Below are positions 1 to 64,000 of a DNA stretch of 64,000 nucleotides, piece by piece. Numbering within the stretch: the stretch's first letter is position 1; the number at the start of each line of letters is the position of its first letter. The translations under genes were made by a program, and so were the position numbers. Origin of the DNA: Geosiphon pyriformis uo1 (taxonomy: Eukaryota > Fungi > Glomeromycota); NCBI GenBank assembly GCA_016748015.1, contig JAAOMT010000603.1, positions 353,532 through 417,531 on the forward strand. Reading direction: 5' to 3'. The notes beneath the pieces were generated by a model, which was not told where the DNA came from, made no database searches, and was given only the letters and a program-made list of their open reading frames with translations.

Positions 1-1466
1 TTTCGATCAAAGGATTTTCATATCCAGTGTCTATTCAAATAAAAAAATTAATAAAAATTATGAAACTATAAAAATATCACCATTCAATCTTACCGTTTTT
101 TAAAAAATGTGGTAAATTCTTGGAATATATTGTAATATTGTTCTCTCCTAATTTAGCACTTAAGAAAGTATTGTTTGGTAAGATAGCCCACCCAACATAG
201 GCGGAACCATTGGAGGAAGCGTTCCATGAATCCTTCTGTTTTCCAAATTGGTCACTTAAAGTAAATTGGTCACTTAAAGTAAATTGGTAAGGATTAAACG
301 ATTTCTTGGTTTCAGTAATTTTTCCCCCATAAGGCAGTGGATTTTCCCATGAAAATTCCCCATCTGGCCCAGATTTATAAATCGTGTCATATTTTAACAC
401 TGCTCCACTTTTAAGAAATGATATCCTAAATCCACGGATTTCTCCATGTACAGATTCCATTGTAGTTATCTCCAGTAAACAATAATAACCCAAATCATCT
501 ATTTGAACATCACATTGTACGATCAACAAATAAATTGCGTCATATTGATCGAGTAGAAAATGAGGAGTAAAATCAGTTGTTTCTGGCTCCCAAAATGTGA
601 CATATACTGAATATCTTGTTATGTTTATACAGGGAGAATCAATAATGGGAAAATTATTAACAATATATGCATATCCAAAGCCTCCTTCAGTTGTGGCAAA
701 AGAGGAATCAGAGCGTGGATACGAACTTAAATTTCCTTTTAATTCAAGCTTTTTAGTAACAAAAATTGGTTTGATATTTTGATTGGATTCAGTCCTAGAT
801 ATAAATTGAATGTTGAAAATTACTGGGATTTATATATTGAATATTTTCAAATTTTATATTTATTAACTTACGGAATATAAATAGTCCACTCGATTTCTGT
901 TATATTATCATTTTTTTTCCAAATAAGAAATTTGTCATTTTGGATATTACTTATTATTGACATGTCCCCTGTACCTAATTCTATATCACTAAATAAAGCG
1001 TTATTTATTATCAATATTATTTTTTATTTTTAAAATCAAGCAGATTTTATTTTAAATAGTTATTCAATAGAAACCTTTGAACTAATGTTCCATTCCATAA
1101 GAATATTTTGCCTTGATTTCCATATTCTACGAAAAGATAATTAGAGTTAAGAGGATAAATGTCAGTTATATTACTCTTGCCTCCATAATCTTTTTCTTCG
1201 TTTCGAGACAATTGGCCGTCAGGTGTAAGTTTAAAGTATGCAGAAAAATCGTTATAATTTTTATCAATCCCAGTACACCTTAACATAATTGTTCCATCTT
1301 GCTGGAAATAAATTATTTGGTAAATGTAATTACATCTCTTTGTATCAATTGGGTATACTGTTTCATTAATTGATGAACTTTTAATGACTAAAATAAAAAA
1401 AGATAAAAATATTGAAATAATCAAAAGGTAATGATTAAAATGGACGGCGAAGAAAAACTGCTTCAT
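1..1466 (-). CDS. Secreted/membrane hypothetical protein, multi-exon, continues beyond window start (exons 1466-1075, 988-872, 794-94, 30-<1)
   Basis: ATG at 1466 with hydrophobic signal-like N-terminus (YLLIISIFLSFFILVIKSS). GT..AG introns of 60-90 nt keep one open frame, joining ORF-track pieces 1047-1466 and 77-529. Last visible exon reads DTGYENPLIE. No recognisable catalytic motif. Confidence 0.7.
245..288. repeat. In-frame 18-bp tandem duplication inside the coding exon
   Basis: aaattggtcacttaaagt x2 plus aaattggt; encodes QFTLSD-QFTLSD on the minus strand. Confidence 0.9.
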
Positions 1467-2284
1467 TTTTTAAAAAAAAGTTATTTTTGAATGGGTTGGT
1501 TTTTCAGTTTTACCCCAAATTTTATTTTTTTAAATATTTTATCATCGGAAATTTTAAAATCAAATATAGTTAAGATTATATTTATATTATGCCAAATATT
1601 TCATAAATATTTATTATTATAGTTTATGAAAAAATCATTGTGGAGAAACTCATTATTATATCTAAAAAATACTATTTTAACTCTCAAGTTAACCAATTCG
1701 GATTAGAGTTTATAAAAATTTAAGTAAATTAATAAAATTTTATCATTTTTACCTTTGTTATTAAAATAAAACCACAATATTTAAATATCATGTTTTCAAT
1801 AAAGATTACTTAGTAATTTCTAATTTTTATTTTTATTATTATTATTATTATTTATTATTATATTAATAATATCATTATTTTATTTATTCTTTGAAGAATA
1901 AATTTGTATTGATTATCAGGATGGGATTATCTATAATATTTAAATAAATGTTGACATTCCAGTATTATAAGATAAGATTTTAATAGGTTATCTCTTTTAT
2001 AGATAAACTTTATCTTGAATCTATATCCAATTCTTTCAGAAACACAATAATTAGCATTCTTAGTAAAAAAATTAATATGTATATATATATATTTAATAAA
2101 TAAAATAACAATTATCACAATATTTTTATTTCAAACTAATTATTAAGATAAGCGAATCATATAGAGAATAATATTAAAACAAGGATATTTAAATTTAAAC
2201 AAAAATTTAAAGATTTGCAAATTCAGTTTTTCAAATTATTATATTAGTAATGAAATCCAATTTTCGAAATGTAGAATCTATTGC

Positions 2285-3380
2285 TTAAAACCACCATTTA
2301 TAATTATTTCGAAACATAATATCCCAATTAGTACAAAAATTCTTATCTGCAACTGATAAATTTGTTACTAAAGTTATGTTTGTTACTGTTAATGATGAAA
2401 GAAGAATAATAATATTAGTACATTTATCTACTAAAGTAACACTTAAGTCAAATCTTACACCGGATATTTGTCCTTTCATTGATTGAAAAGACCATATCAT
2501 TACTGAAGCTAACGTGTTTAGAATGTAAAAATCATTATAATAGTGTACTGCAGAAACATCTGGACCACCAAATATTATTATAATCATGCTATTCGAATCT
2601 ATGAAAATATTTTTCAAAGTTTTTGTAAATAAATGACTGAAATGTCACAAAAATAAGGGATTCAATTTTTTTAAACAGCTTACTTGCAACAGTTCCGTGA
2701 AATCTATGAGATGGTAGGATATTTTCATCAACTATCTAATTAATAATAATAAAATTTTAAGAAATGAAAACTTCAAGTATATTTATTAAATTTCTTTACC
2801 TACGCTATCTAACTCGACCATAAAAATTTATTAGTATTAAAAACTGCATAGGAACCAATTCTAATTTAGGCTCGTTATAAACTATAATAACATAAATTTT
2901 TCAATTTCTTAATAGGTTTTTAGAATATCCTATTCTTCCATAGCACACATTAGACTATTTTAGAAACATAAGCAAAAGACCAGTTATTTTGAATTGTACC
3001 GAATTCAGTGGTTTCTTAATAAATTTATATATACTAATAATTAATATAACGTTGAACACCAAATAAAATATATGATTGAATTATTGATGCTTGTTGATGC
3101 TTATTGAAATATATATTCAAGACGACACATAGAGATGATGATAATGATTTATTAATTATAGTCGTATCTGAATTTAACCAGTGTGATAAAGTATTATTGA
3201 AATAAAATAAAGAATTTTCAGGCATTGGATTAATTCCTATTTCACTTCCAGTATTTGAAGACTCCACTTTTTTCCACGATCTTAAGAAAACATCGAATTG
3301 TTGGGTTATATCCAAGGCTCTATCTCGGTTTTTCAATCGTTAAAATGCATGGCTACCAATTAACGTAGCAGAATGGGAAC
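2285..3380 (-). pseudogene. Degenerate kelch-repeat (galactose-oxidase-like beta-propeller) gene
   Basis: Kelch-like fragments on the minus strand: SHSATLIGSHAF* (~3380-3340), IIIIFGGPDV...NDFYILNT...IWS (2580-2490) and RFDLSVTLV. Broken by stops and frameshifts. Confidence 0.5.
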
Positions 3381-4686
3381 TTTAGAGGTTTAAAATAAAA
3401 TAAAATCACGTTAAATTGTTCAATCTTGCGAAAATTTGATTGTAAAAAAAAATATAATCCATGTCTTTGAAAAATTATGTGAAAATTTTTTAATTATTAT
3501 TGATTATTATTTTACTTTAGTTTTTCAGAGCTAAATCATACGTATAATTGGTTATATTTTGAGAAGTGTGCAATTAAATACCTTTAAAAAAAATGCTAAT
3601 TCTATTTTATATTTATATTTAAATTTTACAACTTTAGTGTAAATATATGCTATTCCAAAAGATAAGAACTGTAAAGAAAGACGTGACAAATTCAAACTTT
3701 ATAGAACTATGTATTAATTTGATATTTTCATTGAAATAAATTTTAAATCCAAATTTAATATGTGAGGTTATTGAATATATCTTATTTGCGTTTTATTATC
3801 ATTTATTTCATTAATCTAAGAGAAGTTATTGTTTTCTTTTATATTTTTTATTATAAATTTCTTTTTTCAACTAATTTGATATCACTTTATAAAGTATTAA
3901 ATATATTGAATTAAGTAAATTTATCTTTAAGAGTTAATTGAAAACACATTTGAAATAGTATTCTTACTCTACTAAAGTTTTTTTATATTTTATCTTATAA
4001 ACTCTGTTATTTCATAAAATTTATCCAAGTCCCAAGTTCTTTTGAATAATCAATTGGGTGAGCGTTATACTCTTGTTTGATACATTGATTAAAGCTAAAA
4101 AATTCTTAATAATTAACAAAATTCATAATAAATAATTTTAATTAGTTTCTTGACTAGAAAAATAGGATAAATTAGTTTTATTAGATAGGTATTTGGCAAT
4201 GAATTTAATTTAGAAACCTAAATAAAATCCAATAGATTATTTTGAATAAATACTATATAAAGGATAAAATAAAATGGCAAAGCCGAGGGACCGAAAAAAA
4301 TTAGAAAAAGAAAAAATTCGCATAGCTGGTAATATATATATATAGTTTATTAATTTGCATCTTTTTTTAATATGCTTAATACAAAATCTTTTGGTAAAAT
4401 ATTTAAATCTTTTGTTAAATCATAACAAATATTTACAAATTCCACAGTAAAAATTAATTGCAACCAATAAAATATTAATTTGTTAAATTCACAATTTCAA
4501 ACTTTTATAATATTTTGATTACTTTACATGAAATTGAATTTATATAGAATATTATACATATATAAATCTATTGCCTTAATATGCAATTACTCAGATGTAG
4601 ATTTTACAACTTAAATATATAATACTGTAAAAAAATAATTAATGGTTGAAATGAGGTCAAAAATATCTGAAAGATAGAATACTTAT

Positions 4687-5093
4687 CCTTAATGAAAATA
4701 TTGACACCACTACCCCAGAGGATTGAATATTCAAAGTTGGAGTATTTCGAATAGAAGAGAGCATCAATATCGGCAGCAGAGAGCGGAGTGAATAACGCAA
4801 CTGGTTTTGCATGTTTCCATACCCACATATTCATCATTTTGGTAATCTCAATAATTACGATGTGACCTGTTAATCCACTATTAAAAAGAAGGGATTTATT
4901 AACCCTTGAAAATCTAAGGATTATCTTGGTAAATATTATTTATAATAAATATGATAAAGAAATAGTGTACCTTCTGTCTAAACTTGCTGTGAAGACTTTG
5001 CGATCGCCAACACAGGACGTCGACAGGAATGGTATATTTGCAGCACGCTCAATCGAGGACTTGCCCGTGACTTTGCAGCAACCTTAATCTCTC
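4687..5093 (-). pseudogene. Unidentified gene fragment (two exon-like, GC-richer blocks)
   Basis: GC-richer blocks flanked by AG/GT-like sites; one reads GHIVIIEITKMMNMWVWKHAKPVALFTPLSAADIDALFYSKY. The upstream block has stops in its plausible frames. No family recognised. Confidence 0.25.
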
Positions 5094-5275
5094 CTATAAG
5101 AGATTTTGCAGAGTTTAACGGAACAATCTTCTGCCTAAACTTGCGCAGTTCTTCGAGAATGGAACAAATCTAAACTTGCTGACAGAATTTTCATCATCTA
5201 CCACGACTTGTTTTATGAATGCGAATTAGCATCATTCGCTAATAGTCTAAATAAAATAATTTAGCTTTTTTTGCA

Positions 5276-5458
5276 TAACTCTTTTCACAGAATTTCCAAC
5301 TCTTTTTCACAGAATTAGCAGAAGTTGGAAATTCTGTGAAAAGAGTTAATAAGAGTTGGAAATTCTGTGAAAAGAGTTAATAAGAGTTGAAAATTCTGTA
5401 AAAAAAGTTAGCAAAAGTTGGAAATTTTATGGAAAGAGTTAATAAAAGTTAGAAATTT
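5276..5458. repeat. 31-bp tandem array with an adjacent inverted copy (fold-back)
   Basis: Unit ~gagttggaaattctgtgaaaagagttaataa recurs with period 31 (gttggaaatt-like cores at 5324, 5355, 5386, 5417, 5448). 5276-5302 taactcttttcacagaatttccaactc is its reverse complement. Confidence 0.85.
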
Positions 5459-6586
5459 CTATAATAACTTTTTCGAAAACTGTTGATTACCATATTAAAA
5501 TAATAAACTTTTGGTTGGTCAAAAATTAACCAATATCTGCTTAGTTTTTAAAGCAATTTAATACAATTAACAAAAACAAGAGCAAAAATATTAGTATTAT
5601 ATATATTAGTCTTGAAAAAGCTATTAATAAGTGTTTAAATTTTACCTATAAAAATTTTTTTATAATCTATAAAGCAAATTAAAGAAAAATATTTGTTAAA
5701 ATCATTTAAAATTTAAGTTATTTAAAAGTTTATAATTAATAATTTATTATATTTTTAAATGTTTTTATTCTTTAATATTAGTAATAAACTTAACAATTAA
5801 CATATTTTTATATTAAAAAATTACTTTTGTAATTTATTTTATTTAATTAAATATTATTAAAATATAATAAAAATACAAAAATTAAAAATTAAAGATAAAA
5901 TTAATTATTATTATAATAAATATTTTTGGCTTTATTTTTATATTACTTTTATTAAAAAACAAAACAAAAATTTTGATTAAAAAATATAATTAGTAATAGA
6001 AAATAAATAATAATTCAAAAATTTTTAAAAAATAAAAAAATAAAAATAAAATAAAATTATTTATATAAGTTATTATATTTAATATTATTTATATTAAATA
6101 TTAATAATTACCAGTTTATAATTAAATTTAAGAAAAAATTTGTAAATATTAAGAAAAAAAACAAAAAACATCTGTAATTTAATTACTATATCAAAAATAT
6201 TATTTATAAAGAATATGTTAAATTATAAAAAAAATGTTAGTATTGGCTAATAAAATCTTTTAGTCATGACAATATTTTATGCTTTATTATAATCTTAATT
6301 TTTTATTGTAGTCTTGTTTATTTGTGAATTCTTAAAACTGGTTTTTTAAGCAAAATAAGAAGAAATTTTTTCTACCAATCTTAAGAAGGATTTATATTAT
6401 TATCTTAAAACTGTTGATAAATTGTGAATAAAGGTAATAAAGCCATGGCTTCAAAAAAATATGATTACCAAAAGCACTTTAATGGAAAGTCAGTTTATCT
6501 TGCTATTATTGATATGTAAGATATTTATAGTGATTTATAATGGCATTAATCTTATTGTTATTCTATTGATAAAGTCTTCACTTATA

Positions 6587-7503
6587 GGAATCGGGTTCTT
6601 TGTTCCACAAGTTTTTGAGTTCTAAAGAAGTTATATAACATAAATGTTTGGAGTTCTCTAGTTGACCATTTCTTTCTAGATGTAAAAAGTTTTGCACTTA
6701 TACGGTAAGTTTTCAAATGATCAATAAAAGCCAAGTAATTTTTTTATTCCATTTTATTTATCTTACATTATTAATAGAGGAGAAGAATTTTCACTTGCTA
6801 GCACTCCAAGAAAGAATGATAAGCGCATACTTGAAACACGGCGGCGACTAGGATCATGGGGAAATAGCATTTTTAGATTATTAACAACGTTATAGAAGTA
6901 TGGTTCTATTGGATCTGGGAAGGAGGATGTTTCAAAGGCAACAAAGACTTTGCAAGATAGACAAAAAGTTGGAAATATGATGAAAGATATGATTAAAAGC
7001 CGTATTCAAGCAAATAATCTCCCCAAGCCCTTTGCACGGGAGATTGAAGCAATTGGGATTGTTCATGGCAAACTTATGGGTGATTTTTACACCCTTGATT
7101 TGCCCTTTGGCAGCGTTGCACGTCTTTTCTGTCATGATCAATGCTTTGTGCCTGTTCATAACATGAATGTTGATGAACCCATCAACATCAGTGAGATGCT
7201 TGCAATAATCGTGAACGTTCTCAGGCACAAAGTAAGTCGCCGTTTTATTATTTTCATCACTTTAAATATTTACCACAAATCTTAATATAATTTTCTGTTT
7301 ATTAAGCGGCGCCTTGAACGTTCTATGGCAATTACGCGCAAGGCTACACCAATAGCGCCTAGCACTCATCTTCTGGGTATATTATCTAAAAAAAACAATA
7401 CTGAGCCAGGGGGAGATCAAAGAAAGTGTCACTCTCCCACCAACGTTGTCGACACCTACCAAAAAAAACTAGTAAGCGGAAGGTAGATGTATATGAATCT
7501 TAG
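6587..7503 (+). pseudogene. Crinkler-type / PD-(D/E)xK restriction-endonuclease-like (CR-REase) gene, decayed
   Basis: Spliced translation (introns 6705-6777 and 7232-7306): YNINVWSSLVDHFF..LIRGEEFSLASTPRKNDKR..RLGSWGNSIFR..*KYGSIGSGK..KTLQDRQKVGNMMKDM..IGIVHG...YTLD. This is the GE..S.AS..RKN / G.x.D / E.G..E.GK / K..K.MKDM layout I associate with Mucoromycota Crinkler-type REases. In-frame TAG at 6893-6895, and the acidic catalytic positions are substituted. Confidence 0.55.
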
Positions 7504-7546
7504 AGGTTGGCAGATATCATACCACCACTACTTAGTTATTAGCATC

Positions 7547-7905
7547 CTTCTCGATAAGGCAATTTTTTGGATACGGTGAAAATTTATACATCTGCAAAGT
7601 GAAATTCACTGGAAATCAGTTAGATTCTTTACCCAACAATTTGACCCCATTGTCATTCCTCCTTTTGAAGTTTCGGACATGGTGAATTGCAAGACAAGAA
7701 AGATTACACGAAAAAATTTCCGGAAAATGCTTTGTTGGGCACATTATCGCTCTCAACAACATATGGATCCGTGTTATTATTCAGAACAAAGCTTACACAT
7801 CCAAGACATGTAATCAATGTGGCAACATTCAAAGAATCAGAGGGTCCAAACTGTACAACTGTCAGAATTGTGAGATTGTGATAAGATGAAAATGGCACTT
7901 GGGGA
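7547..7905 (+). pseudogene. Fanzor2 / IS607-type TnpB remnant (C-terminal RuvC-II, zinc ribbon, RuvC-III); 5'-truncated and frameshifted
   Basis: Frame from 7547: LLDKAIFWIR*KFIHLQSEIHWKSVRFFTQQFDPIVIPPFEVSDMVNCKTRKITRKNFRKMLCWAHYR. From 7770: RVIIQNKAYTSKTCNQCGNIQRIRGSKLYNCQNCEIVI. From 7885: DENGTWG. Matches the TnpB/Fanzor pattern E-x-YTSKTCxxCG..CxxC..DRDxNG and the IS607/Fanzor2 pattern P.F..S.MV...RKI....R.ML.W.HY. Not captured by the ORF track. Confidence 0.8.
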
Positions 7906-8363
7906 CAGCAGGAAATATTAGGCGTTACATAGCAATGCTATTATTGATGTGTAAAAATCTATCCGAGAATTTGCTGTTAGTCACAATACCAATATCACAA
8001 TTTTTTTTACTTTAAAAGCAAATTTTAGTATCAAAAATTCGAATGTAACTTTTATATCAGCTTTAATAACGCTTCGGTTTTTCAATCGTAAAAAGTAACT
8101 CATTTGAATAAAATTGATATTTCCTATTTTATTGATGCGTCTCTAAAATATTTCAATATTTTCAACTAAGATTGATTAAATTACTGTATCGCGTAGCGTC
8201 GGTGGATTACTTAATCTCGAGGAGTTCTGATTAAAAATAGCGCTGAAAATGTTCACCTGATATGACCATCAAGGCCTCTAGGTTTTGCGATCAAATTTTT
8301 TTAGGATAAGCGTATAAAATCACGTCGATGTCGATGTCGAAATGAAATGAAATATCAAATAAT

Positions 8364-9356
8364 TCAAAGACAATAGCCAGTGGGATGTTTTTTGTGATAA
8401 TTCCAAGCCGTTGCTACTATCTTCTCAATTGAATCATATTTTCTAGTCCATCCAAGGATTTTTTCAGCCCTCGATGATCCCGCTATCAATATATCCGGAT
8501 CACCCGGTCGTCGTGGCTCCAGCACAGCAGGAATGGCATGACCAGTCACCTCTCTAGCCGCATTAATTACTTCTTTAACTGTATATCCTTCCCCTGAACC
8601 CAAATTAAACTTTTGAGAAGAATTCTCTTTTAAAAGATATTCCAATGCTTTGATATGTGCAGTTGCTAAATCAGTGACATGAATATAATCTCTGACACAT
8701 GTCCCATCCCTGGTATCATAGTCAGTCCCATATATTTTGATATTTTTCTTGTGACCAAGGGCGACTTCTAACACAAGAGGTATCAAATGTGTCTCGGGTT
8801 TATGATCCTCTCCAATTTCGCCACTCTCATGTGCTCCACAAGCATTGAAATACCGGAGACATATGTATTTAAGCCCATAGGCATTATCAGACCAGCCCAG
8901 AATATTCTCAACCGTTAATTTAGTATCCCCATAAGGATTAATGGGACGTGTAGAAGCATCGTCTGCCAAAGGAATGCTTTCAGGCCTTCCAAAAATTGCG
9001 GCAGTTGAAGAAAAAATGAAATACTTTACTTTAAATTTGTTCATTGTTTGTAATAAAAAAACAGTTCCGACTACGTTATTTTCATAGTAAAGAAGCGGGT
9101 CTACTACACTTTCTTCTACAGCTAACGAAGCACAAAAGTGCATTACAGCATCGGGTCTGTGTTTATTGAAAACTAGTTCAAGATTCGGTTTATCTCTGAT
9201 ATCGACTTTTTCAAAAGCAATTCCTTGGGGTATAGCTTCTAAATGGCCCTGAGATAAATTGTCAAGAATAACTATCTCATAGTCGGGTAAAGCTATTAAT
9301 TCACGCACTATATGTGAGCCTATATAACCAGCTCCGCCACAGACAAGAACTTTCAT
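8364..9356 (-). CDS. galE: UDP-glucose 4-epimerase (extended SDR), intronless, 330 aa
   Basis: MKVLVCGGAGYIGSH NAD-binding motif, FSSTAA, YGDTK (YxxxK), LRYFNACGAH, DGTCVRDYIHVTDLA, RRPGD. Start placed at the ATG at 9356 rather than the ORF-track start at 9434. Confidence 0.95.
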   Translation of the reverse strand: MKVLVCGGAGYIGSHIVRELIALPDYEIVILDNLSQGHLEAIPQGIAFEKVDIRDKPNLELVFNKHRPDAVMHFCASLAVEESVVDPLLYYENNVVGTVFLLQTMNKFKVKYFIFSSTAAIFGRPESIPLADDASTRPINPYGDTKLTVENILGWSDNAYGLKYICLRYFNACGAHESGEIGEDHKPETHLIPLVLEVALGHKKNIKIYGTDYDTRDGTCVRDYIHVTDLATAHIKALEYLLKENSSQKFNLGSGEGYTVKEVINAAREVTGHAIPAVLEPRRPGDPDILIAGSSRAEKILGWTRKYDSIEKIVATAWNYHKKHPTGYCL

Positions 9357-9530
9357 CTTTGAAATTGAGTAGCGTTGAGAATGAAATCGTGATAAATAAA
9401 TGATCTGAAACATGTAGTACAGAAAGGATCTCACCCATTTTACCTACCATTAGTGATCCCGTTAAGATACAGTTGGTTTTTAATAAATTAGATCAACGGA
9501 ATCTGGGCAATCACCTGACAGAAAAAGAGT

Positions 9531-10574
9531 TCACGAGATGGTTTCCAAGATCCAACTCACAACATCTATGGGGCCATCGTGAACAACCACGATATCGAAA
9601 GCATTCAGATATTTATCGAGCAATTCTTCAACGTGATCATTAAGAAAACCAATATTCAGACAAATATCGTGTTTGACCCCACTAGACATTTCCAAATCTC
9701 CAATTGAATCTCCTAGTAATATCACATTTTTACGTTCACTGATCGTGAAGTAATAAGGCGTTTTTTCAAGCATGAATTCTGATTTGTTGAAAATGTGAAT
9801 CAAGGGAGGCTTAAAATGGTCGCATATGCCGGTCAAGGGATTAAATCCCATTTGATTTGATACAATATGCATGTTAGAACGGAGTAAATTTTTAGATCGA
9901 AGCACCTCTTCAATGACATCTAAAATGAATCAATTCAGCGGGGATTCGATAAATTATGCTGTGAAATTCCAAATAATCACGAGAAAAAATAATTACTTGT
10001 AATTCCTGCCGAAAACACAAGAAAAGGTATATTATGTTCTTCGCATTTCGTAATAACTTTGTCCAGTCCCGATCGCACCTCGACTGGAGTTTCCGAAACA
10101 ATTTGAGCAATGTCATTTCGGCTAATGTGTTGGTCGATAAGAAGCCTGTGGGCTTTTTCCCACCATTCAACCATCAGAGGCGTCTTTTCATCATCTGTCA
10201 AATTGGGATCCATTTCTATAGGGAAATACTTTTGATAAAGTTGATTCACCTTGGTTTTAAAATCTTCCTTTAACGAGCTACCAGACGATAGTATCCCATG
10301 CGAACTTGGATTAATTTCGTTATTTTGCGTGTGAAGGTGCGTCATTGTTCTATCAAAGTCTAGAATCTTACCCATTATTTACAATATTTCTAGTTAATAA
10401 TATTGTTTGCAAGAATACACAGTCTTATAGCATTTAGTGCTTTTACATACCGCATAGAAAATGCAAATTTTGGAACCCATCATTTAATATCTTTTCCAAT
10501 TTTCTTTTTGTTGTTTCGCCTGTTTTTATGTGATGCGTTGCACTTATTTTTGAGAAAAGTTCCTCAAGATTCAT
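9531..10574 (-). CDS. NT5C3: Pyrimidine 5'-nucleotidase / cytosolic 5'-nucleotidase III-like (HAD, UMPH-1 family); exons 10574-10451, 10359-9997, 9919-9531; 291 aa
   Basis: Spliced frame is open (876 nt). HAD motif I CDFDRTMT is formed across intron 1; also SSHGIL, EKTPLMVEWW, VFSAGI, IHIFNK, NVILLGDSIGDLEM, IGFLND, FDIVVVHD. Confidence 0.9.
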
Positions 10575-10939
10575 ACTGAATGTAAAAGGTGTGTAAGTAA
10601 AGCCCGCTGAATGACGGATATAATGCAATCACAAAGTTCGGTTTGGAAAAAGATCCCCAGTTACTAGGGGGGATAGATTATCAAGAAAATTCCATTTTTA
10701 AAAATTTGTAACTCTACATTCATTTACTGTAATAAGCAACTCTCTCAAAATTCGGCTTTTTAATCAATATATTAGAAACTTTTTAAACTATTTTCACTGT
10801 TTACATTATTACCTTTTTTAATAACATAAAATTATTATATTTTAGAATGTTCATTTATTTTATTTTACAAATATCAATTTATTTTAAAAAACAAAATAAT
10901 TTAAAAATTTTATATTATATATATATGCTATATATTTTA

Positions 10940-10940
<1 letters not shown>

Positions 10941-10982
<42 letters not shown>
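10941..10982. repeat. (ATT)n microsatellite, ~14 units
   Basis: Direct reading. Confidence 0.9.
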
Positions 10983-13067
10983 TTCTGCTTATAATGTAAT
11001 CCAATCATAAACTAATTTCATATGACAATATTATTATATATTAAACTCAGATTACACTAAAACAATATGTAATTTGGATTTGTTAAGATTATATTATATC
11101 AAATAAAAAAAATATATTTTGTTTTTTTATTTACCAATACACTAATTTAAATAATTTACATCTTTAAAAAAATTTACATAATTATTGTTTAATTAATTAT
11201 TTGCTATTTTTTTTAAAGATATTTAAAAGTTTTAAAGTATTATTAAATTAATATATGTATTTTTATTTATTAAATATAAAAACTTATTGTCTATTTTTTT
11301 AAAAAACTAGTTTTTTAATCATTATTATATTTTTTTATAAAACTTACAAAATTTTTGTATTAATTAACAATTTGTATTTAAAAAATAAATTTTAATATAA
11401 ATTATTAAATACAATATATTTTTTCTCTTGTCAATCTCCTAATCATAACAAGAGTAAAGATTTATTGAAGAATTAATTCGTTTTTTCTTTCTTTTCTCTT
11501 TGTATCTCTTTAGTTATTTTTTCCAACTTACTATTTTTTGTTGTAATAGAACTGGTAAACTCTTCTCTGCTAATAGTTTTGATTCAAATTTGGCTGATTT
11601 AAAAATCTGCTTAAGCACTAAGAAAAAGTATGTAGAGAGTATATACTTTTAAAGTGTGTTTTATAAAAAGCTAAAAAAGTTTGATGCAAGTATCAATATA
11701 ATCAACTTGTTTACTGGTCTTTAAGTCTTGAAAATATTAGTGTCTTTAGTGACAAGTCAGTAATATTCTGAAAAAAAAAAGTTGGTAGTAAAGCCAGCAG
11801 TATTAGCAGTCTATTAAACATAGAAAATATAAAAAACATAATTATCAAAAAAATTAGCTATGCAAATTTAGATAATTTGATGGTTAACAATAATATGGAT
11901 GATATTATATCACAAAAAACTTGCACTCAAACATATGTGTTAAATTATTTACCAAAAATTTTTTTATTTGTGAATTTAAATAATAATAAAAATGTCTTAA
12001 TGTTTTTATCATTTAATTTTAATAGCTTTAAGCAACTTCTATTAGTCAGGTTATATGTTTTGAAAAAAAGAAGTTTTTATTTGACAAAATTGTTTATATT
12101 GGATATTGAGTTATTTGCTATATCTGGCAAAACTAATAGTAATAAATTAATTACAGTGAAAAAAAATTTTTATTATGTTAATAGTTTTAGGAAAGCATTT
12201 ATTTCCTCAAAATTCTCAGAGATTATTAGGTTATTTTTTATGTCAGAATTAAGTTTAAATAAAGCAAAAAAACTAACAATTTGTGAAAAAATTATGGTGA
12301 ATAATGATATAAAAAAAACAAATAGTTATACAGATCAGAAAATAATTGTTAAAAAGATCTCAATAAATCTTTACAAGTCAGCTATAGAGTTAGTGTTTTT
12401 TAAATTTACCAAGATTGTGTTAATTAAGATGCAATTTATTGGTTTTTGGCAAAAAGCCTTAATAAAGTTTGAATTAGCTAAAATTGCCAATTTGGTCATG
12501 GCTAAGTAGTCTATTTTTATAAGAAAAAATTCTATATATATGGTGTTGACTATTAATAATAAACAAATATAAATATTTAAAAATCAGTATTAAACTTTGT
12601 TATATACTTTATTAATTGGCACTACTGTTTATAATCTTATTGTTTTATTGGAATTATATGATAAAAAGACTTGTTATATTAGTTACAATTTTGGTTTTTA
12701 TGTTTATAACAAATGTGTTGTGATTTGTTTTGCTAATAAAACATCAAAAAAGATGGTTATTAGTTTTATTTTTGTCTTTAAAAATGTAAATTGCATTGAA
12801 CTGGCCTTTTTTTGGCCTATTGTGCTCAGTATAAACAATTTAATTATGTTTTTAGTATGTGTTCAGTAAATGAGAATTTAGATAATTATAATAAATAGGT
12901 AATCAATTCTCAAGATAAGATTTACTTAGCAAATATATATATAAAAAAACAGACACTAATTGCTCAACCAGTCTTATTTGGTGAAAAAACTTGGGCTTAA
13001 ATTGCTAATAGTTTTGTTTCTTATATAATATCTTTGGTTTTTTTGGCACTAATTTATCTTTAAATAT

Positions 13068-13808
13068 TGTTATGGTTGAAATCCATAATTTTTATTAGTT
13101 ATCACATGTATTAGTCATTGATGTCATATAATTAGCCACTCTATTTTTAAATAGTGATCATTGACCTAATCAATGACCTGACCGTTGACCTGATCATTGA
13201 CCTGATCATTGACCTGATCAATGACCTGATTGTTGATCTAATTATTGACCTGATCATTGACCTAATCGTTGACCTGGTTGTTGACTACTTTCAATAGCTA
13301 TATAAGCAATGAGTCTCTTAGCTGTAGAAAATCATCTCTCAGACAAGAATCAAATAAATAAAAATAACAACTTTCATCTCAATAACTCTCTTATTGCTAA
13401 ATTCCCTTTTTCTACCTTCAAGTATCTGAACATCTTAAGATAAAAGATTACTTGTTGGTCTTTTTTCTGTTTGAATAATTGTAATATTTGAAGACTATTT
13501 GTATAAACATAACTGAAAAACACAAGTTGATACCTAATATTGAATTCTAAGAGCGCCGATGTGAAGGCATAGAATTAATACCAGTGGTGATCAATTGTTG
13601 ACAGTACGGACTATCTCTCTACTTTCAGATTCCCTTGTTACCTTTTGAAAAGAATAGTGACTGAGATATTTTATGAGACTGATCTCGCACATTGAATCCA
13701 TACTCATTTAATTTGCTCATTAAAGTTGAATCTTCTTTGATTATTTCTATCATCCTACAATCTTGTTCTCCTTTGCTATCCATTAGCTTGTTACTCCAAC
13801 CTGTAACA
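13068..13808 (+). repeat. 5' LTR of Gypsy-1 (741 bp)
   Basis: TGTTA..TAACA termini; direct repeat of 21024-21668; TATATAA near 13300. Confidence 0.95.
13161..13281 (+). repeat. 12-bp tandem array (consensus TGACCTGATCAT, 10 units) in the U3 region of LTR family 1
   Basis: Direct reading; lies immediately upstream of the LTR TATA-like box. Confidence 0.9.
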
Positions 13809-13814
13809 TGAAAG

Positions 13815-13831
13815 TGGTGCTCTCTGTGAGG
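13815..13831 (+). promoter_or_regulatory. Primer-binding-site candidate of Gypsy-1
   Basis: TGGTGCTCTCTGTGAGG, 6 nt after the 5' LTR; begins with TGG (complement of tRNA CCA). tRNA identity not determined. Confidence 0.65.
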
Positions 13832-13860
13832 TTGTTAAAATTCACTTATTCCCTTATTGT

Positions 13861-15417
13861 ATGGGTGATTACTCATATCTGCCACAGCAATCAGAAGAAC
13901 ACTTTGCAGCACACAACAGAAATGACCTAGATTTTATTGAACTTAATCTTCTGCCTTTCTACTTGATCTGCTTTCTCATTGAAGAACAATTTAGCAGACA
14001 ATTCCAAGACTTTTGGAACTGGTTCCTGAATGAGCATTCACCTGAAACCTACACAACTTATACAACCTATTACTTTGATTAAGCTTATTTTGAAGACAAC
14101 TTTGAAGAAAGAAACAACAGTATCAATTAGCTTTTATATTTTACAACCTTTGAACAACAGCCCCCTGATTTTGAATATCTGAATCATCAAATCCACATTT
14201 GGATTGCTGCCCATCAATCAACAGTAACTTCCCTTAAAACAGAAAAAGAAAGCTACCAAACAGCTTCTATTTTTGATCTCTTTTTAAGTGAATCAGAGCA
14301 CTCCACACAAACAATAACTTCTGAACCAATGGCCCAAGATCCAATGCAAATAAACATCCTGGCCACCCTCCAAAGCATACAAACTGCTTTGGGACAAAGA
14401 AACAACACCCCACTACTCCTATTCAGAGGTAATGCCTAAGATCTAATTGAATGGTTGGACGATTTTGAAAGAGCAGTTACTACAAACCAGTATGATGATA
14501 AATACAAGTTCTAAATCATTGGTGGCTATCTCCAAGGCTCCTCTGCTACCTGGTTTTCACAAGAAACCAATGCTGGTGCTCAACAAAAAATTGTTAGATA
14601 GACTTCAGCAAATATTGGAGAAAACAATACCTCTTTCACTACCCAGTTTGAAAACAAATTCAGAACCCCTATCTTAATATCCAAATGGCATATGGAATTA
14701 GAAAGAAGAACCCAAGATCCTGGTGAAATTGTGACCGAATATGCCAAAGCAATCAGAAAACTCATCAAGCGTGTAGGCTCTAGTAGAAACTGGACTGAAG
14801 AGCAAAAGATCTACTCCTTCACAAAAAGATTGAGAACTGATTTATCATATGCTCTTTGGCCTCTCTTGGCTTTAAAAGATAATCCCACTATGGATATGGC
14901 TATTAAACTCGCCCAAAGAATTGAAGACAATCAAAGAATGCATTTGAGATCCACACTTCCAGTTTTTGCTCCTGCTTCTGTTATGGTTCTTACTCTTCAA
15001 ATGGCTGCTACTTCTTTTGCTGCCCAGACACAAGATCCAAATAAACAATTAATAGATAAACTTACAGCAAATTTTGCTCGGCTATTAGAACCATTAGCCC
15101 AAGCAGTCAAAGATAACCAGCAATCACAAAAACCCAGATTTGAAAACCATTTTAATCAGCCCCAGCAATCTCCTTACCAAAGACAACAAAATCGTGGCCC
15201 TTCTGTGTGTTATAGATGTGGATTAACTGGACATTTCTCCAGAAATTACAACAATCTTCTACTGCCTCCTCCAGCTCCCAGAAACAATGACAACCAAAAC
15301 AACAGACTCAACAACAACAATAATGTCTCCAATCAAAAACCCAATCATGCCAACATCAATTTCTTTAGAGAGAATTCCCTAGTTGAAGCCACTGTTTATC
15401 AGTCTTTAAACTGGTAG
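13861..15417 (+). pseudogene. gag: Gypsy-1 gag (N-terminal extension, capsid, degenerate CCHC knuckle)
   Basis: One frame from the ATG at 13861 with several C>T/G>A stops; FRGNA.DLIEWLDDFE, RTQDPGEIVTEY, CYRCGLTGHFSRNY. Confidence 0.85.
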
Positions 15418-15442
15418 GCACACCTCCAAAGAGTGAGAGTGC
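15405..15442 (+). promoter_or_regulatory. Putative -1 programmed ribosomal frameshift signal (U_UUA_AAC plus downstream stem-loop)
   Basis: Heptamer T TTA AAC at 15405-15411 is phased correctly in the gag frame, and the -1 frame is the pol frame. A 6-nt spacer containing the gag stop is followed by a GCAC..CTC-CAAA-GAG..GTGC hairpin. Confidence 0.65.
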
Positions 15443-16223
15443 AAGCCAACCAGAAGAAAACTTTTTTTATGCTTTTAACTTAACTGATGATGACCATGAC
15501 ATGAATGAACTAGCAATCAACACCTCAGAACCAACCAGAAAGAAGAAAAAAGCCAAGGTTGATTTTGTTTTAGACCCCAACAAAGTCTCAACTTTTGCCA
15601 CTGATAACAATGAGCCACCAAAGACTAAAGTTTTTAAGAATCCTTCAAAGTTGAAACCTCCAGAAATTGTACAAAAATCTGAACCCTATTTCATTGTCAA
15701 AGATCTCATGGAAACTCCAGCACATATTACCTTTGGCCAGTTAATGACCCACCCACAGTTCAGAAAGGATCTTTGCAAATCCTTGATTCCAAAAAAAAAG
15801 ACACCAAAAACCAACAAGCACCCTCGCCAAGCTGGACTTGCTGACAACAGCAATGTTATCTCTCTAATTTGTAAAACCCAAGTGGCTGGATACTTCATTG
15901 ACTTAATTCTGGACAGTGGATCATCTGTTAGTGTCATTGCCAAACACTTCTTGGAAGCAATTGGTAGAAAGATTGATGAATCTTCCACCAGACTAATGAC
16001 CAATGTACATGGTGACAAAAAGAAAAGACTGGGTATTGCCAAAGCTGTTCCTGTCCGCATCAATGGAATCAGCATTAAAACTGACATAAAAGTTTCTGAA
16101 GCCAAAGAATACACCATCATTGTTGGCAATAAATGGCTCAAGAAAGCAAAAGCTTTGCTTGATTATGAATTTTGTGAATTAACTATCAGATGTGGTAAGA
16201 AACCCATTGTGGTTAAGTGTTGC

Positions 16224-17096
16224 TGTTACAGGATGGTTTTCTTGTTATATTTAATTGCCGATATCTTGTTTTAATTGCAATCAGTCTTTCATGAGTTCCT
16301 CAATTCTATTTGTGTGATAATGTCACTGTTATACTGAAGGCTTTCTTTTTAATGTTATGATGTAAGTTATTCTTCAATTCCTGATTGTTGTGTGTGTTTA
16401 TGTACTCCTTCTCAGAGGCTGAACTGAAATCTATCCACTGTTTGGGGTCTTCTCTGAGGCTATTTTTGCAATTGTCTGATGTGTTTCTCTAATCTAAAAA
16501 CACTAAAGGTTAATGGCCTTTAGCACTTTTCCTAATTCTTACAATAAAACTTTTATCAATTAGTAACAACATGAATAATCTTAATCAAGGATTATTTTTC
16601 CAAGGAATTCAGTTGATGAATGATAGTTTCATTCAATAAATAATACAAGTAAGTTTCTTAATACTTTAGGTTGTGATAATTCAGTTTTAAATATTTTTTT
16701 CATTTCTTTTTGATTTAAAGGTTTCTTGGGATATTTAATTTGAAAGTATGATTTAAAGTAGAGTTTGTTAGATAAAATTGGATCTATTGCTTGATAAATT
16801 ATGATTTTTATTACTTGATTGTTTTTTCCCAATATTAAAGCTACTGTATATATACATGTTTGTAGTTCTACGAGAAAACACATTGTAATACTTTCTTTTT
16901 GATATTTCAACCTGGTGTTTGCTGCTATCACCAGTTGATGTTGGCTGCTATTGTGAACTGGTGCTTGCCACTATTGCGAGATGGTGTTTGCTACTATGTT
17001 AATTATTATCTTTCTAAGATTATTACTGCACTATATTATGATTGAATAGTTTGTATTATTTTTATGATTCTTTTGCTAAATTCTTAAACTGTAACA
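16224..17096. mobile_element. Solo LTR of a third family (873 bp) inserted into Gypsy-1 pol
   Basis: Termini TGTTACAG...CTGTAACA; TSD TTGC (16220-16223 / 17097-17100). Removing it restores the pol frame (KPIVVKCC|HWTTSP). Confidence 0.85.
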
Positions 17097-19042
17097 TTGC
17101 CATTGGACAACTTCCCCAGTACCCAAACAAAACCAAGAAGAAAAACAATCAAATGAATCAGATAATGAAGAGAACAATGAAAAAGAAGAACAAAAAGAGC
17201 AAGAAGAAACTGCTGAACTCGCCTATATTACCTTTACTAGCAATAGCAAACCACTGGACAATGTTAAAGCAGACAAAAAAGGAATCATTGTAAATGGCAA
17301 GCTGATCTGCTGGCCTTATTATGATATTCTTAGAAGAACCTTTGAAAAAAAACCTGGCAAAAAAACCAAATACAGTTTATGATGGCATGGTCCTTGTGTC
17401 CAGTGTTGGTGCAACAAACTCTTGTATTCTCCAAGTGATGAATGCAAATCATGTCTGATCTATTACAGAGATTGGGAACCAATCAGTTTGATATCCAGAG
17501 AAGAATTAAAAGAAGTACAGAAGTCCTTTGAAAATGAACCACCTAAGATCCAATCACTGGTTATAGAACAAAAAGAACCCTCCCCAGAAGAAAGAAAAAT
17601 AGACATTGAAAATTTGCTGGCTAGAAATAGCCCAGTTATCTCCAAAGAAGATGATACCTCTGGACATACCCATGTGATACAACACACTATCACCACCAGA
17701 GAAACCCAATCCATCTATTTGAAGTCTTATCAATCCAATTAGCACAATAATGAGTTTATCAAAAAAGAGATAAACCAAATAAAAGAACTTAAATTCATAC
17801 AAAAAACCAAGAGTAAATGAGCTTTCCCAGTTGTAGTAATATCCAAGAAAGATGGAACACTACGCTTTTGTGTCAACTACTGCCAATTAAATGCCATTAC
17901 TAAAAGAGACATGTACCCACTTCCCAAGATTGATGCAATGTTAGACCAATTCAAAGATGCTGCTTTCTTCTTAACCATTGACTTAACTGCTAGATTTTGG
18001 CAAGTAGAGATGGATCCAGAAAGCAGAAAGAAAACTGCCTTTATCATCAAGTATGGCATCTATGAATTCACAGTCATGTCTTTTGGTTTCACCAATGCCC
18101 CTCCCACCTTTCAACGCTTAATAGATAAAGTATTTGAATCAGTCAAGGAAAACTTTGTTCTAGTCTATTTGGATAACATAATGGTATACTCAAAAATCTG
18201 GGATGAACACCTGGAACATTTGCAAAAGATTTTTGACCTCCTCAAAAATGCTGGCCTCAAGATCAACCCAATCAAATCTTTCTTTAGAAAACAATCCACC
18301 CAGTTCCTTGGTTATTTTATCACAAAAGATGGAATCTTTCCTGACTCAGCCAAAATTGAAAAAGTCCAAAACATCAAACAACCAATGAACATTTATAAAC
18401 TATACTCTTTTCTTGGTTTGGCCTCTTATTATCACAAATTTATTAAGGATTTCTCCAAAATCGTCTCTTTTCTCAATCAGCTACTCAAGAAAAATGTCAA
18501 TTACTATTGGGGAACACATCAGCAAAAAGCCTTTAAAACTTTAAAGGAAAAACTGGTTACAGAACTCATCTTCAAGCAACCTGATCTAGATCAACCCTTT
18601 ATCCTCCACACTAATGCATTTGGCTTTGGACTTGGTATTGTTCTCTCCCAAAAAGATGAAGATGACAAAAAACATGCCATAGCCTATGCCAGTAGAACCC
18701 TTTCCCCAGCAGAACAGAACTATTCAGTCACTGAACAAGAATGCTTAGCAGTAGTATGGTCCACCAGTTACTGGAGTAAGTATCTTCTTGGTGTGAAGTT
18801 TTTGGTAGTAACAGATTACCAAGCTTTGGTTTGGCTGGACAACAAAAAGAGGTTAAAACACAAATGGATAACTTGCTGGATACTTCACTTGGATGAATTT
18901 GACTATGATATTCAACATCGCAAAGGAGCTAATCATCAAAACACTGACACTCTTTCCAGACTTATTATCCAGTAACAGAACAACCCTCTTAAACCAAACC
19001 AACTTAATTATTAGTAATTCCCCCTTTTTGACAAATACAATA

Positions 19043-20356
19043 ATGAACTTGAACAACTACTCTGTCTTAATGGAATTTTTGGGTAAAGGACAATACCCAC
19101 TGAAATACACATGACAACAAAGAAAACATTTGTGCAAACAATTAAATTTCTATTTGATTCACCAAAACCAACTTTATAAAAGAAATAGAAAAGATCCTGA
19201 CCACCCCCAGAAAGTTATCAGATTTGAAGAAAGAGAAATTGTGATCTACAATATGCATACTGATCTATTAGCTGGACACTTTGGAAAAACAAAAACAATT
19301 CAGAAAACTCTAGCTCACTATTATTGGTCTATCTTGGAAAAAGACATTGCTGAATACATCAAAACCTGTAATATCTGCCAAAGAAGAGGAAAACCCAATT
19401 GCAAAAAAGATATCCATCCAATCTCTGTTGGTCAACCCTTTGACAAAATTGGTATAGATGTTGTTGAACTTTTAACAATAACTCCTGATGACAACAGATA
19501 CATTATCACAGCTACCGACTATCTTACAAAGTGGGTAGAAGCAAAAGCCACTTCAGACCAAACAGCAGTCTCAATAGCCAATTTCATTTATAAAGATATT
19601 ATTTGTCATCATGGCTGCTCCAAAAAACTTTTATCTGACAGAGGAAGAGCTTTTCTCAGTACACTTGTTGAAAAACTTTGCAGAAAAATGGGAATATGTC
19701 ACAAACTTTTCTCTCCTTATTACCTCCAAACAAATGGCTTAGTAGAATGTTTCAATAGAACACTATGTGAAACCTTAGCCAAAACCAGCGAAGAAACAAA
19801 CTTATAGGACAAAGTACTGTCTTCATCTTTGTTTGCTTATAGAACTGTGAATCATGACATAACAAGTTATAAACTCTTTTATCTATTCTATGGATGAATA
19901 GCAACTCTACCAATAGAAACTGACATTGAGACAATACCCTTTGAAGAAATAACAATAAGGAATTACAAAGACATTTTGCAAAGAAGACTTGGTACCATTC
20001 TTAACTCATTAGTAGAACCACAGATAATTGCCTTTGAAAAGATAAAACAATTCCAAAAGAAGCTTAAGAAAAAGAAAATATATAAAACACTTTCCTTAAG
20101 TGTTGGTGACTTAGTTTTAGAATACTGTTCAGACAGAAACAATGTCTATGGTAATAAATTCTCTAGCCAGTGAAAAAGACTCTTTATAGTCAACAAAGTT
20201 TTAAACAATGGTTTTTATATCTTACAAGATCAATATGGAACAATCTTCAATGATCGCCCTGTTCATGGCACATGACTCAAGAAATATTACAAAGAACCTG
20301 ATTGGTTACCTGTTGTGGTAATACCGACCCAAATGATCAACAAAAATCAGATATAA
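19043..20356 (+). pseudogene. Gypsy-1 integrase (HHCC, DDE, GPF-like tail; no chromodomain), apparently a separate ORF
   Basis: ATG 19043 MNLNNYSVLMEFL; HTDLLAGHFG..CNIC; IGIDVV; LLSDRG; QTNGLVECFN. Reading frame differs from RT/RH. Confidence 0.85.
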
Positions 20357-20397
20357 ATAAATACATCATTCCAAAAACAGAGGTATCTTCAATCAAC

Positions 20398-21054
20398 ATG
20401 AACAATTATTTCCTAGATCAAAACATTCAAAACGCTTTCTACACTCTCCATGAGTACTGAATCAAAAATTATCCAAATGCTACTCTGACCATTAAAAAAC
20501 AAACCACCATAACTAATAACAATAGAATACATACTGTTATTAGACCAAAGAAAACCACTACCAGAAGAGAAAGAATTGGTAGAAAAATGGATAAGTATTT
20601 GCTAGAAAGCATAACAGCAGCAATACTTACACCTTCCATAACAATTGGAAAAATGATTAAAGAAATCTTGTCTATAGACAAAAACTTGTCATATAGAAGA
20701 CAACTAGAATTTTATGGTTGTCTTGGTGAAATTATAGAAAAAATGAAGCTTATGAAGAAAACAACTTCAGAGATACAAGTGGAAATTTTGGGCATTATAC
20801 GATTGGATGTCCCAAGAGTTTTGACCATTGCTAAAAGAGCCAGAACTCTAATACAAAGATTTGGTCTCTTGGATACAAAGCTTATTTCGCCTTAAGTACT
20901 ATACACTCTATTCACAAAAAACTTCAACAAACTAGTTAGTTTTGAGTTAGACAAAACCCTTCAATTAGAATACCCTATAAATAGCTTGATTTCACCGGAG
21001 CTCAATCTCTTTGAAGAAAATGATGTTATGGTTGAAACCCATAATTTTTATTAG
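20398..21054 (+). pseudogene. Gypsy-1 ORF3 (unknown ~218-aa protein in the env position)
   Basis: ATG 20398 to TAG 21052-21054 in one frame with two premature stops (TGA 20458, TAA 20893), both explainable as single C>T changes. Crosses the PPT into the 3' LTR. Confidence 0.7.
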
Positions 21055-21668
21055 TTATCACATGTATTAGTCACTGATGTCATATAATTAGCCACTCTAT
21101 TTTTAGATAGTGATCATTGACTTAGTCGTTGATCTGGTTGTTGACCACTTTCAATAGCTATATAAGCAATGAGTTTCTTAGTTGTAGAAAATCATCTCTC
21201 AGACAAGAATCAAATAAATAAAAATAACAACTTTCATCTCAATAACTCTTTTATTGCTAAATTTCCTTTTCCTACCTTCAAGTATCTGAACATCTTAGGA
21301 TAAAAGATTACTTGTTGGTCTTTTTTCTGTTTGAATAATTGTAGTATTTGAAGACTATTTGTATAAACATAACTGAAAAACACAAGTTGATACCTGATAT
21401 TGAATTCTAAGAGCACCGATGTGAAGGCATAGAATTAATACCAGTGGTAATCAATTGTTGACAGTATGGACTATCTCTCTACCTTCAGATTCCCTTGTTA
21501 CCTTTTGAAAAAAATAGCAACTGAGATATTTTATGAGATTAATCTTGCACATTAAATTCATACTCATTCAATTAGTTCATTAAAGTTGAATCTTCTTTGA
21601 TTATTTCCATCACCCTACAATCCTGTTCTCTCTTGCTATCTGTTAGCTTGTTATTCCAACCCATAACA
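21024..21668 (+). repeat. 3' LTR of Gypsy-1 (645 bp)
   Basis: Direct repeat of 13068-13808 lacking 8 of the 12-bp units; preceded by purine-rich gaagaaaatga. Confidence 0.95.
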
Positions 21669-24600
21669 ATATTAAACCTTTTCTATTGGTTTTTTTGAAA
21701 ATAAGTAATAAGTTTACTGCTTTTAAGTACAGTCTTAACAGTTTTATAAAACAAGTTGGTAAACTGACTAAAAAATTAGAAGCATTTAGGTCAATAGTTT
21801 TCTAATATAAACTTAAATATTAGCTATTAATAATTTTTTTATTACAAAATTAAGAAACAAATATAGTAATAAGTAAGAGTTTGAGTATAGTTATTAGTAA
21901 TAAAACTGTTGTTCAAGCAAAGATTTTGGATTCATTAATCATCAAAAAATTTAAAAAAAATGAACAATTTATTAAATATAATTATAGATCTGTTGGCCAA
22001 AGTGAATAACAAAAGTTTAAGTTTAGACACTACTTTCTAACAATGACTGATTTAATTTGAAAGATTGTCACATGTAATGTTAAAGTATAAACAATTCTAT
22101 TAAGTAAGAGAATATTATTTGTTGACATAAAAAAATGAACAATTTAATTTCTATTATAACTGAAACAAAATTAAAAGATAAGATTTGTTCATAGATTATA
22201 AACAAGTTTAATAGTGTTTGAATATTTATGTCTAGTTTAAAGTTTTGCTATTTGGGTTTTGGTATTGCAATCATTATAAATATTGATTTAACAAGACATG
22301 TGTACAAGGTTTTAAAGATTACTAGTAGGCTTTTGTCTATTAAGCTGCTTTTCAAGAATAAACTCTCTGTATTAATTTTGGAACTGTATACTAATACTAA
22401 ACTAACAATATGCTTGACTTAAACTGGAAAAATTGATTCACTAATTGTTAAAGTTATAAACAAAACTTTATTTGTGGTTTTGGGAAGTGATTTTAATGAG
22501 AATAGTTTTTATAAATATACTAACTTTAAAAAATGTCTTGATTTAAAACTGGTTAATTTTTTGGCAAAAAGCTTAATTGTAAAAACTTTAACATAAAATA
22601 ATTTTAAGAGTGCTAAAAAAACAATTGATTTTATATTTGTCTTCTTAAATTTGATTAATGCAGTAATTATCATGATATTCTGAATGTTAAAGAGCATTTT
22701 AACATTAATTATTATGTGGTTTTTGTTTCTGTAAATTTGGATGATTTGTTGAATATACATTTAAACTTTTTTTATAAGCTGGCAAATAAAAACTGCTGAA
22801 AGTTTAATTTTAAAAATGCTAATAATACAAAATAAAACAGATTTAAAAATACTACAATTGCCAATATTGCTAGATTTTTTGATAAATTTGCTGTATCTAA
22901 AAAATTTTCAGATATGAATGTAATATAAGATGTTATTTATAAAATAGTAAGTTTATCTGCCAATAAAGTGTTCAAAAAAAATGATTTAAGGATTTTAATG
23001 GTGTTTTTACCAAAAAAATTTCTAAGTTTTATAAATTGGAATTATTGGTATCAAAAATTGCCAAATTTTTACATAATAAGACTGATAATAAATTTAATTC
23101 TCTAATGAGCCACTAGATGTCTTTAAACAGTGACAATACTTTAAATATTTAAGTTTTATTGAACTCTGGTTCTGATTTTAATTGTATAAAATTGTCTCTT
23201 TTTAAAGTAAAAAAATTATATTATACATTTAAACTTGCTAAATCTTTAAAGACTAAAAAGTTACTTATCAAATCTGCTATTAATAAACGAATAAAAAGCT
23301 TTGCTGTCAATAAGAGTTACATAATTAGGAGTATATTAGAACATTCTTTTTAAAAAGTTGTATTAGTTTATTTGGTTGTAATAATAAACTGGTTTTGAGT
23401 CTTGGTGAAGTCAAATCTAAGATTAATACAATTATAGAAGATTGGACAAAAAATAAATTAGTGTCAAATAGTATTCCTAATCTGTGGTATTGTTAATATT
23501 TATTACTAACTTATATTGATAATACTGTTTTTTCCAATGTTATGAGTACTATAAATTATGATAATTTAATACATATAATCAATAATTTGTTTAATAAAAA
23601 GACTATTGGTTTGTCTAATATTACAAATAAGCTTTAAAAATATTGTAATGTTTCAGTTCTTGTTATGTTTCTGGATTTTTTAAACACTTGTTTAGTATGT
23701 AAATCTGTATTTTAATCTTGAAAAAAAGTTAAAATGTCAATAATTCTTAAATCTTATAAGTAGAAAAATGTTTTGATTAATATTAGACTAATTGTTTTAA
23801 TTAAAACTGCTTATAAGATTTTTTCTAAATTTTTTTCTGATAGAATTTCCTTGGTCTCTAATAGATTCAATGTTTTTTATAATGACAACTATTTTGTATT
23901 GAAAAGTACTACTATTTAGTTTTTTATCTTTGTGATTGGTTCAGTAATTAAAGATGCTTTAAAAAAAAATTGTGAATTTTAGCTGGTTTTATAAAATATG
24001 TAAAAAGCATATAACTTTATTAGTTGATATTATTTAAAAAATAGTTTAGTTTAAATTAAAATATATAAACAATTTATTAGATTCTTTGGTAGTATTTATA
24101 ATGATAGGATTAATTAGACCATACTTAATTATAGATTAACTAATAAGTACTAAATATATGATAGTTTGGATTAAAGTAAAGTTTTTTTTCCTCTGTTTTA
24201 AAAATTTTTTTTAATTTTCTTCTATATAAGATCAAAAAACATAAAAATTTGTATAATTATTGTATTAATACTAAGTTTATAGCCAAAACTGACAAAATAA
24301 AAAACCAGAGTAAATTAATTTTATATTTGATGGCTGGTGTTTTTGTTGATAATACAATTTGAGTAGAAAATAGTTAGACTATTACTCAATATATTTTGAA
24401 TATTGCAAGTAAGTTTTTTATTATTAATGATATTTTAATCAACAATAAAAAAACTATAACCATTTTTATCAACTAAAGAGTTAGAAATATTTTATTATTA
24501 ATAAGTAGTTTGCCAATATTTATAGCACAAAGTGGAAAATCTTATAAATATTTTGGTATTTTTTTGTTTTTTAAAAGTTTATCTAAACTTAATTTAAAGA

Positions 24601-27025
24601 AAGCTTATTCAGATGTTAGGTTTTTTGTTAACATAATCTTAAAAAAAGCTATTTTAAATAAACATTTCTTTTATCTAATTTTGGCTGTGTTTTAACCTAT
24701 TATTAGTTATAAGATCCAGTTTAGTTTTGTCTTTAGAAGTGTATACAACAAATGGAATATGCTAATTAAAAAGAGTTTAAGAATAAAAATAGATTTGTTA
24801 AAGGATTTTTTCAATAAAACTCTTTATTATCCATTTTTGTACAAATTTAAATTATTTAAATAAGTGTAAACAGAAAGTAAATTGGCTTCTGTGCTGAGTT
24901 TTTTAAATGCTAATAGAATTTTCAGTTATTTGTTTGATTATAGATCTTTAGATTTGCAAATTTTGAATTGGTTTTCTATTTATCTTTTACAAAATTCTAT
25001 AAAGTTAAAGATTAGTTTAGTTAACTGGTATGATAAAAATTTTATTGGATTATAATGTTTTTTTTACCAATGTTTTGTTTTCTGTATTTCGATTTTCTGA
25101 TAGCACTCCTATGTCTTTTGTTTTGAAAAATATAATGTTTTATAATATTTCTTACTTACTTAAAAGATTTAGTATTGTTTTTGTTGAACAATTGTATAAT
25201 AAAAAAAAGTTAGTTTTTGATTAAAAAAGTTTTTATAATTGGAAGAGACTCAATTTTAAAGGCCCAGTTTTTGTTTAGTTTAAGTTAACATATAATTACT
25301 TAGTTAATTCTACTTCTTGTTTTGCTGTTCAGCCACTTATTAGTAAATCTCAGTTTTTGAATGTTTTTAATATCAGTAATTTTTTTACAGTAAGACAATA
25401 TCTCTTCAATGTTGATTTAAATATTATTAATGTTTATATAAATAGATCTTTAAAGAACTTGAGTATATATAAGATAAAGTGTAGTACAGCTGTATTTTTT
25501 GTTAACCTAGATCTAAGTATTAGTGTTAAAGTTGGTAGTTTGGTGTCTTCTATAATGGCAGAATTACAGACAATTGTTTTGGTCTTAAAGTGTATTCTGA
25601 TTTCTAGTAATGTTATAATGTATTTAAATAGTCAAGCTGTTTTAGATATATATACTACAGAATTGAATATAGTCTTACTCAACTTTTATAATTACTGTTG
25701 ACTTGAAAAATATATTGTTACAAACTTTATTAAATATAAAGCATTTGCTGTTTCCTGGACCAAAGTTAAAAGTTATTCAAGTATTTTGGATAATAAACAT
25801 GTTAACATGCTGGCTAACTTAGCTTTATGTTTAAATTTATCACTTTTTGTTCTTGTCAAAAAGAAATACATTAAGGCTGATAAGATAGTAGTGTCTAAAA
25901 ATATTTGGTATTTTATTTATAATATGTTTAGACCTATTTATTATGCTTATTGAAAAGTTGGTTTAGTTCTAGTGTTATTTATAAAAACATAATTAGGAAC
26001 ATGAATTAGATTTAGACTTTGTTAATTTAATATCTTAATTTATATATGACATTCAGTTTTACAAGTAGATTTACTACTGGTTTGTATTTATACTTTATGA
26101 AAGTTTTGTATTGTTATTTACCAATTGCTGTTTAAAAATGCTTAGATAATAAGAAGTATCCTAGTATATTATGTTTACAATATAGAAAAATTGAGCTTTT
26201 TAATTATTTTTTTACATACATAATAGACTTTGGTATTTGCAAAAAATTACTTAATTTACATCTGGCCCAGTAGAGTTCTGTGTTAAGCTTAAATTTGTTG
26301 TTATTTTGTATTTTATAATTACTTTCTTTGTGTGTTTTTGACAATACTATATATATTGTATTGTGCAAAAGTTTTGTGTTTAGAAAATAGTATTTAAAGA
26401 CTGTTTCTGTTTTTGGCTGTGTTAAAACTACTAACAAAAAAGTTATTGAGTTGGTATAAAATTTGGAAATAACTTATTAAGTTAATATATAGTTGGTAAG
26501 AGCTAAGTATAAAACATTAATAAAAAAAAGTGTTTAATTATACATAATAAGTTTGTGCTTTTTGAGATCTATGGTTCTATATCTTTTGCTTTCTGATGAT
26601 GTTATTAAGTTGCTAAAAATCATAGAGACTTATAATATTAGTTTTGGTTTTCATAAGCTCTGCAGTTTTTTTTTTGGTATTGATTATGTGGTTTTTATTA
26701 AGATAAATTCATAGTGTTGCTTTAATTGGCCTAAGTAATTGATTATATGTAGAAAATACATGATCTGCACTTAATTTAGATTATTTAGTTTGATGTATTG
26801 TGCTAAATAGCATTTGGATTTTACTTATAAAATTATAAAAAAAAATTTATTAAATTTGACTTTTTATGTATTTAACAAAAACATAACCAAATTAATTTTT
26901 TTTTTATTAAAGTTTAATGAGGTCCAAACACTACCTAGTGCTATACATCAAAGAAATGATTTATACTAAGCATAAATTATGCATTTACTACACATGACCA
27001 GCCACTCAGGCCAATCAAAACATCA

Positions 27026-30000
27026 CTATACAGCTATATGAACAGAAACAGAGCCATTTATATCTAAGAAAAATAAACAAGATTTGCAAAAACCAAAACA
27101 AATACCCAATGCCTCAGTGATGCCAAGCAATTTGACCACACCAGTAAAAAACCCTGAAGCCAAACCCGAAACTGTCACAAGAGCTGAATCATCTAGCAAA
27201 ATCAGGTTGGCCTTCTCCATATAGGCTCAATGTTTAATATGGACCAACCAAATATTATCTTTAAAAACAAGACCAAGAGATCTCACAAACTTAACAACCT
27301 CCAAACCAGCAATCTTTGGATTATGAAAGATGGAGACAGCTTCGTGAAACCAATCATTAAACACAAAACCCTTATAAAGGGCCATAGAGACCAAGAAATC
27401 AGAAACACAAGATAATAACAGCTGCAACACACAAAAAGAAGAATGAGATAAACCAAAAAGAGTTTTCCAAGAATTGGCATGAGATTCTAATATATGAGAT
27501 TGAGTAGAATTGTCAACTTTACAAAAGAACACATGATCCAAAGTCTCTATCTCGCCACAATATAAACAAAGCACACTAGGATAACATCTGTTGTAGAGAC
27601 GCTTCTGAACTACAACAGGAAGCCGATAATACAAAGCCTTCATGAAATAAGTACAGATGCCAGCCGAAAGTTTGTTAGTAAAACTGGTGGCCATATGCAA
27701 ATCAGGATGCCAAACCAGTAAAGAATAGGGCCAATCTACCTCAGAAAGCAAGTTATTAGCCAAGAACTTAGAGCCAGAACCAACTTCCCAACATGTGTGA
27801 CAAATGGAGTGATAAATATCGTGAACAAAATGTCTGGAATTTCCAGAAACTACACTATTATCAGCAACTATATAATGTTTATTCAAGTGAGAAATAAGAC
27901 ATCAACCAGAAAGAGAAGCAGCACCAGCAATCAAGTTAGCATGCTCATTTTCAGAAATGCCAGAGTGATCTTTAATCTTGTGCCAACTGACACTCAAGTT
28001 TTTACATCTAACAACATTAGCAATATGATGGCGCTCCACCCAACACTGATTGTGAAAATCTGGACACACAAGACCCAATTCAGACTTGCATGCATCCAAA
28101 GCAGATTGACTATCTGAAAACAACTGAACAGAACTAGATAGGAGAATACACTTCAAGGCCAATGCAATAGCCTGCAATTTTGCCAGAGTAGATGACATCA
28201 AACCTAAAACACCAATACCAAGACCTAAACCTATGTCCTCAAAAAAGGCAGCAGTATCAGCCTTACAGCTTGTTGTGCCTAAATCCTTCAGAGATCCATC
28301 TGTGTATACAGATATATTACTCAATCCAACATGAGGAAGACAGTCACAAATAGAAACAAAATCACCAAAATCAAGGATGTTCAGAGAAACAGCACCATCC
28401 AAAGCCAGAGAACCAGCAGAGGGAGAATTCACACTATTAAGAAAAGCCATAGCATGCTTAAACCACTCAGGAATGGAACCACGGAGGTCGAGTCTTTTCT
28501 ACTGCTTGAAGGTGTACCAATCAAATACAGTACCATGATAATTACAAAGTTGGTCCACAAAAGCAACACCAAACCTCCAGAGAGAAGAGAGAGACCTAAA
28601 AAACATCAACTCATCCAGAACAGAAGACATGAGAATGCTACTGCAGGACCAAAAAGAGTTGGCCAAAGAGCTACTCAAGAACAAATTGCAATCGAGAAGA
28701 ATACAGACCATGTCCACCAAAAAGTTACTAGAAGCATTGACATAAACATGAACAGAAGAACTCAATAAATGAACAGGCACCAACACCAGACTTGTAAATC
28801 ATGAGACCTATGAGCAAACAGGTGACCCAAAATTCCATCAGAGTTCACAAAACTAACAAGAGAGACAATCTTGCACTCAGACTGAACTTGTGAAAAAGAT
28901 TTTAAACCATAAAAAGAAGGATGGTGAAGCATATTATTAGGAAAATTAAGTAAGAGACCAGACTTAAGCTTCAAGCTCTTACAAATCAGAGCATTCCATT
29001 TGTTACAGATGCTGACCAGAATAAAACTAAATTGTGTTCGATAACTGACTATGGGTTGGAGAACTGCCAACACCAAGTACAAGAATTGTTTATCAGAGAC
29101 AGCATTTTTTAGAACCAAATTGACAAAAAATCAAACATCTGAATGTGCTTTAGCTAAACTAGGTTTCAAAAGACCCTCAGTTGAAAGAAAAATACTCAGA
29201 TACCAATGAGACTCCCCCTTTTTGGCAATAGAGATGAGTGAACCACTGATAGAAAGGGAAGAACTACTGAACCTGCTATTGATTGGAATGGCCACTGTTT
29301 TGTCATTATTAATTGAGATATTATTAACCCAAAAAAATTTACTGGCAACATTAAGAATATGTTGAGTAGTAGTTTGACTGCTACCAACCCAAATTGTGTC
29401 ATTGACAAAAGCACCAGCAGCAAAAAAAGAAAAGAGTCCAGCCTAAGATTTAGGGTGACCACTTCTGGAAACAAAATGAGAGTTTAACCTATATCCACAT
29501 ATACTTTCTTGTTGCTTGACCTTACACAACAGAGGATTATAAAATATGCACCACAGAAGTGGGAAGAAAACTTTCCTCTGATCCAAACCATCATAAACAT
29601 AATAATCATCAGTTAAACCAAAATCTGTCATAACTTGGTTGGTACGATCTCTGTGAATATTACCAAAAAATTGAATGAATTTGCTACACATCTTAATCCT
29701 AATCAAACTTTTTTCAAGATGCTCCCAGCTGACTGAATCATAAGCCTTTTGCATGTCCTGCAAAACCAGCCAGAGTTTCCAGTCTTTTTCCAAGGCATTT
29801 TCAATCACTGAACCAATAACAAAAATGAGAGACTGAGTAGTTGTACCCTTCAAAACCAAAAAATTGTCCCCATGAAGAACATTAAAAGTACTGCAGGCTG
29901 TGGAAATCCTATCAGAGAGAATCTTGGAAAGAATTTTGTGAGCTGTTTTAATTAAAGCAATAGGACATGTATTTGTTAAAACACTTTCCCACTCATAAGG

Positions 30001-31710
30001 TTTGGGAATTATCAAGACCCAGGCCTCTTTCCAAGGACTGGATACAGATTCACCAGTCAAACAAGAATTTAAAAGCACCAACAACATGTCCAAAACCAAC
30101 TTATCACAATATTTCCAAAGTTCATTAAATATCCCTAACAAACTAGCAGCTTTGCCATCAGGAAGATCAAAAACTACCCTAAACAATTCATTAAAACTGA
30201 CCAAATTCATCACGCCAAAAAAAACTTCATCAAAAACATACTTCAATGGACAGTATTGGCAGCACCAATCATCTGAGACACTATCAACCACTCAACATTT
30301 CCTGGTCCAACCTTTCATAATTATGTCTATCTTAGACTTAACTAAATCAGGTTCCAAAATCATTTCATCATTAACAACCAGATGATCAAGCACCACCTTA
30401 TGAAACAGACGTTTAAGCATGCTTCTTATTGTGTGACCTTTATTCACTTCAAAACTCTCCATTCTTTTATTGATGGCAGATCTAATATTTGTCTCTTTAG
30501 CACATTGAGATTCAGCAAGCTTAGATGCATGATAGGATTTCCTGGCACTTAGAAAAGCAGAACAAACATGACTGAAGTCCATACCAGAAGATATCATAGA
30601 CTGAATAACCAAGGCCCTATTACCATCCAGAGAATTCTAACATCTCATAAGAGAATCAAAACACTCAACATCCTCCTCATGAGATGCCTTAATAATCCTA
30701 GAAACTAAAAGCTCTAACTTGTGAAACCTCAAAGATTCTTTGGTGAAGACCTCATCAAAGCCCCTGAACCATTTTTTTTTGAACACTTTGTTCGCCGAAA
30801 GAATAATTTTGCAAACAATCTCCCATATAACATCTAGATCTGAAAACTTTTCTGACACAAAAAACTTTTCTGCAAATATTGTGACATTATTCAATATAGC
30901 ACATCTAAAATTAACCCATTTATTTTCATTGACACTCTTGAAATCAAATTTCCATCTGTCTCTGTTTGCTTGTTTGTGAAGAAAATTCAACCATGTGTCC
31001 AAAAGCCCATCCAAACTCAAAGACACAGAAACAGTCTGATGATCCATGTCAAAATGCTTACTGACATCCAAAACATCATGATGCACTAATGCATTAATCA
31101 GATTAGAAAAAACAAACATGAAATCAATTGTTTTTCTAACACCTCTAGAATTTGCCCAAGTAGGTCTCTTTAAGATCTGGCTCCCAACCAAAGAATTGAC
31201 CAGTCCCAAATCAAGGCATTTTTTGAAACTAGCACACCTACAAGACTCATCTTTATTAAAATCACTGCCAAGAACAACAAAAAAAGACTCATTAACAGCC
31301 CTTGCAATAAGAGAGTTGATCTCATCAGCCTGAGAAAACCGAACTGCCAAAGATGCACCAGCATAGAGTCCCAAAATTGACACTGAAAGTTTATTTTTGA
31401 AAAGCAATTTAATGAATAGGAGCTGACTCAGCACCTCAAAGACTCTACATACATGCTTAGCTAAAGAAGAGTTCATAATAATTACAATACCAGCACCCAG
31501 ATAACCAGAATCCAGACCAGAAGTAAACACCTGGACACCAACAAATCTGTTGGCTATTTAGGGTCATATCTTTTCTTTAAGCTTTGACTCTGTAACAATA
31601 GAAATAAGATTGCTCATGTCTTTGTGCCAATGAATGACATCATCTTGTTTTGCAAAATTGTTCATTTCACAAATGTTGCATGTGACAACTTTCCAGATCA
31701 GCTCACTCAT
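27026..31710 (-). pseudogene. LINE B ORF2: AP endonuclease - reverse transcriptase - RNase H - CCHC
   Basis: VLGSDFN, PTWANSRG..TIDFMF, MDH (APE); IPKPYEW..TCPIALI, LQDMQKAYDSV, GLDQ..FPLLW, AFVNDTIW (RT); VYTDGSL, LAKLQAIALAL, FSDSQSAL, KDHSGISENEHA (RNase H); CLYCGEIETLDHVFFC. Multiple stops. Confidence 0.9.
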
Positions 31711-33506
31711 TGAGAAAAAATTTGTAAGGACACACTACCTGCTAAAGCCAAACCATTGAAGCAGGCAGATAAGCTCAAAACAGATTTGAAGAGTTCTTCC
31801 AACAATTTTTCCAATCTAACAACATGGAAGGACACTGAAGGGTCCACAATTATAGTAGTCTTGTCACTAATGGCTTCACCCAAACCCACTCTTATCACTG
31901 TATCCTTTTCTTGATTCTGTAATAGGGGGGTCACCAACAGCTGACATCCAGGGCTAGGCTGGAAAACTGCCAGCATGAGTGAATCCAACCTCTTAGCCAA
32001 CTTACCAATCCATCCTGTAAGATCAACAAGACTGTTTTCAATACTGATTAAATGAATCTCTAAAACACTACCAACAAGAGGGACAGGTTTACTATTATTG
32101 ATAGAACCAGATAGAAATGAACTACCAGAAGGCATACAGAAGGGAGGTTTGCCAATCACATCTACCCAAGTTTTTCTACCAAAAGCCAGAGGCCTAGAAA
32201 CAGGCACAGACTTCTTTTCATAAATTTTGGCTAATCTAAACTTATCTTGAGCTGAGAGAGGAGCTCTTTTGCTCTTACGAATAGAAAACACACCAGCTGA
32301 CTTATAAACCAAACTCAAGTAACCTAGGGAATTGCAAACAGAACATAAAGGGGTAACCAAGTGTGACCAGTGGAGACCAACACCTTTTATAACTGGCGTA
32401 TTGGCCACAGTCCAAGTCATGTCATCTTCAGAACCAAAACACACAGTGACACATCATGTGCGAGTATAATTAACAGAATTGTGTTCGACCAAACATGTTT
32501 TCCTATCCACAAAACCAATGAAATCTCACAAATTATGAGCCATTGTTCTCATAAGAAGAGTATAAAGCAATGTTCTAAATTTATCCCTAATATTCCATAT
32601 CTGTTTATCAATGTCAGCTCTGGTCACACAAACTGCATCCTTGCCAATAAGAATCAACCATTCAGTAGTCAACAGATCAGCCTGACTTTGATCTTCCAAT
32701 TCAATGATTGCCTTTTGCCACAAACCCACCAGTTGCATTTTGATCATCTTAATTTGTCCAAATACAGACACAGCTGTACGCACAGCCTTAATAAAAGTTC
32801 CCACAGGAATCTCTTTTAACACAATTGCCCGATTCATATGGTTGTTTACAGAGCACTTGAGATTGGTGTTTACCACAATACCATAATTATTTGCCAAATT
32901 AGCAGCAGCCATCATTGTTTTATTGGAGGTGAAAGTAGCTCAGATGATTCCACCAAATTTTGAGGGGGTAGACGTCCCCCCAAAACCATTCACACCAGAG
33001 AAAATTTTTTTGATAAAACTCAATTTTTCCTGAGAGGATTTTCCAGCAATGGCCACAAGATTAATGTCAAGAATGAAGGATTTGCGAACAGACACTTGAA
33101 TGAACGGCTTGATAAGAAGAGGAAGTGAGAGAAGAAAAAAATTATTCAACACATCATTTTCTGCATTGACAGTATCATAATCAATTACACCCAGAGGCTT
33201 TTCTAACACTTTCTTGGTTTTTATACACAAACTCTTTGGTGTTTGATCAGGATCCCTTTCTGCAAAAGCACTACTTTCACCATAGTCAACACTGGTTTCT
33301 TCAACCAAGCACTCTTCCTCTATGTCAATACTCTCTGACTCCATAGTGTTATCAGTCTCAGAACTCCATAAACAAGCACTAGAAGCTTTATCAACAAGTC
33401 CTTTATCATCAATACACTCTTTTAATACACCTTCCTTCCTCTTTTTCCTTAATGCAACAGTCTTGAAACCACCTTCAAAATCAGAAACTTTAATAGTCTT
33501 CTTCAT
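31707..33506 (-). pseudogene. LINE B ORF1 (RRM-like segment plus degenerate zinc knuckle)
   Basis: AIVLKEIPVGT..AVSVFGQIKMIKMQLVGLWQKAIIE; CSVCNSLGY. Stop codon overlaps the ORF2 ATG. Confidence 0.8.
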
Positions 33507-34350
33507 AACAGCAATAATAGGGCCAACAGTGGCCTCATAATCGAAAAACAGTTTAGATTTATTGTACTGAATAATAAAAAACTTCTTTCGAAAAAACTTT
33601 TGACTCTTTTTTGGGAATTTTGGATGAAGAAGAGAAAGAAGTTTTTTTGTAAATTAATAAATTAAAAAATTAACTTAATTAAATATGTTAATTTTAATAT
33701 TTAAAATTTCAAAACACCAACTTATTATTAATACAAAAAATTAAAATATGTAAATAGTTTATTGAATTTTTTAAGCATATTTACAATAATTGTATTAATA
33801 AAATAATAATTAATTTTGGTTTAATAACTATATTATATATAATAATTTAGATCAAAAAAAGTTTTTTTTTTACTTTTTTTACAATTTTTTTTGTAAAATC
33901 AAAAAATATTAATTAAATTACAAAATTGAATTCAAATTTGTTTTTAAAATAAACAAAGTTAAAATTTAAAATAAAATATCTTTATATTTGACTATTAAAG
34001 TTTTTATTGATAATATTATTTGAATTAAAAATAAACAGATTTTTATTTAATAAATTTTAAATATAATAAATAAATTTTTTTTCTTAATAATATCTTAATT
34101 AATATTAAAAAAATAATGATTATTTTAATTAATTATTAATAATTTGTTGGTTTTAATTATAAAAAAGAAAAAATTTTATTTATTATTTAATATTTATTTG
34201 TTTACAAAGAATTTGTTTAAGTTAAACTTGGCCAAAATATATATTAATATTTAGTTTTTTTTAATATAATATTTAAAAATTTACTTAAATTATTAAAAAA
34301 AAAACTCTTTCTTTTATTAATCTCCTAGTCATAGTGAAAGCATTGAGTAG

Positions 34351-35327
34351 TATTATTGAAGGTTTTTGGTCTCTTTTTTTGAATGTTATTACTGTTTATC
34401 TGTTGCTAATTTCACGTTTTTCAGAAGCAATTGAACTTCCAATAACTGAATTTATCTTTAAATTATCTCCTATAATTTGAACTGCTGGGCTTATAAATAG
34501 AATGGCCAATTCCATGTCAGTTACTTTATGTAGTTCCATTGTAGTAAATGTTAACTTTTTTCCAGGAATTGCTTATCTGAAAGTTCACTAAAAAATGTGT
34601 AGTTACTTTGCTGTAAAAGTTAACTCTTCTACAGAAATCTTGTTTGTAGACTATCCTAATAATTATGATAAGAAAAAAATAAAATAAAATAAAATAAAAA
34701 AAATGTAAAAAAAATAGAATTTTATCAAGAGAAATGTCTTCTATTCAAACCTAGAGTCACTAACAAATTACTGAAATTGGTAGCTAATCAATTTTAAAAC
34801 ATTAGTTGTGTTGAGGGAATTTTAAGTGTAATAATAAAAGAATTTGGTTTCTGAATATTTAATTTTTATTTAATTTGTAAAAAGTGATTTGTTGTAATTA
34901 AGATATCTAAAGTAAGATGCTATGATAAAATACTATGAAAAAATACATTTTCTTGAAAAAAAAAGCTCTTCTTTTATACAACTTATTGTAGTACTAGTTT
35001 TTGAACTTGTACTTTTCTCTTTGCTACAATTTGGGTGAACTAAAGATATATTTTGGCAAACTACAAGTTATTTTACTGAACTATTGATTATTTCGGCCAA
35101 TTTTCATTAATTTCGGCGAATTTTAACTATATTAAATAGTTCAGGATATTGTGTAATTTGATCATCTTAATTTTATAGTACAAATCAAATTATTGATTGA
35201 ATAATAATATTTGATAATTTGATTAAATAATAAGTGATAATCAAAATAATAATAATATATACTAATTACTAATAGGAATTATGAGAATAATTTCATGCTA
35301 ATTAATAGCTAAATTCTACTAATAACA
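34351..35327 (-). mobile_element. Solo LTR, family 2, in the LINE C 5' UTR
   Basis: Homologous over its length to the Gypsy-2 LTRs; TSD GTAG/GTAA. Confidence 0.85.
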
Positions 35328-37232
35328 GTAATTAAAGAAATACACTGTTTTTTTTCTCTTTTTTTTTTGTCTTTGTAGTTATTTCTTTTAACACACCTCT
35401 ATTTATTGCTATAATTCCAATAAGCTCTTCTATTCGTGATTCTGGTTCTATTTTGGCTGGGTTAAAAATCTGGTTTAGCACTAAAAAGAAAGTGTCATTG
35501 AAAGCATTTACTCTTATAACTCTTTATACAAAAAATCAAAAAATATTGGAGTTATTGGTGACATGGTGGATTTATTAACCAGATCCATTTCTGCCAACAT
35601 TTTACAAACTGGCAGTAAAGAATGCAAAGTGTCTTGGAGTAATAAGATTGAAAGTGAAAAAGTAAGTATTAGTAAGGTGTTTGATATTAAAAACTTAAAA
35701 AACATGATTATAGAGAAAACAAATTATGTGGGTTTCAATGTCTTTGGAATTAACAATATAATAAATAATATAACTTTGAAAAAAACACAAATAAGAACAT
35801 ATGTCTTAGAAAAGCTGTTAAAAGTGTTATCTTTTAATGATTTGAGTGATAATAAATTCAAAATAGTGTTCATAGTGCTCAAATTTATTGGTTTCATAAA
35901 GTTGCCATTGTTTGAGTCATAAAGCAAGAATATTAAGAGTTTTGGCTTGAAAAAATTTTTTGCATTAAATATTAATATATTAGCCATGTTTGATAAGTCT
36001 TCTAATAATAATCTGATGGCTCTAAAAAAAATTTTTTATTGTGTAAACAGTTTTAAAAAAGACATCTATTCTCTTAAAATTTTCTGGGCTGATCAGATCC
36101 TTTTTTATTTTGAAGTTGAGTTTGCAAAAGGCTAGAGATTTGGCTATCAATATGAAAATTTTGGTTAATAACAACATTAAAAAACCAAATAGCCATTTAG
36201 ATTGAAAGATAATTGTTAAAGAGATTTCAGTTAATCTTCCTAAATTGGCTGTAGAATCAGTTTTTTCCAAGTTTAATAAAATAATTTCAATCAAAATACA
36301 ACTAATTGGTCTTTGACAAAAAGTTTTTATAGAGTTTGAATCATTGAATATGGCTAGCTCAATTGTTTTCAGATGATCAGTTTTTGTGAATAAGAACTCT
36401 GTGCATATGGTTTTGGTCATTAATAATAGAAAATTGTGAGTATTAAAAAACTAGCATTGGGTTTTATTGTACACTTTGTTGATTGGGACCACAGCTCATA
36501 ATCTATCAGATTTGTTGAATTTATATGATAGAAAAACTTGCTTTATTGGCTATAATTCCAATTTATATGTGTAAAATAGATGTATAGTGATGTGTTTTGC
36601 TGATGAGACATCTAAATTGGCTGCTATTGGTTTTATTCCAGTATTCAAAAGTGGGAATTTGTGTTGGGCTGGTTTCTCTTTGGCCTGTTGTGCTTAGTAT
36701 AAACAGTTTGATTATATTTTTGATGTTTATTTAGTGGATAAAATTCTGGTAGTCATAGTAAACAGGTGGTGTTTTTTTAGGATCAGATATGTTTGGCCAA
36801 TATTTATAAGAAAAAATAGGCACTTATTGCTTGTTCAGTTTTTTTTGGTGATAAGACTTAAACCTAGATTGCTGGTAGTTTTTCTTCTTATGTGGTTTTG
36901 TCAACTTTTATTGGTGTTAATTTGTTTTCAAATGCAAAACCCATTTTGATGGTTTTTAATCCTTTTAACAATTTTTGTTTGGCTGATTGTTTGGCTTCTT
37001 TGGAGCTTTTGGCAGATCAAGTTTTTGTTATTGTGAAGAAATCAAGCTTTGTTGAATTGGTGTTTCTGATACCCTCTTTTTATGTTTTTTTTCTGGTTAC
37101 TTTTGTGTCTTTGGCTTCTAATTTGGATTTGGATATAGTTTTGAATGGTGTGTTGATGTTATCAACTTCCTCTCTCTTGGTTGTTGTTGATATGGCTGTT
37201 GATTTTAATTCTAGTTCTAAGGTTTTGACCAT

Positions 37233-38203
37233 TGTTACTGGAGGTTTTTGGTCTCTTTTTTTGAATGTTGTTAATGTCTGTTGGTTGTAAATTCACGTTT
37301 TCTAGAAGTAGTTGAACCTCCAATAACTGAATTTATCTTCAAATTATCTCTTATAATTTGAACTGCTGGGCTTATAAGTGGAATGGCCAATTCCGTGCCA
37401 GTTACTTTGTATAATTACGTTGTAGTAAATGTCAATTCTTTCCCAGAAATTGCTCATCTGGGAGTTCACTAAAATGTGTAGTTACTTTGCTGTGAAAGTT
37501 AACTCTTCTATAGGAATCTCGTCTGTAGGCTACCCTAATAATTGTAATAAGAAAATAAAAGAAAAATAAAAGAAATGTAAAAGAAATAGAATTTTGTCAA
37601 GAGAAACGTTTTCTATCCAGGCCTGGAGTTACTAACAGTTTATTGAAATTGGTAGCTAATCAATTTCAAAACGTTAGTTGTGTTGAGGGAATTTCAAGTG
37701 TAATAATTTAAGAATTTGGTTTTCGAATATTTAATTTTTATTTAATTTTTGAAAAAAAAATAATTTGTTCTAATTAAGATATCTAGAGTAAGATACTATG
37801 GTAAGATATGGGAAGGATATATTTTTTTAAAAAGAGAAGCTCTTCTTTTATACAACTTGTTGTAGTACTAGTCTTTGAACTTGTACTTTTCTCTTTGCTA
37901 CAATTTGGGTGAACTAAAAATACATTTCAGCAAATTTACAAGTTATTTTACTGAACTATTGATTATTTCGGCGAATTTTCATTAATTTCGGCGAATTTTG
38001 ACTATGTTAAATGGTTCAGAGTATTGTGTAATTTGATCATCTTAATTTCTAGAGTACAAATCGGATTATTGATTGAGTAATGATTTTTGATAATTTGGCT
38101 AATTTAATAAGTGATAATCGAAATGATAATAATATGCTAATTAATAATAGGAATTATGAAGATAATTTCATGCTAATTAATAGCTAAAATTCCACTGGTA
38201 ACA
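37233..38203 (-). repeat. 3' LTR of Gypsy-2 (971 bp)
   Basis: Direct repeat of 46154-47121; adjacent PPT GAGGAGAAGA on the minus strand (~38206-38216). Confidence 0.95.
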
Positions 38204-38891
38204 TAATCTTCTCCTCAAGACTGAGCTCCGTTGAAGTCCAAGCACTATCTGTAATATTAAGATAGTGGTCCAAGATAATTGAGGTAATCTGGTCTGAAAA
38301 TTGTTGAAATTTCAGTTCTGTGAGCTTTCCAATGTATTGAATCTTCATTGGATGGAATATTGGGTTTTGTAGGACGTTTTCACAAGTGTTAAATAAATTA
38401 TAGAGTCTAAATGCTGCTCTAAGTTTGTAGCGGGTGTTTGTTGGTCCAGCTGCTGTTTTGAATTCATTGTGAATTTGTTTTTGTATAGCCTCAGGAGTAA
38501 TGTTGGTTGCTTCAAGCTCCAGTTTTCGTTCATAAAGTGTTTTTCTAATATAAAAATATCTATATATAAGGGTATATTTATTGTTTTGTTTATTGAGGAA
38601 TAGTAGAAGTTTTTGTTGTATTGTAGCATTTGGTGAAATGTCAATAGGGGCAATTAAAAGGTTTTCTTTTGGTGCTTGCTTCAAAAGTTCTGGTAACCTA
38701 TTTCCCAAATAACTTTTTGTTTTTCTTCTATAAGAGTAATAGTTTTGAGAATTATTTACTATTTGGGCTATGGTTTTTTTTTGCATGTAATTAATTTAAC
38801 TTCCATTAATTGTTATGGATAGATCAGGAAGTGTTTTTAAGGCTAATATTAGTTTTTGAGATATTTGTTGAATATTTTGGAAAAAAATCAT
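38184..38891 (-). pseudogene. Gypsy-2 ORF3 (unknown ~235-aa protein in the env position)
   Basis: ORF-track 38184-38786 extends upstream in frame to an ATG at 38891 through one TAA (38798-38796). Ends 20 nt inside the 3' LTR. Confidence 0.7.
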
Positions 38892-39041
38892 AATAAAATT
38901 GATTAATTAATGAAAAGGAAGAATAAAAAAATTATTTTTGAATATGGGGTTTTATTTGTTTTTGGGTTTGGGTGTTTTTGTAATTATTTGCTATTTTTGT
39001 CTTTGTGTGTTATTAAAAGATTATTGTAAAATTATGTTGAA

Positions 39042-40426
39042 TTAAGTGTTCAAGTTTGGTTGTTGTTCTATTATAATTATTGGTTCTAAATTTCGGGGAA
39101 TATCTTCAAAATTAATTAAAGAGCAATGTGTACCAATTTGTAGAATTAATGGTTCAAGATTGTTTTTGGAATGATAGTGTTTCAATCTATCTCTATGTGC
39201 AACTTTTGCTAGTACTTTGTTATTCAGTCTTAACTTGTATAATCTATTGTCTAAAATTTCGTGAATATAAAATGATCTATCCCATTTGTTTTCAAATTTT
39301 CCACTCCATTGTTTTTCAGTCTTAGTTCTGTGTAATAGAACTTTATTTTCAACTTTAAATTTATTGGTAATAGATGGTAATTTGTTGTCATGTCTTTCTT
39401 TTTGTTAAGCTTAGGAATGTTCAATATGAGTTGCTACTATCCTTCTTTTTCCTTCCAGTGTACTAAAAAGAGTGTAAGCTCTTCTTTGGAGTGTTTCTTG
39501 AAAGTTTTTTTATTGATTGGTTGCACTGGGTATGTTTCTACTGTGAAATTAATTGGTAATGTTGCTGTTTTTCCATAAGTAAGATCAAATAGTATGTGTT
39601 TCATAGTATTTTGTTTTAGTGTTCTGTATGCTAGTAACACTGATGAAATAAAGATATCCCATTTCTGCTCAAAATCTGTTAAGACTTTGGCTAAAGATTC
39701 ACACAATGTTCTGTTGAAACGTTCTACAAGTCCATTTGTTTGAGGATAATAAGGTGATGATAGAGGTTTTTTGATATTGAATCATTCACAAATTTCTTGT
39801 ATCAAGTTGTTCACAAAATGTGTTCCTTGATTAGATAAAAGTTCAATTGGACATCCATGTTTACAAATAATGTCTTCATAGATGAAATTTGCTACTGATT
39901 TTGCATCTGCTCTTTGGATGGCTCTAGCTTTAGGCCATTTGGTGAGATAATCTACTGCAACTGCAATATAATGGTTTCTTTGGGTTGTGATAGATAATGG
40001 TTTAACTAAATTAATTCCAACTCTGTCAAAAGGCTGCTCAACTTTGATTGGATTTAAAGGTTTTGTGGAGCAAGTCCCTCTCCTTCTTTGACAACTATCA
40101 CAAAATTCTATATATTGTCAAATGTCTTTTTGCATGTGAGGCCAAAAATAATGTTCAAGAGTTCTTTGAATTGTTCCATCTCTTTTCAAGTGTGCTGAAG
40201 ATGGGTCTGTGTGTATGTTGTATAAAATTGTTTCTTTTTTATTCTCTTGTACTAATCTGAGTAGTTGGTTTGGGTTTCTGTGATTTTTATAATAGATTTT
40301 GTTGTGGTGTATGAAATATTGTTTTGATTGATGTTGTAAACAATGTTTTTCACTTGGAGACCAATTTTCTGGCATGGTAAGGGTCTCCAAATAGTTTTTA
40401 AGATTGCTGTAGTTTCTGGAATCTAT
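39042..40426 (-). pseudogene. Gypsy-2 integrase, apparently a separate ORF
   Basis: (M>I)DSRNYSNLKNYL; HTDPSSAH..CDSC; AVDYLTKWPKA; QTNGLVERFN; LLAYRT. No chromodomain seen. Confidence 0.85.
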
Positions 40427-42329
40427 TGTTGTTTGGTTATTTTGTTGGTAGGTTGGTAAATTGTAGTAGAATTGTTGTTGGTGTTAATTTTGTCTTATTT
40501 TTGAGAGACTATTAACATTGGTGTGTAGTTTTTCTGGTTTGTGATGTACAATGTATCTGTAGTCTGATAAAAAGTCATTCCATCGAGACTGTTTGGCACT
40601 TTGTTCAGTTTTCTTTTTATTAAGCTATTTGAGACCAATATTGTTAGTTATTATGTCAAATTTTTTTTCATTTTTCAAATATTGTTAAAGTGTTTGAAAG
40701 CCCAGATGACTGTAGTGGCTTCCAATTCAGTTGAGCCATATTTGAGTTCTGTTGGCTTGAGTGTTCTGCTGGCATAGGCAATAACTTGTTTCTGGCCATT
40801 TTTATCTAATTGTGATAAGATGGCACCAAATGCTATGTGTGAAGCATCAGTGGCTAATTGGAACTGTTTGTTGAAGTCTGAGTAAGCAAGAACTGGGGCT
40901 GTTGTCAATTTTGTTTTGAGAGTTTCAAAAGCTTTTTGTTGTTTTTCAGTCCATTTGTATGGCACATTTTTGTTAGTAAGATAATTGAGTGGTTTGGCAA
41001 TTTCTGAAAATCTTTTTATGAATTTCTGATAGTAAGAGGCTAATTCTACAAATTCTCGTAGTTCTGTGGTATTTCTGAGAGTTTGAAAGTTTTTAACAGC
41101 ACTGATTGTTCCTGGATTTGGTTTGATTTCATCTTTACTAACTATGTGTCCAAGAAAGATCAAGCTGGTTTTTTCAAAGTGACATTTCTCAATGTTCAAC
41201 TTTAATTCTGCTTTCTGTAATTGTTAAAAAACTTCTCATAGGTGAATAAGATGGGCTTCAAAGCTTGGTGAGTATACATTAGTATCATCAAGATAGACAA
41301 CTACTGATTGCCACAAGAGTTCTTCATATACAACATTTATAAGTTGCTAAAATATTGCTGGTGCATTGCAGAGTTCAAAAGGCATAATATTGAACTCATA
41401 GTTTCTTTCTTGAGTGGTAAATGCTGTTTCGAGTCAGTTTTTTGGATTCATTTCGACTTGCCAATATCCACTTTCCAAGTCTAAAGTTGAGAAAAACTTG
41501 GCTTTTCCTAAAGCATCTAGCATGTCATCAATTCTTGGAAGAGGGTAGGCATCTCCAATTGTCACACTGTTTAATTGGCAATAGTCAACACAAAATCTGA
41601 TTTTTCTATTTTTCTTTTTGACAAAGACTACTAGTAAGGCCCAAAGACTTCTTGATGGTTGAATCAATTTGTTATTGAGCATTCTCTGGATTTCTTCTCT
41701 GATGAATTGGTGGCTGGCAGATGGCATTCTGTAAGCTTGCTAATGTTTTGGTGGAGCATCTCCTGTATGGATCTGATGTTGAACAATATTCATTTTTTCC
41801 AGGTCATTGTTGTTTTTTGCAAATATATCTGCAAATTCAGTTATCAATTGTTTCAATTGTCTTTGTTGTTGAGGTTCTAAGGGACCCATGTTGATTTGAG
41901 AGAGTTTTTCTTCCAAAAGGTGGTAGTTTTCAGTAGTGGGAATGATATTTGAATTTGGGAGTAGAGTGTGCCTTACAATTTCGATAAAATTAGAGACAAT
42001 TTGGGGGTTTTTATCTTGAAAAATATTGCTGTATATGATTCCAATTTATAATTTGTTTACTAAGACAATAGGGTAATTATTGGGATTGTAGAATATAACT
42101 CAAAATTTTCTCATTCTTTTGGGAATATAAACGTTTGGAATTGAGATTTCATGCTTCAAACAGATTTGTTCATTGGATTTAAAGATTTGTTGGGTAGTAG
42201 TGGGTTTTGAACAAGTGTAAATTTCGTGATGTTCTCTAAAAGGTGAAATGGTAATTGGTTGGGGAAGTTAAAGAATCTGGTAAGATTCATTTTGTATATT
42301 AAGGGCTATATTTATTAGAACTGTAAATT

Positions 42330-42730
42330 GTCCAGTTGAACCAAAACCTTGCATTCCTCTTTTACTTTTTCCCAATTGTTCTCTGTTGTTAACTAATTGT
42401 AGGCCCGAAATATTGATTAAGAGAAGGTAAATTGCTTGAGCAATTTTTTTAGCATGTTCAATCTTGAATGGTTTGTCTGTTTCATTCTGCAACATGATGG
42501 TAATATCTCCAGTGTATCCTGCATCTATAACTTCTCCTCTAATATTAATTTTTTTGCTTGCCAATGATGATTTGGAGGCAATTTGAACCATTACTCTTGG
42601 TGGTATTTCAAGAGCAATTTTGAGATTGATTTTTGTCAAGAACTTTGGTTGAAAAACCAAAGTATCTTTTTCTGGATATCTTAGATCATATCCAACATCA
42701 ATTTCGTGTGCTTTTTCTGGTCTGATTCCT
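42330..42730 (-). other. dut: Trimeric dUTPase domain inside Gypsy-2 pol (between protease and RT)
   Basis: All five motifs recognisable: DVGYDL, SKSSLA (RSS), VIDAGYTGDI, IAQAI, RGMQGFGSTG. Confidence 0.9.
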
Positions 42731-45700
42731 TGGCCATGGTTGTCAAAATATTTAAGTTGTAGAGGTGGTTGCTTTTCAAGAAGATAGATGGGAGTGGTTG
42801 GTAGTTCTTCTACTAGTTCAGATACTCTAAATTCGATTTTATTTTCATCATTCTCATCTGGCAGAGGAATGCTAAGAGCATAACATTCTATACACCATTG
42901 GTCATCACAAGACATAACACATTCTTCACACAATTGAATGTTTATTTGCTCTAATCATTGAATTTGAGCTTCTTTTGTTGGATATGTATGACTTGCAATT
43001 TGGTGGTAGGTTTCTATTTCATCTTCATAATCAAATCCAGCTAATTCCATGGTATACTCAATGTATTCAGCTTCTTTCATTTGGCAGACATCTTCTTGGG
43101 TGGCTCCATTGATCAATGTTATTGCTAAGTCAAAAATCATTTCAGCATCATAAGGGTAGTGGTAAAATTTATTGAGAGTGCTGTTGTATGCTACATCAAA
43201 TGGTGTTCCTCTTCTGACTTTTTTCGAAATTGATAAAGCATATTGACAGGTCTGATCACATACTCCTCTTCTCATTGCAACATCAATCCAGTTGTATTCT
43301 TTTGGTAGCATATCTTCACATGTAAGGCAAGAAGTGTTGTCCTATTTTCCACTTCTTTTAGGATATTCAAATCGTTTTTTATGGCATGTTTTACAAAAGT
43401 AGCAGATACAAATTTCATATTCCTCTTTTGGAAAAATACATGCTCTCATTGATGAAAGTTTCTTGTTGCAATCTTTGCATTTAAGTAGAATATAGGGTGG
43501 TTGTTTCTGTGGTTCTGGAGTAGAATATCTAACTTTTTTCTATCTTCTTGATTCTTCAAAAATCTCTTGTTCTGTTTCCTCAGTCCAATTGAATGTTGAT
43601 CCAAATGTCATGTAGATTTCAGTAAGTGGCATTTCTTTCTCCTCTTCAAATTCAAATACTGGGGCTTTTTCTAATTGTTTGTTGAAAGTACCACAAGTAA
43701 CAAATACTATAATGTATTGTCCTTGGTATAAGATTTTTAGTTCTTGAGTTTCCCAATCTAAGTTTGCATTGGCTTTAAGAAGCCAATCATTTTCGACTAG
43801 AGCTTGGTATTGGGATGCATCCATAACAAGAACTTTAACTGGAATGGTAATTCCATCAATTGTAAAGAGAAAATCATCAATTTCTCCTACTGAAGTCTTC
43901 TTTATACCATCAGCTGTGACAATAACTGTTTGGGCTGGTTTGTTTACATTTCATTTAAGTTGTTGCATTAGCTGGTAAGTGATGATACTTCCAGCAGATC
44001 CATTATCTAAGATTAAGTGAATGAGTTTTCTTTTCACTATAGCTTCTGTGTACATAGCAGTAATTGCTTTCTGTTCATTGACTGCTGCATTACTAAGCAG
44101 AAATGATGATTCATTTGCTTTAAATTCAAATAGAAATATATTTGACAGATTGGCATTTTGGGCAATTTGAGCTGGTGGAATGGTATGGTTGGAAGGGTTT
44201 AATCTTGGTACTGCAGCTCTACTTTCAGAAAGTGCAGTTTGTTGAAAATCCGATTCTTCTGGCATTGTTAAATAATTTGGTTGTGTGTAAAAATGGTTTG
44301 GTCTTTGCTGACCAGAATTTTGAGAAATCAACTGGTTGTTTGGGTTGATTCTGGTGTTATTATTATTGAATTGATTTTGTGGTGTAAATTGGTTATATTA
44401 AACCAATCTTCTGGCTGGTACTTGATATTATTGAATGGGTGGTGTTTGATATTGCTGAATGGGTGAAGGTTGCTAGTATTGTTGCTAAAATAGTTGTGGA
44501 ACTGGTTGATAGTAATTGTTTTGATTTTGTGATCTTGGTGAATAATAAGTTGGTAGTGAAGATTAGTAATAAGATTGTTGTGGTAAAGAATAATGTTGAT
44601 TACTCCTGTTCTGTTGGTCTCTCTGTAGTTTTCTGCAATCCTGTTTCCAGTGTCCTGGAATTCCACAATAATGACAATTTTGAGATTGGTTGTTGAATGG
44701 TGGTCCAAAGTTGTTTTGGTTGTATCACTGTAGTGGTTGATATCTTTGTGGTTGTTGCTGCTATTGTTGTTGATTTGTGAAATAGTTTTTAACCTTTTTT
44801 GTGAGTTAATCTATCTTTTTTTCAGCTGCTGAGCTGGTTTTTCCAATCGCTAGATTGACAAGTTTGGTGTGATTTGCTTTTTCTATTATCATTTTATAGT
44901 TCTTTGCATGTCTGATGGCAGTTGCTAGGTTTTCTGGAGCATGTGGACGAACTTTCTTAATAAGCTTGTCTTTTAATCCTGCTATGAACTGATCCAGAAT
45001 TTGAGCATCAGAATAGTAGTTATTGGTTTCTAATTGTTGAATTCGTCTAAGGAGTTTATTGAATCTCCCAAGATAGGTCATAACAGTTTCAGATGTTTCT
45101 TGTTTGATATTGTGAAAGCAATTCCAGAGAGTGATAGAGGTGTTGTTGTCAGTGAATTGTTGTAAAAAAACATCTTTGAATGCTTGCCAGTCTTCAAATG
45201 ATTCTTCTAAGTTTTCAAACCATTCTTCTGCAATTCCTTGAAAAAAGTATGGAATTGTTTTGAGCATTCTTGCTGTATTTCAGCCATTTGCATCTCCTGC
45301 TTTTTGAACTTTGTCAAGCCATTCTTGAAGACTGGTATCATTATTTTCACCTGTGAATTCTGAAATCTTTGCAATGTAAGCAGTTGCTATTTCCTCTTTG
45401 CTTTCTGTGGCTTCTTTTTGTTCTGATTCAGTTTCTTCACTTCCCAAATTTTCTGAGTGCTTACTTTCGTTTTTCTGCAAGTATTCAATAATATTGGTGC
45501 TTATTGATATGGGTTCCTGCTGTTGAGTAAGATTTCTAGGTGACTGAAAATTTTCTGGTCTTGAGAAATGGTTAAGTGGTGAATTTGGTGTTTGTGGTCA
45601 AGCAAGCAAAATTGGAAATAGTGTAATAGAAAGTGGTAATTTGACACTGGTTTCTTGTTCAGGTGTTTGCAAGTGTTTGGCAGTTGTCTTTGGTAGTGTT

Positions 45701-46135
45701 GGAGTGTTTGGAGTGGTTTTTGAGTATTGTTTCACTTTTTGTTTGCCTTTGTTGCTTGTTTTCGTTTCTGATTCAAAGTCAAAAGAGTATTTGGACTGTA
45801 CTGGGTATTTTTCTTCACAATACTTGATAATGTTGTAATTGAGTTCTTGAAAGTAGGTGGCAAGTATTTCACTGTTAAGGTCTTCAGTTTCCAATCGTGA
45901 ATAGTGCACTAGATTATTGTAGAGGTTGCTTCTAACTTCTGAAATGTTTTAATTTCCAAGAAGATAATTGTTGATACGGTTTTCAATGTATTGGTAGAGT
46001 GTTCTTTCAACAATTTCAATTCCGTCTGGGATGTTGAATCTCTGCTTGCAATGGGTGTAAATTGACTGATAATACTCTAGAGTTGTTGTGTCTGGTGTGG
46101 TCACTATTTTGAAGTTTGTTGTTGCTGTGTTATTT

Positions 46136-46151
46136 CTGTGGGAGAGCACCA
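46136..46151 (-). promoter_or_regulatory. Primer-binding-site candidate of Gypsy-2
   Basis: TGGTGCTCTCCCACAG, 2 nt after the 5' LTR; first 10 nt identical to the Gypsy-1 PBS. Confidence 0.65.
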
Positions 46152-46153
46152 AA

Positions 46154-47121
46154 TGTTACCAGAGGTTTTTGGTCTCTTTTCTTGAATGTTGTTAATGTCT
46201 GTTGGTTGTAAATTCACGTTTTCTAGAAGTAGTTGAACCTCCAATAACTGAATTTATCTTCAAATTATCTCTTATAATTTAAACTGCTGGGCTTATAAGT
46301 GGAATGGCCAATTCCGTGCCAGTTACTTTGTATAGTTACGTTGTAGTAAATGTCAACTCTTTCCCAGGAATTGCTTGTCTGGAAGCTCACTAAAATGTGT
46401 AGTTACTTTGCTGTGAAAGTCAACTCTTCTATAGGAATCTCGTCAGGCTACTCTAATAATTGTAATAAGAAAATAAAAGAAAAATAAAAGAAATGTAAAA
46501 GAAATAGAATTTTGTCAAGAGAAACGTTTTCTATCCAGGCCTGGAGTTACTAACAGTTTATTGAAATTGGTAGCTAATCAATTTCAAAACGTTAGTTGTG
46601 TTGAGGGAATTTCAAGTGTAATAATTTAAGAATTTGGTTTTCGAATATTTAATTTTTATTTAATTTTTGAAAAAAAAATAATTTGTTCTAATTAAGATAT
46701 CTAGAGTAAGATACTATGGTAAGATATGGGAAGGATACATTTTCTTAAAAAGAAAAGCTCTTCTTTTATACAACTTGTTGTAGTACTAGTCTTTGAACTT
46801 GCACTTTTCTCTTTGCTACAATTTGGGTGAACTAAAAATACATTTCGGCGAATTTACAAGTTATTTCACTGAACTATTGATTATTTCGGCGAATTTTCAT
46901 TAATTTCGGCGAATTTTGACTATGTTAAATGGTTCAGAGTATTGTGTAATTTGATCATCTTAATTTCTAGAGTACAAATCGGATTATTGATTGAGTAATG
47001 ATTTTTGATAATTTGGCTAATTTAATAAGTAATAATCGAAATGATAATAATATGCTAATTAATAATAGGAATTATGAAAATAATTTCATGTTAATTAATA
47101 GCTAAAATTCCACTGGTAATA
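46154..47121 (-). repeat. 5' LTR of Gypsy-2 (968 bp)
   Basis: Direct repeat of 37233-38203; differs by roughly two dozen transitions and a 3-bp indel. Confidence 0.95.
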
Positions 47122-47922
47122 CCATCAAGATAAGTGGTTTGAAGTCAAAGATAGTGGCTTTAAAAGTGTTAATTGGGTCAGTTTTGGAGAAGTTAGATTG
47201 TTTGTGCTCTGGTTTGGATTTATCAGCTTCTCTTTTATCTTAATAAGTAATTTGGTTTGGAAATTTGCTATGTGTAATATTTATAGTATTAATGTTCCTG
47301 CAAAACAAAATGACATAGTTTATTGGCATTGTGATTCAGATAATATGGTCTTTTTTGTTACTAAAACAAAGTTGAGGTCTACTATTAGGTCATAAATCAA
47401 AAATAAGTTTGACAGGGTTTGGATTTTTATTTCTGGTTTAGATGTTGGTTTTCTTGGTATTGGTATTGCCATTATTATAAACAATTCCTTGACTCATTAT
47501 GTTGTTAAAGTGAAAAAAGTTTTTGGTTGGGTTGTTTTAATGTATTTTCTGTTGAAAAGCAAGCTTTTAGTTACAATTCTTGGTTTGTATGCTGGCACTT
47601 CTTCTAATATTCAGTTTGAACAGACTTCAAAAGTCAATTTTCTCATTGTAAAAGCTGTTAACTTCAGCACTTTTGTGATCTTGGGTGAAGATTTCAATAA
47701 AAATAAATCTGAAAAGAATGTAAGTTTTAGGTTTTGTTTGGGTCTAGGTTTGGTTAATTTATTCAATAAACACTCTTTGATCAATGTCTCAATTTAGAAC
47801 AACTTGAAAGATATTAAGAAAGGTTTAAATTATGTTTTTGTAAATGAAAGTTTATTGTTAGTGGTTGTTAATTATGGTATTAGTTTTGTGTCTGTTTTTT
47901 TTGACATTAATTACAAGATTGT

Positions 47923-48882
47923 TGTTACTGGAAGTTTTTGGTCTCTTTTTTTAAATGTTGTTAATGTTTGTCTGTTGTTAATTTCACGTTTTTTGAAAGC
48001 AGTTGAATCTCCAATAACAAATTTATCTTCAAATTATCTTTTATAATTTAAACTGCTGGGCTTATAAGTAGAATAACCAATTTCTTGCCAGTTATTTTAT
48101 GTAGTTATATTGTAGTAAACATCAACTCTTTTCCAGAGATTGCTTATTTAGAAGCTCACGAAAATGTGTAGTTACTTTGCTGTGAAAATCAACTCTTCTA
48201 CAGGAATCTTGTCTGTAGGCTACTCTAATGATTATAATAAGAAAAATAAAAAAAATGTAAAAAAAAATAGAATTGTGTCAAGAAAAACGTTTTCTATTCA
48301 GGTTTGAAGTCACTAATAAATTACTGAAATTGGTAGCTAATCAATTTCAAAATGTTAGTTGTGTTGAAAAAATTTCAAGCACAATAGTCAAAAGATTTGG
48401 TTTTTTAAATATTTAATTTTTATTTGATTATATAAAAAGTAATTTGTTCTAATTAAAATATCTAAAGTAAGATACTATAGTAAAATACTATGAGAAAATA
48501 TATTTTCTTGAAGAGAGAAGCTCTTTTTTTATACAATTTGTTATAATACTAGTTTTTAAACTTGTACTTTTTTCTTTGCTTTAATTTTAGTAAACTAAAG
48601 ATACATTTCAGTGAACTACAAGTTATTTTTACAAATTATTAATTATTTCAGCCAATTTTCATTAATTTCGGCAAATTTTAACTATATTAAATAGTTCAAG
48701 ATATTGTGTAATTTGATCATCTTAATTTTTATAGTACAAATCAGGTTATTAATTAAATTATGATATTTGATAATTTGGTTAATTAATAAGTAATAATTGA
48801 AATAATAATAATATACTAATTAATAATAAGAATTATAAGGATAATTTTATGCTAATTAATAGCTAAAATTCTACTGGTAATA
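47923..48882 (-). mobile_element. Solo LTR, family 2, in the LINE C endonuclease region
   Basis: Homologous to the Gypsy-2 LTR; TSD TTGT/CTGT. Confidence 0.85.
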
Positions 48883-50275
48883 CTGTCATGATGATTATTG
48901 ATTTGGGTAGACTCTTAGATATTTGTCTGAATAGCTTGCATAAACAAGCTAATAAGGATTGTTGAAAGTTTAAAATCAAAGATATGGATGGTACCAAGTA
49001 GATATGTTTTAAGAATTGCTTTTCTACCAAGCTTTTGGAGATAAAAAATAAGTTTCTGAATGCTGAAGCTTATTATGATTTGAATACTATGTGGTTGTTG
49101 CTGAAGAAAATAATAGTGAACTTGGCTGATAAAATATTTTCTAGACTTTGGTTTGGTGATTTTTAGTGTTTGAAAAATATGTGGTCTTCTAAGTTTTTGG
49201 AGCTGGAATTGTTAGTTGCCAAAATTGTTAAGAGGTTAAGCTTAAGTAACATCCTTGGTTTCGATTATCTCATAAGGAAGTAGTCAACTTTGAATGTTAA
49301 TAAAACTTTCATGATAATAGACATGGTTCAGAATAATGGGAATTTGGTAAATATTCTCAAATATTTATCATTAGTTAGAAAAGAGTATAGGAGATCTAAG
49401 ATGTTTAAATCAAAGTTGGCTAAGAAAGTGTTTATTAAGAAGATGATTAAAAAGTGCATGAATAAGTTTTGTTCTGATAAAAGTAGTATAATTAAGAGTG
49501 TTTTGGATTGGTTTTTTTGTAAAGTGGTTTTAGATTACTTAGTAATAGATAATAAATTGGTTTTGAAACCAAAAAAAGTAAAGCTCAGTGTTAATAAGAT
49601 TATAGAAAATTGGACAAGAAAGCAGAATGTGTTTTCAGCAATACCTGATCTTTGGGCTCATCAATATGTACCATTAGATCACATGAAAAATGATATTTTT
49701 TCTGGTGTAATATGTGTAATCAGTATAAGTAAGTTGTTTTTGGTTGTTAATGATTTGTCTGATAACAAAGCTATGAGCTTGTCTAACATTTCTAATAAAC
49801 TATAAAAGCATAATAGAAATGGAATAATAAGATGCCTTTTAAGACTGTTAAATATATGCTTAACAGTTGGTGGTGTTTCTGTTTTGTGAAAAAAGACTTG
49901 GGTCTCAATGATTCCTAAATTTTATAACTGAGATAGGATTTTTATGAACACTCAACCTATTGCATTGATTGAAACTGCCAAGAAAATTTTTTCCAAGATT
50001 CTTTCTAATAGGATTTTATTTGTGTATAGCAAGTTTGGTGTTCTTTATGAAGATAACTTTTTTGTTTTGAAGAGTATGTCTATTCAATCCCTTGTGTTTG
50101 TAGTTGGTTTGATGGTTAAGAATATATTGAAGAAAAATCAGAAACTTTGGTTGGTTTTACAGAATATGTATAAGACATACAACTCAGTTGATTGGCACTA
50201 CTTGGAGACTAGTTTAAGATGGATCAAAATGTATAATAAATTCATTAAATTCTTTGGTAGCATACATAATAATAG

Positions 50276-50965
50276 TGTTATAATTGAAACCTATACTTCT
50301 TATTAATTATTACATGTATTAGCTACTGATGTTATATAATTAGCCACTTTATTTTTAGAAAGTAATCATTGATCTAATCATTGACCTGATCATTGATCTG
50401 ATTATTAACTTAGTCATTGACCTGATTATTGACCATTTTTGATAACTATATAAGCAATAAATCTCTTAGCTGTAGAAAAGCATGTAGGAATCAAAAAAAG
50501 AAATAAAATAAAATAACAACTTTATCTCAATCTTTTTTTTATTACTAATTTCTTTTTCTTTATTTTCAAGTATCTGAACATCTTAAAATAAAAGATTACT
50601 TGTTGGCATTTACCTACTCTTTTCCTAACTTGTATTATTGTAGCATTTGAAGATTATTGAATAAAATGTTATTAAAAAGCACATCTGATATCTGATATTG
50701 AATTCTAAGAGCACCAACATAAGGCATAGAATTATATCAGGCATAATCATTTATTGACAGTATGGATTATTCCTTTACCTTCAGATTCTCCAGTTATCTT
50801 TTTAAAAAGTATAGTAACTGAGATATTTTATAAGACTGATTTCACATATTTAATTCATACTTATTCAATTTACTTTTTGAAGTTAAATTCCCTTTGATCT
50901 TTTTTATTATCCTATAATCTTGTTCTTTCTTGCTATCTATTAGCTTGTTACTCCAACTTGTAACA
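50276..50965 (+). mobile_element. Solo LTR, family 1, in the LINE C RT region
   Basis: Homologous to the Gypsy-1 LTR, 5 units of the 12-bp array; TSD ATAG/ATAA. Confidence 0.85.
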
Positions 50966-51705
50966 ATAAGGTTAATAGGGTAATAATAAATTTTGGCTTC
51001 TCAGAAGGCTATAAAATGCATAATAGTTTGGATCAGAGTGAAGTTTTTTTTTCCTTTCTTTGGAAAATCTTTTATAATCTACTTTTATATAAAGTCAAGA
51101 AACATAAACATTTATGTAAATATTAGATTGATACTAAGTTTGTGGTGAAAACTGGTAGGATTAAGAATAATAATAGTTTGTCTTCTTTTTTTGTAACTAG
51201 CACATTTGTGGATAATACAATTTGGATTGAAGATTGTCAAACTTTTGTGTAGTATGCTCTGAATATTGTTAGTAAATTTTTTTTGATCAATAATATTTCA
51301 ATTAATACTAATAAGACTGTAACTATTCCTATTAATTAAGGTATTAGAATTGCTTCTTTGAGTATTAGTAATCAGCCAATTTTAATTGCCAAAAAGAGTG
51401 AAGCACACAGGTATTTGGAAATTTTCTTGTCAACTAAGAGATTTTCCAAGCTAAGTGTGGTTAAAGCTCATTCTAATGTTCATTTTTTTATCAATGTGGT
51501 GCTTAAAAAAGCTATTATAGATAAGCAGTTTTTTTATTTGGTGTCAGCTATTTTGCAGCCTATTGTTAATTACAAAACCCAATTTAGTTTTGTCTTATCA
51601 AGTGTGTATTACAAGTGGGATGTTATAATTAAGAAGGATCTTAAAACTAAAGCATATTTGCCATGTGATTTTCTTAGTAAGACTTTGTATTATTCATCAT
51701 TATAT

Positions 51706-52454
51706 TGTTATGGGTTGGAATAACAAGCTAACAGATAGCAAGAGAGAACAGGATTGTAGGGTGATGGAAATAATTAAAGGGAAATTCAACTTTAAAGAGT
51801 AAATTGAATGAGTATGAATTCAATGTGCAAGATCAGTCTCATAAAATATCTCAGTCACTATACTTTTCAAAGGTAACTGGGGAATTTAAAGGTAGAGGAA
51901 TAGTCCATACTATCAACAAATGATCACACTTGGTATAATTCTATGCCTCATGTCAGTGCTCTTAGAATTCAATATCAAGTATTAGATATGCTCTTCAGTC
52001 ACGTTTTTATTCAATAATCTTTAAATACTTTGTTTAATTATTCCAGGAAAAAGGCAGATAAACACCAACAAGAAATCTTTTATCCAAAAGATGTTTAGAT
52101 ACTTGAAAGTAGAGAAAGGGAAATTAGCAATAAGAGAATATTTGAAATGAAAGTTGTTTTATTATATTTCTTTGATTGTTGAGAACATACTTTTCTACAG
52201 CTAAGAGACTTATTGCTTATATAGCTATGAAAAGTGGTTAATGACCAGGTCAATGATCTGGTCAATGATCAAGTTAATGATCAAGTCAATGGTCAGGTCA
52301 TTGATCAGGTCAATGATCAGGTCAATGATCAGGTCAACGATCAGGTCATTGATTAGGTCAATAATTACTATCTAAAAATAGGTTGGCTAATTATATGACA
52401 TCGGTGGCTAATACATGTAATAACTAATAAAAACTATGAGTTTCAACTGTAACA
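51706..52454 (-). mobile_element. Solo LTR, family 1, reverse orientation, in LINE C ORF2
   Basis: Reverse complement of the Gypsy-1 LTR, 10 units of the 12-bp array; TSD ATAT/ATAT. Confidence 0.85.
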
Positions 52455-55400
52455 ATATAATTTAAAATCTTTTGAGCAAGTGCAATCAAAAAGTAAACTT
52501 GTTGTTGTAGTTTTATTTTCTAATGTTTCAGACATTCTTGGTCATTTATTTCATCATAAATTCTTGAATTTACAGATTTTGGGATGGAATCCTTTAAATT
52601 TTTTGTAGTTTTCTGTTAAATTGCTTGTTAGTCCTGTGAACAATTTTCTGGCTGGTGTGGTTAAATTCTTTTAAGTAATAAGCTATCTTTAATAAACAAT
52701 TTGCCCAATGCTTTTTGTAATCTTGGTGTTTTTTTTATGTTATTAATTCTTAAGAAAACTCTGTATCTTAGTTTTGTTTATTCTTTGAAGTGTTTTGGGA
52801 TCACCTATGGTGATAAACTTTTTAATAAAAAAAGCTGTATAATAGATTGGAAGACCTTCCATTAGTGGAAGAGATTGGATTCTAGAGATCTTGTTCCTTA
52901 TTGATCTGAGACCACATCAAAATTTTTGCATAGTAAGAGTTTTTTGTTATCTGATTTATCTGTATTTATTTGGCCAGTTAGCTTGAATATTCTAAATTCC
53001 AGAGAATTTGCTAAGGTGTAAGATAGTTTACATAAAATTTAGTCTGGTTTATTTGAAGTATATACAGATAGTTTATTAAAAAATATTGGCTCTGCTGGTG
53101 TTGTTAGTAGTGCTACTGCATATTTTTTGGCTTTGGATATAAATGTTGGTGTTGGAGTTTATGGTCTGGTATCTTTCACTATGGCTGAGTTGCAGACTGT
53201 TGCTTTGTTTTTGGAGTATGTTCTATTATCTTACTCTTTGGTTTTGTATCTCAACAGCCAAGCTGCTATTGATATGTATGTATTTAAAGTGTTGTTTGCT
53301 GTGCCAGATTTTGTAATCAATGCTAAATTAAGAGAAAGCATATTGTTAATTTAATTAGGAATAAGGATCTCACAGTGAGTTGAATCAAGATTAAAGGTTA
53401 TTTTGGGATTTGTGATAACATAAAAACAGATGCCACTATAGGTGTAACTACTGGCTTTTTTTTTTCTTTGCCAATAGGTGTGTGAGAACGTTTTTTGGTA
53501 ACTAAGAACACTGTTATATCTGACAATACTCATTATTTTGTCAAGAATATTTTTAGATCTGTTTGTTATGCTTATTAGAAGACTGGTCTTGATTATAATA
53601 TGGTTTCTAATGCATTAATTAAGGATATAGATTGGGATGTTACTACAAAAGTTTGATATTCTGACTTATATATGCTTGTTGGTTTTATTAGTCAGAAGTG
53701 ATTTAATCTTTATATATACTTAATGAAAGCTGTGCATAGACAGTTACCAATGACTATTAGAAAAAGGTTGTATGATAAAAGATATTTTAGTGTACTGTAT
53801 TTGCTGTATAATAAGATAGAGTTATCAGATCATATTTTCACTTATGCTTAAAATGTTAGTATTTGGAAAAAAATTTTGGTTAAAGCCTCTATATGATTGA
53901 TTGCTTTGGCAGATACTTATAGTTCATTTTTTTTTGCTGTTTTACAAATGCTCTTTTGTTGTTCATTAGATGCTGGAACTTATGCAGTTGTATACAAAGA
54001 ATTTGTTTTAAAGAATTGGTATATAGAGACTATTAGGGTTTTTGATAATAGAAAGAAGATCACTTTTGCTGTTGTTAATTTTGTGAGATATCTAATAGAG
54101 TTGCATTGTTCTAGGCCCTGATTGGCAAAGTCTAAGTTTAGGATTGATATAAAAAAAACTGGCTTGATTAGGAATAGCAGTATGATATCTGGTTTATTAT
54201 ATAGTTTGGCATTAATACTGTCAGATAATATGGTCAGGATGCTTGGTGTTATTAAGTTTTTTGCTGTTAGTTTTGGGTGTTGTAAGCTGTGTCTTTTTTT
54301 TTTGGTCTAAATTATAATATAAGTATTAGTATAAATATATAATATTGCTTTATCTGGCCTAAGTGATTAATTATATATAGTAAGTGCATAAATCATGTTT
54401 AATTTGAATTACTTAGTCTGATTCTATGTATTAGATAGTAGTTGGACTTTATTTAATAAATAACTATTATTAAAAAAAAATATTTAGAAAAGCTGTGTTA
54501 AATAAATAATCTTTGATCTTAATTATTTTATAATTTATTATTAATTATTAAATTTAATTTAGTTTTATTTTATAAAATATGTATTATAAATAAAATATTT
54601 TAATTAAAAAAAATTTAAAATTTAAGATTAATTTACTTAAAGATTTTTTAAATAATATTTTATATTATTTTTTATTGTATTTTTTAATTAGTTACAAATT
54701 AAAAATAAAATAATATTAATTATAATTTTTTTTAATATTTTTAATATTTTTAATTATTTGTTTTTTTAACTTGAAAATTATTAAGTATATTTCAAAAAAT
54801 TTAATACATTTTTTTATTAAGTTAAAAATTAATTTTATTATCAATTTTTTAGCCAATATTATAAAAAGTTTTTTGATTTATAAAATTTTTTTATGAATAA
54901 TTTACTTAGTATTTTTTAATATACTAATAAGTTTTTAATATTTATTATATTAAATAATTTTTATATTACAAAGTAATTAAGTTTTTAAAACATTTTGATA
55001 TTGCTTTTAAAAACAGATTTTTAAATAAATATAATATAATTTTAAATTAATAAATATTTTATTGTTAAAAAAAGTTGAATTTAAAAAAACTAATATTTTT
55101 TTAATTTAAATTGGTATCTGTTTTTATATATAGTCTTTGCTAATTTTGTTTTATTATACAAAAGTTAACTTTAAAGTATTTTTTGTTTAAATATTATTAT
55201 GATTTAAGAATTTAACAAAAAAATCATAAAATAATTTAAATTAGTCAATCATAATATAACACAATTATAATCTTAGAAAGATAATGATTAATATAATAGC
55301 AAATACTATTTTATGATAATAATAAGCATCAGTTTACAATAATGACTAATATCAATTAATAATAGCAGCAAATATCAAATTAAGATATTAAAAAAAAAGT

Positions 55401-56549
55401 ATTATAATATGTTTTTTGTAGAACTACAAACATATATATATATAATAGCTTTAATATTAAAAAAAACAACAAGTCATAAAACAAATCATAAAATTAAGTT
55501 ATCAAACAATTCATCTAACAGTTTTACTTTAATTATTTTGTGGTTTTTACTTTAAAAAATAAATATTTACAAAAATCTTTAATCAAAAAGAAATGAAAAA
55601 ATATTAAAAACTGAATTATTATAATCCAATATATTAAAAAACTTACTTGTATTATTTATTAAATAAAACTATTATTCATTAGCTAAATCTCTTAAAAAAA
55701 TAATTCTTAATCAAGATTATTCATATTATTACTAATTGATAAAAGTTTTATTATAAAAATAAAAAAAATATTAAAAGCCATTAATATTCCGTATTTCTAA
55801 ATTAAAGAAACATATTAAGTAATTGCAAAAATAGCCTTAAAAAAGACCTTAAACAGTAAGTAAATTTCAGTTTAGTTTCTAAAAAGAAATACATAAACAT
55901 ATACAACAATCAGAATTAAGAAATAACTTATATTGCAACATTAAAAAAAAATTTTTAATATAAATATCAATATTATTACACAAATAGAATTAAAAAATTT
56001 ATGAAAGACTGATTGCAATTAAAATAGGATATTGGCAATTAAAATAATCAAGAAAATTATCTTGTAACAATATATTTTTAATAATAAATAATAACTTATA
56101 AATAATAAATTAAATATAATTAATATTTTTACAAATAACTTTTTAAAAAATTTGAAATTTCAAAATATTGTTAATAGTACAATAATATTTTTTATTATAT
56201 TAAATTTATATATTAAAATTTAAATTTAAAAATTAGTTTTTTTAATACTTACTAAATTATAAGTTATTATATTAATATTAAAATATGTTTTTATTTTAAT
56301 ATATTACTAATATATTTAAACAATTAAATTATTTTAAATACATATATTATTAAATTAAATTTAAATATACCAAATTTTTAATACTATTATTAATAAAAAA
56401 AGATATTATATTAATAATTTAATTTCTAATAAAATTTTTTTAATTATGTAATTAAAAATCAAAACTTATTTTAGTATTATAAATAATATTTAAATTAATA
56501 TTATTACTAATAATCCTATTTTTTTATATTGTTTTTTTTTGTTTATATT

Positions 56550-57340
56550 TATAATTATTATATTTTGGCAAATAGTATTGTTGTCTTTAATAATATTTAT
56601 AATATTGTGTATTGTACTTATTAAAAACTGGTTTGAGTTTAAATATAATTACTAATTTTTTATTTAAAAAGATAAATTAAACTTATTTTTTATTAATTTA
56701 ATATCTTAATTTACATATATAATTTGGTTTTACAAGTAAATTACAACTAATATGTATATTTATTTTATAAAAGCAATTTATAAAAAACTGTTAATAATAA
56801 TTAAAAAATGATTATACAATAAATTTTATTTAAATATTTATTGTTTATATTGTTCTAAAATTAAGTTTTTTGATTATAGTTTTATGTATATAAAATACTA
56901 AAGTTTACAAAAATTAATTGTAAATATTAATTATTTATAATTAGTATTAGTATTTTGACTTTAAATTTTTGGTATTGTAAATACTATTTTTTTGTTATTT
57001 AAATAATAAACTATATATTATACTATATAAAAATTTGATATTAAAAAATTAAACTATTAAAACTTATATAGTTTTTAAAGATATTAAAAAGACATTTTTT
57101 ATTTTTATTAGTTTTATTTATTATCTAATTATGAATAATTAAAATAGAATTTAATTATATAGATTTAAATATAAAGTAATTATAAAAAAGAGTAAATTAA
57201 TTATTAATAATAGTCTTATATTATATATATTATATAATTTGTTAACAAAATTTTCTGTTAAAATAATTTATATATTAAATATTACTAAAACTTTTATTAT
57301 TAGTTTTGGTTTTTGTTAATTTATTTTTATTTTTATTTTT
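56550..57340 (+). mobile_element. Extremely eroded relic of a LINE ORF2 3' end
   Basis: Residual similarity to LINE A ~25.9-26.7 kb (e.g. tatcttaatttacatat..ttttacaagta, tattagttttggttt). Confidence 0.5.
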
Positions 57341-57374
57341 TTATAAGTAAAATTCAAATACTATTTAATATAAT

Positions 57375-58590
57375 ACATTAAATTAAATAATCTAAATTAG
57401 GCATGAATTACACACTTTTTATATATAATTAACCACTTGGGCTAATCAAAACAATACTATAAATCTATCTTAAGAGAAATTTTACAACTAATACCAAAAA
57501 AATATACAAAACTTATGTGAGCCAAAACTAATATTATGTATCTCTACAATTTTAAACAACTTAACAATATCATCAAAAAATAAAGATAATAGACCATAGA
57601 TTATTAAAAACACAGATTATTGTATATAATTAAACTATCTTTTTCTAAAACTGTTTTATACTTAGATTTTATTAACTATATCTTAGTGCAATAAGTTATT
57701 TTTAAGTTTTATATAAAATTAATTACTTTTTTACTCACAGTTTTAACATAACCAAAAACAAATATAGTCTTCAAATACTATTTCTTAAATACAAAATTCT
57801 TATATAAAACAGTATAGGCAATATTATTAAACACATACAAAAAAAGCATCTGTAATATATAAGATGATAATATATTTAGACTTAACATGAAGTTTTATTA
57901 AACAAATATGATTTAAGCAATTTTTTATAAACAACAGCATTTATTTTACATATAAAAAAGTGATTAAAAAGTTCTATTTTTTTATAATAAAGACATAATA
58001 TATTAGAATACTTTCTGTAATACAAGTACTTACAAATAACAATAAACAAATAATAATACAAAGTTTTTATAAAATATAAACACAAACCAGTAATAGATTT
58101 ATTTATAAAACCAAAAGCCATATATAAATCAGAATACCAAACTAGTATTATTTAAATCTAATTTATATCTTTAATTATGTTTTTATTAATAATACCAAAA
58201 TCAAATCTAATTTTTTAGCAAGCATAATTAATAATCTTAAAGATGTTGTAAACAAAATAACAAGTATTTTTACACATCATTATTTTGCTAGTCTTAATAT
58301 ATTTTTTTTAACAAGAACAAAAAACATTAAATTTAAACAAGTAGTAATATTAGCCAGTTCATTAGCATATTTATTACTCAAGACATTTAAATAACCTCCA
58401 ACTTTAAATTAAAAGATATTAAGATTCTTATGTTTAATTAAGTTTGCAATATAATGCTTTTTAAGTTAACAATAATTATAAAAATCTGACAAAACCATAT
58501 TTAATTTCGTAATACAAATATTTAAAACAGTCTAACTATTTAAATATATTACAACAGTATTAAAAACAAGAACATATTCTAAAACCAGAG
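57375..58590 (-). mobile_element. LINE D: 5'-truncated LINE fragment (RNase H end, CCHC, 3' UTR), close to LINE A
   Basis: Reverse complement matches LINE A ~25.58-26.79 kb; ORF-track 57882-58121 is a decayed ORF2 C-terminus. Confidence 0.75.
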
Positions 58591-59831
58591 CATTTTTGTT
58601 AATATTGTTCTTTTTTTATAAATTTAATTAATATAGTTTTAGTATATATAAATATGTAATAATGTTTTAGTTAATCAAGTAACTAATTATATATAAAAAG
58701 TATATAAGTTATTTTTAATTAAAAATATTTAATTTGTTTTTATAAATTAAATAACAGCAGAATTTTATTTGTTAATATAAAAAAAACATATAATTAATAA
58801 AAAATCATATTATTAAAACAAAAAAAAACTTGAATATTTATTTTTTATTTTTTAATAATATATATTTTTTAAAATAATTTATAATATTTTAATTTAAAAA
58901 GTTTTTATAAACAAATTTTAATATAATTATTTTTTTATTTTTATAATTTTTAAATATATTAATATATAATATAATAGTTAATTAAACAATTTATAATATT
59001 TGTTAATTTTTAATATTTATATATATATATTTTTATTTTTTATTAATTTGTTTATTAAATATTAATAATATTAATAAAAAATCATATTTTTTGTTTTAAT
59101 AATATTTTTTTAAACAATATATTTAAAAAATAATTGTTAAATACTATTAATATAATCTTTGTTTATAATTATTATAAAACATTTAAAATATTAAATAAAA
59201 AAAAATATTATTAAATTTTTTTAAAATAATAAAAATGATAAAATAACAACTTATTTGTGCTTAAAAATATTCACAATTAATGTAAACAAACACAAAACAT
59301 CAATTATAACAAAATTTGTTATAAAAAATTAATTTTTATGCAAAAACTTGAAAAATTATTTGCTTAAATATAATTTTAATTATTTCTTCCAATTTTATGT
59401 TAATTTTGCAAAATTTTTATTGTTTTCAAAACATTTTTTTTTTACATTTAATAAAATCATATTTTTTCAAAGTTTTCAATAATCTAAAAATGCCATATTT
59501 TCATGATTTTAATTATTACCATGTTTCAAATGTATACTGAATATTCTTTTTTGCAGCACTTGCAAATAAGCATTTTTCTTCTTTATTAAAATATAATATA
59601 AAGATTACTTAGTTTTATTAATTATTTGAAAACTTACCATATAAGCACAACACTTTCCACATTTAAAAAGAAACAATCAATTAAAAGACCCCAGACATTT
59701 ATGTCATAACATCTCTATAGATTCAAGGACTTGTGGAGCAAAGAACCTAATTCCACAAGCGAAGACTTTATCAATAGAATAACAATAAGATTAATGCCAT
59801 TATAACTCACATTTAAAGCATTATAAATATC

Positions 59832-60404
59832 TTACATATCAGTAACAGCTAGATGAACCGACTCTGCATCAAGGTGCTTTTGGCGGTCATATTTTTCTTG
59901 AAGCCATGGCTTCATCCCCTCTGCTCCCAATTCATCAATCGTTTTAACATCATAACGGAAAATGAGGTTGATTTTCAGATCTTCTCCCAATTTATTTCCA
60001 AAGGTTTCCGAATCGTCATCCATTCCCTGCTGCTGATCATCCTGCTTGGCCGGAACTCTTATGGTCTCATCTTCTGGCAAAATTGACATATAGGTGGAGT
60101 CGGAAACGTTTATCGTTGTAATAACTGGTTTCGTGTCAGAAATTTCTAAAAATTATGCAATAGTATGAGAATCTGATAAATCTGGGCGAAAATTAGGACC
60201 AGTATAAGAGTAGGCACATTGATATAGATCTCGTTTGTAAAGGTTATGATCATATGAAGAACGTCGTGTTACAAAGCCCGGGCGAGTTGACGTTTTTGAA
60301 TTGTCGTGCGAAGGTGTGAAAGGTGCGAAGAAATAAAACGAATTGATGAAATAAATTTTTACTAGATTATTAATCGCCCACGACTCATTTATAACCACAT
60401 GCAT
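59832..60404 (-). CDS. Small hypothetical protein, divergent from PRP4
   Basis: ORFs 60153-60404 and 59832-60089 are in the same frame, separated by one TAA that a 54-nt GT..AG intron (60199-60146) would remove. CpG-rich, gene-like composition. No family recognised. Confidence 0.4.
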
Positions 60405-60618
60405 TAGTATCTATAGGAAACTTTAATGGTTCTCTTTTCTGCAGCAAGTTGAATTTTACTGGATTAGAAATTTTTCATGATGAAACCCTTATGAGAGTAT
60501 GTAAATTTATTCTTACAAGATTTTATATCACGCGACTTTTGCCTGAAATGATTTGAATTAAAATGTTGATCAAAGATCATGTGTAAATCTTATAACCAAA
60601 TTACTTCTTTGCTACACC

Positions 60619-61531
60619 ATGGCTGCTCCCATGGAGCTCGATAGTAAGTTAGCAAAGAGAGTAGGCGAGTCGTCCCAAACAAACGCTCAAAAGCAAAGAG
60701 TTCACTTTGGTAGTCTAGAAGAGTCCGAAAGGCAGTCACGCAAGAAAGCTGTCGCGCCTGAGGTGAAGACCGAATATTTTTCTGACGAGTTTTTTAATGT
60801 TTCTGATGTTACTTAACATTTTAAATTTTATAAAAATTCAGGATTCCAACAATAATAGCATATCATTGGAGGATTTAGGTACCCCATCTCTTTTTTCTGA
60901 TCGACTTGTTCAAATTAGCGATTTTTAGAACTTACCAGTAAAAAATTTAGCCGAAGATACCAAATATGAGCATTCAGAATCTTCAAAAAGAGCGCGTGAG
61001 GATCATCAAGCGATCTTAGATGAATTTGAGCGAAAAAAACGCGCGCGAACTCTTGCTGTACCCACTGATGATGGCCGTGTCAGAGCAAAACTAAGGGAGC
61101 TTAGCGAACCACAATGTTTATTTGGAGAAGGGGTATGTTATTTTTGTTTCACAATGCTTTTAAGAGATTTGGATACTCTAAACTCTTTATTTTATTAGCC
61201 TGGAGATCGTCGCGATCGATTACGGTATTTATTGTCGAAACTTGAAGGTGCTGAAGTAGTTCCTGACGAAGAAGACGATTCTGAGTCAGAAGAAGAGGAA
61301 GAGGTATTATTTTGTGGGATTTAAGAAAATTTGATAATTCGTCTCAACAGTTATTGACCGATTTTAAAACTCAGAACAAACTTTTTCTCCAAGAAAGAAG
61401 AAGAATTTTATACTCTTGGTACCCAATCTCTCTTGGATGCAAGACGATGGATTGCACGATATTCTTTGCCAAGGTTTGTTGAATATAATTATATATATGC
61501 GGGCAATATATTTGCAGCTTCATAACCAAGC

Positions 61532-61592
<61 letters not shown>

Positions 61593-63250
61593 CCAACCAA
61601 CCAACCAACCAACCAACCAACCCACAATATCGAAGGGTAAGGGATCGACTTAAAAAACAGCGTGCTGAATACGAATTACCATTACCACAATTAAAGTCGC
61701 TCAGAAAAGATTTATTCACTGCTCTCAAGGTAACTAAAATATTCTTTTGGTTAGCTATTACCTCTTTATTAATTTGGAATAACTTATCTCAATATACGAT
61801 TTAGTCTTATACCAACCTAAGCTCGCAAATCGGTGATGACCGACCAATTTCACAATCTGTATTTTCTCCCAACTGCCAATTAATAGCAACTGGGTCTTGG
61901 GGCGGTTTGTGTAAATTATGGAGTGTTCCAAGTTGTGATTCTGTTGGGACTTTAAAAGGTCAGTTTTATCTTCCAGAAAATATCTGTTTTTGATTACTTC
62001 AGAATTTCCGCTGATCAATTTATTTTAAATTTAGGTCATACTGATCGTATTGGGGGGATTGCTTGGCATCCAGAGGCCACAATTTCTATAGGAGCAAATA
62101 GTGTTAATTTGGCATCTGGAGCAGCCGATTGTTTGATCCATCTATGGTCGTTGGAAAGCGAATTACCTATTGCTTCATTACAAGGTCATGCTGCAAGGGT
62201 TGCAAAAATTGATTTTCATCCTTCAGGAAGGTTTCTTGGAAGTGCTAGGTAATTCTTTTGCAAGATTCTTGCATTTTCTGATCTAAAATGGTTGAAAGTT
62301 TCCACAAATTTGACCCCATGTTATAGTGATGATACCACGTGGCGATTATGGGATATTGAAACCACTGTAGAGTTGTTACTTCAAGAAGGACATGCCAAGG
62401 AAGTTTGTGCAATTCGTTTTCAAAAGGATGGTGCTCTAATTGCTACCGGGTAGGTACGTCTCGAACATTTAAAACTTCCTGCACTTAAAAATTCCTCGCT
62501 TATATTCTTTGAATATTCTCCAGTGGTCGGGATTCCATCGGACGTGTTTGGGATTTGAGAACTGGTAGATCTACAATGGTTTTAGAGGGTCACATAAATG
62601 AAATATTTGCCGTGGATTTCTCGCCCAATGGGTAATTTTTACGAATTTATCTCCCTTTTCAATCCAAAGAAAGTCGAATTAAACTTTAAAAAATGTTCAA
62701 AATCATCTAGGTACCAAGTAGCAACCGGAAGTGGAGACAATACAATACGAATATGGGACATTCGTACATTACGTTCAATTTACACCATTGCTGCCCATAA
62801 ATCATTAGTTTCTGACTTGAAATTCTTTCACGGTTCTTCAAGTTTCGTCAATGAAGAATGGTCAAATAGTGTTAAATCTACCATTTCCGGATTATATATG
62901 GCTAGTTCTGGGTTCGATGGAGTCATAAACATATGGTCAGCAGATGATTGGAATTTGCTGAAAAGCTTGGCGGGTCACCATGGGAAAGTTATGGCAGTTG
63001 ATGTTTCTTCAGGTAAGTTATTTCGGATGAAATGTTGTATTAAAGAAATTAATTTTTGCTATTTTCAATGTATTCTCAAATTTCTAGATAACAATTTTAT
63101 CGCTTCTTGTGGATCCGACCGTACATTTAAACTGGTAATTATTGAACCTTTGTCAATTTATTTTCAATTTCTACTTTGAAAATAACAATATTTTTCAATC
63201 ATACTCGAAATTTTTATATTAAGTGGTCGAACGAAAGCATGGAACTTTAG
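60619..63250 (+). CDS. PRP4: U4/U6 snRNP protein Prp4 (PRPF4; SFM domain plus WD40 repeats), 13 exons, 538 aa
   Basis: Exons 60619-60762, 60842-60878, 60951-61132, 61199-61303, 61394-61473, 61636-61729, 61805-61958, 62035-62248, 62327-62449, 62524-62631, 62711-63012, 63088-63134, 63224-63250 sum to 1617 nt in one frame. Motifs: [101 protein letters not shown]. Confidence 0.93.
61532..61621. repeat. Compound (ATCA)n(ACCA)n microsatellite in PRP4 intron 5
   Basis: Direct reading; about 15 ATCA units then about 7 ACCA units. Confidence 0.9.
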
Positions 63251-63634
63251 CAGTTAAATTTAACACCAATGAAAATTATTCGTCATGTCTGCCTTTGGGA
63301 ACAAGACAAAGATAATTAATAATAAAAATTGTTCCCATTTCTAATTAATGAGTTTTTCGGTTCCGACGTTCAAACCAAAGCCGAATGAAATCAGTTTGCA
63401 AAGTTTTGTGTGTTCCTCGATGTTTCTTCAAGGCCTTCGTTATATAAAACCAAATAAAATAATCTTGGGCTCATTTCCATATAAATTTATGTTTACTACG
63501 AGCTTGTTCCTCGAGTCGATTAATACGAAAGTATCTTTAGGTAAATCTTAGATATGAGGCAGGGAGATTTCTTTAGATAAATCATATTGAGAACTTAAAC
63601 TTTCGGTTCTTGGAAATACCTTTTGGATATAAAT

Positions 63635-64000
63635 TTATAAAATATCGTCCCAAGTCTCGTTATAGTGGCCATCATTATCTTCGTCTGATTCATCAGCTTC
63701 GCTGTCATCGACATCTACTTTTTCTCGTTTTAACATGCATTCTAAGAAGATGGATTATTTTAATTACTGTCGAAAAGTACCGAGATCAAATAAAAAATAA
63801 TAAAAATAATTCCTACTGCGACATCTCGCCTTTTCAGCGTTTTTACGTTGAGCCTAAAAACAAAAACAATTAATTTCGATTAAAAAAGTAATACACATAA
63901 TATTTTCTTTAGGAATGGAATTTAACAGATTGCTTCGAGTAAAAGCATATCTTAATATTTTGGAGTTGAGAGAGGCCCTACTAATTTGGAAACGAAGAGA
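63635..64000 (-). CDS. Possible 3' exons of a gene entering from the right edge
   Basis: Exon-like 63741-63635 after an AG reads CMLKREKVDVDDSEADESDEDNDGHYNETWDDIL*. Upstream pieces (AQRKTLKRRDVA) could not be spliced unambiguously. Confidence 0.3.

What the first reader, a model, noticed from the sequence alone, without database searches (positions are those of the whole stretch)
20398..21054. Gypsy-1 carries a non-env ORF3 homologous to the ORF3 of the unrelated Gypsy-2 (38184-38891)
Seen: two elements with unrelated LTRs each have a 218-235 codon sense ORF after integrase that runs through the PPT and stops 20-30 nt inside the 3' LTR. By-eye matches in the same order (Gypsy-1 / Gypsy-2): DQNIQN / FQNIQQ; YPNATLTIK / LPDLSITIN; RIGRKMDKYL / YLGNRLPELL; FYGCLGEII / RYFYIRKTL; IAKRARTLI / AAFRLYNLF; LYTLFTKNFNKL / IGKLTELKFQQF; SPELNLFEENDVMV / STELSLEEKIMLPV. 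No signal peptide or transmembrane segment, so it is not env. Inference: a conserved accessory gene of a fungal Gypsy lineage, possibly a basic helical nucleic-acid or chromatin-binding factor for targeting or anti-silencing. The function is speculation.
Basis: partly seen in the sequence, partly recalled or inferred. Interest (0 to 1): 0.8.

Follow-up and report, generated by a model that had tools for sequence, protein, structure and literature searches.

The report
Conserved third gene of fungal retrotransposons
Two related jumping genes in this fungal DNA each carry a decayed copy of the same small helical protein gene after their integrase, a gene also kept by related elements in soil samples, and it is likely read from its own internal promoter and predicted to act as a DNA-binding regulator of the element.

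Summary
The homology holds, with corrections. Both ORF3 frames sit between integrase and 3' LTR and end 31 and 20 nt inside it, but neither is open here (2 and 1 in-frame stops). Other Geosiphon pyriformis copies are annotated as open 218 and 221-239 aa proteins. Direct comparison is not significant (HHalign E 0.06-0.3). Through 12 ORF3s found behind related integrases in metagenome contigs it is (E 2e-6, 175 columns; 0 of 40 shuffles). The elements are related, not unrelated: integrases 46% identical, same primer site, 4-bp target duplications. Metagenome relatives show purifying selection, have no membrane segment, and fold as a compact all-helical domain (pLDDT 93) without a match in the fold libraries searched. 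A TATA-like box lies 32-53 nt before the start codon in 9 of 15 elements, suggesting an internal promoter. One helix is basic in 25 of 26 proteins, and a weak likeness to DUF1016_N exists. Best mechanism: a DNA-binding regulator of the element's own LTR (about 40%), untested. The scan noted similar ORF3s on two other genomes.

The parts
13068..13808 (+). Gypsy-1 5' LTR (TG...CA), with a 12-bp tandem array (10 copies) near its start; preceded by target duplication ATAT
13815..13824 (+). Gypsy-1 primer-binding site TGGTGCTCTC, shared with Gypsy-2
   Evidence: role as PBS from its position, established knowledge
19115..20356 (+). Gypsy-1 integrase frame to the pol stop, 4 internal stops; no chromodomain seen by eye
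   Evidence: integrase named from recalled motifs
20352..20357 (+). TATAAA 46 nt before the ORF3 start codon, overlapping the pol stop codon; candidate internal promoter
   Evidence: promoter role inferred
20398..21054 (+). Gypsy-1 ORF3, 218 codons, decayed (stops at codons 21 and 166); conserved helical core about residues 100-181
20997..21023 (+). GGAGCTC motif plus polypurine tract, directly before the 3' LTR, inside ORF3
21024..21668 (+). Gypsy-1 3' LTR, 6.2% different from the 5' LTR (39 of 40 differences are transitions); followed by ATAT
37233..38203 (-). Gypsy-2 3' LTR, 2.5% different from the 5' LTR (24 of 24 transitions); followed by target duplication ATGG
38204..38229 (-). Gypsy-2 GGAGCTC motif plus polypurine tract, inside ORF3
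38184..38891 (-). Gypsy-2 ORF3, 235 codons, one stop at codon 32; no TATAWA within 120 nt upstream in this copy
39042..40350 (-). Gypsy-2 integrase region to the pol stop, with stops and frameshifts (upper bound approximate)
46142..46151 (-). Gypsy-2 primer-binding site TGGTGCTCTC
46154..47121 (-). Gypsy-2 5' LTR, preceded by ATGG

Best explanation
Both elements carry a decayed copy of one homologous, non-envelope third gene between integrase and 3' LTR, which is likely transcribed from its own TATA promoter just behind the pol stop and whose small helical product is predicted to bind DNA and would keep the element's own LTR active. Shown: position, homology through intermediates, purifying selection in metagenome relatives, no membrane segment (about 0.93). 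Predicted by AlphaFold2: a compact all-helical core. Inferred (about 0.7): a short subgenomic mRNA that starts at the internal promoter, uses the ORF3 ATG as first start codon and ends in the 3' LTR, so that the protein is made separately from Gag-Pol and acts in trans. Inferred (about 0.4): the conserved basic helix is a recognition helix, and the protein acts as a transactivator or anti-silencing factor at the LTR or internal promoter, in a host that erodes these elements by C-to-T change. It is probably inherited within the lineage and optional, since sister elements lack it or hold other cargo in the same slot.
For: Homology: a profile of 11-12 metagenome ORF3s, collected by integrase and not by ORF3 similarity, matches the Gypsy-1 family (E 6.5e-4; 2.6e-4) and the diverse Gypsy-2 family (E 1.1e-4; 2.5e-6) in one register. 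Gypsy-1 family against Gypsy-2 plus metagenome set: probability 89.5, E 2e-6, 175 columns; 0 of 40 block shuffles reach it (45.0 against a maximum of 20.3). An HMM of the 12 metagenome ORF3s alone scores 21 of 21 Gypsy-1 and 20 of 20 Gypsy-2 copies above every reversed copy of the same family. Position: of 26 clade loci with at least 200 nt after the integrase match, 12 hold a full ORF3 and 4 a probable cut-off one. Selection: pN 0.25-0.48 against pS 0.65-0.97 in 28 of 28 pairs of 8 short-type ORF3s. Promoter: TATAWA within 120 nt upstream in 12 of 15 elements against a mean of 4.6 in shuffles (0 of 500); 9 of 15 in the -32 to -53 bin and at most 3 in any other bin; purine at -3 in 13 of 15 (P 0.002); a YAG within 40 nt in only 7 of 15, at scattered places. 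DNA binding: the R-x-x-x-x-F helix has net positive charge in 25 of 26 proteins. Weak match to DUF1016_N over the same helices: Pfam E 0.12 for 1 of 12 proteins; HHalign E 0.003, 0 of 40 shuffles. A sister element holds a true helix-turn-helix ORF in this slot (L012, HTH_24 E 8.5e-6). CpG observed/expected is 0.13 and 0.23 in the two elements.
Against: Direct Gypsy-1 against Gypsy-2 profiles are not significant (E 0.3, 0.094, 0.056). Gypsy-1 does not match the 8 short-type ORF3s alone (E 0.29), and the narrow Gypsy-2 profile against the metagenome set gives E 0.062. Whole-protein pI is 5.0-9.8, so the family is not basic overall. The DUF1016_N match has probability only 9-11%, is absent for Gypsy-1 (E 0.14) and for the long and short sets on their own (E 0.1, 0.31), and the family was picked from memory; its own DNA-binding role is recalled, not shown here. 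Gypsy-2, L016 and L031 lack a TATAWA, and in Gypsy-1 it overlaps the pol stop codon. The 15 elements are related, so they are not independent, and the bins were drawn after the positions were seen. LTR tandem arrays, the obvious binding targets, also occur in the 4 elements without ORF3. L016 is not CpG-depleted (1.08) yet keeps ORF3. dN/dS was not measured on Geosiphon copies, and the codon alignments were guided by the protein.
Confidence: 0.4

Rival explanations
1. Same gene and homology, but the protein binds the element's RNA and helps its nuclear export, packaging or reverse transcription, as CERV does for Cer1.
For: A basic helix fits RNA as well as DNA. The ORF overlaps a conserved DNA/RNA motif at the polypurine tract. 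CERV is a precedent for a non-env accessory protein of an LTR retrotransposon (PMC10309623, abstract).
Against: CERV comes from a spliced mRNA, whereas no conserved splice acceptor precedes ORF3. Four sister loci have no ORF in this slot, which argues against an essential export step.
Confidence: 0.2
2. ORF3 is an integration-targeting adaptor that joins the integrase complex and reads chromatin or CpG DNA, standing in for a chromodomain.
For: No chromodomain was seen by eye behind either integrase. The 4-bp duplications ATAT and ATGG can be read as decayed CpG-centred sites (idea from note e1-10582392). The protein is small and helical.
Against: It has its own start context and a probable promoter rather than a fusion to integrase. 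It evolves faster than integrase (dN 0.30-0.77 against 0.11-0.50). Target sites of ORF3-less elements were not compared.
Confidence: 0.15
3. ORF3 limits rather than promotes the element: a self-encoded copy-number control or interference factor made from an internal promoter (as recalled for Ty1 p22; no call).
For: Internal-promoter signature; optional presence across the lineage.
Against: Both families are very abundant in the host: 128 and 209 annotated ORF3 relatives. LTR elements cover 41.2% of this genome (PMC11952901, passage).
Confidence: 0.1
4. The two ORF3s are real genes but not homologous; the likeness is convergence of amphipathic helices plus a shared DNA motif at the polypurine tract.
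For: Pairwise and direct profile comparisons are not significant. The C-terminal match is DNA-driven. Profiles are shallow, and no structure of the Gypsy-1 protein was predicted.
Against: Same slot in related elements; a common register through an independently collected set; reversed and shuffled controls fail; the N-terminal helix and strand region also aligns.
Confidence: 0.06

Closest known systems
Additional ORFs (ORF3, aORF) of Ty3/Gypsy elements, e.g. bdelloid ORF3s (PMC5408684, abstract read)
   Same: Third ORF after pol, non-env types exist, and the slot takes varied cargo; some of those lineages also carry dUTPase.
   Different: Those ORF3s are env-like proteins, GDSL esterases or DEDDy exonucleases. 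This one is a small helical protein with no Pfam match at the cut-off, in a fungal lineage.
Retand TRP28 ORFs of plant Gypsy elements (PMC11963269, abstract read)
   Same: Conserved ORF between pol and 3' LTR, of unknown function, proposed to bind DNA and regulate transposition.
   Different: TRP28 ORFs are antisense in a 3-6.5 kb region. This ORF is sense, starts 40-260 nt after the pol stop in most elements (409 nt in L025, where the stop call is unsure) and ends at the polypurine tract. No Pfam family matched at the cut-off.
Foamy virus Tas (PMC4929722, abstract read) and Oikopleura Tor internal env promoter (PMC4402516, abstract read)
   Same: Functional analogy: a 3' gene and an internal promoter; Tas binds and activates the LTR and the internal promoter.
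   Different: No sequence relation was tested or is expected. Tor's internal promoter drives an envelope protein. Neither the promoter nor the binding is shown here.
CERV of C. elegans Cer1 (PMC10309623, abstract read)
   Same: Non-env accessory protein of an LTR retrotransposon acting in trans.
   Different: CERV is made from a spliced mRNA and exports RNA; no conserved splice acceptor precedes this ORF3.
DUF1016_N (PF17761), N-terminal helical domain of YhcG (PMC1189080, passages read)
   Same: Weak profile likeness over the Y/F-x-x-G-x-x-L helix, the next helix and the R-x-x-x-x-F helix.
   Different: Far below the family cut-off (12.9 against 32.8 bits). DUF1016_N is bacterial and fused to a PD-(D/E)XK nuclease; ORF3 stands alone.

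Membership tests
Ty3/Gypsy LTR retrotransposon | Two LTRs, primer site, polypurine tract, target duplication | tested here: met
Ty3/Gypsy LTR retrotransposon | Domain order protease, RT, RNase H, integrase | tested here: met
   read from translations; domains named from recalled motifs, not by a family scan
env (envelope) ORF3 | Signal peptide and transmembrane anchor | tested here: not met
   hydropathy maximum 1.41 over 19 residues in 26 members; no hydrophobic N-terminus (simple scale, no SignalP)
Additional ORF of LTR retrotransposons | Conserved ORF between pol and 3' LTR in several families | tested here: met
   12 full and 4 probable of 26 clade loci with enough sequence, plus both window elements
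Additional ORF of LTR retrotransposons | Purifying selection | tested here: met
   pN below pS in 28 of 28 pairs of metagenome short-type ORF3s; not measured on Geosiphon DNA
Additional ORF of LTR retrotransposons | Expressed as RNA and protein | not testable with these tools
   no RNA holder was listed
Bdelloid enzymatic ORF3 (GDSL, DEDDy) | Pfam match to those enzyme folds | tested here: not met
   no such Pfam match; all-helical core
DUF1016_N (PF17761) | Score above the curated cut-off of 32.8 bits | tested here: not met
   best 12.9 bits, E 0.12, 1 protein
DUF1016_N (PF17761) | Remote homology or shared fold | tested here: inconclusive
   HHalign E 0.003, probability about 10, 0 of 40 shuffles; Gypsy-1 alone E 0.14; no solved DUF1016_N relative found by sequence
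Helix-turn-helix DNA-binding proteins | Structural match to a known HTH domain | tested here: inconclusive
   sigmaF fragment Z 4.5, rmsd 2.3, 57 aligned for the Gypsy-2 model, within background; not listed for the compact model
Tas-like transactivator | Binds and activates LTR or internal promoter | not testable with these tools
   needs binding and reporter assays

The most novel reading that the evidence does not exclude
A fungal Gypsy lineage encodes, from its own internal promoter, a DNA-binding transactivator or anti-silencing protein of a new fold, remotely related to the bacterial DUF1016_N domain: a fungal counterpart of foamy-virus Tas that lets these elements escape host methylation and fill 41% of the Geosiphon genome.
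Probability: 0.2. Interest if true: 0.85.

Novelty: new variant of a known kind. Interest (0 to 1): 0.5.

Why it matters
Fungal Gypsy elements are usually described as gag-pol only (own knowledge). Here a lineage that dominates the Geosiphon genome keeps a third gene with no named family and no matched fold, apparently with its own promoter, in a slot where sister elements carry an HTH or a NUDIX ORF or nothing. If the protein regulates or de-silences its own LTR, it would help explain LTR expansion in methylated Glomeromycotina genomes and give a small, well-folded protein (about 140 aa) to test. It also means that hundreds of 'hypothetical proteins' in the Geosiphon annotation are transposon genes.

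Tried and rejected
No whole genome is held for this window, so copy number, the open fraction of copies and dN/dS among Geosiphon copies were not measured. RNA: no RNA holder was listed, which is no evidence either way. The ESM Atlas gave no answer in 12 tries. Pfam: 0 families for the two window proteins, and only scattered single-member weak hits for 11 metagenome ORF3s. PHROGs: no family recurs across ORF3 subfamilies among 19 proteins. PDB by sequence: 0 matches. Fold searches: Gypsy-2 model, no Foldseek match at E 0.001 in PDB or BFVD and best VIA Z 5.3; compact model, best Z 5.2 and no BFVD match at E 0.001. This does not show that the fold is new. The third protein search was filled by close Geosiphon copies; 145 of 265 hits were not listed. 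Viral contigs gave no relative of P0269. Scans with alignment A5 were not possible. DUF3102, a second recalled candidate, gave 1 match in 151 genomes, too few for a profile; not tested. The 288-aa ORF of L021 looked similar by eye but is not significant (E 0.18), nor is the L012 HTH ORF (E 0.45); the cut-off L043 ORF gives E 0.024. LTR tandem arrays do not separate elements with and without ORF3. The integrase tree leaves the base of the clade open, with long branches for both window copies, so gain or loss order is not settled. A spliced origin was considered and is disfavoured, not excluded. Literature: searches listed no paper describing this ORF; the library lacks most subscription journals, and no supplements were read.

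Full report
1. Observation. Gypsy-1 spans 13068-21668 (+) and Gypsy-2 spans 47121-37233 (-). Each has TG...CA-type LTRs, the primer site TGGTGCTCTC and a 4-bp target duplication. After each integrase lies a sense frame, 20398-21054 and 38891-38184, that crosses the polypurine tract and stops 31 and 20 nt inside the 3' LTR. The decay matches that of pol (4 stops in 414 integrase codons; 11 in 1092), and LTR pairs differ by 6.2% and 2.5%, almost only by transitions. Shuffled DNA gives 17 stops on average, and 0 of 5000 shuffles had as few as observed. The frames are therefore real coding remnants.

2. Host and copies. Protein searches gave 128 relatives of Gypsy-1 ORF3 and 209 of Gypsy-2 ORF3. 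The best 120 of each were listed, and all named ones are Geosiphon pyriformis hypothetical proteins. Twenty of 120 are exactly 218 aa; 26 and 23 of 120 are 221 and 239 aa. The host is very likely G. pyriformis, where LTR elements cover 41.2% of the genome (PMC11952901, passages). A profile search of 1.84 billion representatives gave 35 hits, including two metagenome proteins and four from more distant Geosiphon families.

3. Homology. Directly, the two proteins are not significantly alike: 348 of 1000 shuffles reach the local score and 10 of 1000 the global one. Family profiles give E 0.3, 0.094 and 0.056. To get intermediates without selecting for ORF3 likeness, I scanned metagenome contigs with the two integrases and got 53 loci; 49 were read for downstream frames, and four short matches were left out. 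Among the 43 closest loci (L002-L044), 26 have at least 200 nt after the integrase match. Of these, 12 hold a full ORF3 (11 open, L036 with two stops), 4 a probable cut-off one, 1 an HTH ORF, 2 a NUDIX ORF, 2 another ORF, 4 nothing, and 1 is unclear. The metagenome ORF3 profile matches the Gypsy-1 family (E 6.5e-4) and the diverse Gypsy-2 family (E 1.1e-4) in one register: Y/F-x-x-G-x-x-L, then R-x-x-x-x-F, then T-x-x-x-I-x-x-L...F. The Gypsy-1 family against Gypsy-2 plus metagenome sequences gives probability 89.5 and E 2e-6 over 175 columns, including the N-terminal part; reversed profiles give E 0.12-0.97, and 0 of 40 block shuffles come near. An HMM of the 12 metagenome proteins alone ranks all 21 Gypsy-1 and all 20 Gypsy-2 copies tested above their reversed versions, with 13.9 and 6.6 bits for the window copies. 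Against this: Gypsy-1 does not match the 8 short-type ORF3s alone (E 0.29), and the narrow Gypsy-2 profile gives only E 0.062. The seventh overlies a GGAGCTC motif plus polypurine tract that other elements read in another frame or place after the stop. The elements are relatives, with integrase cores 46% identical. They fall in one clade with the metagenome elements (support 94/90, base unresolved), so inheritance is simpler than capture.

4. Selection and structure. In 28 of 28 pairs of eight short-type ORF3s, pN is 0.25-0.48 while pS is 0.65-0.97; ORF3 evolves faster than integrase. This was not measurable for Geosiphon copies. No member of 26 has a transmembrane or signal-like stretch, pI runs from 5.0 to 9.8, and only the R-x-x-x-x-F helix is consistently basic (25 of 26). 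AlphaFold2 gives a helical core for the Gypsy-2 family (residues about 80-215, block pLDDT mostly 70-90; N-terminus uncertain) and a compact all-helical model for the short type (pLDDT 93, pTM 0.88). The Gypsy-1 protein itself was not folded. No fold library gave a clear match. The motif reminded me of DUF1016_N (recall). Pfam then gave E 0.12 for one protein over those helices, and a profile of 34 bacterial DUF1016_N sequences gave E 0.003, probability about 10, 0 of 40 shuffles, but nothing for Gypsy-1 alone. This is a lead only. PMC1189080 (passages) describes that domain as helical and of unknown structure.

5. Expression. The ORF3 ATG lies 41 nt after the pol stop in Gypsy-1, about 150 nt in Gypsy-2, and 40-263 nt in 12 of 13 metagenome ORF3 loci. 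TATAWA occurs within 120 nt upstream in 12 of 15 elements against 4.6 expected (0 of 500 shuffles). The -3 base is a purine in 13 of 15, and a YAG acceptor is present in only 7 of 15, at scattered places. Nine of 15 boxes fall at -32 to -53, with at most 3 in any other bin. Caveats: the elements are related, the bins were chosen after seeing positions, Gypsy-2 lacks the box, and in Gypsy-1 it overlaps the pol stop. I infer an internal promoter and a short mRNA ending in the 3' LTR. No RNA run was listed to test this.

6. Mechanism. Shown: a conserved, homologous, non-env accessory gene, selected in relatives and optional in the lineage. Inferred: separate expression, hence action in trans. I commit to a DNA-binding regulator of the element's own LTR or internal promoter (about 0.4), on the basis of the conserved basic helix, the weak DUF1016_N likeness, an HTH ORF in the same slot of a sister element, and CpG-depleted elements (0.13, 0.23). 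CG methylation and small RNAs from Gypsy elements are reported in Rhizophagus (bioRxiv 10.1101/2021.03.30.436303, passages). Rivals are RNA export or packaging (0.2), integration targeting (0.15), copy-number control (0.1) and non-homology (0.06). LTR tandem arrays did not separate elements with and without ORF3.

7. Known systems and novelty. Extra ORFs after pol are known: bdelloid ORF3s (PMC5408684, abstract), Retand TRP28 (PMC11963269, abstract) and CERV (PMC10309623, abstract). Internal promoters for 3' genes are known from Tor elements (PMC4402516, abstract; paper found through note e1-9596707) and foamy viruses (PMC4929722, abstract). Searches listed no paper on this ORF; no supplements were read. 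The scan noted similar non-env ORF3s on two other genomes (e1-7557067, e1-7509262). No sequences are given there and look-ups by sequence found nothing, so I could not check that it is the same family. Verdict: a real, unnamed accessory protein family of a fungal Gypsy lineage; new variant of a known kind; interest 0.5.

Noticed in passing
window 42268-42954 (-): Gypsy-2 carries a dUTPase-like segment between protease and RT (motifs recognised from memory; a relative, P0243, has PF00692). None was seen by eye in Gypsy-1.
   Followed up: no
L012:6546-6941; L028:1080-1370; L024:2220-2501: The slot after integrase holds other cargo in sister elements: a helix-turn-helix ORF (L012, Pfam HTH_24) and a NUDIX ORF (L028 by Pfam, E 1.6e-11; L024 by eye). 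L013, L014, L021 and L022 have no ORF there.
   Followed up: partly
window 13064-13067 / 21669-21672 and 47122-47125 / 37229-37232: Both elements have 4-bp target duplications (ATAT, ATGG) that can be read as decayed CpG-centred sites, in line with note e1-10582392.
   Followed up: partly
window 20997-21023, 38204-38229; L012, L016, L030, L031, L036: A GGAGCTC-like DNA motif sits about 20-35 nt before the 3' LTR across the lineage, whatever the ORF and frame; probably a cis signal linked to the polypurine tract.
   Followed up: partly
window 50268-50968 (+), 51703-52462 (-), 34353-35332, 47922-48892: Further LTR copies of the Gypsy-1 and Gypsy-2 families, apparently solo LTRs.
   Followed up: no
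window 16224-17088: A stretch inside Gypsy-1 pol matches 55203-56069 in reverse (77%), probably an insertion of another repeat.
   Followed up: no
window 27227-33653 (-), 22034-24972: Decayed LINE-like elements with endonuclease, RT and RNase H segments (by eye).
   Followed up: no
L021:9200-10063: A 288-aa ORF about 2 kb after the integrase, with 38 near-identical database members and a superficially similar helical motif; not significantly similar to ORF3 (E 0.18).
   Followed up: partly
L004, L010, L025, L027, L040 LTRs; window 13155-13285: LTRs of this lineage often carry 9-12-bp tandem arrays near their start.
   Followed up: partly
window 8364-9443 (-), 9531-10378 (-), 62598-63179 (+): Probable host genes: UDP-glucose 4-epimerase, pyrimidine 5'-nucleotidase-like, and a WD40 protein (recalled motifs, not scanned).
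   Followed up: no
L001; L055: Gypsy elements with a long env-like extension lie in a viral-contig collection and in a bacterial metagenome bin, probably misassigned eukaryotic DNA.
   Followed up: no
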